From the NCBI GenBank assembly GCA_938003985.1, contig CALKWZ010000076.1, positions 11,045 to 75,044 on the forward strand: a DNA stretch of 64,000 bases, in the 5' to 3' direction. This document shows positions 1-64,000 of this stretch, piece after piece; position 1 is the first letter of the stretch, and the number at the start of each line of letters is the position of its first letter. Source of the DNA: an uncultured Verrucomicrobiota bacterium (lineage in GTDB: Bacteria > Verrucomicrobiota > Kiritimatiellia > CAIQIC01 > Lenti-01). The notes under the pieces were generated by a model. That model ran no database searches. It saw only the letters and a list, made by a program, of their open reading frames with translations, and had not been told where the DNA came from. The position numbers and the translations under genes are program-made.

Positions 1-65
1 ATCCCTAAAGAAAACGAACCGATCCACCGCAACCGCCAACCCCCCGCCAACCACAGGAGGCTGAC

Positions 66-1265
66 ATGTTCTTCTCCGGCATTGAACCCGCACCCGCCGA
101 TCCGATCCTGGGCCTGACCGAAGCGTTCCGCAAAGATCCCCGTCCGTTCAAGGTGAACCTGGGCGTGGGCGTGTTCGTGGACGAGAAGGGCACGACGCCC
201 GTGCTTGAATGCATCAAGCGCGCCGAGCGCCTGCTGTGGGAAACGGAGAAGTCCAAGGGCTACATGCCCATTTCCGGCCCGGCCGAATTCGGCGAGGCGG
301 TGGCCAAGCTGGTGTTCGGGGCCGACTTCCACGGGCTGGCGCTGAACGCCGTCGCCGCGGCGCAGACGCCCGGCGGCACCGGCGCCCTGCGCATCGGCGC
401 GGAATTCCTCAAGACTTTCCGGCCGGGCGGCACCGTCTGGATGCCCGATCCGACCTGGGACAACCACAAGAGCGTGTTCGGCGCCGCGGGCTGTCCCGTG
501 AAGTTCTATCCCTACTACGACGCCGCGCGGCGCGGCGTGGACGTCGACGCGATGGTCGCGGCGCTGGCGACGGTTCCGGCGGGCGACGTCGTGCTGCTGC
601 ACGTGTGCTGCCACAATCCGACGGGCGCGGACGTCGACGCGGCCGGCTGGGCGCGCGTGGCCGACGCGGCGGCGCGGGCCGGCTGGTTCCCGTTCTTCGA
701 TTTCGCCTACCAGGGCTTCGGCGACGGCGTCGCCGAGGACCGCGCGGGCCTGCGCACGGTGCTGCAGAAGGTGCCGGAAGCGCTGGTGGCCTCGTCGTTC
801 TCGAAGAACATGGGCCTCTACGGCGAGCGCGTGGGCGCGCTGCTGCTGGTGGCCGAGAGCGCCCAGGCGGCGGGCGCGGCCTTCTCGCAGATCAAGCGGA
901 TCGTCCGCACGGTCTATTCCAACCCGCCCAAGCACGGCGGCGCCTTGGCCCGCATGGTGCTGGACGACGCCGAGTTGCGCGAACTCTGGCTGCAGGAAGT
1001 CGAGGCCATGCGCGCGCGCATCGCCGGCAACCGCCAGCTGCTGGTGGACGGCCTGGCCCAGCGCAAGACGGGCATGGATTTCTCGTTCATCGTCCGCCAG
1101 AAGGGGATGTTCTCCTACAGCGGGCTGAGCGACGCCCAGGTGGAATTCCTGCGCGAGCAGAAGGCGATCTACATGGTCAAGGGCGGCCGCATCAACGTGG
1201 CCGGGCTCCTGCCCGAAGCCCTCGACCACGTCTGCGATTCCATCGCCGAAAGCCTGAAGCTCTAG
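66..1265 (+). CDS. Class I PLP-dependent aspartate/aromatic amino acid aminotransferase
   Basis: 399-aa ORF. The N-terminus FSGIEPAPADPILGL..FKVNLGVGVF and the PLP-lysine motif SFSKNMGLYGERVG are AspC/TyrB family signatures. Confidence 0.9.
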   Translation: MFFSGIEPAPADPILGLTEAFRKDPRPFKVNLGVGVFVDEKGTTPVLECIKRAERLLWETEKSKGYMPISGPAEFGEAVAKLVFGADFHGLALNAVAAAQTPGGTGALRIGAEFLKTFRPGGTVWMPDPTWDNHKSVFGAAGCPVKFYPYYDAARRGVDVDAMVAALATVPAGDVVLLHVCCHNPTGADVDAAGWARVADAAARAGWFPFFDFAYQGFGDGVAEDRAGLRTVLQKVPEALVASSFSKNMGLYGERVGALLLVAESAQAAGAAFSQIKRIVRTVYSNPPKHGGALARMVLDDAELRELWLQEVEAMRARIAGNRQLLVDGLAQRKTGMDFSFIVRQKGMFSYSGLSDAQVEFLREQKAIYMVKGGRINVAGLLPEALDHVCDSIAESLKL

Positions 1266-1389
1266 CCGCGGGCCGGACAGGCGGATCCGTCCAAATCGGG
1301 GGTTGCGCGGGCGGGGGGGGACGGAGTATGATCCGACCCAAATCATAAACCTGCGGTGCGGGGTCGCGCCGTCGAACGAAGGAGAAGCG

Positions 1390-2178
1390 ATGATGAGTCT
1401 GCGAAAGATGTTGTGGGTCGCGACGGCGCTGGGCGTTCTGGCAGGGGCGGCGTGGGCGGATCCGATGCGCACGGTGTTCACCAAGGAAAACAAATTCCCC
1501 GGGGCCCTGAAACCCGAACTCTCGCTGGCCGGCGGCGGTTCGTCGTTCGAAGTGGAAGGCGCCGACGCGGATATCGAGCGCTACTTCGTGACGCCGGGCG
1601 TGCGTTTCGGCCTGACCGACCGCCTGACCCTGCTGGCGGCGGTGCCGTACGCCGGGTACTCCGACGAGGATCTCGACGAAAGCGGCCTCGGCGACGTCGA
1701 AATCGGCACGGAATTCCTGTTCTACGAAGACATCTTCGAATACGCCTGGATCATTCCGCACGCGACGGCCATCCTCTCCACGGGCGACGAGGACAAGGGC
1801 CTGGGCGCGGGCGAAGGCCAAGGGCGCTTCGGCATTTCCGTGGGCACGACGATGCACGACGTCCTGCATTGGGCCGTGGACGTCAGCTACACGCTCAACG
1901 GCGCCGCGGCGGAAGAACCGGCGATCGACGACGACCGCGACAATCTGGTGGCCGGCGCGCTGTCGCTGATCTGGGATCTCGACGAGCGGTCGAGCATCCT
2001 CGGCGAAGTGCAGGTCCGGGACGATGCCGCGGATCCGGACGACGACTTCGCGATGCGCGGCCATCTGGGCTTGGCCTATCGGATCAACAAGAGCCTGAGC
2101 ATCATGGGCTATCTCGGCGGCTCGGATGGCCTCGAGGAAGACTACTACGGCATGGGCCGGCTGGTCGCCCAGTTCTAG
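1390..2178 (+). CDS. Outer-membrane beta-barrel protein (MetA-pathway/transport-type barrel-like)
   Basis: ATGATG start at 1390 follows AAGGAG. Signal peptide MMSLRKMLWVATALGVLAGAAWA. Alternating strand pattern with acidic loops and a C-terminal ..GRLVAQF ending in Phe. The upstream part of the tracked ORF (from 1303) is rejected. Confidence 0.6.
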   Translation: MMSLRKMLWVATALGVLAGAAWADPMRTVFTKENKFPGALKPELSLAGGGSSFEVEGADADIERYFVTPGVRFGLTDRLTLLAAVPYAGYSDEDLDESGLGDVEIGTEFLFYEDIFEYAWIIPHATAILSTGDEDKGLGAGEGQGRFGISVGTTMHDVLHWAVDVSYTLNGAAAEEPAIDDDRDNLVAGALSLIWDLDERSSILGEVQVRDDAADPDDDFAMRGHLGLAYRINKSLSIMGYLGGSDGLEEDYYGMGRLVAQF

Positions 2179-2270
2179 ACCCCCGCGGCCCTTTGGCCGT
2201 CTTCGCGAACCGGTTTTGGCGACAAAACCGGTTCTTTTACCATCCGGCCCCGGCCGGGAAACGGTGCAGC

Positions 2271-3719
2271 ATGGACATTCGGTTGGACGACATCGGGCGG
2301 CAGTTCCCGCCGCACTGGGACGAAGCCCAGGCGGCGCGCGGCAAGACGGCCTTCTTCAAGGCCCTGGCGCTGGAGGCGCACCGCTTCTACGGCGGCAAGA
2401 TCCAGATCCTGCCGCGGGCGCCGCTGCCGGGGTTCCAGTGGTTCAACGCCTGGTACACGCCCGGAGTGTCGGCCGTGTCCACGGGCATCCGGGACAATCC
2501 GGACGAGTCCTTCGAGCTGTCGTGGCGCGGCAACGTCGTGGCGGTGGTCAGCGATTCCACGCGGGTGCTGGGCGACGGCGACGTGTCGCCGCCCGGCGGC
2601 CTCGGCGTCATGGAGGGCAAGGCCTTCCTGATGAAGGTGCTGGGCGGGGTGGACGCGGTGCCGATCTGCATGGACAGCCGCGACGCCGCGGGCCGGCACG
2701 ATCCGGAAATCCTGATCGATTTCGTGCGCCGCCTGACGCCGTCGTTCGGCGCGGTGAATCTCGAAGACATCAGCCAGCCCAACTGCTTCCGGGTGCTCGA
2801 CGCGCTGCGGGAAAGCTGCGACGTGCCGGTTTGGCACGACGACGCGCAGGGCACGGGCTGCGTGACCCTGGCGGGCCTGCTCAATGCCTTGAAAGTGGCC
2901 GGCAAGGAACTGGCGCAGTGCCGCCTCGTCTTTTTCGGCGCGGGGGCGTCGAACACCACCATCGCGCGCCTGATCCTGCAGGCGGGGGCCGACCCGGCCC
3001 GGGTGGCCATGTTCGACTCCCGCGGCGGGCTGCACGCCGGCCGCGCGGACGTCGCCGCCGACCCGCGCTTCTACCGCAAGTGGGAAATCTGCCAAACGAC
3101 CAATCCGGACCGGATCGCCGACATGGCGACGGCCCTGAAAGGCGCCGACGTGCTGATTTCGCTCTCGCAGCCCGGACCGGACGTGATCCGGCCGGAATGG
3201 GTGCGCGGCATGGCCAAGAACGCCATCGTGTTCGCCTGCGCGAACCCCGTGCCGGAAATCTATCCGCACGCGGCGAAGGCGGCGGGGGCCCTGGTGGTGG
3301 CGACGGGCCGCGGCGATTTTCCCAACCAGGTCAACAATTCGCTCGGGTTTCCCGGGATCCTCAAGGGCGCGCTGCTGGTGCGCGCGCGGAAGATCACCGA
3401 CGCGATGGCCATCGCCGCGGCCAAGACGATCGCGGGCTACGCGGAGCGGCAGGGACTGGCGCCGGACCGCATCATGCCGCTGATGACCGACGACGGGGTG
3501 TTCTCCGAGACCGCGGCGGCCGTGGCGCGGCAGGCCGCGCGCGACGGCGTGGCGCGGCGGGAACGATCCCCGGCAGAGGTGGAGGCGCGCGCCCGCAAGG
3601 ACATCGCGGAGGCGCATCGGGCGCTGGAATTCCTGGCGACGTCGGGGCTGATCCCGCCGCCGCCGGAAGACATGATCCGCCGCTGCCTGGAAGCCGCGAT
3701 CGCCGCGGTGGGCCGCTAG
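2271..3719 (+). CDS. NAD(P)-dependent malic enzyme
   Basis: Real start is MDIRLDD at 2271, inside tracked ORF 1356..3719. Motifs VAVVSDSTRVLGDGDV, GVMEGKAFLMK, FGAVNLEDIS and Rossmann FFGAGASN. Confidence 0.85.
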   Translation: MDIRLDDIGRQFPPHWDEAQAARGKTAFFKALALEAHRFYGGKIQILPRAPLPGFQWFNAWYTPGVSAVSTGIRDNPDESFELSWRGNVVAVVSDSTRVLGDGDVSPPGGLGVMEGKAFLMKVLGGVDAVPICMDSRDAAGRHDPEILIDFVRRLTPSFGAVNLEDISQPNCFRVLDALRESCDVPVWHDDAQGTGCVTLAGLLNALKVAGKELAQCRLVFFGAGASNTTIARLILQAGADPARVAMFDSRGGLHAGRADVAADPRFYRKWEICQTTNPDRIADMATALKGADVLISLSQPGPDVIRPEWVRGMAKNAIVFACANPVPEIYPHAAKAAGALVVATGRGDFPNQVNNSLGFPGILKGALLVRARKITDAMAIAAAKTIAGYAERQGLAPDRIMPLMTDDGVFSETAAAVARQAARDGVARRERSPAEVEARARKDIAEAHRALEFLATSGLIPPPPEDMIRRCLEAAIAAVGR

Positions 3720-5122
3720 CCGGCCGGAGTTTTGGCGACCACGATGCGGTTGCCGCGGGCTTCGACGATCCGGACGGGGGTGCCGGCGTCGAGGAATTCG
3801 CCGGAAGTGACGACGTCGAGCCGTTCGCCGTCGATGCGGGCGCCGCCGGCGGGATGCAAGGCGGTCAGGGCCGTGCCGGTTTTGCCGACCAGGGCGGAAG
3901 CATCGGGCGCGGCCGTGTAGCCGGCGGCGGCGGAGGTGGCCGAAGACAGGGCCAGCCGGCCGAACAGGCGGCTGCGCGGCAGGAACCGCCCCAGCAGCAG
4001 GGCGCCCGCGCCGGTGCCGACGAGCGCCACGCCGGTCTTGAAAATGGGGAGTTGCAAGTCGGTCCAGACCGGCACCCAGCTTTCGCTGCCGGGCGCGAAT
4101 CGCACCATGGCCCCGAGCAACGAGACGAACACCAGCGCGATGCCGAACAGGCCCGCGAAGCCGAAGCCGGGAATGAGGAAGATTTCCACGAGGATCAGGG
4201 CGAGGCCGACGGCGAAGAGCAGCAGGTCTTCCATGCCCGCCAGACCGGCGATGTGGTGGCCCCAGAAGAACAGGGCCAGGCAGGCCGCGCCGAGGATGCC
4301 CGGCAGGCCGAAGCCGGGCGTCTTGAATTCGATGTAGAGGCCGAGGAAGCCGATGATCATCAGGATCGGCGCGGCGCCGGCGACCAGGCGCGCGATCTTT
4401 TCCGTGGACGTGATTTCCAGTTCGACGAGCGGATGGCCGGCGAGGCCCAGCTGCCGCAGCACGGCGGCCACGTCGGCGGCGGTGCCGGCGGAGAGTAGCG
4501 GCCGGCCGTCTTTGCCGGGCCGGGCGGCTTCTTCGGCGGTGAGGGTCAACAGGCGGCCGGCGGGGCTGATGACCTCGTCGCCGATCTTGTATTCCAGTTC
4601 GCGGCGCACCATTTTTTCGGCCAGTTCGGGATCGTGGCCGGCGTTCTGCGCGGCGGAGCGGACGAGCGCGGCGACGGCGGAAACGGCCTTTTCCTCGAGG
4701 CCTTCGGACATTTCCTGCACCCCGCCGAACGGCGTCATCAGGATCGGCAGCGCATCGCCGATGACCGAACCGGGGGCCATGAAGATGCCTTTCGTGGCCA
4801 GGGCGATGATGGCGCCGGCGGAGAAGGCGTCCTTTTCGACGAAGGTGTAGACGGGCGGTTGCGCGCGCTGGATGGAGCGGACGATGTCGCCGGCGGCGTC
4901 CAGCGTGCCGCCGGGGGTGTCCATGACCAGAACGATGGCGGCGGCGTTCCGGCGTTCGGCTTCGGCGATGCCGCGGCGCAGCACGTAGAGCAGGGCGCCT
5001 TCGATCTGGCCGCGGACGGGCACGACGTAGACCGGGGCGTCCGGCGCGGGAGCCGGCGGCGCCGCGCGCACCGGCGCGGCTGAAACGAAAAGCGCGGCCA
5101 GCAACGGAAGAACGGTTTTCAT
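3716..5122 (-). CDS. NfeD-family membrane-bound ClpP-class serine protease
   Basis: Signal peptide MKTVLPLLAALFVSAAPVRA (start taken at 5122; an alternative upstream start at 5158 exists). ClpP-like segment VLVMDTPGGTLDAAGDI, a multi-TM middle region, and a C-terminal NfeD OB-fold (..HPAGGARIDGERLDVVTSGEFLDAGTPVRIVEARGNRIVV). Confidence 0.75.
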   Translation of the reverse strand: MKTVLPLLAALFVSAAPVRAAPPAPAPDAPVYVVPVRGQIEGALLYVLRRGIAEAERRNAAAIVLVMDTPGGTLDAAGDIVRSIQRAQPPVYTFVEKDAFSAGAIIALATKGIFMAPGSVIGDALPILMTPFGGVQEMSEGLEEKAVSAVAALVRSAAQNAGHDPELAEKMVRRELEYKIGDEVISPAGRLLTLTAEEAARPGKDGRPLLSAGTAADVAAVLRQLGLAGHPLVELEITSTEKIARLVAGAAPILMIIGFLGLYIEFKTPGFGLPGILGAACLALFFWGHHIAGLAGMEDLLLFAVGLALILVEIFLIPGFGFAGLFGIALVFVSLLGAMVRFAPGSESWVPVWTDLQLPIFKTGVALVGTGAGALLLGRFLPRSRLFGRLALSSATSAAAGYTAAPDASALVGKTGTALTALHPAGGARIDGERLDVVTSGEFLDAGTPVRIVEARGNRIVVAKTPAG

Positions 5123-5174
5123 GCGGACCAGCATAAAGCCGAAGGCCGGGGATTTCAACGGCCGATGTGTCTCT

Positions 5175-5468
5175 TCAGCCGTTGTTGGCTTCGAGGCCGC
5201 GTTCGAGGCGGTCCATGAGGGCGCCGGAGGCGCAGTCCTTGCGGCGCATGAGGCGCGCGCCGCGGGTGACGTTGCACAGGGAGCCGCCGATGCGCCGGGC
5301 GATCTCGCGCTGGGGCAGGCCGGCGCGCAGCAGGCGCAGGATGGTCCAGCGCTTGAGCAGCGCGACGTATTCGGAGCGGGTCAGGATGTCGGCGAGGACC
5401 CGGCGCATTTCGGCGGGATCGTCGATGGCGCAGAGGGCCTGGAGGAGCTGGGTTTCTTCGTTTTTCAT
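5175..5468 (-). CDS. TrpR/YerC-YecD family small HTH protein
   Basis: Only the last 97 codons of tracked ORF 5175..6965 look real (MKNEETQLLQAL..RSEYVALLKRWTILRLLRAGLPQREIARRIGGSLCNVTRGARLM). The ATG overlaps the msbA stop as ATGA. Confidence 0.7.
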   Translation of the reverse strand: MKNEETQLLQALCAIDDPAEMRRVLADILTRSEYVALLKRWTILRLLRAGLPQREIARRIGGSLCNVTRGARLMRRKDCASGALMDRLERGLEANNG

Positions 5469-7309
5469 GGGGCGGAAACGCCGGCGTCGGGCGCCTGGTT
5501 TTCGAATTGCATGCGGTAGAGCCGTTCGTAGATGCCGCCGCGGGCGAGGAGCTCCGCGTGGCGGCCGCGTTCGGCGATGCGGCCCCGGTCGAGCACGAGG
5601 ATCTGGTCGGCGCGCTGGATGGTGGAGAGGCGGTGGGCGATGGCGAAGACGGTGCGGCCCTGCATGGCCTCGTTGAGCGCGAGCTGGACGGCGCGCTCGG
5701 ATTCGGTGTCGAGGGCGCTGGTGGCTTCGTCGAGGATCAGGATGGGCGGATTGCGCAGGAGGGCGCGGGCGATGGCGAGGCGCTGGCGCTGGCCGCCGGA
5801 GAGCAGCAGGCCGCGTTCGGCGATGACCGTGTCGTAGCCCTGGGGCATGGCCTGGATGAAGTCGTGGGCGTGGGCTTTTTTCGCGGCCGCGACGACCTGC
5901 TCGCGGGTGGCGCCGGGTTCGCCGTAGGCGACGTTGTGGAACACCGTGTCGTTGAAGAGAATGGTCTCCTGCGTCACGAGTCCGATGTGGCGGCGCAGGC
6001 TTTCGAGGGTGAACTCGCGCAGGTCGCGGCCGTCGAGGCGCACGTGGCCGGCGACGGGATCGAAGAAGCGCGGCAGCAGATTGACCAGCGTGGTTTTGCC
6101 GGAGCCGGAGCCGCCGACGAGCGCGACGAGCTCGCCCGAGCGCGCGGCGAAGTCGATGCCGTCGAGCACTTGCGGTTTGCCGGCGCCGTAGGTGAACGAC
6201 ACGCCCTCGTAGCGGATTTCGGAAATGGGGCCGGCCAAGGGGCCGGCGCCGGGCAGGTCGGCGACGTTGTCGACCATGTCGAGGATGGCGAAGATGCGTT
6301 CCGCCGCCGCGCTGGACTGCTGGACGACGAGATGGACGCGGGAGAGCTTCTTGACGGGGTCGTACATCAGCACCATCGAGCCGAGGAACAGGATGATGTC
6401 GGAGAGTTCCAGCCCGGCGTGGCGGGAGTAGAGCAGGATGGCGCAGGCGGCCAGGACCGAGAAGAATTCCATGAGCGGATTGATCGCGGCCTTGGAGGCG
6501 GTGATCTTGATCTGCCGGCGGAAGAAATCGAAGCTGTGCTTCTCGAAGCGGGCCTGTTCGCGGTCCTCGGTGCCGAAGGCCTTGACGATGGCGGCGCCGC
6601 CGATGGCTTCCTGCTGGATGCTGGCGAGGTCGGCGATGCGCTCCTGGCCGGCCTTGGAGTGGCGGCGGACGCGCTTGCCGAAGACGGCGATGGGCAGCAG
6701 GCAGACCGGGAAGACCGCCAGGCTGATCGCGGCGAGGCGCAGGTCGATGAAGAACAGATAGGTGGCCGCCCCGAGCAGGACGAACGGCTGCTGGACGAGG
6801 TCGCAGATGACTTCGGTGATGCCGCGCTCGATGAGCTGGGTGTCGTTGAGCGTGCGCGACATCAGCTCGCCCGTGCGCGACCCGGTGAAGTAGAGCATGG
6901 GCAGATGCAGGATTTTGCCGAACAGGTCGTTGCGCAGGACCATGACGACGCGCTGGGCGACCCATTCGATGAGGTACTTGCTCAGGAAGAACGTGGCGCC
7001 GCGCAGCGCGATGAACAGCAGCAGCACCGCGAGCACGGCCACGGTCAGCAAGAGGTCGTGGTCCAGGTTGCCGCCGTACCAGCTCTGGAGCCAGGCGTCG
7101 GCCGATTCCTGCAGGCGCGTGGCGCGGCCGCCGAACACCTGCGCCATGCCGCCCTTGGCGGAGAACAGCAGGCCGAACACCGACCCGCCGAACAGCATGC
7201 CGAAGACCACGGCCAGCGCGAGCCGCCCGGCGTACGGCCGGGTGCGGGCGAGCAGCCGCAGATAGATCCGTTTTTCCTGGGCCGTCAGCTTGCGCGATTT
7301 GTCGCTCAT
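5465..7309 (-). CDS. msbA: MsbA-like ABC exporter (fused permease/ATPase, lipid A/lipid flippase type)
   Basis: 614 aa. N-terminal 6-TM domain, Walker A GGSGSGKTT, signature LSGGQRQR and Walker B ILILDEATSALD. Confidence 0.85.
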   Translation of the reverse strand: MSDKSRKLTAQEKRIYLRLLARTRPYAGRLALAVVFGMLFGGSVFGLLFSAKGGMAQVFGGRATRLQESADAWLQSWYGGNLDHDLLLTVAVLAVLLLFIALRGATFFLSKYLIEWVAQRVVMVLRNDLFGKILHLPMLYFTGSRTGELMSRTLNDTQLIERGITEVICDLVQQPFVLLGAATYLFFIDLRLAAISLAVFPVCLLPIAVFGKRVRRHSKAGQERIADLASIQQEAIGGAAIVKAFGTEDREQARFEKHSFDFFRRQIKITASKAAINPLMEFFSVLAACAILLYSRHAGLELSDIILFLGSMVLMYDPVKKLSRVHLVVQQSSAAAERIFAILDMVDNVADLPGAGPLAGPISEIRYEGVSFTYGAGKPQVLDGIDFAARSGELVALVGGSGSGKTTLVNLLPRFFDPVAGHVRLDGRDLREFTLESLRRHIGLVTQETILFNDTVFHNVAYGEPGATREQVVAAAKKAHAHDFIQAMPQGYDTVIAERGLLLSGGQRQRLAIARALLRNPPILILDEATSALDTESERAVQLALNEAMQGRTVFAIAHRLSTIQRADQILVLDRGRIAERGRHAELLARGGIYERLYRMQFENQAPDAGVSAP

Positions 7310-8232
7310 GCGCCGAGGCTTTCCAGGTAGTGCATGGCTTCGATGGCGGCGCGGCAGCCCTCGCCGGCCGCGGTCACGGCCTGGCGGTAGCGCGAATCGG
7401 CGACGTCGCCCGCGACGAACACGCCCGGCAGCGGCGTGCGGACGCCCGTGGCGACCAGGTAGCCGTTCGGATCCGTCTCCAACACGCCCGCGAAGGGCGC
7501 GCTGGCCGGCACGAGGCCGATGGCCACGAACAGCGCGCCGACCTCGAGGAGGCTTTCCGCGTTCGTCTTCACGTCGCGCAGCTTCAGGGCCGTCAGTTTG
7601 CCCTGCGCGGGATCGACGAGCGCGGCGACGACGGAATTCCAGTGCACTTCGATCTTGGCGTTCGCGAGCACGCGTTCGGCCATGATCTTCGAGGCGCGGA
7701 AGGCGTCGCGGCGGTGGATGAGATGGACGCGGGAAGCGAAGCGGGTCAGGAAGAGGGCTTCTTCCATGGCGGTGTCGCCGCCGCCGACGACGGCGATGGG
7801 CTGGCCGCGGTGGAACGCGCCGTCGCAGGTCGCGCAGTAGGACAGGCCGTGGCCGGCCAGTTCCGCTTCGCCGGGCAGGCCCAGCGGCCGGTGGCCGGCG
7901 CCGGTGGCGATGATCAGGGCGTCCGCGCGCAGCGCCGAACCGTCGGCGAATGTCAGGTCCGCGCCGCCGCCGGCGGCGGGGACGAACTGGACGACTTCGG
8001 CGCCCTGGAAGCGCGCGCCGAAACGCTCGGCCTGCTTGCGCATGGTGTCCATCAGCTCGTAGCCGGGGATGCCGTCGGGAAAGCCGGGATAGTTCTCGAT
8101 GAGCGGGGTGGTGACGAGCGGGCCGCCGGGGGCGGGGCCGTCGAGGACGAGCGGGGCCAGGCCCGCGCGCGCCGCGTAGATGGCGGCGGTCAGGCCGGCC
8201 GGGCCGGAGCCGAGGATGACCAAGGATTTCAT
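7306..8232 (-). CDS. trxB: Thioredoxin-disulfide reductase
   Basis: MKSLVILGSGPAGLTAAIYAARAG (FAD site), redox-active CATCDG, GGGDTAMEEA (NADPH site). Start taken at 8232 rather than the tracked 8268. The stop overlaps the msbA start (ATGA). Confidence 0.9.
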   Translation of the reverse strand: MKSLVILGSGPAGLTAAIYAARAGLAPLVLDGPAPGGPLVTTPLIENYPGFPDGIPGYELMDTMRKQAERFGARFQGAEVVQFVPAAGGGADLTFADGSALRADALIIATGAGHRPLGLPGEAELAGHGLSYCATCDGAFHRGQPIAVVGGGDTAMEEALFLTRFASRVHLIHRRDAFRASKIMAERVLANAKIEVHWNSVVAALVDPAQGKLTALKLRDVKTNAESLLEVGALFVAIGLVPASAPFAGVLETDPNGYLVATGVRTPLPGVFVAGDVADSRYRQAVTAAGEGCRAAIEAMHYLESLGA

Positions 8233-8302
8233 GCCCGGGAAAATACCCCGCCGCGCGGCCTGCGGCAATGCGGAAATGCCGCCGCCGGCCCGCGCCGCAG
8301 CG

Positions 8303-8385
8303 TTTTTACGTACTACGTAAAACGCGCCGAAAGTTTTTACGTTCTACGTAAAAATCCGGCAAACTTTTTACGTGCTACGTAAAAA
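8303..8385. repeat. Array of three AT-rich 20-nt palindromes, TTTTTACGT-nnn-ACGTAAAA
   Basis: Read directly: tttttacgtactacgtaaaa (8303), tttttacgttctacgtaaaa (8334) and tttttacgtgctacgtaaaa (8365). Centres lie at 8313, 8344 and 8375, so the spacing is 31 bp twice. The spacers are GC-rich and unrelated. Confidence 0.85.
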
Positions 8386-8391
8386 CCGCGC

Positions 8392-9312
8392 CTAGGGGGC
8401 GGCGGGCGGGGGCGTTTCGCGGACGAAGCGGGCGATCCGGGCGGCGAGCTTGTCGTGGCCGTAGTCGAGCGGCAGGACGTGGCCGGCGGCGTGGCTCTCG
8501 GTCAGCCGCGCGGGGGCGGCGTTGGTGGCCGCGAAGAAGAAGCGGGTGGCCGCGGCATCGACGATCTGGTCGGACGGGGCGATGGCCATGTAGAGCGGCC
8601 CGCGCCACTCGGCGGCGCGCGGGCGGACGGCGTCCACGGCGGCGAAGAGGGCGCGGTAGGCGGCGCGATGGATGAATTTGTCGGTTTGGTAGTCGGCGCG
8701 GGCGGCGGGGTCGCGCAGGTCCTTGGGCAGGCGCGATTCGACGACGTCGGTGAAGACCAGCAGGCGGTCGAGGAGCGCGAACCATTGGCGCGGGGAAAGG
8801 CCGGGGCTGCGGGCGGGGGAGACCTCGACGAGCGGCGCGAGCAGGACGAGGCCGGCGATCCGGTTCGCGGGGCGCAGCGCGGCGTCGAACGCGAGGGCGC
8901 CGCCGAGGGAGTGGCCCACCAGCCAGATCGGCCGGTCGGGATTCTCCGCGCGCAGGGCGGCGATTTCGCCGTCGAGATCGGCGCGCCAGGCGGCGAGGGT
9001 GGCGTCCGCCATCCGGTCGGGGCCGCCGCCGAAGCCGGTCAGGTGCAGCGCGCGCACGGCGCAGCCCTCGGCGGCCAGCAGGGGCGCGAGCTTCGCGAAG
9101 ACGGCGGGACCGTCGGCGAAGCCGTGGACGAGCAGCAGCGCGGGCGCGCCGGCCGGATTGAGCGCGAAGGGTTCGACGGACGCATGGCCGGCGTGGCGGG
9201 CGGCGCGGGCGCGGACGTGGCGGGCGTAGAAGAAGTCGCTCGCCAGCCAGAAGATCGGCGCCGCCAGCGCGGCGGCCAGCAAACCGGTTCCCAGGCGCAG
9301 GAGCGGCGTCAC
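8392..9312 (-). CDS. Alpha/beta-fold hydrolase (lysophospholipase/esterase-like) with N-terminal TM segment
   Basis: LLVHGFADGP oxyanion region and nucleophile elbow GHSLGGALA. Hydrophobic N-terminus. Confidence 0.75.
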   Translation of the reverse strand: MTPLLRLGTGLLAAALAAPIFWLASDFFYARHVRARAARHAGHASVEPFALNPAGAPALLLVHGFADGPAVFAKLAPLLAAEGCAVRALHLTGFGGGPDRMADATLAAWRADLDGEIAALRAENPDRPIWLVGHSLGGALAFDAALRPANRIAGLVLLAPLVEVSPARSPGLSPRQWFALLDRLLVFTDVVESRLPKDLRDPAARADYQTDKFIHRAAYRALFAAVDAVRPRAAEWRGPLYMAIAPSDQIVDAAATRFFFAATNAAPARLTESHAAGHVLPLDYGHDKLAARIARFVRETPPPAAP

Positions 9313-9316
9313 GGGA

Positions 9317-10024
9317 TCATTCGCCGGCGAACCGGAGCACCTTGCCGGCGCCTTCGAGCAGTTCGCTGAAGCGGGGCTGGTCGCTGCGCCGGTCCATTTC
9401 CTTCTGGATGGCGTAGTAGACGAAGAGGGAATCGTCGGTGGCGCGATGGGCCTGGAGGCCGTCGGTGGAAATCTCGAACAGGTCGATCAGATCCGAGACG
9501 GTGTGGGACTTGAGTTCGGGATACCAGGTGCGGAAGAGGACAAGGCTGTCGAGGACGGCGTTCTTGGGCGGGGGCATGTCGTTGCGCTTGGCTTCGGCGG
9601 AAATGAAGCGGACGTCGAAGGGGGCGTTGTGGGCGATGAGGACGGCGCCGTCGATGAATTCGAGGAATTCGGGATAGATGTCGGCGAAGGTCGGACAGTC
9701 CTTGAGCATCTCGGGCGAGATGTTGTGGACCTTCTGGACGTACCAGGGGATGTAGCGCTGGGGATTGATCAGCCAGGTTTTTTCGCCCAGCTTGCGGCCG
9801 TCGCGGACCTTGACGGCGCCGACTTCGACGATGCGGTCGTTGGCAGGGCTGAATCCGGTGGTTTCCGTGTCGAAAATGACGAACGTGACGTTCTTGAACT
9901 GGGTGTTCGCGGTGGGCATGCGGAAGGGGTGCGGCACGACCGGGGTCGAGTCCGCGGCGCCGGCCGAGAACATGACGAGGAACGAGCATATCCAAACGAT
10001 ATGCCGCGGCAAATTGCGATTCAT
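9317..10024 (-). CDS. DEDDh (DnaQ/epsilon-like) 3'-5' exonuclease with N-terminal signal peptide/TM
   Basis: Exo I FVIFDTETTG, Exo II LIAHNAPFDVRF and Exo III HRATDDS. The ATG at 10024 lies 6 nt after AAGGAGG. The N-terminus MNRNLPRHIVWICSFLVMFSAGAADS looks like a secretion signal. Confidence 0.75.
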   Translation of the reverse strand: MNRNLPRHIVWICSFLVMFSAGAADSTPVVPHPFRMPTANTQFKNVTFVIFDTETTGFSPANDRIVEVGAVKVRDGRKLGEKTWLINPQRYIPWYVQKVHNISPEMLKDCPTFADIYPEFLEFIDGAVLIAHNAPFDVRFISAEAKRNDMPPPKNAVLDSLVLFRTWYPELKSHTVSDLIDLFEISTDGLQAHRATDDSLFVYYAIQKEMDRRSDQPRFSELLEGAGKVLRFAGE

Positions 10025-10192
10025 CAACGGCCTCCTTGCGGTTCCGTCTATGTGGGTCGTTGCCAAATTCCGCCGTTCCTCGGAGCAACTGGCGAAGGCC
10101 GGAGAGGCCCTTCACTTCCTCGAAAACTTAACCTGATCCGGTGAAACGGTCAACGGGAAAACGACGAAAACGTCGGCGCCGATTCGCGGCCA

Positions 10193-11068
10193 TCACTTCG
10201 GGTCGGCGCTGGAGCCGCGCCAGTGGAGCTTCTGGGAGAGGAGCTGGAACCAGGAGTAGCCGGGCAGATGGGCGAAGCAGGCGCTTTCGGGCGCCTGGCG
10301 GATTTCCAGGCAGTCGCCGCATTGCAGCCACCCATGCGACTGGCCGTCGACGGACAGCAGGAGTTTCTTGCGGCGGTCGGCGATGCGCAGCGCGACGAGG
10401 CGGTCGCTGGGCAGCACGACGGGCCGGTTGCTCAGCGTGTGGGGGCAGATGGGCTCGATCACCAGCGCCGGGGTTTCGCGGTGCAGGATGGGGCCGCCGG
10501 CGGAAAGCGCATGGCCGGTGCTGCCGACGGGCGTGGCGACGATCAGGCCGTCGCAGACGAACGAGGCGACCGGCTGGCGATCGACTTCGACCTCGATCAT
10601 GGTGGCGCGGGGGGAGGTGCCCCAGCCCAGGACGACGTCGTTGAGGGCGCGGGCGATCCGGCGGCGCTTGGCGCCGCGCACGAGGCGGGCTTCGAGCAGG
10701 GGGTAGCGGACGACTTCGAATCCGCCGGCGACGAGCGCGCGCAGGGCGTCGACGGCATGGACGTCGGGCACGCAGGTGAGGAAGCCGAGGTTGCCGAGAT
10801 TGATGCCGAGGATGGGCGCTTCGGCGCCGCCGAGGGCGCGGACGGCCTGCAGGACGGTGCCGTCGCCGCCGAGGGACAGCATCCGGTCCACGGCTTTGCC
10901 GAAGCGGGCGGGGGCGACGAGTTTGGCGCCGGGCAGGAGGCGGGCGGTTTCGCGGTCGCAGACGACGAGCTGGACCTGAAGGTCGCGCGCGGCGGCGGCG
11001 AGGTCCGCGAGGGTGGCTTCGGCGGCCGGTTTGGCTAGGTTGGCGAAAATTCCGACGTTCATGGGCAT
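10193..11068 (-). CDS. nadK: NAD+ kinase
   Basis: 291 aa with LSLGGDGTVL and NLGNLGFLT motifs typical of PpnK/NadK. Confidence 0.85.
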   Translation of the reverse strand: MPMNVGIFANLAKPAAEATLADLAAAARDLQVQLVVCDRETARLLPGAKLVAPARFGKAVDRMLSLGGDGTVLQAVRALGGAEAPILGINLGNLGFLTCVPDVHAVDALRALVAGGFEVVRYPLLEARLVRGAKRRRIARALNDVVLGWGTSPRATMIEVEVDRQPVASFVCDGLIVATPVGSTGHALSAGGPILHRETPALVIEPICPHTLSNRPVVLPSDRLVALRIADRRKKLLLSVDGQSHGWLQCGDCLEIRQAPESACFAHLPGYSWFQLLSQKLHWRGSSADPK

Positions 11069-11141
11069 ATCCGGATCATCCGGGAGGGAACTATCCCCGC
11101 AATTGGCCTTGCGCGCAACCCCCGATTTCGTAGCGGCAATC

Positions 11142-11311
11142 GTCAGGGTCAGACCTAGACAATAGACATTATAATCGTAACGACAATCGGGTTAATGAGA
11201 TAAAGGAATGCAAACTTAATTTGAAAGATTATTTATTGGACTGGAAATATTAACATGATTATTCAGAACGAGATACATCCGCAATGTCTATTGTCTAGGT
11301 CTGACCCTGAC
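11142..11311. mobile_element. MITE-like 170-bp element with perfect 29-bp terminal inverted repeats
   Basis: Left arm gtcagggtcagacctagacaatagacatt (11142..11170) is the exact reverse complement of 11283..11311. The interior is strongly AT-rich against a GC-rich background and contains no ORF. The right arm encodes the last 5 codons and the stop of tlyA. Confidence 0.55.
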
Positions 11312-12050
11312 CTGGCGGTTTGCGCCAGTAGCTCAGGAATTCGACGTTGCCGGCGGGGCCTTGGATGGGCGAGGGGCAATAATCGAGCCAGTGCCAGCCG
11401 AGGGTCTGGACGCCGAAATCGCGGATCTGCTCGACGATCCGCAGGCGCAACGCGGGATCGCGGACGACGCCGCCGTGGCCGACCTCTTCCCGCCCGGCCT
11501 CGAACTGGGGCTTGATCAAGGCGACGGTTTCGCCCCCCGGCCGCAACAGGCGGTCGATGGCCGGCAGGATCAGGCGCAGGGAGATGAAGGAAACGTCGGT
11601 GACCGCCAGCTCGGGGATTTCGGGCAGGTCGCCGGGCTGGAGATGGCGGGCGTTGCAGCCGTCGAGGACGACGACGCGCGGATCGGCGACCAGCCGCGAA
11701 TGGAGCTGGGATTTGCCGACGTCGACGGCGTAGACCTTGGCGGCGCCGTGCTGCAGCAGGCAGTCGGTGAACCCGCCGGTGGAAGCGCCCACGTCCACGC
11801 AGATCTTGTTTTCGGCGGTGAGCACCGGAAACCGCGCGAAGGCTTCTTCGAGCTTGAGGCCGCCGCGGCCGACGAACCGCTCGGGGCGGCGAATGCGGAT
11901 TTCGCAGTCGGCGGGATACTCGTGGCCGGGCTTGGCGGCGGGGGCGTCGGCGACGAGGACTTCGCCGGCCAAGATCAGGCGCTGGGCCTTTTCGCGGCTT
12001 TCGGCGAGGCCGCGCGCGACCAGCAGGACGTCGAGACGGGTGCGCTTCAC
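11295..12050 (-). CDS. tlyA: TlyA-family rRNA 2'-O-methyltransferase (hemolysin A-like)
   Basis: GTG start at 12050 (VKRTRLDVLLVARGLAESREKAQRLILAGEV, an S4 domain). SAM motif VDVGASTGGFTD. The start overlaps the upstream stop as GTGA. Tracked ORF 11295..12746 is over-extended. Confidence 0.85.
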   Translation of the reverse strand: MKRTRLDVLLVARGLAESREKAQRLILAGEVLVADAPAAKPGHEYPADCEIRIRRPERFVGRGGLKLEEAFARFPVLTAENKICVDVGASTGGFTDCLLQHGAAKVYAVDVGKSQLHSRLVADPRVVVLDGCNARHLQPGDLPEIPELAVTDVSFISLRLILPAIDRLLRPGGETVALIKPQFEAGREEVGHGGVVRDPALRLRIVEQIRDFGVQTLGWHWLDYCPSPIQGPAGNVEFLSYWRKPPGQGQT

Positions 12051-13093
12051 GGTCCCTTGGCTTTGCGTTCCTGGATGCCGCGCCAGAGCGAAGAAGCGAC
12101 GACGACGAGGGCGATGCCGCCCATGACGGACCAGAGGATGGTGTCGTAGCGCTGGTTCTGGCGGGTGCGGACGGCGCCGACGGGACCGCCTTCGCTGGCC
12201 GGGTCGATGCCGACGCCGGAGTGGACGGAGTAGGTCGGCAGTTCGTCGAGCGGGGCGGGGATGGCGGGTTTGCCGGCGTTCACCCACGCGGTGTACCACA
12301 GGGAGGACAGATGCGTGGCCGCGTCGGAAATCTGCGCGACGACGTGGTCGCCCGTCAGTTCCCACAGCCGCAGGTAATAGGTCTCGGAGTCGATGCGGCC
12401 GTTGGCGGCCCGCTTGGCGATGAGATCGGCCCGCAACAAAACCGGCGCGAGGGCGGCGGATCGCTCGACCCAGCCCATGATTTCGCGGAAGGGATTTTCC
12501 AGATAGGCGGCGGGCGCGGGCTGGATGGAATCGGGGCGGAAGAACGCCTTGGTCATGTCGCTTTCGATGCGGGCATGGGCGCCGACCTGCCAGGTTTCCT
12601 GGCCGTTGAAGTTGCGGGTGCAGTGCAGCGGCATGTGGAGGTCGGCCGCGTAGTGGCTGAGGGCGGCGCCGCATTGGGCGGCCCACGTCCAGTTGTTCGT
12701 GCGCATGGCGTCGGTCATCTGGCCGAGGAGCTCGACGATGGTCCACGGCGCGATGCCGATTTCGGCGGGGATGGCGTCCATCTGCAGGAACGCCTCGATC
12801 TGCACGGGCGGGAGCGCGCGGATGTCGGTGCCCGGCGGCAGGCGGTCGGGTTCGAAGTAGTGGCGCGGGCCTTCGTCGGGATCGCTTTCCTTCCAGAGGT
12901 CGGGATAGATGCCCGGCAGCGCCATGGGGCGCGCGAAATCGCGGAAGGCCGCCATTTCCTCCGGCGCGTTGCGGCCGGCGGCCTTGTTGATTTGGATATG
13001 CTGCTGGCCGGACCAGGCCCCGGCCGCGAGCGGCAAGGCGAGGAGCAGCGGCAGCGCAACCGGCGCGAGGCGGCGGAGCGGCGCGGCCGTCAC
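12047..13093 (-). CDS. S1/P1-type zinc nuclease (zinc phospholipase C superfamily) with signal peptide and C-terminal TM anchor
   Basis: GTG start at 13093. Signal peptide ..ALPLAAGA, then a mature N-terminus WSGQQH (the Trp1/His6 metal ligands of P1 nuclease). HYAADLHMPLH matches the H-x3-D-x-H-x-P-L-H zinc motif. C-terminal TM segment ILWSVMGGIALVVVASSLW. Confidence 0.75.
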   Translation of the reverse strand: MTAAPLRRLAPVALPLLLALPLAAGAWSGQQHIQINKAAGRNAPEEMAAFRDFARPMALPGIYPDLWKESDPDEGPRHYFEPDRLPPGTDIRALPPVQIEAFLQMDAIPAEIGIAPWTIVELLGQMTDAMRTNNWTWAAQCGAALSHYAADLHMPLHCTRNFNGQETWQVGAHARIESDMTKAFFRPDSIQPAPAAYLENPFREIMGWVERSAALAPVLLRADLIAKRAANGRIDSETYYLRLWELTGDHVVAQISDAATHLSSLWYTAWVNAGKPAIPAPLDELPTYSVHSGVGIDPASEGGPVGAVRTRQNQRYDTILWSVMGGIALVVVASSLWRGIQERKAKGP

Positions 13094-13599
13094 GGATTCT
13101 TTCCCGGCGGGAGCTGGCGCGGATCGAAGGCCATGGCGACTTCGGGGCAGGTGAGGGGGTTGTCGTACTTCGCGCAGTTCATGCAGCCCTTGTAGAGCTT
13201 GTAGAGCAGCTTTTCCTTGGAGACGGGCACGAAGCCCAGACTGGCGAAAAACGGCGGGGTGAAGGTCAGCACGATGATCTGGTCGGGCTGGAATTCGGCC
13301 ACGCGGGCCATGGCGGCTTCGACGAGTTGCCGGCCGAGGCCTTGCTTCTGGAAGTCCTCGCGCACGGAAACGGATTGGATCTCGATGGACGGGGCCCGGC
13401 CCGGTTCCAGTTCGGGCAACACGGCCCACGACGCGGTGCCGACGATCTCGCCGTCCAGATCGGCCACGAGGAAGCGGTCGATGTGCAGCAGGATGTCGCT
13501 GAGCGGCCGCGGCACGAGCTCGTTGGGATGGGACTTGATGCGCTGGAAGATGGCGGGGCCGTCGCGGAACGAGGCTTTGCGGATGACGGGGGCATTCAT
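13090..13599 (-). CDS. GNAT-family N-acetyltransferase
   Basis: MNAPVIRKASFRDG.. with the acetyl-CoA motif FQKQGLGRQLVEAA. The stop overlaps the GTG of the downstream nuclease gene (GTGA). Confidence 0.75.
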   Translation of the reverse strand: MNAPVIRKASFRDGPAIFQRIKSHPNELVPRPLSDILLHIDRFLVADLDGEIVGTASWAVLPELEPGRAPSIEIQSVSVREDFQKQGLGRQLVEAAMARVAEFQPDQIIVLTFTPPFFASLGFVPVSKEKLLYKLYKGCMNCAKYDNPLTCPEVAMAFDPRQLPPGKNP

Positions 13600-13671
13600 G
13601 GGGATTCGGTTTTCCTGTGGCGGTCGAGGGGAGAACATACCACGGCCGGGCCGCGGCGGCAACGGACGGCT

Positions 13672-14238
13672 TCAGCCGAGGCGGGCGCCGAGGGCGTCGG
13701 CCCGGGCCAGCGCGCGGCCGGCGCGGGAGACGTCGTCGGGAGTGTCGAGGCCGCCGACGAGCACTTCGCCGAGGCGTTTCCAGCCCAGGTAGTCCGCCAC
13801 GAGGCGGTAGGTGGCCTTCAGGCCGGCGAACGCGGCGGGCCGGTCGTCGGCCGCGGCGGCCAGCAGGACGGAGCGCTTGCCCTTGAGATTGCGCTGGAAC
13901 TGCGGGCTCAGGCAATAGAGGCGGTCGGTCAGCTTCTTGAGCGGCGTGGACCAGGCGTAGAAATGCAGCGGCGTGGCGAAGACGAGGACGTCGGCCTTGC
14001 GCAGGAGGGGATAGACGGAGTCCAGGTCGTCCCGCAGGACGCACGGACGGGAAGCGGTGGGCCAGCAGTCGCCGCAGCCGTCGCAGGGCGCGAACTCGAG
14101 CGCGGAGAGGCGGACGGACTGCACGGCATGCCCGTTGCGGCTGGCGGCGTCGGCGAAGGCGAAGGCCAGCCGGGTGGAATTGCCGTCCTCGCGGGGACTG
14201 CCGAGCAGGATCAAGACGTTCAAGGGGCGTTTGCGCAT
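13672..14238 (-). CDS. Flavodoxin-fold NAD(P)H-dependent FMN reductase / iron-sulfur flavoprotein-like
   Basis: LNVLILLGSPREDGNSTRLA.. followed by the Cys cluster APCDGCGDCW, typical of Isf/NADPH-FMN reductase family proteins. Confidence 0.75.
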   Translation of the reverse strand: MRKRPLNVLILLGSPREDGNSTRLAFAFADAASRNGHAVQSVRLSALEFAPCDGCGDCWPTASRPCVLRDDLDSVYPLLRKADVLVFATPLHFYAWSTPLKKLTDRLYCLSPQFQRNLKGKRSVLLAAAADDRPAAFAGLKATYRLVADYLGWKRLGEVLVGGLDTPDDVSRAGRALARADALGARLG

Positions 14239-14361
14239 GGGCGGAGTACCTTTCGATCCTCAGCCTAGCGCAGCCGGCGGCCGGTTTGAAGCCCAAAGAA
14301 CGGGGCCGCCCGCGGCGCCTTTTGCTTGAACCGCGCGCCGGGACGTGGACAATGTCCGCCC

Positions 14362-14757
14362 ATGAACAAGGAAACGCAACGCAAGGGCGCGCCGGCGGAA
14401 ATTTCCGGCGCCGAGGAATTCCGGAAATGGCTGGCGGCGCCGGCGACGGGCCAGACGCTGGCCGTGCTGTTCGGGTTGCTGTTCCTGTTCCAATGCATGA
14501 TATTGCCGCTGGTGGGCAAGGCGGCGATCGGCGGGTCGGGTTCGCCCGGCGCGGGGCCCGCGGCCACGCTGTGGAAGAACCAGCTGTTTTTCGGCGCGAT
14601 GCTGCTGCTGACGATCGCGGCCGGCGCGACGGCGTTTTATTCCAAGCAGCTGCGGCGCCGGGCCGACGGCAGCGCCTTCCCGAAATTCACCGCGGGCCTG
14701 TTGGCCTGCGCGCTGGCCATGCTGCTGGCGTTCGCGACGGGCCTGCTGGGGATCTAG
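14362..14757 (+). CDS. Hypothetical small integral membrane protein (3-4 TM)
   Basis: ATG at 14362 (MNKETQRKG..). Hydrophobic helices LAVLFGLLFLFQCMILPLVG, LFFGAMLLLTIAAGATAFY and LLACALAMLLAFATGLLGI. No recognisable family. Confidence 0.45.
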   Translation: MNKETQRKGAPAEISGAEEFRKWLAAPATGQTLAVLFGLLFLFQCMILPLVGKAAIGGSGSPGAGPAATLWKNQLFFGAMLLLTIAAGATAFYSKQLRRRADGSAFPKFTAGLLACALAMLLAFATGLLGI

Positions 14758-14776
14758 CCGCAGCGGAAAGCGCGCC

Positions 14777-15505
14777 ATGCCGTTCCGGTTCTTCAATCTC
14801 GCCGAAGCCGCGGAATTCCTGCATCTGCCGGAAGACCGCGTGGCGGAACTGGCGCGGCGCGGGGAAATCCCCTGCGAGCGCCAGGGCGCGCGGTTGACGT
14901 TCCGGCACCACGCGCTCGACGAATGGGCCTCGCGCAACTTGCTGGAATCCAGCGCCGAGAAGCTGGCGGATTTCCACCGGCGCAGCACGGCGAAATACCA
15001 CGATCTGTCGGAAGACGCGGCCATCGTGCCCGCCCTGCTGAAACCGGAATGGATCCGCGCGGGCCTGACCTGCCGCTCCAAATCGTCGGTCCTGCGCGAA
15101 ATGGTCGATCTGGCCGACGCCACGGGCCTGCTGTGCTACCGCGACGAACTGCTGGAAAGCCTCGTCGAGCGCGAGAAGCTCTGTTCCACGGCGCTCTCCG
15201 GCGGCCTGGCCCTGCTGCATCCGCGCAACCACGAGCCCTACATGTTCGAGGATTCCTTCGTGGTCGTCGGCAAGACCGTCGCGCAGGTGCCGTTCGGTTC
15301 GCCCGACGGCTCGACCACGGACGTGTTTTTCCTGATCTGCAGCCAGGACGACCGCATCCACCTGCACGTGCTCGCGCGCCTGTGCATGATGTGCCACCAA
15401 ACGAGCCTGCTGCTGGAAATGCGCGGCACGGACGATCCGCAGGAGCTGCACCGCCTGCTGGCGGCCAGCGAACAGCAGGTCGTCCGCCAAACGCCGAAGG
15501 CCTGA
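14777..15505 (+). CDS. Excisionase/MerR-type HTH fused to PTS EIIA(Ntr/Fru type 2) domain
   Basis: N-terminus FNLAEAAEFLHLPEDRVAELARRGEIP (HTH). The C-terminus carries the EIIA-2 signature with a phosphorylatable His in GGLALLHPR and ..VFFLICSQDDRIHLHVLARL. Confidence 0.8.
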   Translation: MPFRFFNLAEAAEFLHLPEDRVAELARRGEIPCERQGARLTFRHHALDEWASRNLLESSAEKLADFHRRSTAKYHDLSEDAAIVPALLKPEWIRAGLTCRSKSSVLREMVDLADATGLLCYRDELLESLVEREKLCSTALSGGLALLHPRNHEPYMFEDSFVVVGKTVAQVPFGSPDGSTTDVFFLICSQDDRIHLHVLARLCMMCHQTSLLLEMRGTDDPQELHRLLAASEQQVVRQTPKA

Positions 15506-15530
15506 CGGCGGCACCCCGGCGTCCGGGCGG

Positions 15531-17465
15531 ATGATCGAATTCCGGCAAGTCAGCAAGCGCTACGGCGGGCAAATCGTGCTCGACCGCGTGGATTTCCGTT
15601 TGTTGGCCGGCGAACGCATCGGCATCGTCGGCCCCAACGGCGCGGGCAAGTCCACGATCTTCGAGTTGATCGTCGGGGAATGCGACGCGGATGCCGGCAC
15701 GGTCGCGCGCGCCAAGGACGTCCGCATCGGGCATTTGCGCCAGCAACTGGCGCCGGGGGACGAGGCCACGCCCATCCAGGCCTACGTGGAGAAGGCCGCG
15801 CCGGATCTGGAGACGATCCGCGCCGAGATCCACCACGTCGAGGCGCGCCTGGCGGGCGACGAAGCCGAGGAATCGCGCGCGCTGCTGCGGCGCCTGGGGG
15901 ACTTGCAGACCCAGTTCGAGGCGCAAGGCGGCTACGATCTGCACGCGCGCGCGGCGGCGGCGCTGACGGGCCTGGGCTTCCGCGTGGCGGACCTGCGGCG
16001 TCCGCTGGGCGAATTTTCCGGCGGCTGGCAGATGCGCGCCGAACTGGCGCGCGCGCTCATCGCGGAGCCCGATCTGCTGCTGCTGGACGAGCCGAGCAAC
16101 TATCTCGATCTGCCGGCGGTGGAATGGCTGCGGCGGCGGCTGGAGGATTTCCGCGGCACGCTGGCGATGATTTCCCACGACCGCTATCTGCTGGAACACC
16201 TCTGCGAAACCACGCTCGAAGTGGCCGGCGGCCGCGTCACGCGCTATCCGGGGCGCTACTCGTGGTATGCGGTCGAGCGCGAGAAGCGCCGCGAGGTGTC
16301 CCTGGCGCGGCAAGCGAACGAAGACCGCCGCCGCGAGCAGATCGAGCGCTTCGTGGAACGGTTCCGGGCCAAGAACACGATGGCCACGCGCGTGCAGAGC
16401 CGGATCAAGATGCTCGAGAAAATGGAGCGCACCGAAACGGTCGAGGTGGCGCGCGGCCGCGCGCGGTTCCGGCTGGCCCCGCCGCCGCATTGCGGGCAGG
16501 AAGTCCTGCGCTGCGCAGGCGCGGGCTTCGCCTACGAGCCCGGCAACTGGATTTTCCGCGGCGTGGACCTGGCCGTGCAGAAGGGCGAAAAGCTGGCGGT
16601 GGTGGGGCCCAACGGCGCGGGCAAGACGACGCTGCTGCGCCTGCTGGCCGGGCAACTGGCGCCGGGCGAGGGCCGGCGCACGGCCGGCCATCTGGTCGTG
16701 CCGGGCTACCAGAGCCAGGAATCGGCCGACACGATGGATCGCACGCGCAACTGCCTGGAGATTCTCAAGGCCGTCGCGCCCGACGCGTCCGAAACGGAAA
16801 TCCGGACCTTGCTGGGCGGGTTCGGTTTTTCGGGCGAAGCGGCCGAAAAACGCGTGGAGGTGCTCTCGGGCGGCGAACGCATCCGGCTGGCCTTCGCGCG
16901 GATCCTGATCCGGCCGCCGAACCTGCTGCTGCTGGACGAACCGACCACGCATCTGGACGTGGAAAGCCGCGAAGCCTTGCAGGACGCCATCGCCGCCTAC
17001 GAGGGCACGGTCGTGCTCGTGTCGCACGACGTGGAGTTCGTGCGCGCCGTCGCGCTGGGCATCGTGGCCGTGGCGCCCGACGGGGGCGGGGTGCGGCGGT
17101 TCGCCGGCGGCTACGACTACTACCGCGAAAAGATTGCCCAGGAAGCCGGGGCGGCCCCGACCGCGGCCGATAAGCCGCTGGACGAAGCCAAGGCCGCCCG
17201 GATCGAAGCCATGCGCGACCGCAAGGCGCTCAAGGCCGATCTGCGCCGCGCCGAAAAAGAAGTGGCGGCGCTGGAGCGGGACGTCGCGGCGCTCGAAAGC
17301 GAACAGTCCATTCTGCACGAGAGGCTTGCAGCTTCAGAAACCGCTCTTGAAGACCGGGCATCGGCGGGCCGGCGGCTCAAGGAAATCGAAGACGCCTTGT
17401 CGGCCAAGTTGGCAGCCTGGGAAGCGGCCGGCAGTCGCCGGGATGAGTTGGCCGCGCAAGCCTAG
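15531..17465 (+). CDS. ABC-F family ATPase (translation factor/Uup-YheS-like, no TM domain)
   Basis: Two cassettes: GPNGAGKST..LSGGWQMR..LLLLDEPSNYLD and GPNGAGKTT..LSGGERIR..LLLLDEPTTHLD. C-terminal coiled coil. Confidence 0.9.
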   Translation: MIEFRQVSKRYGGQIVLDRVDFRLLAGERIGIVGPNGAGKSTIFELIVGECDADAGTVARAKDVRIGHLRQQLAPGDEATPIQAYVEKAAPDLETIRAEIHHVEARLAGDEAEESRALLRRLGDLQTQFEAQGGYDLHARAAAALTGLGFRVADLRRPLGEFSGGWQMRAELARALIAEPDLLLLDEPSNYLDLPAVEWLRRRLEDFRGTLAMISHDRYLLEHLCETTLEVAGGRVTRYPGRYSWYAVEREKRREVSLARQANEDRRREQIERFVERFRAKNTMATRVQSRIKMLEKMERTETVEVARGRARFRLAPPPHCGQEVLRCAGAGFAYEPGNWIFRGVDLAVQKGEKLAVVGPNGAGKTTLLRLLAGQLAPGEGRRTAGHLVVPGYQSQESADTMDRTRNCLEILKAVAPDASETEIRTLLGGFGFSGEAAEKRVEVLSGGERIRLAFARILIRPPNLLLLDEPTTHLDVESREALQDAIAAYEGTVVLVSHDVEFVRAVALGIVAVAPDGGGVRRFAGGYDYYREKIAQEAGAAPTAADKPLDEAKAARIEAMRDRKALKADLRRAEKEVAALERDVAALESEQSILHERLAASETALEDRASAGRRLKEIEDALSAKLAAWEAAGSRRDELAAQA

Positions 17466-17593
17466 ACGCAATCTCGCATTCATAAATTGTTAAGATTGTA
17501 TTTGATTCTCCTCCCCGGGAGGCGTACTTTTTATCCGCTAATCCCTCACAAGAAGGGGTCGGTTGAATTGTGTCCTGAGGAGACAAAGCGGCG

Positions 17594-20500
17594 ATGAAGA
17601 ACAAGTTTGTTCGTCTGGGCTTGTGCCTGTTGGCGGGATGGGGGCTGGCGGCGGTCTCCGCGCAGGCCGTGCAGGTGCGCATTGCGGACTTCAACGTGGC
17701 GTTCGGCCTCGATACGAACGACGACCGAGGCACGACCAACGACGTCGATTACGTGGCGGTGTCGAACACCCTCCGGCGCGTGCAGCCGGACATCGTGTGT
17801 TTCCAGGAACTGTATGCCGACGAAGACATGCAGGCCTGGATCGCGCTGGCCGCCCAGTTGGGCTATCCGTATTACGCGATGTCGACGGGCGGTTCGCTCG
17901 ACAACTCCATGCGCACGGGCGTCTGGAGCAAGTATCCCATCACGGGCACGGACCTGATCAAGGAAACCTATTACGATCCCGCCGCCGTGGAAATCATGCG
18001 CTGGCCGATCGTGGCGAAGATCGAAGTGCCCGGCGCCCTGTATCCCCTCTACGTGGCCTCGACCCACAACAAGGCCGGCACGACGACCAAATCCGCCCGC
18101 CTGCAGCGCGCGTTCGAAATTTACCGCACCGTCCAATACTTCAACCGCCTGGTCGCTTCCAACCCCACGGAAAACGTCCAGTACGCGATCATGGGCGATT
18201 TCAACGACGACATCGGGTTGACCCAGAACGACTTTTTCGACCAGGCCTACTATCTGTCCGTCGACCAGGATCTCGGCAACACCACGGCCACGTTCAACGA
18301 CGGGTTCGACATCCCGTGGAACACCAACGCCAGCTGGACGCTGCCCTACAGCAAGTATCCGACCGAGCGGCTGTCCTACGTCGACATGGGCTGGATCAAC
18401 CCGGTCCACACGGGCACCAACCTGACCTGGACGCACTACTACGTGACCGAAAGCGGCCGCTACCGCCTCGACTACATCCTCTTCAGCGACGAAATCATGA
18501 ACAGCGCCTACGGGGCGCCGACGGGCGAGATCTACAACGCGGAATTCGACGGCCCGGGCGTCGGCCTCTACAAGCCCGGACCCGTTCCGCCGAGCACCAC
18601 CAGCTACGACGCTTCGGACCACCGGATGCTGTTCGCGGACTTCCACCTGATCGACGCGGTGCCGGGCATCACGCCGGTCGCCATCCTCAGCGAAGTGGTG
18701 GACCATTCCGCCACGAACGGCACCTACGTCGAAATCTGCAATTCCGGCAGCTCCGCGCTGGATCTGGCGGGCTACGAGCTGGGCGTGTACCTGAACGGCT
18801 CGACGAACCCGACCAAGATCGCGCTGAGCGGCACGATCGCGGGCGGCGGCACCCACGTGGTGGCGACCTCGACCAATGGCTTCCAGACCTACTGGGGGCT
18901 GACCCCGGACCAGACGGCCGGCATCGTGGGCTCCCTCAACGGCAACGACACGGTGGCGCTGATCAAGCCCAACGGATCCGTCTCGGACGTTTTCGGCCAG
19001 ATTGGCGCCGTGCCCGGCGCCTGGACGTTCACGGACAAGGCCGCCGCCCGCAAGGCGGGGGTGAGCGATCCGCTCGCGACGTGGGATTCCAACGAGTGGA
19101 CGATCGTGTCCTACACGAACGCGACGCCGGGCTGGCACCAGGCCCTGGCCGCCGCCGAAGCCTACGTGTCCGCCGGGCCCGCGCTCGATCCCGCGGCGCC
19201 CCGGGCGACGAACACGTTCGCCATCTCGGTCGGCATCACCCCGAACATGCTGGCCTCCAACCTCGCCGCGACGGGCGTCTTCCGCGTGGCGGGCGGCAGC
19301 TGGATCGGCGCGGCCATGACCAACCAGGGCACGGTCTGGCGGACGCCCCAGCTCAACGTCTCGAAGGAGCAGGGCGACGTGCTCGACTACTACGTGCGCT
19401 TCTCGTTCCAAGGGCCGGAAGGGCTCCACACCAATGCCACCGTCACCAATGCCTACACCTTCCCGGTCTTCGGCTCGTCCACCAACCTGAAGCCGATGTT
19501 CAACGAAGTGCAGTCCGACGGCAACGGCACGGACACCAACGAATTCATCGAACTCGTCGCGCCGGCAGGGCTCGATTTGCAGGGGTACCGGATCGAACAC
19601 CGCAACGGCGCCGACGCCACCGACGGGCCGGTCTGGACCTTCACATTCCCGGCCTTCGTCGTGCCGGACGACGGCGTGCTGGCCGTGGGCGACGTGCCGC
19701 TGGGCTTCGCGGTCGTTTCCCAGAATTCCAACTACGTCGCCAACACCGATTTCATCCTGCCGGGCGGGTTGCTGAATTCGGGCGACGGCCTCATCCTCTA
19801 CGACGCGCAAAGCAATATCCTGGACGCGGTGGTCTATTTGGGCGCCACGTACGACATCGGCGTGGACGATCCCGCCACCGTGTCGAAAGAGGTGCCGCCC
19901 GGCAGCAAGAACTATCTGCATGAAATCGGGACCGACTCGACGACGGACACGACCCCGCAGGCGCCCAACAACGTGCTGATGGCGACCAACGGCACGTGGG
20001 CCAACGCCACGGCTACGCCGGGGGCGCTCAACGCCCAGCAGCAAAGCGGCAGCATCATCATGGCGCCGGGCGACGGCGATCTGGACGCGTTCCTGGACGA
20101 CGTGGACAACTGTCCCGAAACCTTCAACCCGACCCAAACCGACACGGACGGCGACGGCCAGGGCGACGCCTGCGATGCGGACATCGACGGCGACGGCGAC
20201 CTGAACGCCAACGACAACTGCCCGTATCTGCCCAACGCGAACCAATCGGACATCGACGGCGACGGCATCGGCGACGCGTGCGATCCGGACGCCGACGGCG
20301 ACGGCATCCCCAACGAAGAGGATCCCAACCCGCTCTATTCCGGCAACATCAACCTCGATTTCGAGGATGCGGCCCTGAAAGACACGTATACGGACTACAC
20401 GCCCAAGTCGATCGCCGGCCGGATGTGGGTGATCTCCAACGCGCTGGTGGTTTCAACCAGCGACGTGAACAACCGCATCGAGGGCGAGCGGGGCGTGCAT

Positions 20501-23467
20501 CTGCGCGGCACCGTCGGCGGCATTTACCTGCAAGGGACGCTGACCAACGGCATCGGCGACTTCCGGATCGCCTACGCCCGCTACGGGACGGACAAGGGCT
20601 TGAATTTCAAGGCCGAATACGACGCCGGTTCCGGATGGACCACGATCACCACGGGCAGCACCTTGAACGTCACGGCCCTGAAGACGAACGCGGTCACGGT
20701 CAACGTCGTCGGCCCGGTGGATTTCCGCATCACGTGGACCGGCGGCAGCACCCGCGACGAAGCCAATCTGGACAACGTCTGGATCACGTCCTACGTGCCG
20801 CCGGAGACCGGCCAGGCGGAATGCGCGCTCGATGCGGCGGTAGCGGCCGCCTTTGACGGCTCCGCCCAGACGAACACGTTCACGGTCACGCCGGCCGGCA
20901 TCCCGTACGCGGTGACCTATGCGCCGGCGAATCCGGTGGAAATCGGCACCTATACCGCCACGGTCGTCATCCCCGACGGCGACTACCTGCTGGGCGGGAC
21001 GTTCGTCTACCCCAATTCCGTGACGATCACCCAGGGCGTGGCCACCTGCGAGATGGCCGCGCCGATCTCCACGGGCTACGACGGCCTCCTGCACACGAAC
21101 ACGTTCGCGGTGACGACGGGGTTGGCGTGGACGGTGAGCTACGCGCCGACGAATCCGGTGGACCCGGGCACCTACGACGCCACGGTGACGGTGACCGGCG
21201 ACAGCCACTACCAAGGCGGCACCTTCGTCTTCAGCAACGCCGTGACGATCGCGGACGGGCAGGCTGCCGCCACGCTGGACGAGGCGCTCGTCGTTAACTA
21301 CGACGGCCAGGTTCACACCAACACCTTCACGGTGACGCCGGGACTGGCCTGGTCCGTGGCCTATTCGCCATCCCTTCCGGTGGCCGTCGGGGTCTACGAC
21401 GCCACGGTGGCGGTGACCGGCAACGCCCAGTACGTCGGGACGACCAACGTGTTTGCCTCGGCCGTGGTCATCCAGCCGGCCGGCGGCGGCGGCACCGCCA
21501 TCGGCGATCCGTACGTCGTCGACTTCGACTGCGGCGGCGTGCCCAGCGCCGTCTACGGACCGCACACGAATACCCTGAACGCCGTCAACCCCACGCAGTG
21601 GTTCCTCGACAACGCCTACCGCGGCAGCACCGCGACCGACGTCAAGAACTCGGGCTGCGGCACGACCAACTCGATCCGCCTGCGCTTCGTGAGCGCCGCG
21701 GCCACGACCAACGGCGTGGTGCAGAGCCTGACGCCGTTCTCCAACGGCATCCATTCGGTGGCCTTCAACTACGCGATGTTCAGTTCCGACACCGCCGGCA
21801 CCTTCGCCCTGCAGACCAGCACCGACGGCACGAACTGGACCACCCACACCAACGTGGTCGCCAACGGCATCACCGGCACGTTCGCCTACCTGTCGAACAC
21901 GATCAGCGTCGCCCAGTCGGCCTATCTGCGCCTCAAGATGGTGGACGGCACCGCCGGCCACCGCGTCAACGTCGACGACGTCGTGGTGCTGCCCTACGCG
22001 GGCATGTCCCAGGCCGACGTCTCGCTGTCCAATCTGTCCCAGACCTACGACGGCGCGGCCAAGACCGCGACGGTGACGACTTCGCCCACGGGGTTGGCCA
22101 CGGCCGTGTCCTACAACGGGTCCTATGCGGCGCCGTCGAACGCCGGCAGCTATACCGTGGTGGCCACGGTCATCGAAGCCGGCTATACCGGCAGCGCCAC
22201 CGGCACGCTGACGATCGCGAAGGCCGCGGCCGGCGTGACGTTGACGGACCTTCTCCAGACCTACGACGGCGCCGCGCGGCCCGCGGCGGCGACGTGCGTG
22301 CCGGCCGTGGCGTATGCGTTGACCTACGACGGTTCGTCGGCGGCCCCCACGAACGCGGGGAGCTATACCGTCGTGGCGAGCGTGACCGACGCCAACTACC
22401 AGGGCGGCGCCACCGGCACGCTGGTCGTGGCCAAGGCCGAAGCTTCGGTGGCGTTCGACAGCCTGTCGGCCGCCTACGACGGCACGGGCAAAGCCGCCGT
22501 CGCGTCCACCGAACCGGAAGGCCTGGCCGTGAACCTGACCTACGACGGGTCCGCCGCGCTGCCCGTGGCCGTCGGCTCCTACGCCGTGGTCGCCGCCGTC
22601 CTCGAGGCCAACTACCAGGGCGGGGCGACCGATACCTTCACGATCGCCAAGGGCGCCGCCGCGGTCACGCTGACGGGCTTGGCCCAGACCTACGACGGGA
22701 CGCCCAGGAGCGCGGGCGCGACCACCGAACCGGTGGGCCTGAGCGTGAACCTGACCTACGACGGCTCGGCGACGGCCCCGACCGCGGCCGGCAGCTACGC
22801 CGTGACCGGCACCGTGGCCGACGCGAACTACGCGGGCGCCGCCACCGGCACGCTGGTCGTGGCCAAGGCCGCCGCGACGGTCGCGCTGTCCGGCCTGTAC
22901 CACGTCTACGACGGCTACGCCAAGAGCGCGACGGTGACCACCGATCCGGTCGGCCTCAACGCGGCCGTGACCTACGACGGTTCGGCGTCCGCGCCGACCG
23001 CCACGGGCAGCTATGCCGTGGTCGCGACGTTGGCGGAAGCCAACTATCAGGGGGCGGCCACGGGCACGTTGACGATCGCCGCGGAAGGCGCGGATCCTTT
23101 CGTGCAATGGCTGCAGGACCAGGAACTCGATCCGGGCGACAGCCGCTACGACGAAACGGCCGACGACGACGGCGACGGCATGACCACCTACGACGAGTAC
23201 GTGGCCGACACCGCGCCGGACAGTTCCAACAGCGTGCTGAAACTCTCGGGCACCTACGTGCGCGCCGGCGCCAGCAACGCCACCGGCAAGATCCTGTTCT
23301 CGTTCCCGGCCAGCACCGGGCGCTTCTACCAGTTGCTCTACAAGACCAATCTGTTCACCCCCATGCTGACCAACAATCTGGGGTGGGGCGTGCCCGGCAT
23401 GGTCGTCACCAACGACTCGCTCGGCGCTTGGTTCGGAGACGTCCGCGTCCGGCTGTCGGAACCCTAG
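17594..23467 (+). CDS. Giant secreted multidomain nuclease/adhesin: EEP nuclease + 2 lamin-tail domains + TSP3 Ca-binding repeats + about 8 MBG-like repeats + C-terminal TSP3-like tail module
   Basis: 1957 aa.
- Signal peptide [25 protein letters not shown].
- EEP motifs ([42 protein letters not shown]).
- LTD segments ([17 protein letters not shown]; [21 protein letters not shown]).
- TSP3 run [50 protein letters not shown] at about 20063..20335.
- Five tandem repeats of about 76 aa of type TYDG..K.A.VTT.P.GL....TYDGS...P..AGSY.V.A.....NY.G.ATGTL.I.KA at about 22010..23090.
- Three divergent copies at about 20820..21490. Confidence 0.85.
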
Positions 23468-23592
23468 CCGCCGCAATCGGATCCGACCCCCAGGCACGTT
23501 TTCGTCGCGCCGCCGATAAAACGCTTCGACAAACCGCGCGCGTTTTGCCATATTCGCGGTTCGACCAATCGGGTCGGAGGAGTGATTCGCGC

Positions 23593-25122
23593 ATGAAATT
23601 TCCAAGAGCGTCCGGTGTACTGCTGCATCCCACGTCGCTGCCCGGTCCCTACGGCATCGGCGAAATCGGTCCCGAAGCGGACCGCTTCGTCGACTTCCTG
23701 CAGGCCACCGGCCAGCACCTGTGGCAGATCCTCCCGCTCGGGCCCACCAGCTTCGGCGACAGCCCGTACCAGTCGCCCTCGACCTTCGCCGGCAATCCGC
23801 TGTGGATCAGCTTCGACCTGCTCCTCAAAGACAAGCTGCTGACCAAGACCCAGCTCAAGAATTTCCCGGCGTTCCCGGCGGACAAAGTGGACTTCGGCCC
23901 CGTCATCCAGGCCCGCTTCGCCGTGCTGGCGAAAGTCTGCGCCGCCTTCGGCGACATGGCCTCGCCCGAGATGCAGGCGGAATTCGCGGCCTTCTGCGCG
24001 CGCAGCGCGGACTGGCTCGACGACTACGCGCTCTTTTCCGCGCTGAAGGACGCCCACGGCGGCGTGCCGTGGACGCAGTGGGAACCGGAACTCGGCCGGC
24101 GCGATCCCGCCGCCCTCGGCGCCGCGCGCGAAAAATTCGCCGCGGAAATCCGCGCCGTGAAGATCGTCCAGTATCTCTTCGAGCGCCAGTGGAAGCGCTT
24201 GCGGGCCTATGCCGCCGCGCGCCGCATCCAGTTCGTCGGCGACATTCCCATCTTCGTCGCGCACGACAGCGCCGACGTCTGGGCGCATCCGCACCTGTTC
24301 TTCCTCAAGCCCGACGGCCAGCCCAGCGTTGTCGCCGGCGTCCCGCCGGACTACTTCAGCGCCACCGGCCAGCTCTGGGGCAACCCGCTCTACAACTGGG
24401 AAGCCCACCAGGCCCAGGACTACGACTGGTGGATGGCCCGCCTGCGCCGCATCTTCGAACTGGTCGATATCGTCCGCATCGACCACTTCCGCGGCTTCGA
24501 GGCTTTCTGGGAAATCCCCGGCGGCGAAACCACCGCCATCCGCGGCAAGTGGGTCAAGGGGCCCGACCAGCATCTGTTCGAGGTTCTGTTGCGGCGCATG
24601 GGCGCCTTGCCGATCATCGCCGAAGATCTCGGCGTCATCACGCCGCCCGTCGAAGCCCTGCGCGACCGGTTCGAGTTCCCCGGCATGCGCATCCTGCAGT
24701 TCGCCTTCGGCAACGACGATCGCGCCGCCGAGTTCCGGCCCGAGAGCTATCCCGCCCATTGCTGTGTCTACACCGGCACCCACGACAACGACACCACGGT
24801 CGGCTGGTTCCGCAGCGAAGCGGGCCCGGGCAGCACCCGCACGGCCGAGGAAATCGCCGCCGAGCGCAAGATGATCCTCGATTACCTGGGGACCGACGGC
24901 CGCGAAATCCACTGGGATTTGATCGGCCTCGGTTCGCGCTCCAACGCCAACACCTTCGTCGTGCCGCTGCAGGACCTGCTCGGCCTGGGCTCCGAAGCCC
25001 GCATGAACACCCCCGGCGTCGCCGGCGGCAACTGGCAGTGGCGCTTCACGTGGAACCAGCTCACGGACGAAATCCGCGACCGGTTCGCCTACGTGACCCG
25101 CGCCACCGGCCGCATGCACTGA
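23593..25122 (+). CDS. malQ: 4-alpha-glucanotransferase (amylomaltase, GH77)
   Basis: Start MKFPRASGVLLHPTSLPGPYGIGE at 23593, inside tracked ORF 21598..25122. Motifs GDSPYQS, RIDHFRGF, IIAEDLG and YTGTHDNDT. Confidence 0.9.
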   Translation: MKFPRASGVLLHPTSLPGPYGIGEIGPEADRFVDFLQATGQHLWQILPLGPTSFGDSPYQSPSTFAGNPLWISFDLLLKDKLLTKTQLKNFPAFPADKVDFGPVIQARFAVLAKVCAAFGDMASPEMQAEFAAFCARSADWLDDYALFSALKDAHGGVPWTQWEPELGRRDPAALGAAREKFAAEIRAVKIVQYLFERQWKRLRAYAAARRIQFVGDIPIFVAHDSADVWAHPHLFFLKPDGQPSVVAGVPPDYFSATGQLWGNPLYNWEAHQAQDYDWWMARLRRIFELVDIVRIDHFRGFEAFWEIPGGETTAIRGKWVKGPDQHLFEVLLRRMGALPIIAEDLGVITPPVEALRDRFEFPGMRILQFAFGNDDRAAEFRPESYPAHCCVYTGTHDNDTTVGWFRSEAGPGSTRTAEEIAAERKMILDYLGTDGREIHWDLIGLGSRSNANTFVVPLQDLLGLGSEARMNTPGVAGGNWQWRFTWNQLTDEIRDRFAYVTRATGRMH

Positions 25123-25153
25123 GCGGCCGCATTCTCGGGGTTGCGGGCCCCGC

Positions 25154-25201
25154 GGCCTTGCGCCGTGGGGGAGCCAACTTGGCCACCCACGGCGCAAGGC
25201 C
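25154..25201. terminator. 16-bp perfect GC-rich stem-loop between convergent genes (no U-tract)
   Basis: ggccttgcgccgtggg (25154..25169) pairs with cccacggcgcaaggcc (25186..25201) across a 16-nt loop. It lies between the malQ stop and the stop of the minus-strand gene at 25284. Confidence 0.45.
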
Positions 25202-25226
25202 GTGGGGGTGCCGATCCATCGCAAAG

Positions 25227-25255
25227 AAAAGCCCCGGCCTGCCGACCGGGGCTTT
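25227..25255. terminator. Bidirectional intrinsic terminator-like hairpin
   Basis: aaaaGCCCCGGcctgccgaCCGGGGCttt has a 7-bp GC stem flanked by an A-run and a T-run. It sits in a convergent intergenic region. Confidence 0.55.
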
Positions 25256-25283
25256 CTCATGCCGTCGCGCCGCGCGCGGAAAC

Positions 25284-25625
25284 TCAATACCAGCCGGGCC
25301 GTGGTCCGTGGGGGCGGCGATGGCAGGGCGGCGGCGGGGCATAATACCCGTAATACGGCGTCGGGGCCGGCACCGGAACCGGCGCGGGCACCGGTTGGTA
25401 GTAATAATAGACCGGCGGGGGCGGGGGCGGCGGCGGCGGCGGCGCCACGTAGACGGTTTCGGCCTGGGCCGCGCCGGCGAGCATGGCGCCGGCGATCACG
25501 CCGATCACGGCGCCGGCGAACACGTCGCCGGACCGGTGGTGGTGTCGCGCCGAAGCGGTCAGGGGCAGGGCCAGGGCGGCGGCGGCCCCGACGGCGACGA
25601 GCTTGGTGGTGAGGCTGGTTTTCAT
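25284..25625 (-). CDS. Small secreted/membrane glycine-zipper protein with Pro/Tyr-rich tail
   Basis: Signal peptide MKTSLTTKLVAVGAAAALALPLTASA, glycine-zipper segment GAVIGVIAGAMLAGAA, then PPPPPPPPPPPVYYYYQPVPAPVPVPAPTPYYGYYAPPPP. Confidence 0.5.
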   Translation of the reverse strand: MKTSLTTKLVAVGAAAALALPLTASARHHHRSGDVFAGAVIGVIAGAMLAGAAQAETVYVAPPPPPPPPPPVYYYYQPVPAPVPVPAPTPYYGYYAPPPPCHRRPHGPRPGWY

Positions 25626-25834
25626 GTCGGTTTCTCCGGGGATATTCTTTCGCTCATTCCCACAAGTCGCCGCTTCGGCGCGAAAGGTTACGCTCGCGGG
25701 GCCGGCAGCACGAATAGTCCTGCATGAGATGGTGGCGGGCGCGACCTGCGCCGAAGAACGCCATGCGACCGCAAATTTCCGTTGTGCGGGGCGGGACAGG
25801 CGAGGATGATGGTTGCCAACGCGGAGGAAATCGC

Positions 25835-27169
25835 ATGCGCATGCCGAACGTGGGACCGTCGGACGTCTTGTTCGCCTTGGAATCGAAGCCGCCGCTGCGG
25901 GTGGCGCTGGGGGCCGCCTTCCAGCATTTGCTGGCGATCTTCGCGGGGATCGTGACGCCGGCGCTCATCGTGTGCGGGCTGTGCGGGGCCCCGCCGGCGC
26001 TGACGCGCCAGGTGGCCGGGGCGTCGCTCTTCATCTCGGGCGTGGCGACGTTCATCCAGATCCACCGCTTCGGCGCCCTGGGCTCGGGCCTGCTGAGCAT
26101 CCAGGGCACGAGTTCGAGCTTCATCGCGATCTTCGCGGGCATGGCCGCGGCCGGCACGGCGCGCGGGGATTCCCCGGAGCAGATGCTGGGGCTGATGATG
26201 GGCATGGGGCTGGTCTGCGCGCTGACGGAAGTGGGCTTCAGCCAGGTGCTGCCGTGGATGCGGCGGATCATCACGCCGCTGGTGGCGGGCATCGTCATCA
26301 CGCTGATCGGGCTGACGCTCATCAAGGTGTCGGCGATGCAGATCGGCGGCGGCGAGGGCGGGACGTTCGGCGCGCCGCGCGACGTGGCGCTGGCGGCGTT
26401 CACCGCCGCGGTCGTGCTGGGGCTGAACCGGATGGGGAATCCGTGGTGCCGGATGGGGGCGCTGATGTTCGGCATCGTGGCCGGGACGGCCGTCGCCGCG
26501 CTGCTGGGCGCGGTGCGGGTGCCGCCGTGGGACGGCGCGTGGTTCCTCGCGCCGGTGCCGTTCCGGATCCCGCTGGCGTTCCGGTGGGAGTGGGCGTTGC
26601 CGGTCGCGCTGATGTATCTGGCCTCGACCATCGAGACGATCGGCGACATCACGGCGACGAGCATGGTGTCCGACGAGCCGACGGAAGGCGAAACCTACGA
26701 AAAGCGCCTCAGCGGCGGCATTTTGGCGGACGGACTGAATTCGATGCTGGCGACGATCTTCGGGTCGTTCCCGACGACGTCGTTCAGCCAGAACAACGGC
26801 GTAATCCAATTGACGGGCGTGGCGAGCCGCCGGGTGGGGCTGTGGATCGCCGTCTTCCTCATGGTGCTGGGGCTGGTGCCGGCCGTGTCGTGGGTGTTCA
26901 CGCTGGTGCCGCGCGCGGTATTGGGCGGGGCCACGCTGGTGATGTTCGGCACGGTGGCGGCGTCGGGCATCCGCCTGATGGGCGCGAACGGCATCGGGCG
27001 CAAGAGTTCGCTGGTGGTGGCGACGGGCCTGGGGGCGGGGCTGGCGGTGACGCTGGAGCCGCGGCTGCTGGCGCATTTCCCGGATTGGGCGCAGCAATTG
27101 TTCGGGTCCGGCATCATGACGGGCACGACGGCGGCGATCGGCGCGCAGGCGTTGGCCGGCAAGGATTGA
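25835..27169 (+). CDS. NCS2-family nucleobase:cation symporter (xanthine/uracil permease type)
   Basis: Start MRMPNVGPSD at 25835. Multi-TM protein with QHLLAIFAGIVTPALI and ..SFSQNNGVIQLTGVASR, typical of NCS2 permeases. Confidence 0.85.
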   Translation: MRMPNVGPSDVLFALESKPPLRVALGAAFQHLLAIFAGIVTPALIVCGLCGAPPALTRQVAGASLFISGVATFIQIHRFGALGSGLLSIQGTSSSFIAIFAGMAAAGTARGDSPEQMLGLMMGMGLVCALTEVGFSQVLPWMRRIITPLVAGIVITLIGLTLIKVSAMQIGGGEGGTFGAPRDVALAAFTAAVVLGLNRMGNPWCRMGALMFGIVAGTAVAALLGAVRVPPWDGAWFLAPVPFRIPLAFRWEWALPVALMYLASTIETIGDITATSMVSDEPTEGETYEKRLSGGILADGLNSMLATIFGSFPTTSFSQNNGVIQLTGVASRRVGLWIAVFLMVLGLVPAVSWVFTLVPRAVLGGATLVMFGTVAASGIRLMGANGIGRKSSLVVATGLGAGLAVTLEPRLLAHFPDWAQQLFGSGIMTGTTAAIGAQALAGKD

Positions 27170-27375
27170 ACGGAAGATCGCACCCGCGGGGCGCCGTTCG
27201 CTTTGTGCCGGCGCCGCATCCGCATTCGGCATCCAAACAGAATCCTAAACAACGGGCGATCTGCCGGTCTTCATTTTCTGGCGTTTTCCGCTAGACCCGT
27301 CCGGTGGGTTCCACTAGATTGGGCCTTCGAAATCTAGCGGTATTTTTCAATACGCATCGAAGAGAGGTAAATGCC

Positions 27376-27945
27376 ATGGCATCGTTCATGAAGGAACTGA
27401 AAGCGGAAATCGCCCGGCTGGCCCGGAAGGAAATCAAAAAGGAAGTCGCGCCCGTCCAGCGGATCAGCGCGTCGCGGCGCGGCATGATCGCCGACCTGCG
27501 CCGCCAGGTGGCCGCGCTGCAGCGCGACGTGGCGGACCTGCGCCGGGCCCTGGCCCGGGGCGGCCCGCTGCCGCTGGCGGTCCAGCCCGCGGAAATCGCC
27601 GCCGGCGACGACGGCCGCAAGGGCTTCTGGATCACGGGCAAGGGCGTGCGCAAGTTGCGCCTGCGTCTGGGCCTGACGCAGACTGAATTCGCGGCGCTGG
27701 CGAACGTCAGCGGCCAGACCGTCGTCAACTGGGAAGGCACGTCGGGCAAGATCCCGCTGCGCCGCAAGGATTCCGCCGCGCGCCTGCAGGAAATCCGCAA
27801 GATGAAGAAGCGCGACCTGAAGAAAGCCGCGGAAGCCAAAGCCCCGGCCAAGGCCAAAGCCAAGGCCAAGGCCAAAAAGGCCAAAGCCAAAAAAGCCAAG
27901 GCCCCGGCTCCGGCCAAGGTCGAAGCCGCCCCCAAGGCCGAATAG
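27376..27945 (+). CDS. XRE-type HTH protein with N-terminal coiled coil and histone-H1-like Lys/Ala C-terminal tail
   Basis: MASFMKELKAEIARLARKEIKK.. (coiled coil). HTH LRLRLGLTQTEFAALANVSGQTVVNWEG. Tail KKAAEAKAPAKAKAKAKAKKAKAKKAKAPAPAKVEAAPKAE. Confidence 0.7.
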   Translation: MASFMKELKAEIARLARKEIKKEVAPVQRISASRRGMIADLRRQVAALQRDVADLRRALARGGPLPLAVQPAEIAAGDDGRKGFWITGKGVRKLRLRLGLTQTEFAALANVSGQTVVNWEGTSGKIPLRRKDSAARLQEIRKMKKRDLKKAAEAKAPAKAKAKAKAKKAKAKKAKAPAPAKVEAAPKAE

Positions 27946-27970
27946 GCCGCCTTCGCCCAGCGCGAAACTA

Positions 27971-27998
27971 GCCGCACCCCCGGGTGCGGCTTTTTGTT
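27971..27998 (+). terminator. Rho-independent terminator
   Basis: GCCGCACccccggGTGCGGC followed by TTTTTGTT, 26 nt after the stop of the HTH gene. Confidence 0.7.
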
Positions 27999-28176
27999 GC
28001 CCCGGCGGATTCTTCGGACGGATTTCGATTGTCTGAAGCTGGCCCCGTTGGGGGCCGGCCATGGGCGAAACAGCCCACTCCGATACGTGGCAGCCCCGGC
28101 CTCACCGAGGCCAGCTACAACAAATCCCCCCTAGAGCATTTCCAAGAATGTCGTGCGAAGCCCTCTATGGAAGACA

Positions 28177-28246
28177 AAGACCGGGACGAGGGCGTCCCGG
28201 CTCCATTTCGATCCATCTTTGGAGCCCCCGACGCCCACGTCGGGGG
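28177..28246. repeat. Three-hairpin intergenic repeat element, copy 1
   Basis: aagaCCGGGACGagggCGTCCCGG-CTCCA..TTGGAG-CCCCCGACGcccaCGTCGGGGG. A near-identical element is present at 52654..52741. Located between convergent genes. Confidence 0.8.
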
Positions 28247-28278
28247 TTGATTGCAGCTACATGATATCTTGAACCGCT

Positions 28279-29109
28279 CTAAATCCCGCCCCGCGCCGCG
28301 CGCAGGGCGGGCAGGTAGGTTTGATCCAGGCTGTGGGGCGGCTGGCCGTCGGCCGAGGCGAATTCGATCGGTCCGCCCACGTGGCGATAGCCGAGCAATT
28401 CGGGCGGGACCTTCGTCACCACGTCGCGGCGGTTCGCGATCCGCCAGGCCGCGAGGCGCTGCCGCGCGAAATGCCGCGCCCAGCGCGCGGCGCCCGTCCG
28501 CGGCGCGGCGAAGGTGAACACCTCCAGCGCGCGGTACGGCAGGCCCCCGGTGGCGACGTCCATCGCCGCGAGCGCGGCCAAGGCCCCGCCGAGACTGTGG
28601 CCCGTCACCCGGATCCGCGACTCCGGCGTGGCGTGCGCTTCGAGAAAGGCCCGGATCGCCGGCCGGACCGATTCATAGCACCGGTGGAAGCCGCGGTGCA
28701 CGTGGCCGCCCTGCAGATCGTCGAAAACGGCGTCCCGCCGCGCGGCCATGTAGTTCGAAATCTTCTCGCCCGCGCTCTGCGTGCCGCGGAACGCGACGTA
28801 CAGGCGGCGGCCGGCGCGGGCGCAGACGCCCGCGGGGGTGGTTTCGGTGCGGGTCACGTAGCGCCGCCCGCCCTTGCCGCCCGATGCGCGGGCCGTCCGA
28901 TAGGTCAGCGTGCGCCAGAACGGCTCCTCGAAAACCAGATCCCCCAGCGCGGGGAGCGCGAACCGCATGGCCCTCGGCGGCGGCTTCCCGGCATCCGACC
29001 ACTGCTGATAAAGCCCATAGGCCGCCTCCACCAGCCGCACGCACGCCAACGCCTGGCGGACGGAAAACCCCTCCGGCAACGGCAACGCAATGGGAACGCC
29101 CCGGCTCAC
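28279..29109 (-). CDS. Class 3 lipase family protein
   Basis: 276 aa with VAFRGTQS.. and the nucleophile elbow VTGHSLGGALAALAA, typical of the Lipase_3 family. Confidence 0.8.
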   Translation of the reverse strand: MSRGVPIALPLPEGFSVRQALACVRLVEAAYGLYQQWSDAGKPPPRAMRFALPALGDLVFEEPFWRTLTYRTARASGGKGGRRYVTRTETTPAGVCARAGRRLYVAFRGTQSAGEKISNYMAARRDAVFDDLQGGHVHRGFHRCYESVRPAIRAFLEAHATPESRIRVTGHSLGGALAALAAMDVATGGLPYRALEVFTFAAPRTGAARWARHFARQRLAAWRIANRRDVVTKVPPELLGYRHVGGPIEFASADGQPPHSLDQTYLPALRAARGGI

Positions 29110-29487
29110 GGCCTCAACCTAGCCGCCTCGCCCGCCCCCCGGCAAGCCGAAACCCACCCGCCGTCCCCGCCCCCGCCGCAACCGAAACGCCGGGGTGGGG
29201 GCGCCGCGGCTCGCCACGGGCGCTCGTGATGCGACGAAAATTCCAGAATACAAACCTGTGCCGCCCCCACGAAATTATAAGACAGTAAACTTATGCGTCA
29301 TTTTGTGGAAATTTTCCGCATAACTTTCATTCAACGCTTTTACTGGTGTTCTCGCCCAATGCCTGCTAGTATCAGATTTGAGATGAAAGAAAATCCGGTT
29401 CATTCTCAAAAGACATGGATCTAGTTGCCGGAATATCTGCCAACAGGCACGGCAATAATGAGTTATAATTATTATCTTGCATAATCG

Positions 29488-29501
29488 GTATCAATTGATA
29501 C
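29488..29501. promoter_or_regulatory. Perfect 14-bp palindrome GTATCAATTGATAC immediately upstream of the toxin-like gene (candidate operator)
   Basis: Read directly. It ends 4 nt before the ATG at 29506, and AT-rich -10-like hexamers (TATAAT at 29464..29469) lie just upstream. Confidence 0.4.
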
Positions 29502-29505
29502 TCTC

Positions 29506-29859
29506 ATGAGCAGAAACTATGAGCAACCGATTCCGGCCGCATGGCGAAAAGCCGTTGTCAAGGTGCTTCGAAGCGGCGACAAGACTCGAATTATCAGCAC
29601 GGTAGAGTCGAAAAATGATTGGGAAAGCACGTTTCCGGAGAGTTGGTGGCATGACCGCCCTGAAGCCATGGCCCGGGCTTTGGATGTCGATGGCATTGTC
29701 GGAAAACATGTCACGGATATGGATCCGCCCTGCGAAGCCTATGCGTTTTGGTTCCACTACGAAAAACGACAGATGTACGGAAAAATCGGGCTCTTGCCCA
29801 ATGGCGACGTAGTCATCATCTTTTCGAGCCACGTTCCGCGAAAAGGGAAGAAATTATGA
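29506..29859 (+). CDS. Small toxin-like protein (tentatively MqsR-like) of a TA/TAC module
   Basis: 117 aa. The C-terminal ..YAFWFHYEKRQMYGKIGLLPNGDVVIIFSSH resembles the MqsR C-terminal strand pattern (..VYLKITVIHDVLIVSFKEK). It sits first in the operon, and its stop overlaps the next ATG (ATGA). The call rests on memory-based similarity only. Confidence 0.45.
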   Translation: MSRNYEQPIPAAWRKAVVKVLRSGDKTRIISTVESKNDWESTFPESWWHDRPEAMARALDVDGIVGKHVTDMDPPCEAYAFWFHYEKRQMYGKIGLLPNGDVVIIFSSHVPRKGKKL

Positions 29860-30386
29860 AGAAACGGAAAACCCCGCCTGTCCCGGGTTGGATGGCCATC
29901 ACCACGAAGCAGCCGGTGTTCATTCCCAATGCCACCGGCTACGGCGTGGCCGAAACCGTCATGCAGGAGGTTCCCGCCTGGAAGGATCCCAAGACGGGCC
30001 AAATCTACTTGGATGGAACGGCCCATGAGATTCTGGATGCGGTCAAAGCGCGGCACCTCGGAATTCTGCTGCCGGAGCAATTGCGGGATTTGCGGAATTC
30101 CATCGGGATGACCCAGAAGAAGATGGCCGAGTTGCTGCAGTTGGGGGAAAAGACCTGGACGCGCTGGGAAACCGGTGCGGAGCGGCCGTCCCGATCCATG
30201 AATCTTCTCCTGTGCGCCCTCCACGAGGGCAAAATCGATGTCGGCTATCTCCGCTCCAAGCGGCAGATGCCGGCGCTCGATGAGCTTGGACGATGGGAGA
30301 TGCCCGAACAAAAAGCAGGGGTTTCCTATCAGACTCCTAAACCAACTCTGGGAGAGCCCGATGAAAGCAAAACTGGCGCCGCTTAA
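29856..30386 (+). CDS. XRE-HTH antitoxin-like protein (MqsA-like, zinc-less) with C-terminal extension
   Basis: HTH region LLPEQLRDLRNSIGMTQKKMAELLQLGEKTWTRWETGAERPSRSMNLLLCAL parallels the MqsA HTH (..LSLTQKEAAEIFGGGVNAFSRYEKGNAQPHPSTIKLLRVL). An extra tail of about 45 aa follows the HTH (GYLRSKRQMPALDELGRWEMPEQKAGVSYQ..). Confidence 0.6.
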   Translation: MKKRKTPPVPGWMAITTKQPVFIPNATGYGVAETVMQEVPAWKDPKTGQIYLDGTAHEILDAVKARHLGILLPEQLRDLRNSIGMTQKKMAELLQLGEKTWTRWETGAERPSRSMNLLLCALHEGKIDVGYLRSKRQMPALDELGRWEMPEQKAGVSYQTPKPTLGEPDESKTGAA

Positions 30387-30846
30387 GTGCCATGGATACT
30401 TCGTTACGGGGTTGATGATTGCGGCGAATCCCGAATACGACAAAAAGAAACCGAACGCCCTGCTGTTTGGTGATCTGCAAATCGATTCGACGGCAAAGCC
30501 GGTATCCAAGAAGTTCGACGGAAGACTTTGGCAAGTCATCCTGCAGATGCAGCAGAACGTTGGGCCGGACAAAAACACGCCCTACAACTTTTCGGTCACA
30601 GTGGTGGGCCACTTCGAGGTTCATCCAAAGTATCCGGTCGGAAAAGCGCAGCAATTGGTGGAGATAAATGGCAGTTCAATTCTATACAGTTCTGCCCGGC
30701 AAATTTTAAGAGATGCCATGCACAACGGCCCGTTTCCGGCGCTTGACTTGCCGACGGTCAGCTTCTTTGATGCCGAGCCCGATTTGCCGGCGAAGAAAAT
30801 CGTAGCGGAAGCCTCGGCGAACTGCGGCGATAAAACCGGAAAATAA
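30361..30846 (+). CDS. SecB-like chaperone
   Basis: 161 aa. ..FSVTVVGHFEV..GKAQQLVEINGSSILYSSARQILRDAMHNGPFPALDLPTVSF parallels E. coli SecB ..[50 protein letters not shown]. Its start overlaps the antitoxin 3' end by 26 nt. Confidence 0.7.
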   Translation: MKAKLAPLKCHGYFVTGLMIAANPEYDKKKPNALLFGDLQIDSTAKPVSKKFDGRLWQVILQMQQNVGPDKNTPYNFSVTVVGHFEVHPKYPVGKAQQLVEINGSSILYSSARQILRDAMHNGPFPALDLPTVSFFDAEPDLPAKKIVAEASANCGDKTGK

Positions 30847-30876
30847 GGCCGCGTCCGCAATAAAAGGCCCCCCCCT

Positions 30877-33800
30877 ATGTCGAAGAGGAAAAAGCAGATC
30901 GCAAACGCTGAAGGTCAACTCAATCTGGCCCTGACGGGCGATACTTTTGCTGGGCCTGCTGAAACCAACGGCGTCTTTTCTCTCGCTTACCTGTTAAGAC
31001 AATTGGAGCAGTCGCCATCTTTCGCCGCCCAATCCGATGCGGCGGTCGCTTATGAATTGGTCTGCCGGTTGTATCGGCAACACGGCGTGGCTCTTAAAAG
31101 GCAGAATGAAGCCTTTACCTGTTCCACTTTTCTCGAACCTGTCCTGGACTCGCTCGGCTGGCATCGGATTCCCCAGCAATCTATGCCGAGCAGCATGGAG
31201 ACCCGGAAGCGTCCGGACTATTGTCTTGTCACCACTGAGCAAGCCTTCATGGAGGCATCGCGTGCCGATGCCGTGAAGTTATTTCAGCTTAGCGCCACCG
31301 TCTTGGAAGCTAAGAAATGGGGGCACCCTTTGGACCGGATGTCCTCCGGAGAAACCCCGGGTTGGTTCCCTAGCCAGCAAATCCAAGACTATTTGAATCA
31401 CGCGAAAGACGCGACGGGGCATCGGTTCTTCGACTGGGCCATCCTCACGAACGGCGACGAATGGCGTCTTTACTGTGAACAATCCGCCGTGGGGGCCTAC
31501 TTCAGTTTCCATCTCGTTCGCGATGGCCAGTTGTGTACGGAGGACGAGTTCAGGCTTTTCTTCACGCTTTTCCGGGCTGCCGCCTTTGATCGCTCGCCGG
31601 AAGGCCTTTGTTTTCTCGATTCCGTGCGCGAGCAGTCGTTGCGGGCGCAGGGCGAACTAGAGCTAAATCTACGCAAGCGCATCTTTGGCGTTCTTGAAGA
31701 CCTTGGCACTGCGTTCGCAAATCGGGAAGAAAACGGCTTGCACGAGGCTGATTACCCCAAGGTCTACGAAGTTTCCTTGGTCTTTCTATATCGCCTTTTG
31801 TTTGTTCTCTATGCGGAGAGCCGGGGGCTCCTGCCCGTTCGCGAGTATGGCGCAGGGGCGAATCGCCGTTATCTAAACGATTTTTCCTTGGCCCGCTTGG
31901 CTGGCAAGTTGCGCGACAGTTCCCATTATCAAGACAATGCGTTTTGCCAGCTATACGAGGAATTGCTGCACTTGTTTGAGCTGATTAACGGCACGTTTCC
32001 TTCGCGAAATGCGTCTCTCAAGGTCACCCGCTACAACGGCGGGTTGTTTAGTCTGCGGGCGCACGAAGAAATTGGACGTTGGCGGATCGGGGACCGGGAC
32101 TTGGCCGATATTCTCAGGCAATTGATATATGTCCAGCCGCCCGCTCGTTCCCGCGAGGCTCAACGACAGATCAGCACTCGGGAAGCGATTGATTACAGCA
32201 CGCTGGAAGTCCGCCAGCTCGGCGACATCTACGAGGGCCTGCTGGGCGCGCACTTCGAAAAAGTCGAAGATCGCCTTGAGTTGCGGAACGAGAACGGCGA
32301 AAACCATCGCTCCGGGATATTCTACACGCCCGATTGGATCGTCCAGTTCCTCGTAAACGAAACCTTGTTGCCGTTGCTGTCAGAAATCGAGCGGTCGCCC
32401 GACGTCCAGCGAGCCTTGCAGGCTCGTTCAGAGGAGCGAAAACGGGACAATTCTTTCGCGTTCGGCGTGCTCAACCTCAATCTCGTCGATCCCGCCATGG
32501 GCAGCGGCCATTTTCTGGTTCGCGCGACGGAATGGCTGGCCGACCACATCATGAGCCATCCCACGACCCAGCCGATGACGATGCAAATCATTGGTCAGGG
32601 TCAAGGCCAAATCAGCCGGGAAGAAATTATCGCGCGCGGCAAGATTCCCGTGGCCCCCGGAATTTCCCAGGAACAGGCGGAGAAGGCTTATTGGCGCCGC
32701 CGCGTCGTAGAGGCCTGCATCCATGGCGTAGATGTCAATCCCATGGCAGTCGAGTTGGCGAAACTCTCGCTGTGGCTGACTTGCATCGCGGCCGACGAAC
32801 CCCTCAATTTCCTAGACCACCACTTGCGAAAAGGCAATGCCTTGCTGTCGGTCGCCCCCGATGAGCTCAAGTTGGCGCCGGATGGACAGGAGACGTTCGA
32901 TCTCGGGGAAAGGCTTCACGACGTTCTCTCCGGCATTATCCGCGACACGCTTGCCATCGAAAGGCAACCTAGCACGGAAATGGAAGCCGTGAAGGATAAG
33001 GAACGGCTATGGAAGGATTTGAGGTTGCGGCTAAAACCTTTCCTTGATCTGTCGGACCTCTGGATTTCCATGTTGGATGGAGTGCCCCTGGTCGAGATGG
33101 AATATCTGTCCGTTGCACGTCTGTTGCTGGGCGACCAGACTCTTACAGGACCAGAAAAGCGAGATGCCAAGCGGCGCCTGGATTCCATTGCTGTAGCGCT
33201 AGCGTCGAAGAAGGCGGACCTGATGCCCTTCCACTGGCGGTTGGAATTCCCGGATGTTTTCTACGACGAAAGCGGGGAGGTATCGCCCCCGAACCGATGC
33301 GGATTCGATGCCATTCTCGGCAATCCCCCGTATGTGTCCATCCACACGGCGAAAGAGATTGGCAACCGCAAGATGCGCGATGCCTTGGAAAAACGCGCGG
33401 GCTATCTGGAAGACCTCTATGTCCATTTCACCGATCTTGGTTTCCAACTACTGCGCAAGGGCGGCGGGTTCGGGTTCATTGTATCGGACACTTTCTTTAC
33501 GCTGGCCTCCAAGTTCCGCATGCGAGAAATACTCCAGAGGAATTCGCTCGACTGGCTCGGTCAATGCGATCCCTTCGATGCCACGGTAGACGCAGCGGTT
33601 TTCGTTGCCCGCAAGCAGGTGCCCGAGGCAAACCATCGCTTCCGCTTTGTTCAAGCCAGGCCCCGCAAGCGACCCGACGGTACTCGCACCGTGCCCGATG
33701 AGAACTTGGAAAAACTGTCGCAAACCAATGCTCTTGCATGGAATGAACCCGCAACGCTGACGCCGTTCGGCGATGTCTTCCATGCCACGGTGGCCGAGTT

Positions 33801-35352
33801 GCGGCTTCATGAAATTCCGCTTTCCTTGCATGCCGCGGCCCACAAAAAGGTATTTTTCGAGCCCCGTCCTGGCACTCTGCACCTTTTCGACCGCTTCAAC
33901 GCCAATGTGAAGGAGCTTGTTGCGGAATGGTGGGAGAAGATTGAAGACTCTCGCGAATTCAGCGCCAACCTTCCTGAAATCCAAGCCTATCACCGCACCT
34001 TGCGCCCCGGCGACATCTCGCTAGTCGGGCTTGTGGCGGAAGGTGGGCAAGGAATGCGCACGGCCAACAACGCCCGTTTTCTAGCCTATCTCGACGGCAC
34101 CCCGCAGGCAGAGGAAATCAAGGAGAAGTCGCGGGCATGGTCTGCCTCTTGGCTGGCGAACGAACGGGTTGGATCAACTTTCCGCGAACTTTTGCAACAA
34201 GCGGGTGGGGACGCCGCTCGACCGACTGCCAACCGGCCCGCATGGGAAGCCGCCGTGCATGGTCTTCGCGAGCGATTCACGCCCGCCCAACTGGGCTTGG
34301 GCCGAACCTTCCTTTTCCGCATTGCGCCGCCGGACCTCGTTGCCGGGGCAGAGGATTTCGCCTATTCCTTCTTGCGCCGCAAGGCGGAACTCCTTGTGCA
34401 TTGGCAGGGACGGTCGGAATTCATGGGCTTTTGGGACGACAAGATGGAGATTGGCGGGAATTTTGTGGCCCATTCGGACTGTCGCAAGGCCAAGACCATT
34501 TCGGACGCGGATTTCTGCGAGCTTTGCCAGCACCTGCAGCTTTGGGTCAGACATGAAAACGCCGTGAGGAAACCGTCGCAGCGCATTCCTAAAGAAGCCA
34601 TAGGCTTGCGATCTAGTGAAGACTACTCCGATCCGGCTGACGCTCCGCGAATCGCCGCGATTTATAATGGCCTTTTGGGCCGCGCCCAATATGTCCCATT
34701 CCGGAAGGGGGACCCCGAAGGAAGCCGGTGGCTGGACAACGAACCGCTCTTTTGCGATTGGTCAAAATCATCTGTGGATTGGCTCTCAACAGATAATTCT
34801 GCACGCTGGCAGGGTCATCGATTCTTTTTCCTTCCAGGTGTTACATGGACCGCCGTAGCTAATCATGTCGCGCTTAAATCAAGGTTCCAAGAGCCATGCG
34901 TATTTGATGCCGATAGTATGAGGCTTACTCCGTTACCAAGCACTCTTTCGGCTGAAGCATTCGTGGCGATTCTTAACAGCGATGTCTTCAGTTACTTCAA
35001 GATGCGATTCGTTCAACACACGCAAAAGTGGGAAATCGGGAATTTGCGTCAGATGCCCATTGTGATGCCAAATAAGAGGCAACAGGACTCGCTTGCGAAA
35101 CTGGCCTCGCTTGCGATGGCCGCAAAACGGCATGAGTTTTCGGGAACATCCCCCGACAATGATTTGGTTGCGCGTGTTCGCGTAATTAGTGCGCGGCTGC
35201 GTGCGGATGGGCCAGATTATTTGCAGCCCAGCGCCCAAGGATTATTGCTGGCAGGCCCCAACGATTGTCTGGAAGTGATCGAAAAAGCCATCAACTGGGA
35301 AGCCGAAAAACTCTACGGCGTTGAAGGCCTTGGCCCATTCGACGAATTTTAA
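30877..35352 (+). CDS. Type IIG restriction-modification fusion enzyme (N-terminal PD-(D/E)xK nuclease + gamma-class N6-adenine MTase + PglX/TaqI_C-like specificity region)
   Basis: 1491 aa.
- N-terminal HsdR_N-like nuclease motifs RKRPDYCLV..VLEAKKWG..QIQDY..ILTNGDEWRLY.
- MTase motif I VDPAMGSGHFLV and motif IV ILGNPPYVS.
- C-terminal YVPFRKGDPEGSRWL..FFFLPGVTWT..ILNSDVFSYF..EIGNLRQMPIV, as seen in PglX/MmeI-like enzymes. Confidence 0.8.
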   Translation: MSKRKKQIANAEGQLNLALTGDTFAGPAETNGVFSLAYLLRQLEQSPSFAAQSDAAVAYELVCRLYRQHGVALKRQNEAFTCSTFLEPVLDSLGWHRIPQQSMPSSMETRKRPDYCLVTTEQAFMEASRADAVKLFQLSATVLEAKKWGHPLDRMSSGETPGWFPSQQIQDYLNHAKDATGHRFFDWAILTNGDEWRLYCEQSAVGAYFSFHLVRDGQLCTEDEFRLFFTLFRAAAFDRSPEGLCFLDSVREQSLRAQGELELNLRKRIFGVLEDLGTAFANREENGLHEADYPKVYEVSLVFLYRLLFVLYAESRGLLPVREYGAGANRRYLNDFSLARLAGKLRDSSHYQDNAFCQLYEELLHLFELINGTFPSRNASLKVTRYNGGLFSLRAHEEIGRWRIGDRDLADILRQLIYVQPPARSREAQRQISTREAIDYSTLEVRQLGDIYEGLLGAHFEKVEDRLELRNENGENHRSGIFYTPDWIVQFLVNETLLPLLSEIERSPDVQRALQARSEERKRDNSFAFGVLNLNLVDPAMGSGHFLVRATEWLADHIMSHPTTQPMTMQIIGQGQGQISREEIIARGKIPVAPGISQEQAEKAYWRRRVVEACIHGVDVNPMAVELAKLSLWLTCIAADEPLNFLDHHLRKGNALLSVAPDELKLAPDGQETFDLGERLHDVLSGIIRDTLAIERQPSTEMEAVKDKERLWKDLRLRLKPFLDLSDLWISMLDGVPLVEMEYLSVARLLLGDQTLTGPEKRDAKRRLDSIAVALASKKADLMPFHWRLEFPDVFYDESGEVSPPNRCGFDAILGNPPYVSIHTAKEIGNRKMRDALEKRAGYLEDLYVHFTDLGFQLLRKGGGFGFIVSDTFFTLASKFRMREILQRNSLDWLGQCDPFDATVDAAVFVARKQVPEANHRFRFVQARPRKRPDGTRTVPDENLEKLSQTNALAWNEPATLTPFGDVFHATVAELRLHEIPLSLHAAAHKKVFFEPRPGTLHLFDRFNANVKELVAEWWEKIEDSREFSANLPEIQAYHRTLRPGDISLVGLVAEGGQGMRTANNARFLAYLDGTPQAEEIKEKSRAWSASWLANERVGSTFRELLQQAGGDAARPTANRPAWEAAVHGLRERFTPAQLGLGRTFLFRIAPPDLVAGAEDFAYSFLRRKAELLVHWQGRSEFMGFWDDKMEIGGNFVAHSDCRKAKTISDADFCELCQHLQLWVRHENAVRKPSQRIPKEAIGLRSSEDYSDPADAPRIAAIYNGLLGRAQYVPFRKGDPEGSRWLDNEPLFCDWSKSSVDWLSTDNSARWQGHRFFFLPGVTWTAVANHVALKSRFQEPCVFDADSMRLTPLPSTLSAEAFVAILNSDVFSYFKMRFVQHTQKWEIGNLRQMPIVMPNKRQQDSLAKLASLAMAAKRHEFSGTSPDNDLVARVRVISARLRADGPDYLQPSAQGLLLAGPNDCLEVIEKAINWEAEKLYGVEGLGPFDEF

Positions 35353-35374
35353 CGGCCACTGATGACCGGAGATG

Positions 35375-35942
35375 TTTATAGGCGCGCAGCTCATCGAGGG
35401 GGAAGTCGCCAGGGGTGCGTTCGTAGGTCCAGAAGGCAGAGTCGTTGAGGGGGGCGAGTTTGTACGAGGTGAAATTGCGCGATGCTGTTGCCGAGTGTAT
35501 ATCAATCCCGCCTGACTGCATTATCAAGGTAATCAAGGATTCTCCGATTGGTATATTTGCCGGCAAGCTCGAACAGGTGCATGCCGCGCACGTATTCAAC
35601 GATTTCGCCGGTTGAGAAGGGCGGAGTTGCCTGATCTTCACAATCGACTTGCCAGTCGATGCCTTCGGTTGTTTGGAGTCAGATGGCGATCATCTCGTAC
35701 TGCTCCAGCTTCTCGACGTGGGCAAGAATGAGGGCATCGATCGTATGCTCGTAGACGTCCCACAAGACGGACTGCTCGTATTGGATTTGGACGCAAACCT
35801 CTTCCCACGTGTTTTTGAGACCCGTGTCGTCGCCAAGTGCAAGGGAATCGGTCAATTTTCGTAGCTCACGAGCGGTTTTTCGGGCGATGGCGGACGACAC
35901 CCGCAGGGCCAACGCGCGCACAACCTGTTCTTCGACATTCAA
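35375..35942 (-). pseudogene. Degraded gene: in-frame TGA plus a +1 frameshift, with a RAMA-like C-terminal remnant paralogous to the neighbouring gene
   Basis: The reading frame from TTG 35942 (..NVEEQVVRALALRVSS..EKLEQYEMIAI) hits TGA at 35679..35681. It then continues in the same frame as LQTTEGIDWQVDCEDQATPPFSTGEIVEYVRGMHLFELAGKYTNRRILDYLDNAVRRD, stopping at 35502. A shifted frame continues IDIHSATASRNFTSYKLAPLNDSAFWTYERTPGDFPLDELRAYK. This aligns with the C-terminus of the 35945..36637 protein (VRRDGTIRYAGKLYNSPSLAA..NGWEFWNYQRAPGDWVPLDALRS). Confidence 0.4.
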
Positions 35943-35944
35943 CG

Positions 35945-36637
35945 CTAGCTTCTCAGCGCGTCGAGGGGGACCCAGTCGCCGGGGGCGCGCTGGTAGTTCC
36001 AGAATTCCCAACCGTTGCAGGTGGGGCGTTTGCAGGCGGCGGCGGCGGCGAGCGAGGGCGAGTTGTATAGCTTGCCGGCGTAGCGGATGGTGCCGTCGCG
36101 GCGCACGGTGGCCTTGAGGATCTTGCCCTTGAAATGGGCGCGGAGGGGAAACGCCGTGGTGACGTATTTGGCGAGGGGCGGGGTGCGGCCATCTTTCTGT
36201 TCCTTGGCGGCTTTGCGGCGAGCGGGATCGGGCGCGGTGAGCATGTCGAAAACGGAATCTTCGAAATCCCGCTTCATGTCGCGCAGGAAGATGGGGCGGA
36301 GGTCGCTGGACCGGGCGAATTGTCCCTTCTGCTTGTTGCCGGCGGGCTTGACGGTGCGGAGGATGAGGGCTTCCAGCTCGCGCAAGTGGCGGTCGCCGAT
36401 GGTGAGGTAGACGGAGAAGCGGTCCCAGGAGTCGGCGTGACGGTCGCGGAGGTGCTGCTTGAGGCGGTTGCGGAGGTTGGTGGCGAGGCCGACGTAGTAG
36501 AGCTTGCCCTTGCGGTAGAGGACGTAGATGCCGTGGCGCCCCCGCACGTACTGGCGGATGATGTTCTGGTATTCCTCGAGGGCTGCGCGGGAGATGTTTT
36601 CGAGGTGCTGGCAAACGAGCTGGGCGTTGCGTTTCAT
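35945..36637 (-). CDS. GIY-YIG nuclease-domain protein with C-terminal RAMA/DUF4357-like domain
   Basis: GIY-YIG core RHGIYVLYRKGKLYYVGLATNLRNRLKQH. C-terminal ..GKLYNSPSLAAAAACKRPTCNGWEFW resembles the restriction-enzyme/methylase-associated (RAMA) domain signature. Confidence 0.65.
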   Translation of the reverse strand: MKRNAQLVCQHLENISRAALEEYQNIIRQYVRGRHGIYVLYRKGKLYYVGLATNLRNRLKQHLRDRHADSWDRFSVYLTIGDRHLRELEALILRTVKPAGNKQKGQFARSSDLRPIFLRDMKRDFEDSVFDMLTAPDPARRKAAKEQKDGRTPPLAKYVTTAFPLRAHFKGKILKATVRRDGTIRYAGKLYNSPSLAAAAACKRPTCNGWEFWNYQRAPGDWVPLDALRS

Positions 36638-36754
36638 ACGGATGAGAAGTCTAGCGCGCCGCGCGGATGCTGAAAAGCGGAAACCGCGTGTCGCGATTCC
36701 CGGAGAACGAGCTCTCGCGGTGGCAACGAGGGGAAGCGGTCGGGAGGCTCAGAA

Positions 36755-36847
<93 letters not shown>

Positions 36848-36937
36848 GCAAAATCACATCAACTCATATCACAGAGCTTTCCCCGCCCCGGCCAAGGCCG
36901 GGGCGAGGCCTCGCCCCGCTGTCATCAGCGGGGCGGG

Positions 36938-36976
36938 CAAGCGGGCGCGATCGGCCACTCCGCCACCTCTCCGCAA
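36938..36976 (-). repeat. 39-bp perfect duplicate of the 5' half of tRNA-Ser (plus 4 nt of 5' flank)
   Basis: caagcgggcgcgatcggccactccgccacctctccgcaa occurs at 36813..36851 (inside the tRNA) and again at 36938..36976. The 86 bp between the copies is GC-rich hairpin sequence. Confidence 0.9.
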
Positions 36977-37077
36977 CAGGCTAAATTCAGATTTCAAGCA
37001 TCCCGGCCGTCGAGCCCGGGATTCCGGCCGTTCCGGCCCCGCCGGGGCCGGCTACAGCAAATCCGAAACATCGCAAT

Positions 37078-37163
37078 TGGTACCGGAGAAGGGACTTGAA
37101 CCCATACGCCCGTGAAGGCGCCAGATTTTGAGTCTGGTGCGTCTGCCATTCCGCCACTCCGGC
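37078..37163 (-). tRNA. tRNA-Leu (anticodon CAA), CCA encoded
   Basis: The reverse complement reads GCCGGAGTGGCGGAATGGCAGACGCACCAGACTCAAAATCTGG..GGGTTCAAGTCCCTTCTCCGGTACCA. Anticodon loop CTCAAAA. Long variable arm. Confidence 0.9.
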
Positions 37164-37240
37164 ATTCTCAATGGCACGCGAAACCTATCCGCCCCGCGCC
37201 GCCGGCGCAAGTCAAAAGAAGGGGGGTTGGGTTTACGAGT

Positions 37241-37329
37241 GAAGAGTTCAAAGTTCACGGTTCAAGGTTGGGGGGCGGGGGGAAGGGGAGAAGAGTTCAG
37301 AGTTCACGGTTCAAGGTTCAAGGTTGGGG
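37241..37329. repeat. Two imperfect direct repeats rich in GTTCA words, upstream of cstA
   Basis: gaagagttcaaagttcacggttcaaggttgggg (37241..37273) and gaagagttcagagttcacggttcaaggttcaaggttgggg (37290..37329). Confidence 0.8.
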
Positions 37330-37502
37330 AGGGGCACGGTGGTGCGTGGGCGGCGTGCGGGCTTCGTTCGTAGTCCAGCCTTCAGGCTGGATTTTCGCGC
37401 AGGCATGCCGCCGGGGCCACAGGCCGCAGGGCAAAATGCGCTGGATTTTCGGCGGGGAAGGGGGAGAATGGCGTGCGTTTTTCCAAGGAAAGCGGGTTGG
37501 CC

Positions 37503-39203
37503 ATGTTGAGTCTGATGTTCCTGGGCTGCTGCGCGCTGTTTTTCGCCGCCTACAAGATCTACGGCGGCTGGATGGAGCGCAAGCTGGACGCGATGGACGA
37601 GCGGCTGACGCCGGCGCACACGCTGCGCGACGGCGTGGACTACGAGCCGGGTCCGGACGCGGTGGTGTTCGGCCACCATTTCAGCTCCATCGCGGGCGCG
37701 GGGCCGATCGTGGGGCCGATCGCGGCCGCGCTGCTGTTCGGCTGGGGGCCGGCGCTGGTCTGGATCGTGCTGGGCGTGATCTTCGTCGGCGGCGTGCAGG
37801 ACTACACCTCCATGATGGCCAGCCTGCGCAACAAGGGCCAGAGCCTGGCGCAAATCGGGCGCACGACGATGGGGCCGCTGACCTACCGGCTGTTCCTGCT
37901 CTTCATCCTGCTGGTGCTGATCTACGTCATCATCGTCTTCCTGGACATGACCGCGGCGACCTTCGCGCCCGCGACGCTGGCGCGGGGCGACGCGGTGCCC
38001 GACGGTCCGCGCGTCGGCGGCGTGGTGGCGACGGCCTCGGTCTTCTACATCCTGCTGGCGGTGTTCTTCGGCCGGATGCTGAACCGCTGGCGGGTGTCCC
38101 TGCGCCGCGCCACGTTGATCGCGCTGCCGCTGGTGTTCGCCGGGTTGTGGCTGGGGCAACTGCTGCCGCTGTCGCCCGCGGTCGTGCCCGCCGTGCTGGG
38201 CTCGGACAAGTATTTCTGGTCGCTGGTGCTGATGGTCTACTGCCTGGCCGCGTCGATCCTGCCGGTGAACGCGCTGTTGCAGCCGCGGGATTACCTCTCC
38301 TCGTTCCTGCTCTACGCCTGCCTGGTCGGGGGGGCGCTGGGCCTGCTGGTAGGCTCCGCGACGGGCGGGGCCGAGATCGCCTGGCCGGCATTCAAGGCCT
38401 GGAGCTCGCCCAACGACGGCTTCATCTATCCGGCCCTGTGCGTGATGATCGCCTGCGGCGCGGTGAGCGGCTTCCACGCCGTGCTGGCCAGCGGGACGAC
38501 GTCGAAGCAGCTGAACAAGGAAAGCTCCGCCAAGCGCGTGGGCCTCGGCGCGATGCTGGTGGAAGCGGTCCTGGGGCTGCTGGCGCTGGCGACGGTGATG
38601 ACGCTGAAGGACATGCCGGCGGGCGCGCCGCCGGCGATCTTCGCGGAGGGCCTCGAACGCTTCTTCGCGCCGCTGGGCGTGGGGCAGGGCTGGATCCGGG
38701 CGTTCGCGATGCTGGCGGTGAGCACGTTCGTGCTGACGACGCTGGACACCTGCACGCGGTTGAGCCGCATCATGCTGCAGGAACTCACCGGCATCGACGC
38801 CAAGACCGTTTCCCACCGGGTGCTGACGACGCTGATCGTGCTGGCGCTGCCGGCGTTCGTCGTGTTCCGGGAAATCCCGGGGGCGGGCGGGGCGATGATG
38901 CCGGCCTGGAAGGCCATCTGGCCGGCCTTCGGCGCGACGAACCAGCTCATGGGCGCGCTGGCGCTGCTGATGGTCCACGGCTGGCTGCGCCGGCAGGGGA
39001 AAACCGCCTGGTTCGTGTTCCTGCCGATGGTGTTCATGTTCGTCACCACGCTGCTGGCCCTGGGCCAGATCGTCTGGCGCAATTTCGCGCAGGGCGGCAG
39101 TCCCTTGGTGGGCGGCCTAAGCGCCGTGCTGTTCGTTTTGGCCCTGGTCGTGCTGGCGGACGTCGCCGGCCGCGCCCTGCGGCATCGGCCGGCGGCCCGC
39201 TGA
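37503..39203 (+). CDS. cstA: Carbon starvation protein A family peptide/pyruvate transporter
   Basis: ..YKIYGGWMERKL..DGVDYEPGPDAVVFGHHFSSIAGAGPIVGPI.. is the CstA N-terminal signature. Multi-TM protein. ATG at 37503, with an alternative GTG at 37473. Confidence 0.85.
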   Translation: MLSLMFLGCCALFFAAYKIYGGWMERKLDAMDERLTPAHTLRDGVDYEPGPDAVVFGHHFSSIAGAGPIVGPIAAALLFGWGPALVWIVLGVIFVGGVQDYTSMMASLRNKGQSLAQIGRTTMGPLTYRLFLLFILLVLIYVIIVFLDMTAATFAPATLARGDAVPDGPRVGGVVATASVFYILLAVFFGRMLNRWRVSLRRATLIALPLVFAGLWLGQLLPLSPAVVPAVLGSDKYFWSLVLMVYCLAASILPVNALLQPRDYLSSFLLYACLVGGALGLLVGSATGGAEIAWPAFKAWSSPNDGFIYPALCVMIACGAVSGFHAVLASGTTSKQLNKESSAKRVGLGAMLVEAVLGLLALATVMTLKDMPAGAPPAIFAEGLERFFAPLGVGQGWIRAFAMLAVSTFVLTTLDTCTRLSRIMLQELTGIDAKTVSHRVLTTLIVLALPAFVVFREIPGAGGAMMPAWKAIWPAFGATNQLMGALALLMVHGWLRRQGKTAWFVFLPMVFMFVTTLLALGQIVWRNFAQGGSPLVGGLSAVLFVLALVVLADVAGRALRHRPAAR

Positions 39204-39325
39204 TTCCCGCGCCGTTCCGGAAAACCGTCCGGTGCGTTTTACCGGTAAAATGCGCTACATTTTACTTGCGCCGTCGAGCGGTTTACCGGACACTCGCGCC
39301 TATCAACCTACCGAAGGAGCCCCCG

Positions 39326-40354
39326 ATGAAACGCAGGACCATCAAGGACATCGCCAAGGAAAGCGGTTTTTCGCTCAGCACGGTTTCGCTGGTGCTGAAC
39401 AACCATCCGCGCATCAGCCAGGCCACGCGCGACCGCGTCATGGCGGTGGTGAAAAAGTACAATTTCTTCCCGAACAGCGCCGCGCGCGGGCTGGCCTCCA
39501 AGTCGAGCAAGACGCTCAGCGTGGTGGTGCCGAACCTCACGCGCGTGTTTTCCGACATCTACCTCGGCGAACTGATCTCGGGCATCTACGAGCGCGCGAC
39601 GTCGCAGGGCTACAAGATCCTGCTGGACATCGCCACCGCGCAGTTCGTGAAGTCGCAGGAATACCTCAAGCTGCTGGCCAGCCGCCGCGCCGACGGCATG
39701 CTGTTCATCGCTTCCGACATCCACGCCGACTATCTCAGCGTGTTCGAGAACGGCCCCTACAAGTTCCTGCTCGTGAACCATCTCTTCCCCGGCAAGAAGC
39801 TCAACTACGTCAGCGTGGACTACGCGGCGTCCGCGCGCCTCGCCGCGGAGCACCTGCTGGGCCTCGGCCACCGCCGGATCGGCCTGATCGCCGGCACGAA
39901 CACCCACACCGGCCTGCAGTTCCGCGACGAATTCGTCCGGGTCGCCAAGGGCTGGCCCGCGGGCAGCGCGCAGGTCGCCTGGGTGGACGGCGGCGAGGAG
40001 TGGAGCCAGCGCGGCGGCTATGCCGCCGCCGCCAAGCTCATGGCCCAGATGCCCGACCTGACCGCCATCATGGCCGCCAACGACCGCATGGCCATCGGCG
40101 CCATGCGCTGGCTGGCCGACAACCGCCGCGAAGTGCCCGAGGAAGTCTCCGTCATGGGCGTCGACGACATCCAGCTGGCGGCCTACGTCAACCCCGGCCT
40201 CTCGACCGTCCGCCACGACCTCTACCAGGTGGGCATCGAGTCCTGCAACCGCATGCTCCAGCTCGTCAAGGGCGAGATCGCGGAATGCAGCGACCTGCTG
40301 CCGACCTCGCTCGTGGTCCGCGGCTCCACCGGCCGCGCCCGCGGCGGCAAGTAG
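39326..40354 (+). CDS. LacI/GalR-family transcriptional regulator
   Basis: MKRRTIKDIAKESGFSLSTVSLVLNNHPRISQATRDRVMAVVKKYNFFPNSAARGL (LacI HTH) plus a periplasmic-binding-fold core. AAGGAG lies 6 nt upstream of the ATG at 39326. Confidence 0.9.
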   Translation: MKRRTIKDIAKESGFSLSTVSLVLNNHPRISQATRDRVMAVVKKYNFFPNSAARGLASKSSKTLSVVVPNLTRVFSDIYLGELISGIYERATSQGYKILLDIATAQFVKSQEYLKLLASRRADGMLFIASDIHADYLSVFENGPYKFLLVNHLFPGKKLNYVSVDYAASARLAAEHLLGLGHRRIGLIAGTNTHTGLQFRDEFVRVAKGWPAGSAQVAWVDGGEEWSQRGGYAAAAKLMAQMPDLTAIMAANDRMAIGAMRWLADNRREVPEEVSVMGVDDIQLAAYVNPGLSTVRHDLYQVGIESCNRMLQLVKGEIAECSDLLPTSLVVRGSTGRARGGK

Positions 40355-40365
40355 CCGCCCGCCGG

Positions 40366-40473
40366 ATTTTCACGTCGTACGTAAAAACTTTTTACGTACG
40401 ACGTAAAACCCGTTCAACGTTTTTTACGTTCCACGTTAAACGCGCGGAACGTATTTACGTTCCACGTAAAAAT
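40366..40473. repeat. Array of four AT-rich palindromes of the TTTACGT-nnn-ACGTAAA family
   Basis: attttcacgtcgtacgtaaaaa, ctttttacgtacgacgtaaaac, ttttttacgttccacgttaaa and tatttacgttccacgtaaaaa. Centres lie at 40377, 40399, 40431 and 40462. Located between the convergent LacI-regulator and glycosyltransferase genes. Confidence 0.85.
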
Positions 40474-40486
40474 CCGCGGGGGCGGA

Positions 40487-41695
40487 TCAGAGCGCGTCGG
40501 GGTTGCGGCAGACGTCGGCGGCGGCGCCGAGGAGCTGGCGGTAGACGCCGGCGAGGCGGCGGCGGTATTCGCGGTAGTTGTACGTCGTGCGGTGCAACTC
40601 GCGCCCGGCGGCGCCGAGGCGCTCGCGCAACGGGGCGTCGTTCGCCAAGGCGACGATGCCGGCGGCGAACGCGGCGGAATCGGGCGCGACGAGCCGGGCG
40701 GTCGTTTCGTCGAGGATCAGGCGGTTGGCGGGATTGTCGCAGGCGACGATGGCGCGGCCGGCCTTGAGGTAGTCGAGCAGCTTGAGGGGGGTGTTGCCGC
40801 CGGCGATGCGCGGCGACAGCAGGACGTCGGCCGCGGCCAGCACGTGCGGCAGTTCGTCGGGGTGGATGTGGCCGGGGAACAGGACGCGCTCGGCCAGGCC
40901 GGCGTCCATGAGCGCCGTCTGGCGCAGGGCCACCTGGTCCGGGCTGCCGCCGATCACGGCGAAATAGAGGTGGGGATGTTGCCGCAGGGCGGCGGGGATG
41001 GCGTGGAAGAGCAGGTCGATGCCCTGGTAGACGGCGAAAGAGCCGACGTAGAGCGCGAGCACCGCGCCGGGCGGCAGGCCGAGGCGCGCGCGGGCTTCCC
41101 GCGTTTTCGCCGGATCGGGCTCCACGAGCGAGGACGGGATGTCGAAGACGTGGTGCACGGGTTTGCCGGGGGCGATCTGTTGGGCCTGGGCGACGAGCGC
41201 CGGGCCGGTGCCGATCACGGCGTCGGCGCGCCGGATCGAAAAGCGCTCGACGCGGCGATAGGCGGCCATGACGAGGTTGCGGACGAACCCCTTCTTGTAG
41301 GACGCGGGGTCGGAGTGCTTCTCGAAAATCATCTTGGCGCCGTGGCGGCGGGCGAGGACCGCGGCGATGGGGCCGGCATCCTCGATGCCGTGGATGACGT
41401 GGTAATGCCGGCGGCGCGCAAGGGCGGCGGCCTTGAAGTAGAGCGCCACGTCGAGCAGGGCCTTGGGCGCCGAGGGACCGATGGGCAGATCCTGGACGCG
41501 GATGAAATTGGGCGCGCGGTGGTGGGTCACGCCGGGAATCGCCAGGTCGTCGCCGACGGGCATCGTCAGCAGATCGACGTCGTAGCCGAGTTCGGCGAGG
41601 GCCTGGGCGTTGAACCGCACGCGCAGGGGCGAGCCGCGCCACTGGAAAAACGGCTGCGGGGAAATCAGCAGGACGCGCGGCATTTCCGGAATCAT
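40487..41695 (-). CDS. GT-B fold glycosyltransferase (family 4/1-like)
   Basis: Start MIPEMPRVLLISPQPFF at 41695 (ATGA overlap with the upstream stop). C-terminal ..LLSPRIAGGNTPLKLLDYLKAGRAIVA resembles the E-x7-E region of GT4 enzymes. Confidence 0.8.
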   Translation of the reverse strand: MIPEMPRVLLISPQPFFQWRGSPLRVRFNAQALAELGYDVDLLTMPVGDDLAIPGVTHHRAPNFIRVQDLPIGPSAPKALLDVALYFKAAALARRRHYHVIHGIEDAGPIAAVLARRHGAKMIFEKHSDPASYKKGFVRNLVMAAYRRVERFSIRRADAVIGTGPALVAQAQQIAPGKPVHHVFDIPSSLVEPDPAKTREARARLGLPPGAVLALYVGSFAVYQGIDLLFHAIPAALRQHPHLYFAVIGGSPDQVALRQTALMDAGLAERVLFPGHIHPDELPHVLAAADVLLSPRIAGGNTPLKLLDYLKAGRAIVACDNPANRLILDETTARLVAPDSAAFAAGIVALANDAPLRERLGAAGRELHRTTYNYREYRRRLAGVYRQLLGAAADVCRNPDAL

Positions 41696-42495
41696 GGCTG
41701 TTTTTTCTCCTGCGCGTTGCGGCGCAGCCGGCGGAAGACGTCCAGCGGCGTCCCGCGCTGGCCGCCGAAGCGGATGTCGACGCGGCCGGTCGCGAGCGCG
41801 GCCTTGAGCGGCGCGACGAGGCGCGCCGGATCGGCGGGGGCCGGAATCTCGAAGGTGCAATGATAGGAGCCGGCGACGTCTTCCTCGCCCGCGAAGGGCA
41901 GGGGATCGGAGCCGGCCAGCACGGCGCGGCCGGCGCGGCGGGCCTGGGCGTAGAGGCGCGGCGCGGGCCAGCCGAACGGGCGCAGGGAGGTATCCACCAG
42001 CACGAGCTGTTCCGGCGGAAATTCGGCGACCAGTTCGCGCACGAGCCGGCCGCGGCCGAAGAGCCATTTGCCGGGCGCCCAGTCGAGCGCGGGCAGGCCG
42101 CCGGCGGCCCGGATGGCGCGGACGATTTCGCGCGCGGGCCGGCCGTCGGGGAGGGGTTCGTCGCTGCAGAGGGAACAGACTTCGATGCGTTCGGCGGAAA
42201 CGATCTGGCGGCCGGCGAGGATCCAGACGTCGCGGTGGTCGGGCAGATGGCGCAACTTGACGCCGCCGTCGGGGTCCCAGGCGACGACGCGCCAGCGGTC
42301 GCCGGGCAGGCGGATTTCGTCCTGCGCGAGGGCCTGGAAGAACGCGCAGTCGGCGCGTTCGGCCAGCGCGAGGACGCGCTGGTCGGTGGGCGCGCGGCGC
42401 GGCATGCGGTCGAGCGCGGCCCGCAGGAGGCGCGGCAGGTCGTGGAAGGGATAGACGTGGACGTGGGCGTCGAGATGGATGCGGAGGGGCTTCAT
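41692..42495 (-). CDS. Hypothetical metal-dependent hydrolase-like protein (PHP/amidohydrolase-like HxH start)
   Basis: MKPLRIHLDAHVHVYPFHD.. 267 aa. ATGA overlaps at both ends. The family assignment is weak. Confidence 0.45.
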   Translation of the reverse strand: MKPLRIHLDAHVHVYPFHDLPRLLRAALDRMPRRAPTDQRVLALAERADCAFFQALAQDEIRLPGDRWRVVAWDPDGGVKLRHLPDHRDVWILAGRQIVSAERIEVCSLCSDEPLPDGRPAREIVRAIRAAGGLPALDWAPGKWLFGRGRLVRELVAEFPPEQLVLVDTSLRPFGWPAPRLYAQARRAGRAVLAGSDPLPFAGEEDVAGSYHCTFEIPAPADPARLVAPLKAALATGRVDIRFGGQRGTPLDVFRRLRRNAQEKKQP

Positions 42496-44225
42496 GGATT
42501 TTCCGGTGGCGTGAGCGCGGCGACGGTCCAGGCCGGCAGCGTGAAGACGAAATCGCGCCCGCGCAAGGTGGCCAGCCGCGGACCGTCGGGGGCGGTTTCG
42601 GCGCCGACGGTCAACGTGGCGGCGATGCCGCTGGCGCCGCGCAGCCGGACGGAGAGGACCAGATGCGGCGGGTCGAAGGCGGCGGGCGGCAACTCGGCGG
42701 CGGCCGGCAAAATGCTTTCCGCGCGCAGGGGCGCGAGCGCGGCCAGCAGGCCGTCGAGCCACGGCGCGGCCGGCACCCATTGGCCGGTGCTGGGATCGCG
42801 GTCGATCTGGACGGTCGCTTCGCCGGCGGCGATGCGGATGCGGTCGACGTCGGCCGGCGCGAGTTCGAGGACGTCGCGCGCGCGGTAGGGCCGGGGATCG
42901 AGCGGGAAATCCAGCAGGCGGGCCGGGGCCGCGACGGCGACGCTGGCTTCGCCCTCGACGGCGACGCGGCAGGCGTCGGGGTTGTCCGGCACCGGCGCGA
43001 CGCGCAGGACGACGTCGGGGGCGCGGTCCCGGCGCGGCGTCAGGCGGATTTCGCGGGTCCACTCGGGCGGCGGGGCGGAGGTTGCGGCGTTTTCGAAGGC
43101 GCCGAGGCGGACGTCCGCCCAGGACCGCAGGAGGTCGCGGACGGCCTCGGCCTCGGCCGGCGCGCGGAGGGGCGCGACGATGCGCCAGGCGCCGTCGTCC
43201 TGGCGGAATTCGAGGGCGGTTTCGCCGGCCTCGACGCGGAGGCCGCGGAGTTCGTCGGGATCGAGGCCGGGCAGGCGCCGGTCGCGCAATTCGTCGGGGG
43301 CGACGAGCAGCGCCTGGCGGACCTCGCGCGGGACGGCATAGATGGAATTCTCGGCTTGCAGCCGGGCATAGACGAGGGCGGGGTCGTTCGGCAGGGGATC
43401 GCCGAGGACGAGCACCTGGGAGCCGTCGCCGGCGTCGGTGTTGAGCACGGCGGAGACGGCGCTCTGGCTGTCGAGGCCGTAGGGGGCGAGATCGCCGACG
43501 CCGTCCTGCACGAACTGGACGACGGAACAGGCCAGCAGTTTTTCGACGAGGGCGGCCACGCTGGCGGAATCCGCGCGGGCGGCGAAAGGCTGGTAGAGGC
43601 GCCAGCCGTTGTGTTCGGCGCGGGCCAGCTGGAGGTAGCCCCCCGGGCCGCGGACGTCGAGGCGGTCGATGTCCGCCGGCGCGCCGGCCAGCAGCGCGCG
43701 GTCGCGCAGCGCCTCCGCGCCGGCCGGCAGCAGGCCGAGCAGGGCGGGATCGAGGCGGACGAGGCCGGCCTGTTCGGACTGGCGGACGTAGACGCCGTCG
43801 CCCAGCGGCGTGCGGCGGCCGATGAGGATGCGGTTGGTGGCGGTGCCGGAGAGCAGGGCGATGGCCGCGCGCGGCGCGTCGAGGCCGTAGGGCGCATAGG
43901 GATTGCCGGCGCGCTTGGGCGGCAGGAGGACGTCGCCGCGCGGCAGCTCCTGCAGCGCGCCCAGCAGGCGGGCGATGGCGAGCGGATCGGCGCGCGCCGC
44001 GATGGGCCGGACCAGCCGCCAGCGGCGGCCGTCGTGGCGGCACTCGATGGCCTGGCCGTCGGTCTCGATGATCAGGCCGTCCACGCGCGCGGGATCGAAG
44101 CGGAACGCGCGGCGGGTCTGTTCGAGCCGGGCGCGGGCGGTTTCGTCGTCGCGGTCCGCGAACGCGATCAGCAGCGCGAGCGCGGCGGCGACGAGGGCCA
44201 ACATGCCGGTCAGGCGGAAGCTCAT
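42492..44225 (-). CDS. DUF4340-like protein (accessory protein of GldG-type ABC systems)
   Basis: 577 aa with an N-terminal TM segment (LTGMLALVAAALALLIAF) and repeated beta-rich modules. The position directly after a GldG-like gene matches the usual DUF4340 context. Confidence 0.55.
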   Translation of the reverse strand: MSFRLTGMLALVAAALALLIAFADRDDETARARLEQTRRAFRFDPARVDGLIIETDGQAIECRHDGRRWRLVRPIAARADPLAIARLLGALQELPRGDVLLPPKRAGNPYAPYGLDAPRAAIALLSGTATNRILIGRRTPLGDGVYVRQSEQAGLVRLDPALLGLLPAGAEALRDRALLAGAPADIDRLDVRGPGGYLQLARAEHNGWRLYQPFAARADSASVAALVEKLLACSVVQFVQDGVGDLAPYGLDSQSAVSAVLNTDAGDGSQVLVLGDPLPNDPALVYARLQAENSIYAVPREVRQALLVAPDELRDRRLPGLDPDELRGLRVEAGETALEFRQDDGAWRIVAPLRAPAEAEAVRDLLRSWADVRLGAFENAATSAPPPEWTREIRLTPRRDRAPDVVLRVAPVPDNPDACRVAVEGEASVAVAAPARLLDFPLDPRPYRARDVLELAPADVDRIRIAAGEATVQIDRDPSTGQWVPAAPWLDGLLAALAPLRAESILPAAAELPPAAFDPPHLVLSVRLRGASGIAATLTVGAETAPDGPRLATLRGRDFVFTLPAWTVAALTPPENP

Positions 44226-44228
44226 CGC

Positions 44229-45686
44229 TCAGCGCCTCCTGCGCCAGACGGCCCACAGGCCCAGCGCCGCGACGCATCCGGGGAGGGCGCCGCCGGCGAT
44301 CCAGAAGAGCTGGCGCAACTGGCGCGCGTCGAGCACGAGGCGGAGTTCCTCGAACGCGGCGGGCGCCGCGGCGAAACCGCCTTCGCTTTCCAGCAGCCAG
44401 CGCACGGCGTTGAGGAAGAAGTCGGCGTTGGCGCCCATGAGCCCGCCGTTGGCGGCGAAATCGGAATCGCCGACGACCACGAGGCGGGTGGGGCGGATCT
44501 GCACGTGGACGCCCGGCACGGGGCCGCGCTCGACGGCGACCGCGACGGGCAGCGGCCCGGGCAGGTCCACCTGCGGATCGAAGTGCGCGGCCGGATCGTC
44601 CGGATCGAACTCCGCCCAGCCGGACGCCGAGCAGGTGGCCAGCGGAGCGACGCTCGGTTTGTCGGCGCCGGGTTCGGGGTCGCGGGCGCGCACCGACCGC
44701 GGCAGGAAGAAGACGCTGGCGAGGCCCTGCAAGGGCGCGGTGATGGCGTGCGCGGGATAGGCGGACACGTGGAGTTCGCGGCCGCTGAGGGTGCGGGCTT
44801 CGTCCACGACGACGTCGTTGCCCAGCTCCACGCCCCAGTCGCGCAGCAGCGGTTCCAGCCCCGTGGCGGTGCGGGCGTCCAGCAACAGGAGCAGCCGGCC
44901 TTTGCGGTTGAGATAGTCGCGCAGGAGGGCGATCTCGAACGGCGCGAATTCCCGGACGGGGCCGGCGACGATCAGGACCGCGCAGCGGTTCGGCACGGTC
45001 TTGCTTTCGCCGAGATCGAGCCGCTCGACGTCGAGGTTGGCGTCGCGCAGGTGCGCGGCGATGCGGGAATAGCCCGCGTGCCGGTCGAAGTCGTCGGGCG
45101 CGCGCTCGCCGTGGCCCTGGAGGAAACAGGCGACGGGCCGCGCGGCCTGCGCGAGCCCCTGGATCGCGCGGCCGAAGAGCGCCTCGCCGCGGAACGTCCG
45201 GCGGGGCGGATCGTCGGGATCGGCGGCCGCGGCGTACTCGACGAGATCGGCGGCGGGCACGATCTGGTGGCGGCCGCCGATGGCGACGGCGACGCCTTCG
45301 CCGCCGGTCCAGCCGTACTGCGCGACGAGCTGCTCGGTGCGCGCCCGGTCGCGGTCCGGGTCCACGAATTCGACGGCGACGTTGGGCGCCCGCGCGGCGT
45401 ATTCCCGCAGCAGCGCTTCCGTGGCGCGGTAGGCTTCGTGGTCCGGCCGCAGCAGCGCGACGAACCGGACGTCCTGCGCGACGGCTTCCAGCTGGCGCCG
45501 GCTGGCGTCGGACAGCCGCGCGAACGGCCGGCGGCTCCAGTTGAAGCGCTCGTAGTGGCGGCCCGACAGGACGTTGGCCATGGCGAAGATCGCGACGCCC
45601 AGCCCGATGGCCGCGGCGACGTTGGCGCGCAGCAGCCGGCGCCGGGCCCGGTCGGAGAGGTGGAGGATGGGCGCGTGGTCGGCCAT
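44229..45686 (-). CDS. GldG-like ABC-transporter auxiliary component
   Basis: 485 aa with N- and C-terminal TM segments. ..RFNWSRRPFARLSDASRRQLEAVAQDVRFVALL.. and the overall architecture resemble the ABC_transp_aux/GldG family. Confidence 0.65.
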   Translation of the reverse strand: MADHAPILHLSDRARRRLLRANVAAAIGLGVAIFAMANVLSGRHYERFNWSRRPFARLSDASRRQLEAVAQDVRFVALLRPDHEAYRATEALLREYAARAPNVAVEFVDPDRDRARTEQLVAQYGWTGGEGVAVAIGGRHQIVPAADLVEYAAAADPDDPPRRTFRGEALFGRAIQGLAQAARPVACFLQGHGERAPDDFDRHAGYSRIAAHLRDANLDVERLDLGESKTVPNRCAVLIVAGPVREFAPFEIALLRDYLNRKGRLLLLLDARTATGLEPLLRDWGVELGNDVVVDEARTLSGRELHVSAYPAHAITAPLQGLASVFFLPRSVRARDPEPGADKPSVAPLATCSASGWAEFDPDDPAAHFDPQVDLPGPLPVAVAVERGPVPGVHVQIRPTRLVVVGDSDFAANGGLMGANADFFLNAVRWLLESEGGFAAAPAAFEELRLVLDARQLRQLFWIAGGALPGCVAALGLWAVWRRRR

Positions 45687-45690
45687 GGCG

Positions 45691-46437
45691 TCAGCGCAGG
45701 CGGCGCGCCTCCAGGATGCGGACGGCCGCGAACAATGCCAGCGCGGTGCCGCCGACGTACCAGACCACGGCGCGGGTATCCACGATGCCCGCCGCGAAAT
45801 CGGCCATGTGCCGGGTCGCCGAAACGGCGGCGGCGAATTCCCGGAACGGCGCGGTGTGGGCGTAGAACGGCAAGCGTCCGCCGGCCAGCGCCAGGCCGGC
45901 GGCCGCGAAGCCCGCCATGGCGGCGACGGCCTGGTGGCGCGTCAGCAGCGAGCCCAGCAGTCCCAGCGCCACGAAAAACGCGCCGATCAGCGCCGTGCCC
46001 AGATAGGCCGCCGCCACGGGGCCCCAGTCCACCGGCGGCAGGTTCGCGCCGCATTGCCGCAGGATGGCGGCGTAGGCGAGGGTGGGCAGCCACAGCAGCA
46101 GGAACGCGGCGTAGGCGGCCGCGAACTTGGCCAGCACCACCTGGGTTTCCGTCACCGGCGCGGCCAGCAGGGTTTCGAGCGTGCCCGCGCGCTGCTCTTC
46201 CGCGAACAGGCGCATGGTCAGCAGCGGCGTCGCGACCAGCAGCGCCAGCCAGTAGACGGGCGTGCCGAACAGGTTCTGGACCAGATCGCCCTCGGCCGCG
46301 CTGCGGGCCAGGTGCGCGGCCTGCCGCCACAAGCCGAAGCCGGCGATCGCCAGGAAGCAGGTGCCGGCGACGTAGCCGATCGAGGTGCGGAAGTAGGTCG
46401 CCAGCTCGCGCCGCCAGAGCGGGAAGAACGCGTTCAT
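45691..46437 (-). CDS. ABC-2 type transporter permease (GldF-like)
   Basis: MNAFFPLWRRELATYFRTSIGYV..EEQRAGTLETLLAAPV.. is typical of ABC-2 permeases. 6 TM segments. Confidence 0.75.
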   Translation of the reverse strand: MNAFFPLWRRELATYFRTSIGYVAGTCFLAIAGFGLWRQAAHLARSAAEGDLVQNLFGTPVYWLALLVATPLLTMRLFAEEQRAGTLETLLAAPVTETQVVLAKFAAAYAAFLLLWLPTLAYAAILRQCGANLPPVDWGPVAAAYLGTALIGAFFVALGLLGSLLTRHQAVAAMAGFAAAGLALAGGRLPFYAHTAPFREFAAAVSATRHMADFAAGIVDTRAVVWYVGGTALALFAAVRILEARRLR

Positions 46438-47201
46438 GCGCCCCTCCGTTGGCCGGGATTGCGCACCAGCGGCAGCGGCGTGGTCAAGCGGCGGTAGGCC
46501 TCCGCGAACGTGGTTTCGCCGGCTTGCGCCAGCCGGGCGGGGGCGTCCGCGGCGGCCAGGCGGCCCGCGTTCAGGATCAGCGCGCGGTGGCACAGGCGCT
46601 CGGCCTCGGCCAGCACGTGGGTCGAAAACAGCACGCAGCGGTCCGGGCCCAGTCCTTGCAGCAGCGCGCGCACGGCGTCCACTTGCGCCGGATCCAGGCC
46701 CGCCAGCGGCTCGTCCAGCAGCAGGACGTCCGGCTCGTGCAGCAGGCAGTCCGCCAGGCCGACGCGCTGGCGGTAGCCGCGCGACAGCGTGCCGATGGCG
46801 CGGCGCAGGACGTCGCCGAGGCCGCCGCGCTCGACCGCGTCGCGCAGGCGTTCCGCCAGGCGCGCGCCGCGCAGCCCCCGCAGCCGGCCGCGGAACGCCA
46901 GGTATTCCTCCACGCGCATTTCGGGATAAAGGGGGACGTTTTCGGGCAGATAGGCGATCCGGCGGCGGACGGCCAGCGACTGGAACGTCACGTCGTAGCC
47001 CGCGATGCGCGCGCGGCCGTCCGTCGGCGCGAGCGCCGTCGCCAGAATGCGCAGGGTGGTCGTCTTGCCGGAGCCGTTGGGGCCGAGCAGGGCGACGATC
47101 TCGCCGCGCCGGATCTGGAACGACACGCCCCCCAGCGCTTCGCACCGGGGAAAACGCCGGACCAGATTGTCCGCCTCGATCAATGTTTCCGCGCCCGCCA
47201 T
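46434..47201 (-). CDS. ABC transporter ATP-binding protein (GldA-like)
   Basis: Walker A GPNGSGKTT, signature LSRGYRQR, Walker B LLLDEPLAGLD. Confidence 0.9.
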   Translation of the reverse strand: MAGAETLIEADNLVRRFPRCEALGGVSFQIRRGEIVALLGPNGSGKTTTLRILATALAPTDGRARIAGYDVTFQSLAVRRRIAYLPENVPLYPEMRVEEYLAFRGRLRGLRGARLAERLRDAVERGGLGDVLRRAIGTLSRGYRQRVGLADCLLHEPDVLLLDEPLAGLDPAQVDAVRALLQGLGPDRCVLFSTHVLAEAERLCHRALILNAGRLAAADAPARLAQAGETTFAEAYRRLTTPLPLVRNPGQRRGA

Positions 47202-47337
47202 GGTCGTTCAGTTCCGGTGCCACTCTACCCGCAGGGCCCCGGCCGAATCAATCTTTTCCCCCCGCCGCCGTCCGCCGCGGCGCGCGCCGGAAAACGGCCC
47301 CGGAAATCGGTTTTCCCCGCCGCCGGAAACCGCTAGG

Positions 47338-48789
47338 ATGCGCCCCATGTGGAACGGATTTCCATTCCGGCCGCTGGCGGCCGCGCTGGCGCTGGCGGCC
47401 GCGGCGTCCGGGGCCGCCGCGGGCGAAGCCCTGCCGCTGACCCTCGAAGACGCCGTCGCGCGCGCGCTGGAGCACAACCGCCGGCTCGTGAAAGGCGCGC
47501 TGGACCTGCAAGGCTATCGCCTGGCGGCGGACCGCGCGCGGGAAACCGTGCGCGGCTTCCGGGTCGCGCCGACGGGCTCCGTCGGCGCCGGATCGGATTC
47601 CGAAACCGCCCGCGCCGGTCTCGCGGCCGAAGCCACGGGGCCCTACGGCACGCGGGTGGCCGTTGCCGCCCTCGCCCAGCAGATCGAAGTGGACGAGGCG
47701 CCGGCGAACCGCCGCGGGGAGATCCGGCTGGAGGTCGAGCAACCCCTGTTCCGGAATTTCGGTCCGCTCGTGCGCAACGAGCCGGTCGCGGTCGCCAACG
47801 AAACCCTGCTGGCCGCGCGCCGCGCCTGGGAACGCGACCGTTCGGCGCTGGCCGTCGCCGTCGCGGAACTGTTCGAAAACCTGATCTATCTGCGCCACCA
47901 GATCGCCGGCGACGAAGCCTTCGCCGACCGCCTGGAACGGCTCTACGCCTTGGCCGACGCCCGCGAGCGGCAGGGGCGCGCCACCCGCACCGAAGTCCTG
48001 CGCATGGATCTCCAGCGCGGCGAGGCCGCCCTGCGCCTCGAGACGGAACGCGCGCAGCTCGCGGTCCAGTTCCAGGAATTCGCCGAACTGCTGGGCCTGC
48101 CGCTGGAGACCGCGTTCCGGCTGGCGCCGCCCGATCTGCTCGACCTCGGCGGGAGCGACGCCGAACGCGCGCTGGCCGTCGCGCTGGACCAGCGGCCCGA
48201 CGTCGCCCAGGCCTTGCAGGACGTCGCCACCGCCGACCGCCAGGCGCTGCTGGCGCGGCGGAACCTCCTGCCGGATCTGCGGCTGACCGCCCGCCAGTCC
48301 ACCTTCGGCGAAGGCGAGGAGTGGAGCGATGCCGGCCGCTTCGACCAGGACGACTGGTTCGTCGGCCTCGTGGCCGACGTGGACTTGAACCTGCGCGGCG
48401 CGCGGCTCGACGTCGCCCGCGCCGAAATCGACGTCGAGGCCCGCCGGCAGGTCGCCGACATCGTCCGCAACCGCCTGGCGCTGGAAGTCAACTCCGCGTG
48501 GTCCGCCTATCGCCGCACGCGCGCCGCGCTGGAACTGGCCGCGCGCAACCGCGAACTGGCCGCGAACCGCGCCGAACTGGCGCGGGCGCTCTTCGATGCC
48601 GGCCGCGCCAGCGCGGATTCGGTCTCCGACGCCGAAGCCGACGGCCGCGCCGCCGAATTGGCCGAACTGGCCGCGCGCCGCGACGCCTCCGTCGCGGCTT
48701 ATCGCTTGCTGCACGCGCTGGGCACGCTGGTGCCCGCGCCCCGGGAAATCCTGCGCGAGGAAACGAACCATGCGAAACACGACGATTAA
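47338..48789 (+). CDS. TolC-family outer-membrane efflux protein
   Basis: Signal peptide then LTLEDAVARALEHNRRL and two OEP repeats (..NLLPDLRL..). Confidence 0.8.
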   Translation: MRPMWNGFPFRPLAAALALAAAASGAAAGEALPLTLEDAVARALEHNRRLVKGALDLQGYRLAADRARETVRGFRVAPTGSVGAGSDSETARAGLAAEATGPYGTRVAVAALAQQIEVDEAPANRRGEIRLEVEQPLFRNFGPLVRNEPVAVANETLLAARRAWERDRSALAVAVAELFENLIYLRHQIAGDEAFADRLERLYALADARERQGRATRTEVLRMDLQRGEAALRLETERAQLAVQFQEFAELLGLPLETAFRLAPPDLLDLGGSDAERALAVALDQRPDVAQALQDVATADRQALLARRNLLPDLRLTARQSTFGEGEEWSDAGRFDQDDWFVGLVADVDLNLRGARLDVARAEIDVEARRQVADIVRNRLALEVNSAWSAYRRTRAALELAARNRELAANRAELARALFDAGRASADSVSDAEADGRAAELAELAARRDASVAAYRLLHALGTLVPAPREILREETNHAKHDD

Positions 48790-49975
48790 CCGGCTGGCCG
48801 CGGGCGCGCTCGCCGCGCTGGCCCTGGCCGGCTGCGGCCGCGGCGCCGCCGAGGCGCCGCGCACGACGGCGACGGCGCGCGGCCCCGTCCGCATGGCCCT
48901 GCCGTTCCGCGGCGAGCTGGAAGCGCGCCGCGTGGAGACGATATCCGTCGGCGTGCAGGGCTCGGCCGTGCTGGCCGAACTCGTGCCCGAAGGCACCCGC
49001 GTGGCGGCGGGCGACCTGCTGGCCCGCTTCGACGCCTCGCAGATCGCGCAGGATCTGGCGCGCCAGGAAAACGAACTCGTCCGCGCCCGCCAGGAGCTCG
49101 ACAGCCTCGAGAAGGCCGAACTCCCGCTCGAATTGCTCGAACTGGAAACCAAGCGCCTGGACGCGCGGACCGAACTCGAAGCCGAAGAGCGCTTCCTCGC
49201 ATCCGTGCGCGACCTGGCCGGGCGCGGCCTGATGGCGCCCGAAGAAGTCGCCCAGCAGGAAGCCAAGATCGCCGCGCTGAAAACGCGCGGCGAGCAGCTC
49301 GACGTCCGGCTCGAACTGACGCAAAAGCACGTCCACGCCGCGCGCCTGGCCAAGGCGCGCGCCGCGCTGGAAGCCGCCGAGCGGCAGCGCGACTTCACCG
49401 CCAGCCAGCTGGCCCTGTGCGAAATGCGCGCGCCGGTGGCCGGCACCGCCACGCTGGTGCCGCTGCCCGTGGGCGGGGAGTACCGCGTCGCGCACGTCGG
49501 CGACACGCTCTACCACAACCAGGCGTTCCTGTGCCTGCCCGATCCCGCCGAGCACGTCGTGCGCGGCTACGTGGGCGAGGCCGAGCTGCCGTGGATCCAG
49601 CCCGGACGCGCCGTCGCGGCCGTCCCCGAGGCGTTTCCCGACGTCCAGTTGACCGGCCGCGTCGAAAGCGTCGGCGGCATGGCCCAGTCCCGGCCCGGCC
49701 AGCCCGCCTGGCGCAAGTTCTTCCCCGTGCTGATCGCGCTCGATCCGTTGCCGCGGCCGCTGCCGGTGGGCATCACCGTGCGCGCCGACGTCGCCGCGGG
49801 CGAAGCGGCCGATGCGCTCTGGCTGCCGCGCGAAGCCGTCGCGTGGCGCAACGGGACCGCCATCGTGCAGCGGGCGTCGGGAGAAGAAGTGTCCGTCGCA
49901 ACGGGCCTGGCCGACGCGACCCGGATCGAGATCGTTTCCGGTCTCGCCGCGGGCGACGAGGTGCGCCTGCCTTGA
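48770..49975 (+). CDS. HlyD/MacA-type periplasmic adaptor (membrane fusion protein)
   Basis: Lipoprotein-like N-terminus ..LALAGCG, a long coiled coil (ARQELDSLEKAELPLELLELETKRLDARTELEAEERF) and beta-barrel/lipoyl segments (..MRAPVAGTATLV). Confidence 0.8.
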   Translation: MRNTTINRLAAGALAALALAGCGRGAAEAPRTTATARGPVRMALPFRGELEARRVETISVGVQGSAVLAELVPEGTRVAAGDLLARFDASQIAQDLARQENELVRARQELDSLEKAELPLELLELETKRLDARTELEAEERFLASVRDLAGRGLMAPEEVAQQEAKIAALKTRGEQLDVRLELTQKHVHAARLAKARAALEAAERQRDFTASQLALCEMRAPVAGTATLVPLPVGGEYRVAHVGDTLYHNQAFLCLPDPAEHVVRGYVGEAELPWIQPGRAVAAVPEAFPDVQLTGRVESVGGMAQSRPGQPAWRKFFPVLIALDPLPRPLPVGITVRADVAAGEAADALWLPREAVAWRNGTAIVQRASGEEVSVATGLADATRIEIVSGLAAGDEVRLP

Positions 49976-51117
49976 GGAAATTCGCGGCAGACCTGTGGGC
50001 CGGCGTGCGGACGGGACCCGCCCGCGCGGGGCTGGCCTTTTCCAGCCTGGCGCTCGGCCTGTTCGCCGTGACGGTCTTGCTGGCGACGCTCGAAGCCCTG
50101 CAACGGCAGGCGCGGGAACTGGTCGATTCGTTCGGCGCCGGCTCCGTCGTCTTGACCCGCGCCGCCGAACCGCGCTGGAACCGCCGGCAGGTGGATTTCT
50201 TCCGCGCCAACCTCGGCGCCGAAGCGTGGGTGTCCGGCGTGAAGACGCTGCCCTCGATTCCGGGCGTGGATTTCGCCGTGGCCGCGGCCGACGGCGAACT
50301 GGCCGGCGCGCGCGGCTGGCGGTGGGCGTCCGGCCGCGCGCTGGACGAACTCGACGTCCGCCAAGGCGCGCGCCACGCCGTGGCGCCCGTCGAACTGTGC
50401 CGGCAACGCGGCTGGCGGACGGGGGAGACGATCGCCGTCGGTCCGGAACTCTATCGCCTCGTGGGCACGTTCGCGGCCGGCGGCGAATCCGTGCCGGGTC
50501 TTGCGCCGGAAACCGTGTTCGTGCCCCATACCGCCGATGCGTTCGAAACGGCCGATGCCGACGCCTTGGCGCGGGTGGATGCCTTGCTGTTCCGGGCCCG
50601 GCCGGGAACCGCGCCCGAGGCGCTCCGGCGCCGCATCGCGGCCCTGCTGGCCCAGCCCGGTCTCGGCGCGGACGGCGTCGAGTGGACCACGCCCGAAACC
50701 CTCCTGCGGGGCGTCCGCCGCTGGCAGCGGGCCATCGGTTGGACGGCCGGGACGGGCGGGGCGCTGGGCCTGCTGCTGGGAGCGGCCACGCTGGCCGGCA
50801 TGCTGTTGACGGGCGTGCGCGAACGGGTTGCGGAAATCGGCCTGCGCCGGGCCCTCGGCGCGCGCCGGCGCGAAATCGCCGGCCTGTTCGTGGCCGAGGC
50901 GCTGGCGCTGACGGGCGCCGCGGCCGTGGCCGGCCTGCTCGCGGCCGAAATCGCCCTGCGTCTCTGGGGCAGCCGCTTCCCGCTGCCGTTCGAATTCGGG
51001 GCGCAAACCCGGCTCTTGCCGCTGGCGCTGGCCGCGGGACTTGCGTTAGGCTGTTCCGCAGGGCCGGCGTGGATGGCCGCGCGCCTTCCGCCGGCGGAGG
51101 CCTTGCGCAATGAATAG
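49972..51117 (+). CDS. FtsX/MacB-type ABC permease (no cognate ATPase adjacent)
   Basis: TTG start overlapping the upstream stop (TTGA). One N-terminal TM, a large periplasmic domain, then the FtsX 3-TM bundle (..GVRERVAEIGLRRALGARRREIAGLFVAEAL..). Confidence 0.7.
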   Translation: MRKFAADLWAGVRTGPARAGLAFSSLALGLFAVTVLLATLEALQRQARELVDSFGAGSVVLTRAAEPRWNRRQVDFFRANLGAEAWVSGVKTLPSIPGVDFAVAAADGELAGARGWRWASGRALDELDVRQGARHAVAPVELCRQRGWRTGETIAVGPELYRLVGTFAAGGESVPGLAPETVFVPHTADAFETADADALARVDALLFRARPGTAPEALRRRIAALLAQPGLGADGVEWTTPETLLRGVRRWQRAIGWTAGTGGALGLLLGAATLAGMLLTGVRERVAEIGLRRALGARRREIAGLFVAEALALTGAAAVAGLLAAEIALRLWGSRFPLPFEFGAQTRLLPLALAAGLALGCSAGPAWMAARLPPAEALRNE

Positions 51118-52648
51118 AAGCATCTGGATGGCGGTCGCGCTGCTGCTGGCGGGCAACGCCTGCGCGCGCGAAGAGGAGGCTCCCATGAAAAAGACCTGCA
51201 TGGAATCGACCTTGGCGGGCTCGTGGTACGACGCGGATCCCGGCCGCCTCCGGACCGAACTGGAAGGCTATCTCGCGGCGGCGCGCGTGGAATCCGATCC
51301 GGCCATTTTCGCCGTGGTCGTGCCGCACGCGGGCTATGCCTATTCCGGGCCTTGCGCGGCCGTCGGCATGCGCGCCCTGGCCGCGCGCAAGGACCTGGAG
51401 CGCGTGGTGGTGATCGGCTTTTCCCACCGCGTGCATCTGCCCAACCGCGCCAGCCTGCCCGCGACCGAAACCCATTACCGCTCGCCGCTGGGCGAAACCC
51501 CGCTGGACGTCGCCGCCATCGCCGCGCTGATGGAAAACCCGCTCTTCGTGGACCGGGCCGACACCCGCCGCGGCGAAAACAGCGTGGAGCTGCAGTTGCC
51601 GCTCCTGCAGGTCGCCTTGGCCGGGCGCGACTGGAAACTGATCCCCGTCACCCTCGGCCAGCTCGACGACGGCGTCCGCGAGCAGGTCGCCGCGGCGCTG
51701 GGCGAACTGCTCGACGGCAAGACCGCTCTGGTCGTCAGCTCCGACTTCACCCACTACGGTCCCAATTTCGGCTACGTGCCGTTCCGCACGGACGTGGAGG
51801 CCAAGCTGCGCCAGCTCGACGGCGGCGCCATCGCGAAGATCGTCGCCGGCGACGCCGACGGATTCGCGGCCTACTGCGAAAAAACCGGCGCGACGATCTG
51901 CGGACAGGATTCCATCGGCGTCCTGCTGCGGATGCTGCCCGAGAAATTCACCGCCCGCGAAATCGCCTACGACACGTCCGGGCGCAGCACCGGCGACTGG
52001 CGCAATTCCGTCAGCTACGCCAGCATCGGCTTCTACGGTTCCGGCCGGCCCGCGAAAAAAGCAGCCGCGGCCCCGGCCGCGGCGCAGCAGGCCGCCGAAC
52101 TGACCGCAACGGACAAGAAGGTCCTGCTGGCCTTGGCGCGCAGTGTCATCGGGCGGGCGTTGAAGAATGAGCCTTTCTCGGCCGACGACCCTGACGCGCT
52201 GTGCACGCCGGCGCTGAAACAGAAAATGGGCGGCTTCGTCACCCTGACCATCGGCGGCGAGCTGCGCGGGTGCATCGGCGAAATCTTCCCGCGGCGCCCC
52301 TTGGCCGATGTCGTCGTCGACCACGCCCACGACGCGGCGTTCGAAGATCCGCGCTTCCCGCCGCTGACGGCGCGGGAGTTCGCGCAGACGAAGATCGAGA
52401 TCAGCGCCCTGACGCCGCCGGTGCCCGTGGCGTCGTACGACGACATCGAGATCGGCCGGCACGGCATGGTGCTCGAACTGGGCGGGCGTTCGGCGGTGTT
52501 TTTGCCGCAGGTCGCGCCGGAGCAGGGGTGGGATCTGGCGACCACGCTGACCTACCTGTCCCGCAAGGCCGGCCTGCCCGGCAACGCCTGGAAAGACCCC
52601 CGCGCCAAATTCACCGTCTTCGAGGCCGTCGTCTTCCACGAAGAGTAG
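51110..52648 (+). CDS. Memo-like (AmmeMemoRadiSam system protein B) fused to AMMECR1 (protein A), with N-terminal signal-like peptide
   Basis: N-terminal half SWYDADPGRL..VVPHAGYAYSGPCAA..FSHRVH..ENSVELQLPLLQ (Memo). C-terminal half ..GGFVTLTIGGELRGCIGEI..AFEDPRFPPLT (AMMECR1). N-terminus MNRSIWMAVALLLAGNACA. The start overlaps the upstream gene by 8 nt. Confidence 0.8.
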   Translation: MNRSIWMAVALLLAGNACAREEEAPMKKTCMESTLAGSWYDADPGRLRTELEGYLAAARVESDPAIFAVVVPHAGYAYSGPCAAVGMRALAARKDLERVVVIGFSHRVHLPNRASLPATETHYRSPLGETPLDVAAIAALMENPLFVDRADTRRGENSVELQLPLLQVALAGRDWKLIPVTLGQLDDGVREQVAAALGELLDGKTALVVSSDFTHYGPNFGYVPFRTDVEAKLRQLDGGAIAKIVAGDADGFAAYCEKTGATICGQDSIGVLLRMLPEKFTAREIAYDTSGRSTGDWRNSVSYASIGFYGSGRPAKKAAAAPAAAQQAAELTATDKKVLLALARSVIGRALKNEPFSADDPDALCTPALKQKMGGFVTLTIGGELRGCIGEIFPRRPLADVVVDHAHDAAFEDPRFPPLTAREFAQTKIEISALTPPVPVASYDDIEIGRHGMVLELGGRSAVFLPQVAPEQGWDLATTLTYLSRKAGLPGNAWKDPRAKFTVFEAVVFHEE

Positions 52649-52653
52649 GGGCC

Positions 52654-52741
52654 AAGACCGGGACAACCGGGACGAGGGCGTCCCGGCTCCAAACCGCCGC
52701 CGGATTTCCGCCTTTGGAGCCCCCGACGACCCCGTCGGGGG
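52654..52741. repeat. Three-hairpin intergenic repeat element, copy 2
   Basis: Same element as 28177..28246, with an extra CCGGGACAA duplication and a longer middle loop. It begins 6 nt after the stop of the Memo-AMMECR1 gene, in a convergent intergenic region. Confidence 0.8.
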
Positions 52742-52875
52742 ATTGGAGCGGAGATGTTTCGACTCCGGCGCGGTGCGCCTCCGCTCAACATGACCGGAAC
52801 GTTTCCGAGTTCGCTGTGGCTGGCCTCGTTGAGGCCGGCGGCGGTTCGTTCGAAGACCGGCCCCGGCGGAACCGG

Positions 52876-53280
52876 CTATGAATCGGAATCCGCGTTTTTC
52901 GCCGGCCGGTCGAACGGATCGGTTCGCGTGGACAGGCCAACGTAGGCGATCCGGAGCGCGCCGAAGATCGCCAAGGGCAGGGCCGCGCCGCCGAGGACGA
53001 TCGCCACGCCCCAGACGAAGCCGAACGAGTTGGCGGCGACCGACAGCCGCACCAACTTGATCCCGGCATCCAGCGCAAGGAACATCAAGGCTCCCAGGAC
53101 GTAGGGGTCTTTCCGAAACCAACCGTACGTCGTGAAGTAAACCAGAACCAGCAGGCTGGCCGCGGCGGCTGCCGCCAGGACGGCCGGTCCCTTCCCATAG
53201 GTCGGATCAGGTGCCGCGAAAGCGGCCAAAGCAAACAGGACGCCGATGAGAATCACGACCACAACGGTGAATGTTTTCAT
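52876..53280 (-). CDS. Hypothetical 4-TM membrane protein
   Basis: 134 aa, MKTFTVVVVILIGVLFALAAF.., with four hydrophobic helices. No family recognised. Confidence 0.5.
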   Translation of the reverse strand: MKTFTVVVVILIGVLFALAAFAAPDPTYGKGPAVLAAAAAASLLVLVYFTTYGWFRKDPYVLGALMFLALDAGIKLVRLSVAANSFGFVWGVAIVLGGAALPLAIFGALRIAYVGLSTRTDPFDRPAKNADSDS

Positions 53281-53349
53281 GGACGTTTTCCGGGATTCGT
53301 TGTCACTCGTATTCCTCTTGGTTCGCGTCGATGTATTTCGGCTGCCCGT

Positions 53350-53730
53350 TCAAGGTTCGGGGCGCGCTTCCCTCAACCGCACGCCTTCGTCGTGGAACCG
53401 GCGCGCGTTTTCCAGCAGATCGCCGCGCGTTTCATAGGTCAGCCGTTGCGACTTCCGGAAGTCCCGGAGCCGCGCCGCAAACCCGGGTTCTTGGGCGTCC
53501 AGGGCGGCGAGGCTTTCATCGAGCAAGACCCGGACCGCCGCCGCGTAATAGGATTGATCGTCCAGTTGCGTCAAGGCGACCGACAATGTGCTCGCGACTG
53601 GCACCGAGATGAAAATGGCCAGAAGCCCGAGGGCGATGCGCTTTCGCTTCGATCCGCGGTTTTCCGTGGCGATCCAAAACGCGACCAGACCGCCGAACGA
53701 CGCGCCGAGAATAACCAGCATTGCAATCAT
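53350..53730 (-). CDS. Hypothetical membrane-anchored protein
   Basis: 126 aa with two N-terminal TM helices and a helical soluble tail. Coding-like composition. Confidence 0.45.
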   Translation of the reverse strand: MIAMLVILGASFGGLVAFWIATENRGSKRKRIALGLLAIFISVPVASTLSVALTQLDDQSYYAAAVRVLLDESLAALDAQEPGFAARLRDFRKSQRLTYETRGDLLENARRFHDEGVRLREARPEP

Positions 53731-53739
53731 GGGTTCACC

Positions 53740-54183
53740 TCAATCATCCAGCCAGTGGCCTGCGATTCTGTTGCTGGCGACGCCGATTTCGATCGTCGTC
53801 CAGCCGATCATCCACCACGGATTCGGGTCGTAGATCCAGATTTCCCGCGCGCCGCCCGCATGGACGCGGGCCGGTCGGCCGAAACGCACGATGAAATCCC
53901 CGGCATCGTGACCGACCGGACATTGCGACCGCATGGCCGCAACCAGCCGTTCGGCGTTTTGGTCGCTCGCCCGGCAGAAGATCATCATGTTTGCGATCGG
54001 GTTGGCCAGCGCCGCCGCGGCCGCGGCCAGCAGGAAGGCGGTGCCGAGACCGAGAAACGCCGGCCGTTTCCGTTTGGCCGCCAACGCGAATGCCGTGACG
54101 GCCGCCGCCAAGCAAGCAACGCCCAGCAGGACGGTGACGCCGGTCCAGACCCAGCCCAACACGCTTGCCCAAGGTCCGTTCAT
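53740..54183 (-). CDS. Hypothetical membrane protein with BamE/SmpA-like C-terminal module
   Basis: Start MNGPWASVLGWVW.. at 54183. Two TM helices. C-terminal ..FGRPARVHAGGAREIWIYDPNPWW..TIEIGVASNRIAGHW resembles small OmlA-like folds, though the match is weak. Confidence 0.4.
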   Translation of the reverse strand: MNGPWASVLGWVWTGVTVLLGVACLAAAVTAFALAAKRKRPAFLGLGTAFLLAAAAAALANPIANMMIFCRASDQNAERLVAAMRSQCPVGHDAGDFIVRFGRPARVHAGGAREIWIYDPNPWWMIGWTTIEIGVASNRIAGHWLDD

Positions 54184-54214
54184 TGCGGTTGCTTGCTTGC
54201 GGAAACGTGGATGT

Positions 54215-54616
54215 TCACGGCCGATCCTGGTTCTTGGCCAATTCCGCTTCGACCCGGGCGGACGCCGTGCGCAGCGCCTGGAGCCGGTTGCGGGAGAGCG
54301 AGTGCGGAGCCGTGCCGGGCCGGAATTTCGCCAAGGCCGGCTCGGTCTTGGCCGCCATGGCCGCCAGCGCGCGGAGGGCGGCCCGCAAATCGTCCGGCGA
54401 GAATTCCGTTGCGGCATCCGTGCGGTCCTCCAGCAGCGCTTCCGCGAGGCGCAGTGCCCGGAGGTTGTCTTGCAGCATCCGGTATTGCCAGGTGGTCGGC
54501 GCCAATTTTAGTCGGGCCTTTTCGGACTTGCCGATCAGCGAGGCGATCGGCCCCCGCGCGGCCTGCGCGTCGGCGGCCGTGAGACTCAAGCCATTCCTGG
54601 CGGCAGGGGCGGTCAT
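54215..54616 (-). CDS. Hypothetical helical protein
   Basis: 133 aa, MTAPAARNG..TTWQYRMLQDNLRALRLAEALL... The start overlaps the upstream phosphatase stop (ATGA). Confidence 0.45.
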   Translation of the reverse strand: MTAPAARNGLSLTAADAQAARGPIASLIGKSEKARLKLAPTTWQYRMLQDNLRALRLAEALLEDRTDAATEFSPDDLRAALRALAAMAAKTEPALAKFRPGTAPHSLSRNRLQALRTASARVEAELAKNQDRP

Positions 54617-55230
54617 GGGGAGTTCCCGGGCGACGCCGGCTTGCCGGCCAGTCGTTGGGCGGCCACCGCGATTCCGGCTTCCCGCCGGATGGCCTCGACG
54701 TCGAGGCCGGCGACCCAGCTCGAAAAGACCTGCCAGGCCTTGTGATAGCCGAATCCGCCTTGGGTCATCTCCCGGATGGCTTCTTCCTTCGACCAATCCT
54801 GCACCACGACGCGGTACAAGGCGCACATGGTGCCGGTGCGGTCGGCGCCGAATTGGCAGTGGACGAGGACGGGGGTGCGCGCCGGATCGGTGACGATCCG
54901 TAGAAAGCGCACGATTTCCTTCCGGCCCGGATGCCACGGCCGCATGTCGATCTGTTCGAGCCCCAGTTCCGTGTCGCCGATTTCATCGCGGTCGGAATGG
55001 AAAGACCGGAGACACACGACCGTGGCGACGCCCTGCTGCTTGAGATTCCGCATGCCCTGCGCCGTCGGTTGGGCGCTGCGGAAAAGCTGCGCGCTGACTT
55101 CATGGAGGTTGGGCACGCCCTCCAGCGCCAAGGGCCGAGCCCACGTCGCCGGGCGGCCGGCTGGCTCCGCGGCCGCCACGGCGGCCCCCACGAGCATCCA
55201 TCCAACCCAAATCGCCAGCCTTGCCTTCAT
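54613..55230 (-). CDS. Secreted Cys-based protein tyrosine/dual-specificity phosphatase-like protein
   Basis: Signal peptide MKARLAIWVGWMLVGAAVAAA. Active-site loop VLVHCQFGADRTG (the HCx5R motif). Confidence 0.75.
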   Translation of the reverse strand: MKARLAIWVGWMLVGAAVAAAEPAGRPATWARPLALEGVPNLHEVSAQLFRSAQPTAQGMRNLKQQGVATVVCLRSFHSDRDEIGDTELGLEQIDMRPWHPGRKEIVRFLRIVTDPARTPVLVHCQFGADRTGTMCALYRVVVQDWSKEEAIREMTQGGFGYHKAWQVFSSWVAGLDVEAIRREAGIAVAAQRLAGKPASPGNSP

Positions 55231-55245
55231 CGCGAGAGCAGCGCG

Positions 55246-55680
55246 TCAGGGGGCAGGGGACCCGGTATTTTGCGACGGGCACCCTGGACCCGCTGGCGCG
55301 GCATTTTTCCTGCGGTGGACGTAATTCTTCGTCACTCGAAACAGAAGTGCGGCCGAGATGCACCAGAGCAGGGTTGCGCCAGCCAAGCCGCCCCACGTCC
55401 GCGGATCGAGTTCCGGCCGGCATGAGACAAGCCGGGCGCCGACGACGGGCGCGGCAATGAAAACAGGACCAAAGAGCAGCCACATCCCGACCAGGACAAT
55501 CGTCTTCGGCGGACCGGAAACGGCCTGCCGGTAGGCAAACCCTTCCGACTGAATCCGCTCCCACGGCCCGGTAACGGACATGGCGCTGAGCGGCGCCCCG
55601 CATTTCACGCAGAAATCGCGCTCCGCCTCGTTTCTCTCAAGACAGTGCGGACAAGCGATTCGACTTTCGGGTTCGCTCAT
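55246..55680 (-). CDS. Zinc-ribbon membrane protein
   Basis: N-terminal CPHC..x..CVKCG zinc ribbon followed by hydrophobic helices. Confidence 0.55.
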   Translation of the reverse strand: MSEPESRIACPHCLERNEAERDFCVKCGAPLSAMSVTGPWERIQSEGFAYRQAVSGPPKTIVLVGMWLLFGPVFIAAPVVGARLVSCRPELDPRTWGGLAGATLLWCISAALLFRVTKNYVHRRKNAAPAGPGCPSQNTGSPAP

Positions 55681-55769
55681 TTTCTTTTTTCCTATCGAAC
55701 TCCACCTTCACCGTTTTCAGTCTGCGTCTACGCGGGGTGAAATACGGTACGAGGCGTGGTTGGGTGTTC

Positions 55770-56306
55770 CTAGATTTGTCCTCCGCATCTGATGAATAGT
55801 GCGCCTGTGCCAACCGTGTTTGACGAGGAGGGCGTGAACTTGATTCGGACTGTGTACGCCTGTTTGTCTTGGGGATCGAAGAAGCTCTTGTCGAGGTCGT
55901 ACAGATTGAAATCGTCCCGCGACCCGGATGCCCAGATCATTTGATCCGTATTCAGGCTGACTTCCCGGAGAGAGTCGCCTGCAGTGCCCAGGAGTGTGAG
56001 GTTCCAGTGCCCAACATTCGTCTTCTCCTTCGGGCCGTTGATCCCCAAGTAAAGCCCGCAATAGGGGAGAGTTGGCAGGTTGGCGAGCGTGTATTCTTCG
56101 GATGTGGGGCTGTTGAGAGGGAAGGACGGGAAGGATATCTGGTAGCCTCTGATCTTGTACCAGAGGAAGCGAAGGGAAATGTCTTTCATCTGACCATCTC
56201 CCCGATAGGCTGCGATCTCTTGCTTCAGATATGGTCTGTGCTCTGCGGACGCGCAAGCGCATAGCAACACGCACAAGGCCAACGCAATTGCCGGTCTGTA
56301 TTTCAT
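55770..56306 (-). CDS. Hypothetical lipoprotein (lower-G+C islet)
   Basis: MKYRPAIALALCVLLCAC lipobox. 178 aa. AT-richer codon usage than the surrounding genes. Confidence 0.55.
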   Translation of the reverse strand: MKYRPAIALALCVLLCACASAEHRPYLKQEIAAYRGDGQMKDISLRFLWYKIRGYQISFPSFPLNSPTSEEYTLANLPTLPYCGLYLGINGPKEKTNVGHWNLTLLGTAGDSLREVSLNTDQMIWASGSRDDFNLYDLDKSFFDPQDKQAYTVRIKFTPSSSNTVGTGALFIRCGGQI

Positions 56307-56328
56307 GATCTTCGCTTCACGTCACGGG

Positions 56329-57021
56329 TCAGCGGACCCGACACCTTGTGGCGGGTACGCTGGACCCGCTTGTTGGCCCTTTTTTGTTCCCAACGATCAT
56401 ATACTGCATGTCATCATATCGTTTAGCAGTGCTCAATAATCGGTCATAAGTCATGATCTCAATATCATGTTCATATCCATAACTGGATCGGATTATGTCG
56501 TTTTGTTCTGACAGTGCCGTTCTACGACCGATCATAATATAGTACTTGTAGGTTATATATGTACGCGGATCGCGTAGATACTTGCCAGAGAAGGTGAGGG
56601 GTTCTTTGTCACGTGGTTTATTGAACACGTCGGTAGTTCGCGCTGCGTCAGCAAGCTGATTCCGAAAATCTGTTGGATTAGCATGTACATATCTTGCCCA
56701 GTCGCCGATTTGTTTTTGCGCATGCCGGAGTCGTGGAGATTCGATACCTTTAGAATTATATATGGCGTCGTCAATTGGTTCTAGCTCAAGGAAGTGAACC
56801 TTCCAGCCAGTCGAATATCCCTGAAGAAGCATAAAGTCGCATCTAAGCGATTTTCCAATGCCAAATTCTGGCAATACATAGTGCGCGTGTCCCCCACAGT
56901 CAAAAAACGCCCAATAGAGAAATTCTGGATTTGCCTTCAAAAATCGCGCAATGCCGCGTTCCCCCGTCGAAGAGGCGAGCGCTTTCGCTACAATAGAAGT
57001 GTTATTCATAATTGTGGCCAA
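56329..57021 (-). CDS. DUF4263-type (Shedu SduA nuclease-domain-like) protein, minimal form
   Basis: ..RFLKANPEFLYWAFF..HYVLPEFGIGKSLRCDFMLLQGYSTGWKVHFLELEPIDDAIYNSKG.ESPRLRHAQKQIGDW matches the DUF4263 pattern (FL..nP.ll..; D-F-hl; hhhhElK-like strand; A..Q). The canonical Lys after E-x is not obvious. TTG start at 57021, with an alternative ATG at 57009. Confidence 0.5.
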   Translation of the reverse strand: MATIMNNTSIVAKALASSTGERGIARFLKANPEFLYWAFFDCGGHAHYVLPEFGIGKSLRCDFMLLQGYSTGWKVHFLELEPIDDAIYNSKGIESPRLRHAQKQIGDWARYVHANPTDFRNQLADAARTTDVFNKPRDKEPLTFSGKYLRDPRTYITYKYYIMIGRRTALSEQNDIIRSSYGYEHDIEIMTYDRLLSTAKRYDDMQYMIVGNKKGPTSGSSVPATRCRVR

Positions 57022-57029
57022 CAGTTTTA

Positions 57030-57068
57030 TTCACCCTCCTTCAAGGAGGCTTTACGTGGCGGGGTGAA
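57030..57068 (-). promoter_or_regulatory. 5'-leader hairpin embedding the Shine-Dalgarno of the DUF4263 gene
   Basis: The minus-strand RNA would read UUCACCCCgccacguaaagCCUCCuugaaGGAGGGUGAA. The GGAGG that serves as the only obvious RBS can pair with CCUCC (5-nt loop), and the flanks UUCAC/GUGAA extend the stem. Confidence 0.4.
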
Positions 57069-57085
57069 TTTTCCTGAGTGGCAAA

Positions 57086-57114
57086 AGGATAGCGGAAAGG
57101 TGGGGGTGGGTCAA
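57086..57114 (-). promoter_or_regulatory. Candidate sigma-70 promoter for the DUF4263 gene
   Basis: The minus strand reads TTGACC (57109..57114), a 17-nt spacer, then TATCCT (57086..57091). Confidence 0.3.
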
Positions 57115-57800
57115 TGGCGCAACGGGCTGCGGGCTTGGGGAATAGGGAGCGGGCGGGCCGGCGTGAACCGAGCGCGAAGGAGGCTTTATGCCGGTTTGGG
57201 GGCGCCGCGCAATGCCTCCTTCGCAAAAGGGGGCTCGCGGGAGGCATTTTTCGGACGAAAATGACCGCGGAGGGCGTTTTCAGGGCCGAAAATGGCTCGC
57301 AACGGGCCTGGATACGGCAAAAACGGGTTGGAAACTACGAAATGCGCGAAAAACGCGAAATTTCGGGTTTGGATCCGAAAACGGGGATTTCTAACCGCAA
57401 ATGAACGCAAATGGACGCAAATGAGGGGTGAAAAACGGCCTGAAAGCGGGGGGGGGCCGAAAAGGTCCATTTGCGTGAATTTGCGGTCCATTTTCGGCTG
57501 GATGAGGCCCGCGGAGGCAAAAAAACGCGAAAAAACGCCTCGCAACGGGCTTGGGCGGGCAGAAAAAGGGGCTATTCAGCAGGAAAACGGGGAATTTGCA
57601 GGAAAACAGGAGGGGATGGAGGGCTTCGTCCTGTTTTCCTGTGTGTTTCCTGTTTTCCTGCTGGGCTGTTGGGGGTGATCGGACCTGATTCACCCACGGG
57701 GCCAGACTTCGCCAAGGCTTCGTCCGGCAGGCAAGCCCGTGGGGGTCTTGGAGGGCGGAAGAGAGAGTCTGAATATCCAATAACCAATGTCGCGAAGGCG

Positions 57801-58325
57801 CTATTCGACTTCTTGCATGAGGCGGAGGGCTTCGGAGGTGCCGAGCGACTGGAGGCGCGCTTCTTTGCGCTCTTTTTCTTCCAGCGCCTTGAGGATGGCT
57901 TCCTGGAGGGTGTAGTCGCTGCCCGTGGCCTGGATGGCCGCCAGGTCCGCCGGTTCCGCGTTTTTGGCCTGCGCCATGGCGATGCCGGCCTGTTTCAGCC
58001 GCTGGCGCTGGCGCTCGACCGCGTCGCGCAGGCTGTCCAGCTTGCGCTGGGCGGAAGCGGCCTTTTCTGCGCCGGTGTAGGCCGCGTCGACGTCCGCGAG
58101 CAGGTCGCGCAGTTCTTCCGTCGCCGCGCTTTTTTCGGGGCCGGGCTCCATCCGGTTGATCTGCCGGATCAAGAGATCGGCCTGGCCGAACCGGGCATCG
58201 AGTTCGTCGGCGCGGGTCGCGGCGGCCGGCGGCGCGGCCGAATCCGGCGGCGCATCCTGGGCCAGGGCCGGAACCGTTCCGGACAGGAGCGCCAGAAGAA
58301 TCGTCGCCGGAATTCGCTGCGTCAT
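57801..58325 (-). CDS. Secreted coiled-coil protein, function unknown
   Basis: Start MTQRIPATILLALLSGTVPALAQ at 58325. The rest is charged and helical (..RKLDSLRDAVERQRQRLKQAG..). Confidence 0.55.
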   Translation of the reverse strand: MTQRIPATILLALLSGTVPALAQDAPPDSAAPPAAATRADELDARFGQADLLIRQINRMEPGPEKSAATEELRDLLADVDAAYTGAEKAASAQRKLDSLRDAVERQRQRLKQAGIAMAQAKNAEPADLAAIQATGSDYTLQEAILKALEEKERKEARLQSLGTSEALRLMQEVE

Positions 58326-58351
58326 GGTCGGCTTTCGGTTTGCGGAGGGGT

Positions 58352-60157
58352 TCAGGGGCGGAGGGCGCGGAGATGGTAGAAGGTGGCGGCGCCGGTGGGG
58401 GCGACGGGGAAGCGGAGGGTGCCGGACTGGAGGCGGTTGGTTTCGGCGACTTGGCGCCAGACGATGTCGTTGCTGCCGTACTGGCCTTCGTAGAGCCGCC
58501 AGACGGAACCGGAGGAGAGCGCCCCGCAGACGATTTCCGTGGGCGCGAGGGTGGCGGCGAAGACGGAATGGCGGTCGTTGGTGGCGGTGCCGGCGATGAT
58601 TTCGTGGGTGTCGGTGACGCCGTCGCCGTCGGAATCGGTGCCGAAGATTTCCTCGACCCATTCGGGATGGTCGACGTACGGGTTGCGGTTGGACTGGTAG
58701 TTGAAGTAGATGAGGTCGTTCTTGTTGCTTTCGAAGGCGTCGGGGGGATCCAGGGCATGCCAGAGCAGGAGGGTCGTCAGCTTGCCCATGGAGTTGGTAT
58801 GGGACGGATCGTCGGAGAACCAGAGGGCGGAAGTTTTGTCGGCGGTGCCGTCGTAGCGGGTGGCCATGTAGAAGATGGCGCGGGCGACGTTGCCCTTGGA
58901 GGCGGGCGGCGGCTCGAAGGAGTTGGAATCCATGGACGTCAGCGGGGCGACGTTGGTGGCGGGCGCGCGGTAGCCGGGGTCGAGGGGATCGCTTTCGTCG
59001 AAGTAGAGGTTGCCGCGGAGGGCGTTGGCCCCGATGTGTTCGGCGAAGAGATTGTGGACGTCGACCTGGTCGGGGCCGTCGTTGCCGAGGCCGCGCGATT
59101 CGGGCCAGCCGTGTTCCTTGTTCCAACCGTTGGGGGCGTTGTTGTAGGCGGATTTGGGGAGGGAGGACGTGGGGTTGTAGAGGAGCAGGACGTTGTCGGG
59201 GTTGGCGGGATCGGTGTGCAGGACCTTCATCGCGTCGTTTTCCTGCGTGTCGTTGAGCTGGCGCGTGCCGAGGGAAACGATTTCATGGAGCTTGGCGCGG
59301 AGGGCGGTGCCGGTGAGGCCGAGGGCGTAGTGGTAGTAGGGATAGATGGGGGTGACGTCGACGGTGAAGGTGCGCGAGTTGGTCCCGTCCTTGTCGCCGG
59401 CGTAGAAGGCGATTTCTTGCGTGCCGGTCTGGGCGGACGTGGGCCGCCAGGAGAAGGCGGCAACGAGCGGGGCGGCGCCGGTGGCGCCGGCGAAGGTCGC
59501 GCCGGCGGGCAGGCCGGCGGCCCACAGGCGGACGTCGTCGACGTTGGGTTCGGTGGCGGTGACGGTGAGCTGGACGAGGTTGCTGTAGGCGGTCAGCACG
59601 AAGTTGGTGTCGGGGGCGAAGAAAAGCGCCGGCGGTTCCGGCGCGGCCCCGCCGTAGGAAGTCCAGGCGAGGTTGTCGATGGCGACCTGGCCGGCGGAGA
59701 AACTGCCCTGCTGGATCTTGAGGGTGAAATTGCCGCCGACGTGGATGGGCAGGTCGACGACGTGGTTGGTGACGTTCTGGACGCCGCCGGTGATGGTGTA
59801 GCGGACGACGTCGTTGATCAAGATGTCGAAATCGCAGGTGCTGGCGAACATCCTCATCCAGTCGAACGAGAGGGTGCCGCAACCGCCGGCGATGGTGCCG
59901 GAAACGACGTGGGCGGCGGGCGTCTGGCCCTTGTGGAGGCCGGGGGTCCGGGGCGGGCCGATGATTTTGTCGCCGCGGCACTGGTGGAAGGTCCACGTGG
60001 AACTGTCCTGGCCGGCGAACGTGCCGTTGGTGTAGGTGCTGCCCGTGATGGGGAAATTGTTGAAGTTCTCGGATCCAGCGGCCCGCGCGGCCGTTCCGGC
60101 GGCCAGCCATGCGGCGGCGCAGAGGGCCGGGAACCAGATTCGGAGCGATCGCGACAT
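58352..60157 (-). CDS. Secreted Endonuclease I family nuclease with N-terminal beta-rich extension and C-terminal TSP3-like tail
   Basis: Start MSRSLRIWFPALCAAAWLAAGTAARA at 60157. Endonuclease_1 motifs NKEHGWPES, DVHNLFAEHIGANALRGN, SKGNVARAIFYMATRY and NYQSNRNPYVDHPEW. Tail TDSDGDGVTDTHEIIAG... Confidence 0.8.
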   Translation of the reverse strand: MSRSLRIWFPALCAAAWLAAGTAARAAGSENFNNFPITGSTYTNGTFAGQDSSTWTFHQCRGDKIIGPPRTPGLHKGQTPAAHVVSGTIAGGCGTLSFDWMRMFASTCDFDILINDVVRYTITGGVQNVTNHVVDLPIHVGGNFTLKIQQGSFSAGQVAIDNLAWTSYGGAAPEPPALFFAPDTNFVLTAYSNLVQLTVTATEPNVDDVRLWAAGLPAGATFAGATGAAPLVAAFSWRPTSAQTGTQEIAFYAGDKDGTNSRTFTVDVTPIYPYYHYALGLTGTALRAKLHEIVSLGTRQLNDTQENDAMKVLHTDPANPDNVLLLYNPTSSLPKSAYNNAPNGWNKEHGWPESRGLGNDGPDQVDVHNLFAEHIGANALRGNLYFDESDPLDPGYRAPATNVAPLTSMDSNSFEPPPASKGNVARAIFYMATRYDGTADKTSALWFSDDPSHTNSMGKLTTLLLWHALDPPDAFESNKNDLIYFNYQSNRNPYVDHPEWVEEIFGTDSDGDGVTDTHEIIAGTATNDRHSVFAATLAPTEIVCGALSSGSVWRLYEGQYGSNDIVWRQVAETNRLQSGTLRFPVAPTGAATFYHLRALRP

Positions 60158-60218
60158 ACGAAACAAGCATACCGACTTGCCGGCCAAACGCCACCGAAAA
60201 GGGCCGGACGCGGGCACG

Positions 60219-60244
60219 AAAAAACCGGAGGCCGCAGCCTCCGG
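60219..60244 (-). terminator. Rho-independent terminator
   Basis: The minus strand reads CCGGAGGCugcgGCCUCCGG followed by UUUUUU, 18 nt after the stop of the 60262..60564 gene. Confidence 0.75.
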
Positions 60245-60261
60245 TTCGCGGAGCGGGAGCG

Positions 60262-60564
60262 CTACTCCCACTGGATTTCGTCGCGCTCGATGTCGACGAA
60301 CACGACGTAGCGGTCGGTCGAGGCGAAGCCGAGCTTGACGTACTTGTCCGGCTCCCAGGCGTAGTCGACGTCGCGGATGCCGGTCATTTTCCGCCGCTGG
60401 CCGGGGGCCAGGGCGAAGCCCGTCCATTCGATGGACAGCGAGGTGACGACGATCGTGTAGGAAGAGGAGTTGATGAATTCGAGCGGCTGCTCGTCGTAGT
60501 CTTCGCAGCCGGCCAAGGCCGCCGCCATCAGGACCGTCAACAGGACCAGCAAGGCTTTTTTCAT
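60262..60564 (-). CDS. Small lipoprotein, function unknown
   Basis: MKKALLVLLTVLMAAALAGC lipobox. 100 aa. Confidence 0.55.
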   Translation of the reverse strand: MKKALLVLLTVLMAAALAGCEDYDEQPLEFINSSSYTIVVTSLSIEWTGFALAPGQRRKMTGIRDVDYAWEPDKYVKLGFASTDRYVVFVDIERDEIQWE

Positions 60565-60611
60565 GCGCGTCTCCCTCTATGGCGGAAGTATGCGCCCGGG
60601 GGCCGCGCGCG

Positions 60612-61166
60612 TCAAGGGGCCTCTGCCGCCGGAACTTCGGTTTTCTTGGCGATGCGGGTGGCGTCGTACAGCACGCCGAAGCCGAACCGTTCCCGCACGG
60701 CCTGGAATTCCACGACGGCCTTTTCGCCGGTCATGGGCAGCCAGCCGGCCGGTTCCCACTGGGTCCGGCGGCTGGAGGAAAACTTGACGGCCTGGCCCGA
60801 TTCCAGTTGGCCGATGATGCCGGACTTGCCTTTTTCCACGATGGTGACGACGGCGGGGCTGGCCAGATCGGCGATGGTGCTCGGGCCGGCCTCGACCAGC
60901 TTGGCCTGGGTGACTTCCAGCTGGCCCTTGTTTACGACGAAGGTCACGTCCACCTTGTCGCCGACCGTCGGCCGCCAGGTGACGGGCTCGTACATGGTTT
61001 GCCGGGCGGAGAGGTGGAAAAGGCGCAGGGTGCCGTCCTGGTCGAGGGTGAAGGTGCCGCGGGCGCAGGCCTGGACTTGCCCGGCCGCCTGATCGGCGCC
61101 AGCCGTTCCCGGCAGGACGAGGGCGAGCAACAAGGCGGCGAAGATGCCCAACCGAACAGATCTCAT
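60612..61166 (-). CDS. Secreted beta-rich protein, function unknown
   Basis: Start MRSVRLGIFAALLLALVLPGTAGA at 61166. 184 aa. Confidence 0.5.
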   Translation of the reverse strand: MRSVRLGIFAALLLALVLPGTAGADQAAGQVQACARGTFTLDQDGTLRLFHLSARQTMYEPVTWRPTVGDKVDVTFVVNKGQLEVTQAKLVEAGPSTIADLASPAVVTIVEKGKSGIIGQLESGQAVKFSSSRRTQWEPAGWLPMTGEKAVVEFQAVRERFGFGVLYDATRIAKKTEVPAAEAP

Positions 61167-61290
61167 GGCGTGCTCCTTTGCGGATGGTTCTCGATTTCCA
61201 GGCGCACTGTAGCAGGTGCGCGGCCGGCAGCGCAATCCCCGCGACGCGCCGACCGGTGGAAAACCGCGCGCGGCGTCCGGGCCGGGGACG

Positions 61291-61372
61291 TGGTCGGGAG
61301 GGGACTCGAACCCCTACTCCTTGCGGAACCAGCTCCTAAGGCTGGCGCGTCTGCCAATTTCGCCACCCGACC
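61291..61372 (-). tRNA. tRNA-Leu (anticodon TAG), CCA not encoded
   Basis: The reverse complement reads GGTCGGGTGGCGAAATTGGCAGACGCGCCAGCCTTAGGAGCTGG..GGGGTTCGAGTCCCCTCCCGACCA. Anticodon loop CTTAGGA. Confidence 0.9.
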
Positions 61373-61499
61373 AGCGGTGCGGCGTGCATTAGAGAGCCCG
61401 CGCGGGCGGATTTCAAGCCATTTGCACGGGCGCGTTTTGGGGTTTGTCGGATGCGGGGCGGGGATGGTAATGTCCAAGGGTTTTAGTGGAGGAAACACG

Positions 61500-61934
61500 A
61501 TGGCGACCATTTACGACTCGAAAGACATCCTGGGCATCCTGCCGCACCGGTACCCGTTTATCCTGGTGGACCGGATCGTGGAGTGCAACGACAAGGACTG
61601 GATCGTCGGGCTCAAGAACGTCGCGGCGAACGAGCCGTGTTTCCAGGGCCATTTCCCCGGGCAGCCGATCTTCCCGGGCGTCCTGCAGCTCGAAGCCATG
61701 GCCCAGACGGCCGGCATCCTGCTCAACAAGGTGCTGGGGTCGGAGGGCAAGGTGGCCTATTACCTCGGGGTGGACGGCGCGAAATTCCGCCGGATGGTGG
61801 TGCCGGGCGACCAGCTGCGGATGGAAATCAAGTTCCTGAAGCTGCGCCTGGGCATGGCGAAGGTCGAAGGCCGCGCGCTGGTGGACGGCGAGCTGGCCTG
61901 CGAGGCGACGATGATGTTCGGCGGGGGAAAATAA
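61500..61934 (+). CDS. fabZ: 3-hydroxyacyl-ACP dehydratase
   Basis: ILPHRYPFILVDRI..EPCFQGHFPGQPIFPGVLQLEAMAQ is the FabZ signature. Confidence 0.9.
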   Translation: MATIYDSKDILGILPHRYPFILVDRIVECNDKDWIVGLKNVAANEPCFQGHFPGQPIFPGVLQLEAMAQTAGILLNKVLGSEGKVAYYLGVDGAKFRRMVVPGDQLRMEIKFLKLRLGMAKVEGRALVDGELACEATMMFGGGK

Positions 61935-62710
61935 TGGCCACGACGATCCATCCGCTGGCGGTGGTCGAACCCGGCGCGGAGCTGGGCGTCGACGTGGCGA
62001 TCGGCCCCTTTTGCCGCGTGGGCCCCCACGCGCGCCTGGGCGACCGCGTGGCGTTGCGTTCCCACGTCAGCGTGGACGGCCACGCGACGCTGGGCGCCGG
62101 TTGCGAGGTCTGGCCGTTCGCCAGCGTCGGCGGCAAGACGCAGGACCTGAAGTACAAGGGCGGCGCGCCGCGCCTGGCCGTGGGCGACAACACCGTGATC
62201 CGCGAGTGCGCCACGCTCAACTGCGCGACGTTCGACGGCGGCGAAACCCGCGTGGGTTCGAAATGCCTGATCATGGCCTATTGCCACGTGGCGCACGACT
62301 GCCTCGTCGGCGACCGCGTCATCATGGCCAACAACGCGACGTTGGCGGGGCACGTGATCGTCGAGGACGACGCGATCATCGGCGGCCTGACGGGCATCCA
62401 CCAGTTCGTGCGCATCGGCCGCATGAGCATCCTGGGCGGCACCACCAAGGCGGTCAAGGACGTGCCGCCGTTCATGATGGCCGACGGCGATCCGCTGAAG
62501 GTCTATGGCCCGAACAAGGTCGGGCTGGAGCGGCACGGCGTGTCGGCCGAAGCCCAGCAGGCGCTGAAAACGGCCTACAAGATCGTGTTCCGGATGGATC
62601 TGACCACGGACAAGGCGCTGGAGCGCATCGCGGCGGAATTGCCGGACCTGCCGGAAATCCGGCAGTTCGCCGATTTCATCCGCACGAGCGAACGAGGAAT
62701 CTCCCGATGA
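61934..62710 (+). CDS. lpxA: Acyl-ACP--UDP-N-acetylglucosamine O-acyltransferase
   Basis: Left-handed beta-helix hexapeptide repeats, MATTIHPLAVVEPGAELG.., ..AYCHVAHDC.. and a C-terminal helical domain. Follows fabZ with a 1-nt overlap. Confidence 0.9.
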   Translation: MATTIHPLAVVEPGAELGVDVAIGPFCRVGPHARLGDRVALRSHVSVDGHATLGAGCEVWPFASVGGKTQDLKYKGGAPRLAVGDNTVIRECATLNCATFDGGETRVGSKCLIMAYCHVAHDCLVGDRVIMANNATLAGHVIVEDDAIIGGLTGIHQFVRIGRMSILGGTTKAVKDVPPFMMADGDPLKVYGPNKVGLERHGVSAEAQQALKTAYKIVFRMDLTTDKALERIAAELPDLPEIRQFADFIRTSERGISR

Positions 62711-64000
62711 ACACACGGCGGCGGAATTGGGCGGGGCGGGTCGGGATGCTGGTCGCGGCGTGCGGCGCGGCCGTCGCCGCGGCGGCCGACCGGGGCGGGG
62801 CCGATCCGGCGCCGATCCTGGCGCCGGGCTACGCCGCGGAAGAGGCCGTCACGGCTTCGGCCGGCGGCGGCCTGGTGCAGTTCAGCTTCGAGCAGGCGGA
62901 CATCCGCCTCGTCACGCAGATCGTCGGCAAGCTCACCGGCAAGAAGTTCGTGGTGCCCGAAGGCGTCACGGGCAAGATCACGATCCTGGCGCCCGGACCG
63001 GTCATGGTCGCGGAAGTGTATCCCCTGTTCCTGAGCACGCTGGAAGCCAGCGGCTACACGGTGGCCGAGCGCGACGGCGTCTACCGGGTCGTGGCCATGC
63101 CCGGCGGGCCCGCGCTGCCGGCGGGCAGCGGCGTCGGCGGCGGCCTGGTCACCAAGCTGATCCCGCTGAAGAACGTGGCCGCGGCCGACGTGAAGAAGAG
63201 CTTCGAGCCGCTCGTGCGCGGCGGCAAGGAAGGCGCGCTGGAGGCGTTCGCCCCCGGCAACCACCTGATCGTCACGGACACGGCCGAGAACGTCGCGCGC
63301 CTGGAAGCGCTCGTGGCGGAAATCGACCGGCCCGGCGCCGGCAGCGCGATCGAGGTCGTCGCGCTCAAGCACGCCGGCGCCGAGGAAGTCGCCCGGCAGC
63401 TGCGCGCGACGTTCGGCGCGGCCGACAGCGCCGTCAACAAGGTCAACCGCCACATGCAGCAGGTGGCCGGCGGCCTCGGCGACCTGCCGACGGACTTCAC
63501 CGTCGTCGCGGCGCCCCAGGCCAACAGCCTGATCCTCGTGGGCCTGCCCATGCAGATCGCCGAGACCAAGCGGATCATCGCGATGATGGACGTGGAAAAT
63601 CCCCACGGCTTCGGGCGGCTGAACGCGATCTTCCTGAAGTACCTCTCGGCGGAAGAAGCGGCCAAGAGCCTGAACGCGCTTCTGGGCAAGGCGCCGGCGG
63701 CGGACGGCGCGCCGGTCGAGCGGGACATCGCGATCGAGCCGAGCGTGCCGAACAACGCGCTGCTGGTGGACGCCTCGCCGCAGGATTTCGAATACGTGCG
63801 GCGGCTGGTGGAACGGCTCGACGTCGTGCCGCAGCAGGTGCTCGTCGAAGTGCTCATCGCCGAGGTCAATCTCGAGCAGGGGCTCGACCTGGGCGTCGAG
63901 TGGTTCGGCATCGACCAGCCCGAAGGCAGCGGCACCGGCGGTTTCGGCCGCTCGCGCTACGGCGACAGCGATTCGATGATGGGCCTGCTGACGGAAGGCG
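62707..64000 (+). CDS. gspD: Type II secretion system secretin GspD (5' partial, runs off the window)
   Basis: ATG at 62707 (ATGA overlap with the lpxA stop). Signal peptide, an N0 domain (VQFSFEQADIRLVTQIVGKLTGKKFVV) and repeated N1-N3-type modules (IPLKNVAAADV.., VALKHAGAEEV.., FLKYLSAEEA..). No stop codon before position 64000. Confidence 0.8.
   Translation, partial: MNTRRRNWAGRVGMLVAACGAAVAAAADRGGADPAPILAPGYAAEEAVTASAGGGLVQFSFEQADIRLVTQIVGKLTGKKFVVPEGVTGKITILAPGPVMVAEVYPLFLSTLEASGYTVAERDGVYRVVAMPGGPALPAGSGVGGGLVTKLIPLKNVAAADVKKSFEPLVRGGKEGALEAFAPGNHLIVTDTAENVARLEALVAEIDRPGAGSAIEVVALKHAGAEEVARQLRATFGAADSAVNKVNRHMQQVAGGLGDLPTDFTVVAAPQANSLILVGLPMQIAETKRIIAMMDVENPHGFGRLNAIFLKYLSAEEAAKSLNALLGKAPAADGAPVERDIAIEPSVPNNALLVDASPQDFEYVRRLVERLDVVPQQVLVEVLIAEVNLEQGLDLGVEWFGIDQPEGSGTGGFGRSRYGDSDSMMGLLTEG

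Follow-up and report, generated by a model that had tools for sequence, protein, structure and literature searches.

We consider it probable that the interval described here represents what a chromosomal defence hotspot located just downstream of a tRNA-Ser(GGA) gene carries as its present cargo, a locus, in which a toxin-antitoxin-chaperone (TAC) module and a Type IIG restriction-modification (R-M) enzyme, swapped via the flanks, form a layered defence. The cluster of horizontally acquired anti-phage genes beside the tRNA gene is real. The host, an uncultured bacterium of high G+C, is of the Kiritimatiellia/Verrucomicrobiota type, and the window is the whole 64-kb stretch of its DNA that was analysed. 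The slot is a known kind of defence hotspot, of which a few parts are new.

The composition of the block was compared with that of its flanks. In 500-nt windows from 29250 to 35950 the G+C content is 0.46-0.62 (mean 0.554), against a mean of 0.684 (sd 0.05) in the rest of the window, and the shift at 29.2 kb is abrupt. GC3 also drops, from 0.81-0.93 in the flank genes to 0.57-0.65 in the TAC trio and the 1491-aa enzyme gene. These values, with G+C passing from ∼0.68 to 0.55 at 29.2-35.9 kb, bear out the lower-G+C island proposed by a sequence-only reading of this DNA, and the departure from the flanks is strong. The GC3 of the GIY-YIG+RAMA gene is 0.83, which is host-like, and high G+C is therefore regained at that gene, as the same reading had it. 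The cargo (G+C 0.52-0.58) resembles trio-bearing contigs found elsewhere (0.50-0.56) rather than the host (0.68). A second patch of the window, at 55.5-57.5 kb, is as low in G+C, so that the low-G+C stretch is not unique.

The closest island-free relatives, L003 (CstA 94% identical) and L007 (CstA 84%), have the gene order permease-HTH-tRNA-Ser-tRNA-Leu-CstA with only ∼200-260 nt separating tRNA-Ser from the HTH gene, which represents the empty site; homology to the window stops past the HTH gene (alignment A2). Because the HTH gene adjoins tRNA-Ser in both, 27.95-36.76 kb is an indel, and the 8.8-kb block (27946-36756) is not core synteny. The limits first proposed, 29.2-36.0 kb, are therefore right as to an indel next to tRNA-Ser and too narrow as to its extent, since the full indel also includes a lipase_3 gene of host G+C. 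Nor is the island a single unit: the recently exchanged part is narrower (29110-35501) and leaves the GIY-YIG+RAMA gene and its 146-aa partner outside the low-G+C acquisition. The left junction (27946-28278) consists of the HTH-gene terminator followed by non-coding DNA with a dispersed repeat (28180-28246), which recurs at 52666-52741 of the window and in L005. All relatives used here are metagenome contigs of uncertain taxonomy, and "strain" or "species" relationships are approximate for that reason. The proteins of the proposed island match conflict families and no housekeeping family in Pfam, NCBIfam and PADLOC, in agreement with the conflict-system reading; the 117-aa protein has no family match.

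The exchanged cargo (6.4 kb, 29.11-35.50 kb) lies between two anchors. The left one is a class-3 lipase gene (28279-29109, minus strand; Pfam Lipase_3 1.7e-28; GC3 0.89, host-like), absent from L003 and L007. The right one is a gene of 230 codons for a GIY-YIG+RAMA protein (35945-36637, minus strand; Pfam RAMA 2.9e-14, GIY-YIG 1.2e-6; PADLOC PDC-S14 1.2e-17), a call already made from the open reading frame and now supported by Pfam. By its domains the protein is a candidate methylation-sensing (Type IV-like) nuclease. Its gene shows 95% nucleotide identity to that of L042 and 88% to those of L050-L060, and L061 and L063, the latter of G+C 0.50, likewise have a homolog next to the trio. The 146-aa partner gene (35502-35942, minus strand), which forms the right-hand limit of the variable cargo, begins 2 nt past the GIY-YIG+RAMA stop in L050-L060. 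It is a pseudogene here (alignment A6), with a single TGA at codon 88 (35679-35681) in place of a nearly invariant Trp, the intact homologs P0161-P0169 having 134-151 aa. Homology between the window and L050-L060 runs out at 35484-35501. Beyond it lies the relic of a RAMA-gene 3' end (35379-35500, minus strand), ∼45 codons with no start, whose minus-frame translation reads ...SAFWTYERTPGDFPLDELR; it is 76-78% identical at the nucleotide level to the RAMA tails of GIY-YIG+RAMA genes, matches residues 208-230 of the GIY-YIG+RAMA protein by tblastn and does not occur at this position in L050-L060. The "decayed RAMA-tailed gene" of the sequence-only reading thus shows decay and a RAMA relic as claimed, but resolves into two separate things, the 146-aa gene with one nonsense codon and the relic. 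The GIY-YIG+RAMA and 146-aa pair is a conserved anchor and does not belong to the low-G+C acquisition.

Between these anchors other genomes carry Type I or helicase/endonuclease/methylase systems. In L042 the trio (97% nucleotide identity) and the GIY-YIG+RAMA gene are the same, with HsdR-S-M between them, homology breaking at window positions 30851 and 35955. L056 has in common the GIY-YIG+RAMA gene, the 146-aa gene and the lipase-HTH flank (80% nucleotide identity over window 27436-29108, ending at the lipase start codon), and its cargo is ResIII/RE_endonuc/N6_N4_Mtase without a trio. A convergent Type I system, again without the trio, lies next to the GIY-YIG+RAMA/146-aa pair in L050-L055, and tRNA-Leu and tRNA-Ser adjoin the pair in L051, L057, L058 and L060. 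Two footprints of replacement were found: L035 retains 22 codons of the IIG start before a Type III cargo, and the RAMA relic was left next to the IIG stop codon in the window. The cargo boundaries fall at anchor gene ends, i.e. past the SecB-like stop, past the 146-aa stop and at the lipase start.

The trio (toxin-like, HTH antitoxin and SecB-like), whose gene calls hold, is encoded on the plus strand behind an A+T-rich leader (29110-29505, plus strand; G+C 0.52), in which homology to L042, L043 and L044 begins at 29301-29305. A perfect 14-bp palindrome, GTATCAATTGATAC, is found at 29488-29501 with the toxin ATG 4 nt further on; it is present once in the window and exactly conserved at the same place in 25 fetched loci, and it is a probable operator of the antitoxin. 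The 117-aa product of the first gene (29506-29859) is of a family that forms 149 clusters at 50% identity; it matched no model of Pfam, NCBIfam or PADLOC and no PDB sequence. Its AF2 model (pLDDT 93.5) has an MqsR/RelE-like predicted fold: the best Foldseek match is MqsR 3hi2_B (prob 0.97, TM 0.53/0.61, E 0.03, weak by this E-value), followed by RelE, YoeB and HigB2, and the matches agree in kind. The model thus designates the protein as a putative MqsR/RelE-type toxin. The second gene (29856-30386), overlapping the first by 4 nt, encodes a 176-aa MqsA-like HTH antitoxin (HTH_31 8.7e-9; MqsA_antitoxin 5.9e-4; TIGR03830 52 bits, under the cut-off of 61.8), devoid of zinc CxxCG motifs; an "MqsA-like" class of TAC antitoxins has already been described (PMC3581621). 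Past the HTH it bears a ∼50-aa C-terminal tail which, in alignment A7, is variable and contains aromatics, whereas the core is conserved. This poorly conserved tail is a candidate chaperone-addiction segment. The third gene (30361-30846), overlapping the second by 26 nt, encodes a 161-aa SecB-like chaperone (Pfam SecB 1e-7, 32.4 bits, cut-off 26), and a SecB-like gene is also third in L034, L035, L037, L042, L045, L046, L063-66 and L073.

The fourth gene (30877-35352, plus strand) encodes a 1491-aa single-chain Type IIG-like R-M enzyme (Pfam Eco57I 1.1e-24), and the earlier assignment to a Type IIG fusion stands. PADLOC gives REase_MTase_IIG (5.4e-46) and DrmMI (2.1e-87), both restricted to the methylase region. 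The nuclease and methylase motifs are intact, with PD(113-114)...EAK(144-146), DPAMGSGHF at 538 and NPPY at 816. The enzyme is 85.5% identical to that of L034, over residues 33-945 it shares 31-33% identity with Eco57I/TaqI_C-type enzymes of plasmids, and no relative was found among solved structures at E<=1e-3. Its start lies 30 nt past the SecB-like stop. The cargo is thus a set of four tightly packed, co-directional genes, operon-like and of donor-like composition (G+C 0.55). A restriction-type gene (Type IIG, Type I, Type III, GmrSD or helicase-nuclease) adjoins the trio directly in 10 of the 12 loci with readable flanks, a count which overstates the independent observations because several trio loci are close mutual relatives.

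In the defence that we propose, the Type IIG enzyme would form a first layer by methylating host DNA and cleaving unmethylated incoming DNA. The HTH antitoxin would bind the conserved palindrome at the trio promoter and neutralise the MqsR-fold, RNase-type toxin, while its C-terminal tail would make it reliant on the SecB-like chaperone. In a second layer, infection would divert the chaperone, free the toxin and so be aborted; the TAC module would additionally penalise loss of the locus. The GIY-YIG+RAMA nuclease, whose 146-aa partner is inactivated here, may constitute a third layer. TAC systems are indeed antiphage, with the chaperone as phage sensor (PMC9519451; 10.1101/2024.02.24.581848).

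A different role of the trio deserves attention, although we give it about one chance in four: it could act mainly as a module for addiction to, or control of, the R-M cargo, making the cassette stable by killing cells that lose it, and not as a phage sensor. The R-M gene being 30 nt downstream of an autoregulated operon, the trio would time R-M expression as controller (C) proteins do. In agreement with this, the R-M genes lie immediately downstream of the trio and share its orientation, with a gap of ∼30 nt in the window, L034 and L042 for two different R-M types; no terminator-like site was found on the plus strand between trio and IIG start; the operator-like palindrome is confined to the trio promoter; and the trio moves with R-M genes across hosts of widely differing G+C. 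A general likeness of R-M control to toxin-antitoxin systems is also the subject of a review (PMC3874152). However, the restriction-type gene is upstream of the trio in L045, L046, L063 and L073, so that a fixed promoter-to-cargo order is not universal; L064 and L037 have the trio without an adjoining R-M gene; the R-M cargoes of L056 and L050-L055 occupy the slot without the trio; and the tested TAC systems are abortive-infection defences. The phage-sensor and addiction/control roles are compatible with each other.

Arrival and replacement of the cargo most likely occurred by recombination in or beside the conserved flanks and not through a resident integrase, as the shared anchors suggest. 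The alternative that the block is a decayed integrative element, which a recombinase of the serine or tyrosine kind brought into tRNA-Ser site-specifically and from which this recombinase and the distal att repeat later disappeared, is unlikely, at roughly one chance in five; inter-strain differences would then be separate integrations and not flank recombination. The tRNA-Ser(GGA) gene (36757-36847, minus strand; ARAGORN; Rfam tRNA 52.7 bits) does point its 3' end toward the block, as had been noticed, and this end is the right junction; ∼100 nt present downstream of the tRNA in L002, L003 and L004 are missing in the window (alignment A1). The trio+IIG cassette of L034 is preceded, 197 nt upstream, by a 600-aa large serine recombinase, a candidate recombinase outside the window. 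Another large serine recombinase lies by the same tRNA flank in the host relative L006, an IS30-type transposase stands at the left edge of the trio in L042, and in relatives the stretch from the tRNA to the GIY-YIG+RAMA gene holds two additional partial copies of tRNA-Ser. With the tRNA 3'-end junction, these copies and the L006 recombinase, a past site-specific integration would fit too. On the other hand, the absence of integrase and of a direct tRNA repeat reported by the sequence-only reading was confirmed in 27.9-36.8 kb, where non-recombinase genes fill all coding space and no tRNA 18-mer recurs with up to 3 mismatches, and tblastn detected no serine-recombinase or IS30 homolog across the 64 kb. 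Moreover, the cargo borders are anchor gene ends and not tRNA-like sequences, identity between the recombinases of L034 and L006 is only 34%, the L006 gene is at least 300 nt from the tRNA, and the pseudo-tRNA copies are on the tRNA side of the GIY-YIG+RAMA gene, outside the swapped cargo. The Ser-Leu spacer also holds a 125-nt insert (36852-36976), which consists of GCTTTCC, a GC hairpin and 39 nt that perfectly copy the 5' half of tRNA-Ser (repeat D1). This insert is old and is no scar of the island: L009 has the same structure (95% identity over 132 nt), and the hairpin-interrupted pseudo-tRNA-Ser copies of L051 and L042 are related to this relic. Finally, an assembly or binning chimera of two organisms' DNA, which an uncultured source and the abrupt change at 29.2 kb might suggest, is extremely improbable, as the independent assembly of Logan contig L001 (SRR3330205) is identical across both junctions, the same 1491-aa enzyme is present on four contigs, and in L042 and L061 the same high-G+C GIY-YIG+RAMA gene is independently linked to this trio.

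The components of the locus resemble several known systems. Like the Type IIG enzymes of the Eco57I-MmeI kind, the R-M protein combines in one polypeptide an N-terminal PD-(D/E)xK nuclease motif, an N6-adenine methylase of the gamma class that carries NPPY, and an extended C-terminal part, and no separate methylase or specificity gene lies nearby. It differs from them in its length, 1491 aa being far more than in MmeI or Eco57I, and in that PADLOC scores it best against DrmMI, a DISARM methylase, with the match confined to the methylase core. The anticodon nuclease PrrC is encoded within the EcoprrI Type I R-M locus, whose R-M enzyme itself keeps it inactive. The toxin of the trio may likewise be a latent RNA-targeting toxin embedded in an R-M locus, which could back up a defeated R-M system, but it has its own antitoxin and chaperone, and nothing points to an interaction with the R-M enzyme. 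GIY-YIG-RAMA fusions have been proposed as N6-methyladenine-sensing Type IV restriction enzymes (PMC11037411); these fusions and PDC-S14 have the identical two-domain order and an R-M-rich neighbourhood, whereas the conserved 146-aa partner, inactivated in this genome, is unmentioned in that work. The trio shares with the TAC systems (Mtb HigBA-SecB^TA, E. coli MqsRAC, HigBAC and CmdTAC; PMC5105189, PMC3581621, PMC9519451, 10.1101/2024.02.24.581848) the order toxin, HTH antitoxin, SecB-like chaperone, overlapping genes and the extra C-terminal antitoxin tail, and its antitoxin agrees with the class that Sala et al. call "MqsA-like, partial MqsA domain". In contrast, its toxin is unrecognised by MqsR, HigB, HicA and ART sequence models, the predicted fold alone being MqsR-like; the two zinc CxxCG motifs found in MqsA are missing from its antitoxin; and the characterised HigBAC and CmdTAC systems of E. 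coli are prophage-borne, whereas the trio is beside R-M genes. For the locus as a whole, the closest analogue is the E. coli Immigration Control Region, i.e. defence hotspot 36 (yjiA-yjiN), together with the leuX-anchored hotspot 37 (PMC12707154). The present locus belongs to another phylum, its anchors are the lipase gene and the GIY-YIG+RAMA pair, its toxin-antitoxin partner is a three-gene chaperone-dependent module packed against the R-M gene, and exchange by homologous recombination is here suggested by the shared anchors. It shares with both a variable locus between conserved anchors with alternative R-M families (PMC12707154), a Type IV-type nuclease and toxin-antitoxin genes alongside and an empty site in some relatives, with the Immigration Control Region the lack of a resident integrase, and with hotspot 37 the position at a tRNA gene.

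The sequence-only reading had placed a lower-G+C defence island beside a tRNA-Ser gene; this finding is real and its interpretation is correct in outline. Measured in 500-nt windows, the G+C content was 0.46-0.62 (mean 0.554) from 29250 to ~35950 and 0.68-0.74 on both sides, the mean of the remaining window being 0.684 (sd 0.05). The signal was stronger in GC3 than in overall G+C, with values of 0.57-0.65 for the trio and the gene of the 1491-aa enzyme and of 0.81-0.93 for the flank genes. High G+C came back, as described, at the GIY-YIG+RAMA gene, the GC3 of which (0.83) is host-like. The tRNA-Ser(gga) gene (36757-36847) is on the minus strand, so that its 3' end faces the block, and tRNA-Leu(caa) comes next at 37078-37163. 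The block is not unique in the window, because a second patch at 55500-57500 is as low in G+C (down to 0.46). One of its genes (56329-57021, minus strand) codes for a Shedu-type nuclease of 230 aa (Pfam SduA_C, 8.2e-14); the patch also contains a lipoprotein-like ORF of 178 aa and the gene of a zinc-ribbon membrane protein, and is probably another small accessory defence insertion. Elsewhere in the window, a 1957-aa ORF (17594-23467) combines endonuclease/exonuclease/phosphatase and lamin-tail domains with thrombospondin type 3 repeats and six MBG repeats, and apparently codes for a giant nuclease-like protein that is secreted or located at the surface. The flank ORF at 23721-25727 is probably in the wrong frame, a GH77 gene being found there in L001, an independent Logan contig.

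The locus was compared with 32 related loci anchored on CstA, from MAGs labelled Kiritimatiellia, Verrucomicrobiota and Lentisphaerae. Two of them, L003 (CstA 94% identical) and L007 (84%), contain permease, HTH, tRNA-Ser, tRNA-Leu and CstA genes in this order, with only ~200-260 nt between the HTH gene and tRNA-Ser, and are devoid of the lipase, the trio, the big enzyme and the GIY-YIG gene; they represent the empty site. By alignment, the left junction is located directly after the terminator of the HTH gene left of the block and the right junction at the 3' end of tRNA-Ser (alignment A1). The segment 27946-36756 is thus extra relative to L003 and L007, in agreement with the proposed indel beside tRNA-Ser. 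About 100 nt located 3' of the tRNA and common to the related loci L002, L003 and L004 are missing in the window. A chimera is unlikely, since L001 shows the same arrangement as the window at both junctions. At the same spot, the relative L009 carries an HsdM gene (N6_Mtase, 2.8e-69) in a lower-G+C stretch and L006 a large serine recombinase. The HTH gene left of the block has a long Ala/Lys/Pro-rich low-complexity tail (AKAKAK..., 27800-27945) that its orthologs in L003 and L007 lack. The distance from tRNA-Leu to CstA is 7-8 kb in L002, L006, L008 and L009 versus ~100-300 nt in the window, L003, L007 and L012, which suggests that the tRNA pair is flanked on its other side by a second variable site.

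The flanks of the unit are shared between loci at 80-95% nucleotide identity and enclose different defence genes. In L042, the trio (97% nucleotide identity to window 29305-30851) and the GIY-YIG+RAMA gene (95% to 35955-36658) are separated by a complete Type I system (HsdR-S-M), with an IS30-type transposase on the left and tRNA-Ser-derived sequence at the contig end. In L050-L060, the GIY-YIG+RAMA gene and the adjacent 146-aa gene are 88% identical at the nucleotide level to window 35484/35501-36658, and in L051, L057, L058 and L060 this pair adjoins tRNA-Leu and tRNA-Ser. Past the stop codon of the 146-aa gene, L050-L055 carry a convergent Type I system, and L056 and L058 carry ResIII/RE_endonuc/N6_N4_Mtase genes. 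The other end of L056 consists of the lipase_3 and HTH genes (80% nucleotide identity to window 27436-29108), so that L056 represents this same slot, occupied by a third cargo that lacks the trio. The cargo is therefore Type IIG plus toxin-antitoxin-chaperone (TAC) genes in the window, Type I plus TAC in L042, Type I in L050-L055, and helicase/RE_endonuc/methylase in L056 and L058. From these contexts, the exchanged unit of the window is 29110-35501, anchored by the lipase gene on the left and by the GIY-YIG+RAMA/146-aa pair on the right. Conserved flanks, alternative defence cargo in relatives and an empty site (L003/L007), the traits of an Immigration Control Region (ICR), were all found.

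The main rival explanation is that the block is a decayed integrative element, in keeping with a junction at the tRNA end, the serine recombinases of L006 and of the trio-bearing locus L034, and the extra pseudo-tRNA-Ser copies of relatives. Insertion at the tRNA 3' end (alignment A1) and atypical composition are indeed those of a tRNA island, but the window has neither a tRNA-proximal integrase gene nor a distal direct repeat of the 3' part of the tRNA. No integrase or recombinase was present in the block, the tRNA-proximal gene being GIY-YIG+RAMA, and no serine-recombinase or IS30 homolog was found in the window, tyrosine integrases outside the block being covered less than exhaustively. Within 27000-36700, no 18-mer of the tRNA occurred with ≤3 mismatches; on both the missing integrase and the missing left-border repeat, the sequence-only reading holds. 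The boundaries of the cargo moreover coincide with the ends of the anchor genes, which also speaks against a decayed element and leaves anchor-bounded exchange as the preferred reading. An att-like pair, GCTACARCAAATCC, at 28114 and 37051 was not significant, at least 2 matches being obtained in 7 of 100 shuffles.

The only tRNA-derived repeat that was found reproduces 39 nt of the tRNA-Ser 5' half perfectly (36813-36851 and 36938-36976), on the other side of the tRNA. It belongs to 125 nt (36852-36976) that are extra in the tRNA-Ser-tRNA-Leu spacer relative to L002, L003 and L004 and that consist of GCTTTCC, a GC-rich hairpin and the 39-nt copy; the insert resembles what is left of a tRNA-Ser copy whose anticodon loop had received a hairpin. 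The repeat was rejected as an integration scar of the island, because the same insert is kept in the distant relative L009 (2808-2938), which makes it old, and because hairpin-interrupted pseudo-tRNA copies form a wider class that includes it. L051 has two degenerate extra copies of tRNA-Ser (~385-535 and 790-993) between the true tRNA-Ser and GIY-YIG+RAMA, and others occur in L050, L052-L055 and L042 (9440-9590). GC-rich hairpins break up every copy at three fixed positions, namely the acceptor/T-stem junction, the T-loop and the anticodon loop, and an 80-aa GIY-YIG ORF (Pfam, 2.3e-10) lies between the two copies. Duplicated att sites, insertions of a small repeat element or some function could account for these copies. 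Another repeat, ~65 nt long, dispersed and with a hairpin inside it, was observed at 28180-28246, just downstream of the lipase gene, at 52666-52741 and in the related contig L005 (4595-4671); a CRISPR-DR9 Rfam match at 28221-28257 (E 0.027) falls in it and is probably spurious.

Family scans confirmed the GIY-YIG+RAMA protein (35945-36637, minus strand), which matches the PADLOC candidate PDC-S14 and had no match in the plasmid collection. A minus-strand ORF begins 2 nt past its stop codon, is broken by one TGA and is followed by a RAMA-like tail in another frame. This had been taken for one decayed RAMA-tailed gene; the decay stands, the single gene does not. Homologs of the reconstructed gene are intact proteins of 134-151 aa that cover the N-terminal part only, and the TGA occupies the position of a nearly invariant Trp (alignment A6), so that the stretch holds two features. 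One is a 146-aa pseudogene (35502-35942, minus strand). The other, at ~35379-35500 on the same strand, is a RAMA 3' relic of ~45 codons, with 76-78% DNA identity to the tails of GIY-YIG+RAMA genes. A single ORF joining the N-terminal domain to the RAMA tail is ruled out, since the intact homologs end at 146 aa.

The largest gene of the cargo (30877-35352, plus strand) codes for a 1491-aa Eco57I-type methylase fusion (Pfam Eco57I, 1.1e-24; PADLOC REase_MTase_IIG, 5.4e-46). A PD...EAK nuclease motif (113-146), the methylase motif I DPAMGSGHF (538) and NPPY (816) are intact, so that nuclease and N6-adenine methylase motifs occur in one polypeptide, as expected for the Type IIG fusion that had been recognized. 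Residues 33-945 are 31-33% identical to plasmid-borne, single-chain enzymes of the Eco57I/TaqI_C type, and a sequence search of the PDB with the protein returned nothing. Its top PADLOC scores were for the DISARM methylase DrmMI, over the methylase core (residues 477-873) only, and the genes of 27.9-37.2 kb include no DrmA (helicase), DrmB (DUF1998) or DrmC/D/E. With the BREX-1 PglX model of NCBIfam, the protein reached 94 bits (cut-off 500) in a match restricted to residues 1269-1419, and no BREX partner is adjacent. In the absence of DISARM or BREX partner genes, the protein is best called, on its motifs, a solitary Type IIG-like enzyme.

Upstream of it, three plus-strand genes code for a 117-aa putative toxin (29506-29859), a candidate Xre-type HTH antitoxin with a partial MqsA match (29856-30386; HTH_31, 8.7e-9) and a SecB-like protein (30361-30846; Pfam SecB, 32.4 bits for a gathering cut-off of 26), the family scans supporting the earlier antitoxin and SecB-like calls. 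The genes overlap by 4 and 26 nt in the toxin-antitoxin-SecB-like order of TAC modules, and the same order was found at 12 further loci at least. The NCBIfam equivalog models of housekeeping SecB scored far under their cut-offs, as expected for a diverged SecB^TA. The antitoxin reached 52 bits against TIGR03830 (cut-off 61.8). Having a single cysteine, it lacks the two CxxCG motifs of the N-terminal zinc domain of MqsA, and its ~50 residues beyond the HTH (123-176) form a variable tail with aromatic residues (alignment A7), a candidate chaperone-addiction (ChAD) extension. By its sequence, it fits the 'MqsA-like' class of TAC antitoxins described by Sala et al. (PMC3581621).

No match to the toxin was obtained in Pfam, NCBIfam, PADLOC or PDB sequences, nor in the plasmid or phage collections. 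A word-indexed search gave 11 close clusters and an exhaustive profile search extended the family to 149 representative clusters, all of ~110-125 aa. Neither the window protein nor any of 96 members matched Pfam at E≤0.01, and the family profile found nothing among PDB sequences. A structure model built on 96 sequences (pLDDT 93.5, pTM 0.86) had E. coli MqsR as best PDB fold match (3hi2_B; prob 0.97, TM 0.53/0.61, E 0.03), followed by RelE, YoeB and HigB2; all E-values were weak (~0.03). This model replaced one on 12 sequences (pLDDT 77.7) which gave only meaningless ketosteroid-isomerase-like matches. The toxin does not match the MqsR sequence family, the resemblance being in the predicted fold only, and can be read from the model as a remote MqsR/RelE-fold family without a sequence model.

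A perfect 14-bp palindrome, GTATCAATTGATAC, is located at 29488-29501 and ends 4 nt ahead of the toxin ATG. It is present once in the window. In 25 fetched loci, among them some whose toxins share only 50-60% identity, it recurs in the same position without a single base change, which points to a candidate antitoxin operator. A promoter/terminator scan gave counts no higher than in shuffled sequence. In L067-L072 (e.g. L068, 7960-8324), toxin homologs that are 56% identical keep the exact upstream palindrome without an adjoining antitoxin or SecB-like gene. Their neighbours are chalcone-isomerase-like, AMP-binding/acyltransferase and beta-lactamase-family genes, and they are apparently orphan copies.

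The metagenome scan was seeded with the narrower toxin alignment A3, the wide alignment A5 being too diverse as a seed. In L034, a large serine recombinase of 600 aa is followed by the trio (61-64% amino acid identity) and by an enzyme of 1493 aa sharing 85.5% identity with the 1491-aa enzyme of the window. In L035, a remnant of 22 codons from a Type IIG start (MPRKRNQSSTEGQLNLALAG...) separates the trio from the Mod and Res genes of a Type III system and is a footprint of cargo replacement. The trio stands with Type I genes and GIY-YIG+RAMA beside housekeeping genes in L061, between an upstream Eco57I/TaqI_C giant and a downstream GIY-YIG+RAMA homolog in L063 (G+C 0.50), and ahead of an N6_N4 methylase in L065. 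Upstream of it are a helicase with a NOV_C nuclease domain in L073 and L046 and a GmrSD fragment in L045; DUF1156 and DUF499 genes are downstream in L073. L064, with MFS and GDSL-lipase genes, and L037, with a DUF4268 gene, are exceptions. A restriction-type neighbour was thus present in 10 of the 12 readable loci, several of which are close relatives of one another, so that the count does not represent independent events. The G+C of the trio-bearing contigs (0.50-0.56) matches the cargo of the window and differs from its host.

The Type IIG enzyme would methylate host DNA for protection and cut incoming DNA. By analogy with tested TAC systems, in which phage proteins titrate the SecB-like chaperone (PMC9519451; 10.1101/2024.02.24.581848; PMC5105189), the trio would be a chaperone-dependent abortive-infection and addiction module. 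GIY-YIG+RAMA may act as a putative methylation-sensing nuclease, a role which is for GIY-YIG-RAMA proteins a proposal and not a tested function (PMC11037411). Exchange of the cargo would take place through recombination at the anchors or inside them. A single joint reading, which we consider rather improbable, sees in the un-modelled MqsR-fold TAC trio more than a neighbour of restriction-modification (R-M) genes, namely a portable front end that is dedicated to R-M cargo of interchangeable type. Trio and R-M gene would then be co-transcribed from one promoter under the invariant GTATCAATTGATAC operator, and the module would control the establishment of R-M in a new host or guard the R-M enzyme, the toxin being freed in the guard version once restriction is disabled by a phage; these cassettes would have the GIY-YIG+RAMA/146-aa pair as their second recurrent partner.

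These results do not overturn current ideas, and their worth is in annotation and in the choice of candidates for layered-defence experiments. With them, the anchor-bounded type of R-M exchange hotspot, of which the enterobacterial ICR is the best-known case, is extended to an uncultured lineage of the Kiritimatiellia/Verrucomicrobiota type. They also provide a TAC toxin family (~150 clusters) that is overlooked by current defence-finding models and has a candidate operator conserved without change, a physical pairing that recurs between this TAC module and Type I, IIG and III R-M systems, and a conserved two-gene GIY-YIG+RAMA/146-aa unit that tracks R-M cargo as well. The parts are of known kinds, namely TAC, Type IIG and GIY-YIG-RAMA; the un-modelled toxin family with its candidate operator, the tight recurrence of the trio-R-M pairing and the GIY-YIG+RAMA/146-aa pair as a recurrent R-M neighbour are new. 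Among described systems, another analogue is the hotspot at the leuX tRNA (PMC12707154), and the closest one is the E. coli ICR, an integrase-less variable locus between conserved anchors in which alternative Type I families occur with Type IV enzymes and toxin-antitoxin genes (PMC12707154).

Follow-up and report, generated by a model that had tools for sequence, protein, structure and literature searches.

Three overlapping genes in the window, the whole 64,000-nucleotide stretch of Verrucomicrobiota DNA analysed here, probably form a toxin/antitoxin/chaperone (TAC) module made up of an MqsR-like toxin, its antitoxin and a SecB-like chaperone. The initial annotation had proposed a TAC module at this site, and the proposal is now backed by the predicted fold of gene 1, the helix-turn-helix (HTH) and MqsA matches of gene 2, the SecB score of gene 3 and the co-occurrence of the antitoxin tail with the chaperone in related loci. 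MqsRA-type TACs are already known as phage defence systems, and the locus adds a member in a subfamily for which we infer toxicity, neutralisation, chaperone dependence and DNA binding. The unreported part of the locus is its restriction-linked context.

Organisation of the module

The coordinates of the three genes were re-derived from the window sequence and are exactly those of the packed array described initially (Table 1). The gene 2 start at 29856 lies within TTATGAAG, giving an ATGA (4-nt) overlap with gene 1, and genes 2 and 3 overlap by 26 nt, with a GGGAG Shine-Dalgarno-like motif ahead of the gene 3 start at 30361. The genes are co-oriented and closely packed, as is characteristic of TACs, and their order and overlaps are kept throughout the related loci (~20 lineages, numbered here with the prefix L).

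Table 1. Features of the module and its island, in window positions
Feature	Position	Strand	Details
Conserved non-coding leader	29305..29487	+	-35-like TTGCAT at 29477-29482, A-rich tract before
Perfect 14-bp palindrome GTATCAATTGATAC, candidate operator	29488-29501		4 nt before gene 1 ATG
Gene 1, MqsR/RelE-superfamily-fold toxin candidate	29506..29859	+	117 aa
Gene 2, MqsA-type antitoxin candidate	29856..30386	+	176 aa
Helix-turn-helix region of gene 2	30066-30230	+	residues ~71-125
Chaperone-addiction-like tail of gene 2	30261..30383	+	residues 136-176 (41 residues), W147, invariant Y158, terminal Ala-Ala
Gene 3, SecB-like chaperone (SecB-TA type)	30361..30846	+	161 aa
Type IIG restriction-modification enzyme (Eco57I/DrmMI/PglX-like)	30877..35352	+	1491 aa; Pfam Eco57I 1e-24; PADLOC DrmMI, REase_MTase_IIG
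GIY-YIG nuclease with RAMA domain, right-hand bookend of island	35945..36637	-	Pfam RAMA, GIY-YIG; PADLOC PDC-S14
tRNA-Ser(GGA), right border of 55% GC island	36757..36847	-	ARAGORN, Rfam

Gene 1 is predicted to have an MqsR-like fold

The gene 1 sequence had no match in Pfam, NCBIfam, PADLOC or the PDB, and a plasmid search returned nothing useful. Its family comprises 149 clusters at 50% identity and has no Pfam or NCBIfam model. When 150 family members were compared with Pfam, none matched the MqsR toxin model (PF15723) or any toxin family. An hhalign comparison of the family with the E. coli MqsR sequence was not significant, with only the YGKI/YLKI strand aligned (E 0.059). In profile searches with gene 1, matches to RelE and RbpA were sub-threshold and were set aside as evidence.

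Structure prediction bore out the likeness to MqsR that had initially been read from the strand pattern of the gene 1 protein. The AF2 model built on a 150-sequence alignment (pLDDT 96.3) showed an MqsR/RelE-like topology consisting of a strand, a helix, a strand, two helices and a four-stranded sheet. In a Foldseek search of the PDB, the top match of this model was E. coli MqsR (3hi2_B; probability 0.99, TM 0.53/0.61, at an E-value of only 0.015), followed by RelE, YoeB and HigB2. A model from a shallow alignment of 12 close homologues (pLDDT 78) returned only NTF2/ketosteroid-isomerase noise in Foldseek, with no toxin match, and was discarded for the 150-sequence model. In the family alignment, conservation reaches at least 90% at K93, S107 and H109, and position 91 is usually a tyrosine; these residues are located on the last two strands, where MqsR has Y81, K83 and K96. 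The catalytic residues of MqsR are K56, Q68, Y81 and K96, and their putative counterparts in gene 1 are K67, Y79, Y91/K93 and H109 according to a manual alignment anchored on secondary structure only. The predicted structure places gene 1 in the MqsR/RelE-superfamily fold.

Gene 3 is SecB-like and the antitoxin tail accompanies it

Gene 3 passed the Pfam SecB gathering score (32.4 versus 26 bits). Its scores against the NCBIfam SecB equivalogs were 27.6 bits or less, for cut-offs of 102-244 (27.6 versus 143), and it is therefore not a housekeeping SecB. The gene 3 profile matched the solved SecB proteins 1fx3, 5jtl and 1qyn, and hhalign with E. coli SecB gave an E-value of 0.0013 over 81 columns. 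The SecB alignment spans the ILYSxAR...GPFPxLxLPxVxF core, and these profile results agree with the alignment to the SecB core previously made by eye.

Gene 2 passed Pfam HTH_31 (36 bits, cut-off 27). The MqsA models scored below their cut-offs (TIGR03830, 52 versus 61.8 bits; MqsA_antitoxin PF15731, 20.4 versus 30 bits) and the PDB matches to MqsA and HigA were weak. The N-terminal 70 residues contain zero cysteines and hence no CxxC...CxxC zinc site; these residues presumably form the toxin-binding domain. Together, these results uphold the description of gene 2 as an MqsA-like HTH protein lacking the zinc-finger cysteines.

The segment following the HTH, initially estimated at about 45 aa, has 41 residues. 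Its terminal -AA was found in all 19 SecB-linked gene 2 homologues, including those in which the overlapping codons of gene 3 specify different residues; the tail tyrosine (Y158) is kept in all of them and W147 is mostly conserved. In the three SecB-less lineages (the L010 clade, L006 and L153), the tail is absent or unrelated (3/3): the L006 antitoxin diverges from residue 142, just within the tail, and the L153 antitoxin has only 137 aa. The tail is accordingly present with the chaperone (19/19) and missing from the two-gene relatives (3/3), as in TACs, and these tail-less, chaperone-less natural variants are consistent with tail-conferred chaperone dependence. Y158, W147 and Ala-Ala correspond to the aromatic tail residues and the degron-like end of TAC antitoxins and may share their functions; by analogy, the terminal Ala-Ala would be a ClpX-type degron. 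The comparative sequence data support the proposal that the tail acts like a chaperone-addiction segment.

A conserved palindrome precedes the module

The perfect palindrome GTATCAATTGATAC was confirmed at its position 5' of the gene 1 start codon and is the best-conserved feature of the locus. It occurs as a single copy in the window, even when 3 mismatches are allowed. About 4 perfect 14-bp palindromes are estimated per 64 kb of random sequence, and in a shuffling test of GTATCAATTGATAC a match within 3 mismatches was found in 33 of 100 shuffles. The palindrome is significant because it is conserved across loci and not because it is improbable on its own. The identical 14-mer was found once per related locus, 2-25 nt 5' of the gene 1 homologue, at protein identities of 31-98%; the two exceptions are L023, with one mismatch, and L153, in which the centre is changed. 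This conservation, which holds down to 31% protein identity, strengthens what had been put forward as a plausible autoregulatory operator and suggests that GTATCAATTGATAC is the operator bound by the gene 2 HTH antitoxin.

The 16-mer GGTATCAATTGATACC had more than 120 matches in viral contigs, of which only L102 carried gene 1 and gene 2 homologues. The remaining matches were fortuitous or unrelated, and the palindrome by itself is thus no diagnostic marker.

The non-coding leader is 97% identical to that of L003 from 29305 on and is partially conserved in L006-L008. A TTGACA/TTGCAT-like hexamer lies 5-8 nt ahead of the palindrome in all loci. A promoter scan upstream of gene 1 returned no + strand sigma-70 site, and a -10-like hexamer assigned manually ends 1 nt before the ATG in the clade of the window, which is too close. 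Rfam searches of the island and leader detected two tRNAs only, with no match for the leader.

Proposed mechanism

The three genes would be expressed from one transcript, as their tight overlaps suggest. Gene 1, with its predicted fold, would act as an endoribonuclease that halts translation. Following the MqsRA paradigm, gene 2 would neutralise gene 1 through its MqsA-like N-terminal domain, which lacks cysteines, and an HTH dimer of gene 2 on GTATCAATTGATAC, at the promoter/start codon, would repress the operon; both steps also draw on the co-conservation of recognition helix and site. The 41-residue tail would destabilise gene 2, with Ala-Ala serving as the putative ClpX-type degron and W147/Y158 as likely contacts. 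A tetramer of the SecB-like gene 3 protein would hold the tail and preserve the antitoxin, as in the studied TACs and in keeping with the finding that tail and chaperone strictly occur together. During infection, new phage proteins would compete for the chaperone, the antitoxin would be degraded and the toxin would abort the infection, a course of events proposed by analogy with HigBAC, CmdTAC and E. coli MqsRAC. This abortive response may act as a second line behind the adjoining, probably co-transcribed restriction enzyme.

Relation to known TAC systems

MqsRA-type TACs are chaperone-addicted (PMC5105189), and E. coli MqsRAC protects against T2 (PMC9519451). Phage structural proteins are sensed by TAC chaperones (bioRxiv 10.1101/2024.02.24.581848; PMC11618068) and ClpX degrons terminate TAC antitoxins (PMC11618068). 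The V. cholerae RC385 Vcho-TAC (Bordes et al. 2016) and the E. coli C496_10 MqsRAC (Vassallo et al. 2022) share with the window module the order of toxin, MqsA-type HTH antitoxin and SecB-like chaperone, and Vcho-MqsA has the same antitoxin length (176 aa) and tail boundary (136-176) as gene 2 (PMC5105189). The predicted MqsR-like toxin fold and the defence context are further points of likeness to MqsRAC. In contrast to MqsRAC, the sequence of gene 1 does not identify it as MqsR and its family lacks a Pfam model, the zinc-binding cysteines are missing from gene 2 and its recognition helix differs in sequence, and the window module is tightly joined to restriction genes. The MqsA operator is ACCT...AGGT, whereas the candidate operator here is GTATCAATTGATAC.

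The MqsA-type TAC antitoxins catalogued in Bordes 2016 (Suppl. Fig. 1; PMC5105189) include B1ZSG3 of Opitutus terrae, a verrucomicrobial host. B1ZSG3 belongs to the same cysteine-less MqsA-like subfamily as gene 2 and has a C-terminal extension, and the HTH segments of the two proteins are nearly identical (LLQISAKSWTRWETGTQRPSRSLNLL versus LLQLGEKTWTRWETGAERPSRSMNLLL). Its tail end differs from that of gene 2, reading AV-S in the OCR text. It is an alignment entry only in that source, which does not describe its toxin family, operator, degron or genomic context.

M. tuberculosis HigBA1-SecB(TA) (Rv1955-1957), E. coli HigBAC and CmdTAC have the same chaperone-addiction logic, in which a disordered tail with essential aromatic residue(s) is covered by a SecB-like shield and phage structural proteins are the triggers. 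Their C-terminal ClpX-type degrons include VA in HigA1 and LAA in CmdA, compared with Ala-Ala at the end of gene 2. They differ from the window module in their toxin and antitoxin families (HigB RNase or CmdT ADP-ribosyltransferase), and the cited papers report no fusion of these systems to restriction operons.

The module is linked to diverse restriction systems

The GC content of the window falls from ~69% to ~55% between 29.2 and 36 kb. Within this island, the type IIG gene begins 30 nt past gene 3 and is probably co-transcribed with the module; no terminator pattern was found on the + strand from 30846 to 30877. The enzyme is 85.5% identical to the one behind the 62%-identical module of L001. 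The GIY-YIG/RAMA nuclease that closes the island is 97% identical in L003 and 65-73% identical in L007, L008, L009 and L013, and the L003 island ends in the same tRNA-Ser. No att-like direct repeats were found at the island borders, and the window's island lacks an integrase. The only notable repeat was a 39-nt partial tRNA-Ser duplication outside the island.

Restriction or restriction-like genes lie within one gene of the module in 16 of the 20 evaluable lineages, and the linked systems are of types I, IIG and III, GmrSD-like (type IV-like) and Hma. In five lineages, involving two enzyme types, only 29-30 nt and no terminator pattern separate gene 3 from the start of the restriction gene. 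In L154, hsdM and hsdS enclose the module, as do HmaA and HmaB in L023, L025 and L153. The restriction cassette has also been swapped while the module is constant: the modules of the window and L003 are 98% identical and are followed by type IIG and type I enzymes, respectively, and in L002 a 24-codon stump of a type IIG gene remains ahead of a type III system. The restriction genes are upstream of the module in L013, L009, L029, L031 and L155, and no restriction gene is nearby in L027, L014, L156 and the L010 clade. Flanking genes for a recombinase or transposase were seen in L001, L003, L015 and L027. Comparison with a viral fold library gave no significant match. We found no paper describing a linkage of SecB-like chaperones to restriction-modification systems, which is not proof of absence.

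Alternative readings

Stabilisation of mobile regions by toxin-antitoxin systems is an established phenomenon, and the module could be chiefly an addiction cassette that maintains the tRNA-Ser island and its restriction cargo by post-segregational or post-deletion killing, with no sensing of phage. We consider this rather unlikely. It would account for a 55% GC island adjoining tRNA-Ser in a 69% GC genome, for the recombinase and transposase flanks noted above and for the module as a constant anchor next to variable cargo. However, a two-gene toxin-antitoxin pair is enough for addiction, and that 19 lineages have kept both a chaperone and a degron tail speaks for a trigger that is regulated; moreover, the anti-phage activity demonstrated for related TACs relies on chaperone titration, and the window's island has no integrase.

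The restriction linkage could also mean that the module mainly controls or guards the restriction-modification system next to it instead of being a free-standing abortive infection system, which we regard as unlikely. In one variant, the autoregulated promoter and the HTH protein would time restriction-enzyme expression on entry into a new host, in the manner of a C-protein. C-proteins have ~80-100 aa and paired C-boxes, without a toxin or chaperone. The likeness is one of gene order only, an HTH protein gene that has a palindromic operator and immediately precedes a restriction gene; the window module differs in having one palindrome only, plus a toxin and a chaperone, with its restriction gene 30 nt downstream and no terminator pattern between. 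In the other variant, the chaperone/antitoxin would sense phage anti-restriction and free the toxin, like PrrC in EcoprrI. The PrrC anticodon nuclease of the EcoprrI type I locus consists of one protein, which the restriction complex itself keeps silent. Here, too, the likeness is confined to gene order, namely a latent toxin gene within a restriction operon, as with the L154 module.

The frequency of the linkage (16/20 lineages), the constant spacing in five lineages without a terminator pattern, the modules inside hsdM-hsdS and HmaA-HmaB operons and the exchange of restriction cassettes around a retained module (window/L003 and the L002 stump) all favour a controller or guard. Against it, unrelated systems commonly co-locate in defence islands without functional coupling, no restriction gene is near the module in L027, L014, L156 and the L010 clade, and the upstream restriction genes of L013, L009, L029, L031 and L155 are beyond the drive of the module promoter. 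There is also no second operator copy ahead of the restriction gene, and characterised TACs function alone once cloned (PMC9519451). A broader form of coupling is likewise doubtful, in which this TAC lineage would be a dedicated partner of restriction-modification/Hma systems at the head of or inside their operons, its promoter gating the enzyme or its sensor firing the RNase once restriction has been neutralised or evaded by a phage.

It is highly improbable that gene 1 is not a toxin and that the locus consists of a gene 2 regulator with two accessory proteins, gene 3 being a general export chaperone and the TAC likeness architectural only: gene 1 does lack a toxin-family sequence match, its fold-match E-values are modest and SecB-like TAC chaperones can substitute for SecB in E. 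coli (PMC5105189), but its best fold matches are all RelE-superfamily toxins with MqsR first, its last two strands carry near-invariant Lys, Ser and His and the usual Tyr, the toxin-first order is as in MqsRA, and gene 3 scores far under every SecB equivalog cut-off, lies in a foreign island, overlaps gene 2 and tracks the antitoxin tail exactly.

Implications

With the TAC reading, an unannotated toxin family of ~149 clusters can be assigned to a predicted MqsR-like fold and a putative TAC role. The antitoxin tail and the chaperone have disappeared jointly in three independent lineages, and Ala-Ala is universal in the others; both observations are natural tests of the chaperone-addiction and ClpX-degron model beyond the few organisms studied. 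If the restriction linkage is co-location only, the locus is an ordinary, well-behaved case of a defence system already known. A linkage that recurs, is tight and persists while cassettes are swapped suggests that the defences are layered or coupled; if a dedicated partnership proves true, the module would be, in PVC bacteria, a 'restriction plus suicide back-up' unit that is both portable and exchangeable.

A packed three-gene module predicted to form a toxin-antitoxin-chaperone system

The initial annotation described three packed genes joined by an ATGA and a 26-nt overlap, with a palindrome just before the toxin ATG. ORF calls and the raw sequence show all three genes, and the palindrome, at the positions given there (table). 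The gene 2 ATG lies within TTATGAAG, giving the ATGA overlap with gene 1, and a GGGAG motif precedes gene 3, which overlaps gene 2 by 26 nt. Related loci (handles L001 to L156) keep this gene order and these overlaps down to 31% gene 1 identity.

Features of the window and of related loci
Locus	Feature	Position	Strand or orientation	Remarks
Window	Endonuclease/exonuclease/phosphatase protein	17594-23467	+	1957 aa
Window	XRE-type helix-turn-helix protein	27304-27945	+	just outside island
Window	Class 3 lipase	28279-29109	-	host gene, immediately left of island
Window	Palindrome GTATCAATTGATAC	29488-29501		4 nt before gene 1 ATG
Window	Gene 1, toxin candidate	29506-29859	co-oriented with genes 2, 3	117 aa
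Window	Gene 2, MqsA-type antitoxin	29856-30386	co-oriented with genes 1, 3	176 aa
Window	Gene 3, SecB-like chaperone	30361-30846	co-oriented with genes 1, 2	161 aa
Window	Type IIG restriction-modification enzyme	30 nt after gene 3		1491 aa; Pfam Eco57I; PADLOC DrmMI / REase_MTase_IIG
Window	RAMA-like frame	35362-35520	-	
Window	GIY-YIG/RAMA nuclease gene	35945-36637	-	closes island; PADLOC candidate PDC-S14
Window	tRNA-Ser(GGA)	36757-36847	-	island end
Window	39-nt direct repeat	36813-36851 and 36938-36976		perfect
Window	Second GC trough	56001-57000		48.9% vs ~68%
L002	Type IIG stump	1868-2035		directly after chaperone gene
L003	GIY-YIG/RAMA gene	8335-9024		
L023	Module	7980-9314		between HmaA and HmaB
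L025	Module	7001-8320		between HmaA and HmaB
L102	Gene 1 and gene 2 homologues	102-905		IMGVR_UViG_3300025913_000960
L153	Module	4029-4783		between HmaA and HmaB
L154	Module	3890-5185		in type I operon

Gene 1 had no sequence match in Pfam, NCBIfam, PADLOC or the PDB. Its family comprises 149 clusters in an exhaustive profile search, and of 150 members none matched any Pfam toxin family, MqsR included. A structure from 12 close homologues only was mediocre, with meaningless fold matches. The model from the 150-sequence alignment reached a pLDDT of 96.3 and has the topology strand, helix, strand, two helices, four strands. Its top PDB match was E. coli MqsR (3hi2_B; probability 0.99, TM 0.53/0.61, E 0.015), followed by RelE, YoeB and HigB2, which agrees with the MqsR-like C-terminal strand pattern first noted from the sequence. 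By hhalign, the YGKI/YLKI strand alone aligned with MqsR. K93, S107 and H109 are nearly invariant in the family and a tyrosine is usual at position 91, all on the last two strands; by manual alignment, this region would correspond to the location of MqsR Y81, K83 and K96. Given the fold matches and the lack of sequence matches, the modelled gene 1 protein is predicted to belong to the RelE superfamily, MqsR-like by fold yet a separate family by sequence.

Gene 3 passed the Pfam SecB model (32.4 bits, gathering score 26), and the best PDB sequences for a 14-homologue profile were H. influenzae and E. coli SecB. By hhalign, 81 columns aligned with E. coli SecB (E 0.0013), the ILYSxAR...GPFPxLxLPxVxF core included, which bears out the SecB likeness initially proposed. 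Since gene 3 scores far under every NCBIfam SecB equivalog cut-off, it is classed as SecB-like rather than as a housekeeping SecB.

The antitoxin tail and the chaperone are lost together

Gene 2 passed the Pfam HTH_31 cut-off and matched MqsA models below theirs (TIGR03830, 52 vs 61.8 bits), and it has no cysteine at the positions of the MqsA zinc site, as expected of the MqsA-like helix-turn-helix protein lacking zinc cysteines that had been described. A variable tail of ~40-50 residues, earlier read as a chaperone-addiction segment, is present in all 19 lineages with a SecB-like gene and missing in all three independent chaperone-less lineages. Among the latter, the tail of the L010 clade is unrelated and ends in KRR, the L006 antitoxin is 99% identical to residue 142, just within the tail, and divergent beyond, and the L153 antitoxin is only 137 aa long. 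At the sequence level, this joint pattern matches the prediction of the chaperone-addiction model. Removal of the addiction segment is known to make a TAC chaperone-independent (PMC5105189; bioRxiv 10.1101/2024.02.24.581848).

All 19 SecB-linked tails carry a terminal Ala-Ala and an invariant Tyr (window Y158), usually with an aromatic ~11 residues before it (window W147). A single aromatic, Y114, is essential for chaperone binding in HigA1 (bioRxiv 10.1101/2024.02.24.581848), and ClpX degrons terminate TAC antitoxins, with Val-Ala in HigA1 and LAA in CmdA (LAA: PMC11618068). Because the Ala-Ala end persists where the overlapping gene 3 codons specify different residues (APLK vs SNLQ), the antitoxin end itself appears to be under selection.

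A conserved palindrome is the predicted operator

The palindrome is the sole copy in the window, even allowing 3 mismatches. All loci examined but two have a single copy of the same 14-mer, 2-25 nt upstream of gene 1; the exceptions are L023 (1 mismatch) and L153 (GGTATCGTGTGATACC, outer half-sites retained). As the gene 2 recognition region, LLQLGEKxWTRWExGxERPSRS, is almost invariant too, the natural reading is that the antitoxin autoregulates, as the initial annotation suggested, by repression via this site. Upstream lie a TTGACA/TTGCAT-like hexamer and an A-rich tract. The window's clade lacks a Shine-Dalgarno sequence at gene 1, and its -10-like TACTCT ends 1 nt before the ATG; in distant loci the leader is 24-25 nt long and includes an AAGGG motif. 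On L102, a viral or prophage contig, the palindrome also precedes homologues of gene 1 (31% identity) and gene 2 (50%), so some family members are phage-borne.

The module is linked to exchangeable restriction systems

The module lies in a segment of ~55% GC (~29.2-36 kb; genome ~69%), with no terminator-like site between gene 3 and the type IIG gene. Further host flanks are a xanthine/uracil permease farther left and CstA on the right, past two tRNA genes. Among lineages with enough flanking sequence, 16 of 20 have restriction or restriction-like genes at most one gene from the module. These are type IIG (directly downstream in the window and L001, directly upstream in L013), type I (directly downstream in L003, L007 and L008; upstream in L009 and L155; surrounding the module, which lies between hsdM and hsdS, in L154), type III (downstream in L002 and L015), Hma (around the module in L023, L025 and L153), GmrSD-like plus PLD-SNF2 (upstream in L029) and an MmeI N-terminal fragment (upstream in L031). 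None were seen near the module in L027, L014, L156 or the L010 clade. A gap of 29-30 nt separates gene 3 from the restriction gene downstream in five lineages, among which type I and type IIG enzymes both occur.

L003 matches the window in leader plus module (97% identical), in the GIY-YIG/RAMA gene (95%) and in having the same tRNA-Ser, and the cargo between is type IIG in the window and type I in L003. The L001 module is only 62% identical to that of the window, but its type IIG enzyme is 85.5% identical. In L002, a 24-codon stump of a type IIG N-terminus, ending in a stop, precedes a type III Mod/Res pair as a recombination scar of cargo replacement. The restriction cargo thus appears to have been exchanged around a constant module.

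The linkage could reflect co-regulation, a guard function, island stabilisation or plain defence-island clustering. Common descent of a single tRNA-Ser island accounts for part of it (window, L003, L006-L008); the distant lineages represent independent cases. We consider true functional coupling improbable. A search of the accessible literature found no paper describing linkage of a SecB-like chaperone with restriction-modification.

Several further observations concern these settings. The 36%-identical L154 module sits in the order hsdM, module, hsdS, RhuM, hsdR, recalling PrrC in the EcoprrI locus. Modules between HmaA (SNF2 / NOV_C helicase) and HmaB (DUF1156 methylase) have intergenic gaps of only 18-44 nt, and the L153 region also holds PRTase, DprA-like and Peptidase_U49 genes. 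At the cargo's far end in the window, L003, L007, L008, L009 and L013 stands a GIY-YIG nuclease that carries a RAMA domain at its C-terminus, and together with the module it brackets the swapped cassette beside tRNA-Ser; its GC (~64%) is nearer the host value than the remaining island. The neighbouring frame ending ...FWTYERTPGDFPLDELRA resembles its RAMA C-terminus (WEFWNYQRAPGDWVPLDALRS), which suggests that cassette exchange left behind part of a second RAMA-domain gene. The 39-nt repeat duplicates the 5' part of tRNA-Ser at a distance of 125 nt, in the spacer that separates tRNA-Ser from tRNA-Leu, and may be a scar of earlier integration/excision. Outside the island, the tail of the XRE-type protein is long, rich in Lys and Ala, and histone-H1-like (AKAKAKAKKAKAKKAKAPAPAK). 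Besides its endonuclease/exonuclease/phosphatase domain, the 1957-aa protein has lamin-tail domains, thrombospondin type 3 repeats and five MBG domains; it is likely to be a nuclease, either secreted or located at the surface. The second GC trough suggests another foreign insert.

Relation to known systems

MqsRA-type TACs are an established class, and the V. cholerae antitoxin (176 aa, addiction segment 136-176; PMC5105189) has the same layout as gene 2. The TAC antitoxins catalogued by Bordes et al. (Suppl. Fig. 1; PMC5105189) include one from Opitutus terrae that has the cysteine-less architecture of gene 2 and almost the same helix-turn-helix segment. E. coli MqsRAC confers defence against phage T2, and surplus chaperone inactivates it (PMC9519451); HigBAC and CmdTAC are triggered by phage tail/capsid proteins competing for the chaperone (bioRxiv 10.1101/2024.02.24.581848; PMC11618068). 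Together, the gene 1 fold, the co-occurrence of tail and chaperone and the gene 3 SecB match support the TAC interpretation put forward at the outset; a tripartite mechanism for genes 1-3 is likely, and a phage-defence role somewhat less so. Since the literature already covers the class and even the subtype of the antitoxin, the novelty is modest. What the locus adds is a fold assignment for an unannotated toxin family, natural variants in which tail and chaperone are both gone, a universal Ala-Ala end, an invariant operator and a seemingly new linkage to restriction systems.

What the first reader, a model, noticed from the sequence alone, without database searches (positions are those of the whole stretch)
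29506..35352. TAC module and a Type IIG R-M enzyme arranged as one apparent operon
All four genes are on the same strand. Only 30 nt without an obvious terminator separate the SecB-like stop (30846) from the R-M start (30877). Two readings are possible: a TA module hitch-hiking as an addiction or abortive layer for the R-M gene, or the HTH protein doubling as a C-protein-like controller of the nuclease. I do not recognise a chaperone-gated TA unit physically fused to a single-polypeptide R-M as a described architecture.
Basis: inference. Interest (0 to 1): 0.65.

Follow-up and report, generated by a model that had tools for sequence, protein, structure and literature searches.

The report
Toxin-antitoxin-chaperone cassette heading a swappable restriction gene
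A three-gene toxin-antitoxin-chaperone cassette sits 30 bases upstream of a large single-protein restriction-modification enzyme, and related cassettes recur next to many unrelated restriction systems, so this is a modular two-layer anti-phage locus rather than a dedicated regulator of this one enzyme.

Summary
Four co-directional genes occupy 29506-35352:
- a toxin
- an MqsA-like HTH antitoxin
- a SecB-like chaperone
- a 1491-aa Eco57I-type Type IIG enzyme

A 30-nt spacer with no terminator precedes the enzyme. Contigs from three independent metagenome runs span that junction.

The genes lie in a low-GC island (55% against 69%) beside tRNA-Ser. The pairing is modular:
- A 97%-identical TAC is followed, 29 nt after its stop, by a Type I hsdRSM system (L004, L017).
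- An 86%-identical enzyme follows a TAC that is only 61-64% identical (L110). Synonymous sites show the two parts have separate histories.
- An 89%-identical enzyme has no TAC (L001).
- None of 81 enzyme homologue loci has this TAC upstream.

Seen from the TAC side, 7 of 14 distinct contexts place it on the same strand, within 56 nt of a restriction or methyltransferase gene. These include Type IIG, Type I, Hma and a Res-like/methyltransferase pair. A perfect palindrome, GTATCAATTGATAC, travels with every TAC and not with the enzyme.

Best reading: a self-regulated abortive-infection or addiction cassette that is recurrently embedded in, and probably co-transcribed with, restriction operons. 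The C-protein-like reading is not supported. I class it as a new variant of a known kind.

The parts
29236..36650 (.). Low-GC genomic island (about 55% GC against about 69% in the flanks), lying between a lipase gene and tRNA-Ser
   Evidence: Composition profile. Homology to the sister island L004 starts at 29305 and resumes at 35955-36658. No integrase and no att-like direct repeat was found.
29477..29505 (+). TAC control region: a TTGCAT box (29477-29482) and the perfect palindrome GTATCAATTGATAC (29488-29501), which ends 4 nt before the toxin ATG. It is the candidate operator of the HTH antitoxin.
   Evidence: The palindrome is unique in the 64-kb window at up to 3 mismatches. It is present upstream of the toxin ATG in all 12 other TAC loci examined, exact in 11 and with one mismatch in L021. 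It lies 4-5 nt before the ATG except in L025, the most distant locus (about 32-36% protein identity), where it sits further upstream. In 11 of the 12 it is preceded by a TTGCA/TTGAC/TTGAA box.
29506..29859 (+). Toxin candidate, 117 aa. It has an MqsR/RelE-like fold but belongs to no sequence family in Pfam, NCBIfam, PHROGs or PADLOC.
   Evidence: No family hits. AlphaFold2 with 63 sequences gives pLDDT 95.7. The best PDB match is the E. coli MqsR chain 3hi2_B: probability 1.00, TM 0.59/0.68, E 7e-3. RelE, HigB2 and YoeB follow. hhalign against MqsR is not significant. The family has 149 representatives at 50% identity.
29856..30386 (+). Antitoxin, 176 aa. It has an MqsA-like HTH, lacks both CxxC zinc motifs and carries a conserved C-terminal extension of about 45 aa that ends in -AA. 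The extension is the candidate chaperone-addiction region.
   Evidence: HTH_31 and TIGR03830 hits. 32% identity over 47 aa to E. coli MqsA. Alignment with 11 homologues and MqsA.
30361..30846 (+). SecB-like chaperone, 161 aa
   Evidence: PF02556 above the gathering score. 35 homologues all carry PF02556. Alignment A1.
30847..30876 (+). 30-nt spacer with no terminator. It contains a C8 tract at 30868-30875, 1 nt before the enzyme ATG, which reads C7 in two other runs.
   Evidence: A one-base deletion at 30868 appears in contigs of X2 and X3 but not X1. Spacers are 29 nt in L110, L004 and L017.
30877..35352 (+). Type IIG (Eco57I/MmeI-like) restriction-modification enzyme, 1491 aa. It has an N-terminal PD-(D/E)xK nuclease motif, a gamma-class N6-adenine methyltransferase domain and a PglX/BrxX-like C-terminal region.
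   Evidence: Invariant motifs. PDB profile hits to BrxX, CamA, BseCI and M.TaqI. 3767 homologues, mostly about 1490-1500 aa.
35379..35447 (-). Relic of the 3' end of a second RAMA-domain gene, just after the enzyme stop
   Evidence: blastn to the 3' ends of the RAMA genes in L004 (78%) and L011 (84%).
35505..35942 (-). Homologue of a 146-aa gene that follows the RAMA gene in L011. Here it is interrupted by an in-frame stop at codon 88.
   Evidence: tblastn gives 85% identity over 146 aa with one internal stop. No Pfam family.
35945..36637 (-). GIY-YIG nuclease plus RAMA-domain protein, 230 aa, convergent with the enzyme. It is the conserved right-hand flank of the island.
   Evidence: PF18755 and PF01541, and PADLOC PDC-S14. 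Homologues lie next to the TAC or cargo in L004, L017, L011, L020 and L001.
36757..36847 (-). tRNA-Ser(GGA). Its 3' end faces the island.
   Evidence: ARAGORN. L004 ends in the same tRNA. L017 has tRNA-Ser(TGA) at the same position.

Best explanation
The locus is a modular, two-layer anti-phage island. Layer one is a stand-alone Type IIG restriction-modification enzyme. Layer two is a compact (about 1.37 kb), self-regulated toxin-antitoxin-chaperone (TAC) cassette. The cassette has three parts: an MqsR-fold toxin, a zinc-less MqsA-like HTH antitoxin with a C-terminal extension, and a SecB-like chaperone.

Proposed mechanism, with the status of each step:
1. Partly shown. The antitoxin, probably together with the toxin, binds the conserved palindrome just upstream of the toxin ATG and autoregulates the cassette. 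The conservation is shown; the binding is inferred.
2. Inferred from characterised TACs. The chaperone holds the antitoxin's C-terminal extension and protects it from aggregation and proteolysis. When a phage protein or a stress titrates the chaperone, the antitoxin is lost. The RNase-type toxin then arrests translation, which aborts the infection or kills cells that lose the island.
3. Inferred. Transcription from the TAC promoter reads through the 30-nt spacer into the enzyme gene. The enzyme is therefore expressed as the fourth cistron and inherits the TAC's autoregulation.
4. Shown by comparison. The two layers are not a dedicated pair. The TAC and the GIY-YIG/RAMA gene form conserved flanks of a slot next to tRNA-Ser. 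In that slot the restriction cargo is exchanged (Type IIG here, Type I in sister islands). TACs of this family have repeatedly been placed inside or against unrelated methylation-based defence operons.
For: Gene anatomy and spacer.

Junction seen in three independent runs.

Modularity:
- L004 shares 97% nt identity over 29305-30851. Homology ends 5 nt after the SecB stop. A Type I hsdR-S-M system follows after 29 nt, and homology resumes in the RAMA gene and tRNA-Ser.
- L017 shows the same arrangement.
- L110 has a serine recombinase, then the TAC (61-64% aa), a 29-nt spacer and the enzyme (86% aa).
- Between the window and L110, fourfold-degenerate sites are 28-39% identical in the TAC genes (132 sites) but 52% identical in the enzyme (625 sites). 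The two parts therefore have separate histories.
- L001 has the enzyme at 89% identity with no TAC.
- 0 of 81 enzyme-homologue loci have this TAC upstream.

Recurrent association with restriction systems:
- The TAC lies between hmaA and hmaB, with a 4-nt overlap, in L021 and L109.
- It lies between a Res-like 877-aa gene and an N6/N4 methyltransferase in L111-113.
- It lies 37-38 nt downstream of other Type IIG enzymes in L020 and L121.
- It is convergent with a Type I system in L118 and with PDC-S11/HNH genes in L011.
- Sources.
- Distant TACs of the HigB and HicB types also sit beside restriction genes in L043 and L027.

The operator travels with the TAC.

Toxin fold. Antitoxin extension.

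TACs are known phage defences in which the chaperone acts as sensor: PMC9519451, PMC11618068 and bioRxiv 10.1101/2024.02.24.581848. Chaperone addiction is described in PMC5105189 (title and abstract as listed; also cited in PMC9519451; I did not read the paper itself).

RNA-derived contigs span the SecB-to-hsdR junction of the sister locus L017 in two metatranscriptome studies.
Against: - There is no transcript evidence for this locus itself.
- The metatranscriptome contigs cover all of L017 on both strands, so DNA carry-over or overlapping transcripts cannot be excluded.
- No promoter was mapped. The simple sigma-70 scan found no + strand promoter for either unit, and the host's promoter type is unknown.
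- Toxicity, neutralisation and chaperone dependence are untested.
- The toxin matches MqsR only by predicted fold (E 7e-3) and not by sequence.
- 5 of the 14 contexts have no restriction or methylation-based defence genes nearby (L007, L114, L022, L025, L019).
Confidence: 0.6

Rival explanations
1. Restriction guardian. The TAC is functionally wired to the neighbouring restriction system, in the manner of PrrC with EcoprrI. When a phage blocks or evades restriction, for example with an anti-restriction protein, the chaperone or antitoxin is diverted. The MqsR-fold toxin then fires as a back-up.
For: In 7 of 14 contexts the TAC lies on the same strand within -4 to +56 nt of five different kinds of methylation-based systems. 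In some it lies inside the operon, between the helicase or nuclease gene and the methylase gene. Two further TAC families sit next to restriction genes. PrrC and PARIS set a precedent for guardians of restriction systems (PMC12707154).
Against: The same TAC (97% nt) serves both Type I and Type IIG neighbours. It also occurs with no restriction gene nearby, next to an MFS transporter or IS elements. A specific protein-protein link to the enzyme is therefore unlikely. The TAC has its own antitoxin and chaperone, so it does not need the enzyme to stay silent. No experiment bears on the question.
Confidence: 0.12
2. C-protein-like control. The HTH antitoxin is the dedicated transcriptional controller of the nuclease and delays or limits its expression on entry into a new host.
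For: An HTH gene lies upstream on the same strand. The 30-nt spacer has no terminator. If the genes are co-transcribed, the enzyme is indirectly under the antitoxin's autoregulation.
Against: - 0 of 81 homologue loci have this HTH upstream, including relatives at 89%, 73% and 68% identity.
- There is a single operator, at the 5' end of the TAC and not near the enzyme start.
- That operator is conserved with TACs that precede unrelated genes.
- A single-polypeptide Type IIG enzyme does not need separate timing of methylase and nuclease (established knowledge).
Confidence: 0.05
3. Neutral juxtaposition. The TAC and the enzyme are independent transcription units brought together by recombination in a defence-island hotspot. 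The tight spacing has no functional meaning.
For: Defence genes and TA modules cluster in islands in general (PMC12707154). The cargo between the TAC and the RAMA gene is clearly exchanged. The enzyme family works without a TAC elsewhere. A relic of a RAMA gene 3' end beside the enzyme stop points to recombination.
Against: Spacing of -4 to +56 nt on the same strand recurs in 7 independent contexts, with 29-30 nt in four of them. Such gaps leave little room for a separate promoter. The TAC-to-Type IIG arrangement exists with two TAC lineages of different age. That suggests the arrangement is either re-created or retained.
Confidence: 0.2

Closest known systems
Toxin-antitoxin-chaperone (TAC) systems: M. 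tuberculosis HigBA1-SecB(TA), E. coli MqsRAC (strain C496_10), HigBAC and CmdTAC
   Same: - Tricistronic toxin-antitoxin-chaperone order.
- SecB-like third gene.
- Antitoxin with a C-terminal extension beyond its DNA-binding domain.
- The 'MqsA-like' antitoxin class, with a partial MqsA domain, was already listed by Sala et al. (PMC3581621).
- TACs defend against phages (PMC9519451, PMC11618068).
   Different: - The toxin is in no sequence family and matches MqsR only by predicted fold.
- The antitoxin lacks the two CxxC zinc motifs.
- The described E. coli TACs sit on prophages and the M. tuberculosis TAC in a large island. None is reported as embedded in a restriction operon.
PrrC anticodon nuclease embedded in the Type IC locus EcoprrI (also RloC)
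   Same: A translation-targeting toxin is encoded co-directionally inside or against a restriction-modification operon. Together they give a second, abortive layer of defence.
   Different: PrrC is a single protein kept latent by binding the restriction complex itself. Here the toxin has its own antitoxin and chaperone, and the neighbouring restriction system is interchangeable.
C-protein-controlled Type II restriction-modification systems (for example PvuII, Esp1396I, AhdI)
   Same: A small HTH gene lies upstream of, and is co-transcribed with, a nuclease gene.
   Different: There is no C-box next to the nuclease start. The HTH is part of a TA pair. Homologues of the enzyme lack it.
Defence hotspots with conserved flanks and variable cargo (P2/P4 hotspots; the E. 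coli immigration control region with Type I, Type IV and TA genes)
   Same: Conserved flanking genes (here the TAC on the left, and GIY-YIG/RAMA plus tRNA-Ser on the right) frame a slot that holds different defence cargo in near-identical backgrounds.
   Different: One flank is itself a defence or addiction cassette that appears to supply the promoter. No integrase or phage backbone is present.
Type IIG/IIL enzymes (Eco57I, MmeI) and the related methyltransferases DrmMI (DISARM) and PglX/BrxX (BREX)
   Same: A single polypeptide with an N-terminal PD-(D/E)xK motif, a gamma-class N6-adenine methyltransferase with NPPY, and a C-terminal region similar to PglX/BrxX.
   Different: It is a stand-alone gene with no DISARM or BREX partners in the island. 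The recognition sequence and cleavage activity are unknown.

Membership tests
TAC (toxin-antitoxin-chaperone) system | Three co-directional, tightly coupled genes in the order toxin, antitoxin, SecB-like chaperone | tested here: met
   ATGA overlap between toxin and antitoxin. 26-nt overlap between antitoxin and chaperone. PF02556 scores 32.4 bits against a cut-off of 26.
TAC (toxin-antitoxin-chaperone) system | Antitoxin carries a C-terminal chaperone-addiction extension | tested here: inconclusive
   A conserved extension of about 45 aa runs beyond the point where E. coli MqsA ends. It has a conserved RW, Y158 and a terminal AA. Whether it binds the chaperone cannot be tested here.
TAC (toxin-antitoxin-chaperone) system | Toxin is toxic; neutralisation needs antitoxin plus chaperone | not testable with these tools
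   Needs expression assays.
MqsR toxin family | Sequence membership (Pfam MqsR_toxin) or significant profile similarity to MqsR | tested here: not met
   No Pfam hit for 63 family members. hhalign against E. coli MqsR gives probability 0.25-1%.
MqsR toxin family | MqsR/RelE-type alpha/beta fold | tested here: met
   AF2 model with pLDDT 95.7. The top PDB match is MqsR 3hi2_B: probability 1.00, TM 0.59/0.68, rmsd 3.7 Å over 105 columns, E 7e-3. RelE, HigB2 and YoeB follow.
MqsA antitoxin family | N-terminal zinc-binding domain with two CxxC motifs, plus a C-terminal Xre-type HTH | tested here: not met
   The HTH is similar (32% over 47 aa; TIGR03830 at 52 bits, below the cut-off of 61.8). Both CxxC motifs are absent. 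This fits the 'MqsA-like' class of PMC3581621.
Type IIG restriction-modification enzyme | Nuclease and N6-adenine methyltransferase domains in one polypeptide | tested here: met
   PD...EAK, DPAMGSGHF and NPPY are invariant in 30 homologues. Eco57I PF07669 E 1e-24. PADLOC REase_MTase_IIG E 5e-46.
Type IIG restriction-modification enzyme | Sequence-specific cleavage and methylation activity | not testable with these tools
   Needs methylome sequencing or enzyme assays.
DISARM (DrmMI) or BREX (PglX) | Methyltransferase accompanied by DrmA/B/C/D, or by PglZ/BrxC/BrxL, in the same locus | tested here: not met
   PADLOC's best hit is DrmMI (E 2e-87), but only over the methyltransferase core, residues 477-873. 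The island holds only the TAC, the enzyme, a 146-aa pseudogene and the GIY-YIG/RAMA gene.
C-protein-controlled restriction-modification system | HTH controller conserved with the nuclease, and an operator (C-box) in front of the controlled gene | tested here: not met
   0 of 81 homologue loci have the HTH upstream. The single palindrome lies at the 5' end of the TAC and is unique in the window. It travels with the TAC.
PrrC-like restriction guardian | Toxin embedded in a restriction locus | tested here: met
   Same-strand adjacency of -4 to +56 nt in 7 contexts. The TAC is internal to the Hma and Res/methylase operons.
PrrC-like restriction guardian | Toxin kept latent by, and activated through, the restriction complex | not testable with these tools
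   Indirect evidence argues against a specific link. The same TAC sits with Type I and with Type IIG neighbours, and it also occurs with no restriction gene nearby.

The most novel reading that the evidence does not exclude
TACs of this family are specialised companions of methylation-based immunity. On this reading the compact cassette, which carries its own promoter and operator, is selectively captured inside restriction-type operons (Type I, Type IIG, Hma, Res/Mod). There it would act as a guardian that fires its MqsR-fold toxin when restriction is bypassed or inhibited. It might also act as the transcriptional head that makes newly acquired restriction cargo expressible and addictive.
Probability: 0.15. 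Interest if true: 0.8.

Novelty: new variant of a known kind. Interest (0 to 1): 0.55.

Why it matters
TAC systems were recently shown to be phage defences whose chaperone senses phage proteins. Restriction systems are the commonest first-line defence. Here one TAC family is repeatedly wired, gene against gene, into at least five unrelated kinds of restriction or methylase operons. Either partner can be swapped while the arrangement persists.

If the coupling is functional, it gives a natural and easily testable model for how bacteria stack a cutting layer with a suicide layer in one transcript. It would also show how defence cargo is made addictive and mobile. In addition, the locus supplies an uncharacterised toxin family with an MqsR fold, and a very strongly conserved 14-bp operator, for TA biology.

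Tried and rejected
- **Toxin, first model.** The first AlphaFold2 model came from 12 close homologues (pLDDT 77.7). It gave only meaningless Foldseek matches, such as ketosteroid isomerases (E > 0.04). I rejected it in favour of the 63-sequence model.
- **Toxin, family searches.** Pfam, NCBIfam, PHROGs, PADLOC and PDB sequence searches all found nothing.
- **Enzyme against PDB.** The single sequence found nothing. The profile found only the methyltransferase core and a BrxX-like segment.
- **Island integration signature.** A search for att-like direct repeats of the tRNA-Ser 3' end at the left island border, and for an integrase, found none.
- **Second operator.** A search for a second copy of the operator near the enzyme start found none at up to 3 mismatches.
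- **Other collections.** Plasmid searches found only a distant housekeeping-type SecB for the chaperone and nothing for the toxin. The IMG/VR viral-contig scan with the chaperone alignment found one distant relative.
- **RNA for the window's own variant.** Only short fragments at 90-97% identity were found, and none crosses the junction.
- **DISARM or BREX membership.** I considered this for the enzyme and rejected it because the partner genes are absent.
- **Assembly chimera at the junction.** I considered this and rejected it.

Full report
**1. What is in the sequence**

The interval 29506-35352 holds four + strand genes.

- Gene 1: 29506-29859, 117 aa.
- Gene 2: 29856-30386, 176 aa. It starts with an ATG that overlaps the stop of gene 1 (ATGA).
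- Gene 3: the alignment of 32 homologues shows it starts at the ATG at 30361, not at the longest-ORF start at 30238. It overlaps gene 2 by 26 nt, has 161 aa and stops at 30846.
- Gene 4: 30877-35352, 1491 aa.

The 30-nt spacer has no terminator-like site on the + strand. It also has no RNA structure beyond shuffled controls (z = +0.52).

The whole block lies in a low-GC island, about 55% GC against about 69% in the flanks, from roughly 29236 to 36650. A GIY-YIG/RAMA gene on the minus strand (35945-36637) and tRNA-Ser(GGA) (36757-36847, minus strand) close the island on the right.

Contigs from three independent metagenome runs cross the junction between gene 3 and gene 4. The junction is therefore real and not an assembly chimera.

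**2. What the genes are**

Gene 3 is a SecB-like protein. PF02556 scores above its gathering cut-off.

Gene 2 has an Xre-type HTH.
- It is closest to MqsA: TIGR03830 at 52 bits (below the cut-off), and 32% identity over 47 aa to E. coli MqsA.
- It lacks both CxxC zinc motifs.
- It has a conserved C-terminal extension of about 45 aa that ends in -AA.
- This matches the 'MqsA-like' class of chaperone-associated antitoxins listed by Sala et al. (PMC3581621).

Gene 1 has no hit in Pfam, NCBIfam, PHROGs, PADLOC or PDB sequences.
- Profile comparison with E. coli MqsR is not significant.
- A full scan of 1.84 billion representatives found a small family of 149 clusters, with most members about 110-125 aa.
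- With 63 of these sequences, AlphaFold2 gave a confident model (pLDDT 95.7).
- The best PDB match of that model is the MqsR toxin (3hi2_B; probability 1.00; TM 0.59/0.68). RelE, HigB2 and YoeB follow.
- Gene 1 is therefore an MqsR/RelE-fold toxin candidate from an undescribed sequence family. Y91, K93, S107 and H109 are nearly invariant in it.

Gene 4 is an Eco57I-type Type IIG enzyme.
- The nuclease motif PD...EAK, the SAM-binding motif DPAMGSGHF and the catalytic motif NPPY are invariant in 30 homologues.
- PADLOC matches both Type IIG models and DrmMI over the methyltransferase core.
- The C-terminal part resembles BrxX/PglX.
- No DISARM or BREX partner genes are present.

**3. Is the pairing conserved? 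View from the enzyme**

The enzyme has thousands of homologues, mostly in Verrucomicrobiota, Lentisphaerota, Kiritimatiellia and related uncultured lineages.

I examined 81 loci: L001-L003 and 78 genome loci.
- None has this TAC upstream.
- L001 is 89% identical in the enzyme. It has a 428-nt upstream gap after a VWA-domain gene. Downstream it carries a different TA-like pair (HigB-like plus HTH/M78), followed by a RAMA gene.
- Only L043 (52% identity) has any SecB-like gene nearby. It belongs to a different TAC (Gp49/HigB-like toxin plus HTH_3 antitoxin) and lies 184 nt downstream of the enzyme.

The enzyme family therefore does not need the TAC or its HTH.

**4. View from the TAC**

The TAC side gives a different picture. 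I found 14 distinct contexts of this TAC family, grouped below by the TAC's neighbours.

Same strand, tightly spaced next to a restriction or methylase gene (7 contexts):
- The window: TAC, 30 nt, then Type IIG.
- L110: serine recombinase, TAC, 29 nt, then a Type IIG enzyme 86% identical to the window's.
- L004 and L017: TAC, 29 nt, Type I hsdR-S-M, RAMA gene, tRNA-Ser.
- L021 and L109: the TAC is inserted between hmaA (SNF2 helicase) and hmaB (DUF1156 methylase) of an Hma system. The hmaB start overlaps the SecB stop by 4 nt.
- L111-113: a Res-like 877-aa helicase/nuclease, 56 nt, TAC, 56 nt, then an N6/N4 methyltransferase.
- L020: a different Type IIG family, 37 nt, then the TAC.
- L121: a different Type IIG family, 38 nt, then the TAC.

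Convergent with defence genes (2 contexts):
- L118: convergent with a Type I system.
- L011-16: convergent with PDC-S11, Nmad3 and HNH genes and a RAMA gene.

No restriction or methylation-based defence genes nearby (5 contexts):
- L007-9, L114-116, L022 (followed by an MFS transporter), L025/26 (IS elements) and L019 (short contig).

Restriction genes make up only about one gene in a hundred (general knowledge, used as a rough yardstick only). Seven tight same-strand adjacencies out of 14 is far more than random placement would give. I had no matched control family.

A HicB-type TAC at 29% SecB identity also sits just upstream of a PstI-like restriction pair (L027).

**5. Modularity**

L004 is 97% identical to the window from 29305 to 30851. 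Homology ends 5 nt after the SecB stop. It is then completely different across the cargo, and homologous again (95%) from 35955 through the RAMA gene into tRNA-Ser. The same TAC and the same right flank therefore frame a Type I system in one strain and a Type IIG enzyme in another.

The converse also holds. The window and L110 align from 29476, which is the start of the conserved control region, to 35355, just past the enzyme stop.
- Fourfold-degenerate sites are 28-39% identical in the three TAC genes (132 sites), which is essentially saturated.
- They are 52% identical in the enzyme (625 sites).
- The two halves therefore have different ages. The TAC-to-Type IIG arrangement was either built twice or kept while one partner was replaced.

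A 69-nt relic of a RAMA gene 3' end lies right after the enzyme stop, at 35379-35447. This suggests the enzyme arrived together with its own RAMA gene, as in L001, by recombination within RAMA genes.

**6. Regulation**

A perfect 14-bp palindrome, GTATCAATTGATAC, lies at 29488-29501 and ends 4 nt before the toxin ATG.
- It is unique in the window at up to three mismatches.
- It is found upstream of the toxin ATG in all 12 other TAC loci examined. It is exact in 11 of them and has one mismatch in L021. In the most distant locus, L025 (about 32-36% protein identity), it sits further upstream.
- In 11 of the 12 it is preceded by a TTGCA/TTGAC/TTGAA box and usually an A-rich stretch.
- It is kept even where the TAC is embedded behind another gene, as in L020, L021 and L111.

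This is what a TA autoregulatory operator looks like. It belongs to the TAC and not to the enzyme. That argues against a dedicated C-protein role.

If transcription reads through the spacer, the enzyme is nevertheless indirectly under TAC autoregulation.

For the sister locus L017, RNA-derived contigs from two metatranscriptome studies run continuously from the TAC into hsdR. However, the whole locus is covered on both strands, so DNA carry-over is not excluded. I treat co-transcription as likely but unproven.

**7. Mechanism proposed**

Two layers of defence are encoded in one probable operon.
- The Type IIG enzyme restricts unmethylated incoming DNA.
- The TAC works as described for other TACs. 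The evidence below comes from PMC9519451, PMC11618068 and bioRxiv 10.1101/2024.02.24.581848. PMC5105189 is cited only from its title and abstract.
  - The chaperone stabilises the antitoxin through its C-terminal extension.
  - Loss or titration of the chaperone frees the toxin.
  - The free toxin, here an MqsR-fold and presumably RNase-type protein, stops translation.
- The result is either abortive infection or post-segregational killing that makes the island hard to lose.

Which of these two roles dominates cannot be decided here.

**8. Comparison with known systems, and novelty**

The TAC itself is a member of a known kind, with a divergent toxin and a zinc-less antitoxin. The enzyme is an ordinary member of a very large Type IIG family. 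Toxins embedded in restriction loci have a classic precedent in PrrC/EcoprrI, and reviews note accessory toxins coupled to restriction systems (PMC12707154).

What I did not find described is a SecB-type TAC embedded in restriction operons. Ten papers contain both terms and none reports the link. I also did not find the recurrent, partner-swapping pattern documented here. I therefore rate the finding a new variant of a known kind and of moderate interest.

The more novel reading is that the TAC is a specialised guardian or transcriptional head for restriction cargo. The data do not exclude it, but they give it no direct support.

**9. Caveats**

- All related loci are metagenomic contigs.
- The context sample is small and was biased towards long contigs.
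- No function was tested experimentally.
- Promoter predictions are weak for this lineage.

Noticed in passing
window 30868-30875: A C8 homopolymer lies 1 nt before the enzyme ATG. It reads C7 in contigs of two other independent runs (X2, X3) and C8 in X1. That changes the spacer from 30 to 29 nt. It could be a slippage-prone tract that modulates translation of the restriction enzyme.
   Followed up: partly
window 36813-36851 and 36938-36976: A perfect 39-nt direct repeat duplicates the 5' half of tRNA-Ser(GGA), up to the anticodon loop. The second copy begins 91 nt upstream of the tRNA 5' end. One X2 contig lacks the intervening 125 nt. The duplication is therefore polymorphic and may be the scar of a past integration.
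   Followed up: partly
window 35505-35942 (-): A homologue (85% aa) of a 146-aa gene of unknown function that follows the RAMA gene in L011. In the window, codon 88 is an in-frame stop where L011 has tryptophan. It is a likely pseudogene.
   Followed up: yes
window 35945-36637 (-); also L004, L017, L011, L020, L001: A 230-aa GIY-YIG nuclease fused to a RAMA domain (PADLOC candidate PDC-S14) is the conserved right flank of the variable defence slot. It often lies next to tRNA-Ser. Its function is unknown. It may be a defence gene itself or a recombination anchor.
   Followed up: partly
window 56329-57021 (-): A second low-GC patch (49% GC) encodes a 230-aa Shedu-type protein (SduA_C, PF14082, E 8e-14). 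This is another defence gene in the same 64-kb window.
   Followed up: partly
L021 8131-8148 and L109: In two Hma (helicase-methylase-ATPase) systems the whole TAC is inserted between hmaA and hmaB. Only 18 nt separate the hmaA stop from the toxin ATG, and hmaB overlaps the SecB stop by 4 nt. The cassette is therefore inserted very compactly inside an operon.
   Followed up: partly
L114-L116: An antitoxin-chaperone pair of this family has no toxin gene. It resembles the toxin-less 'AC' modules described for mycobacteria and sits beside an ABC transporter.
   Followed up: no
window 27304-27945 (+): A 213-aa protein just outside the island combines an HTH (HTH_3) with a lysine/alanine-rich C-terminal tail (AKAKAKAKKAKAKKAKA). 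It may be a histone-like or nucleoid-associated regulator.
   Followed up: no
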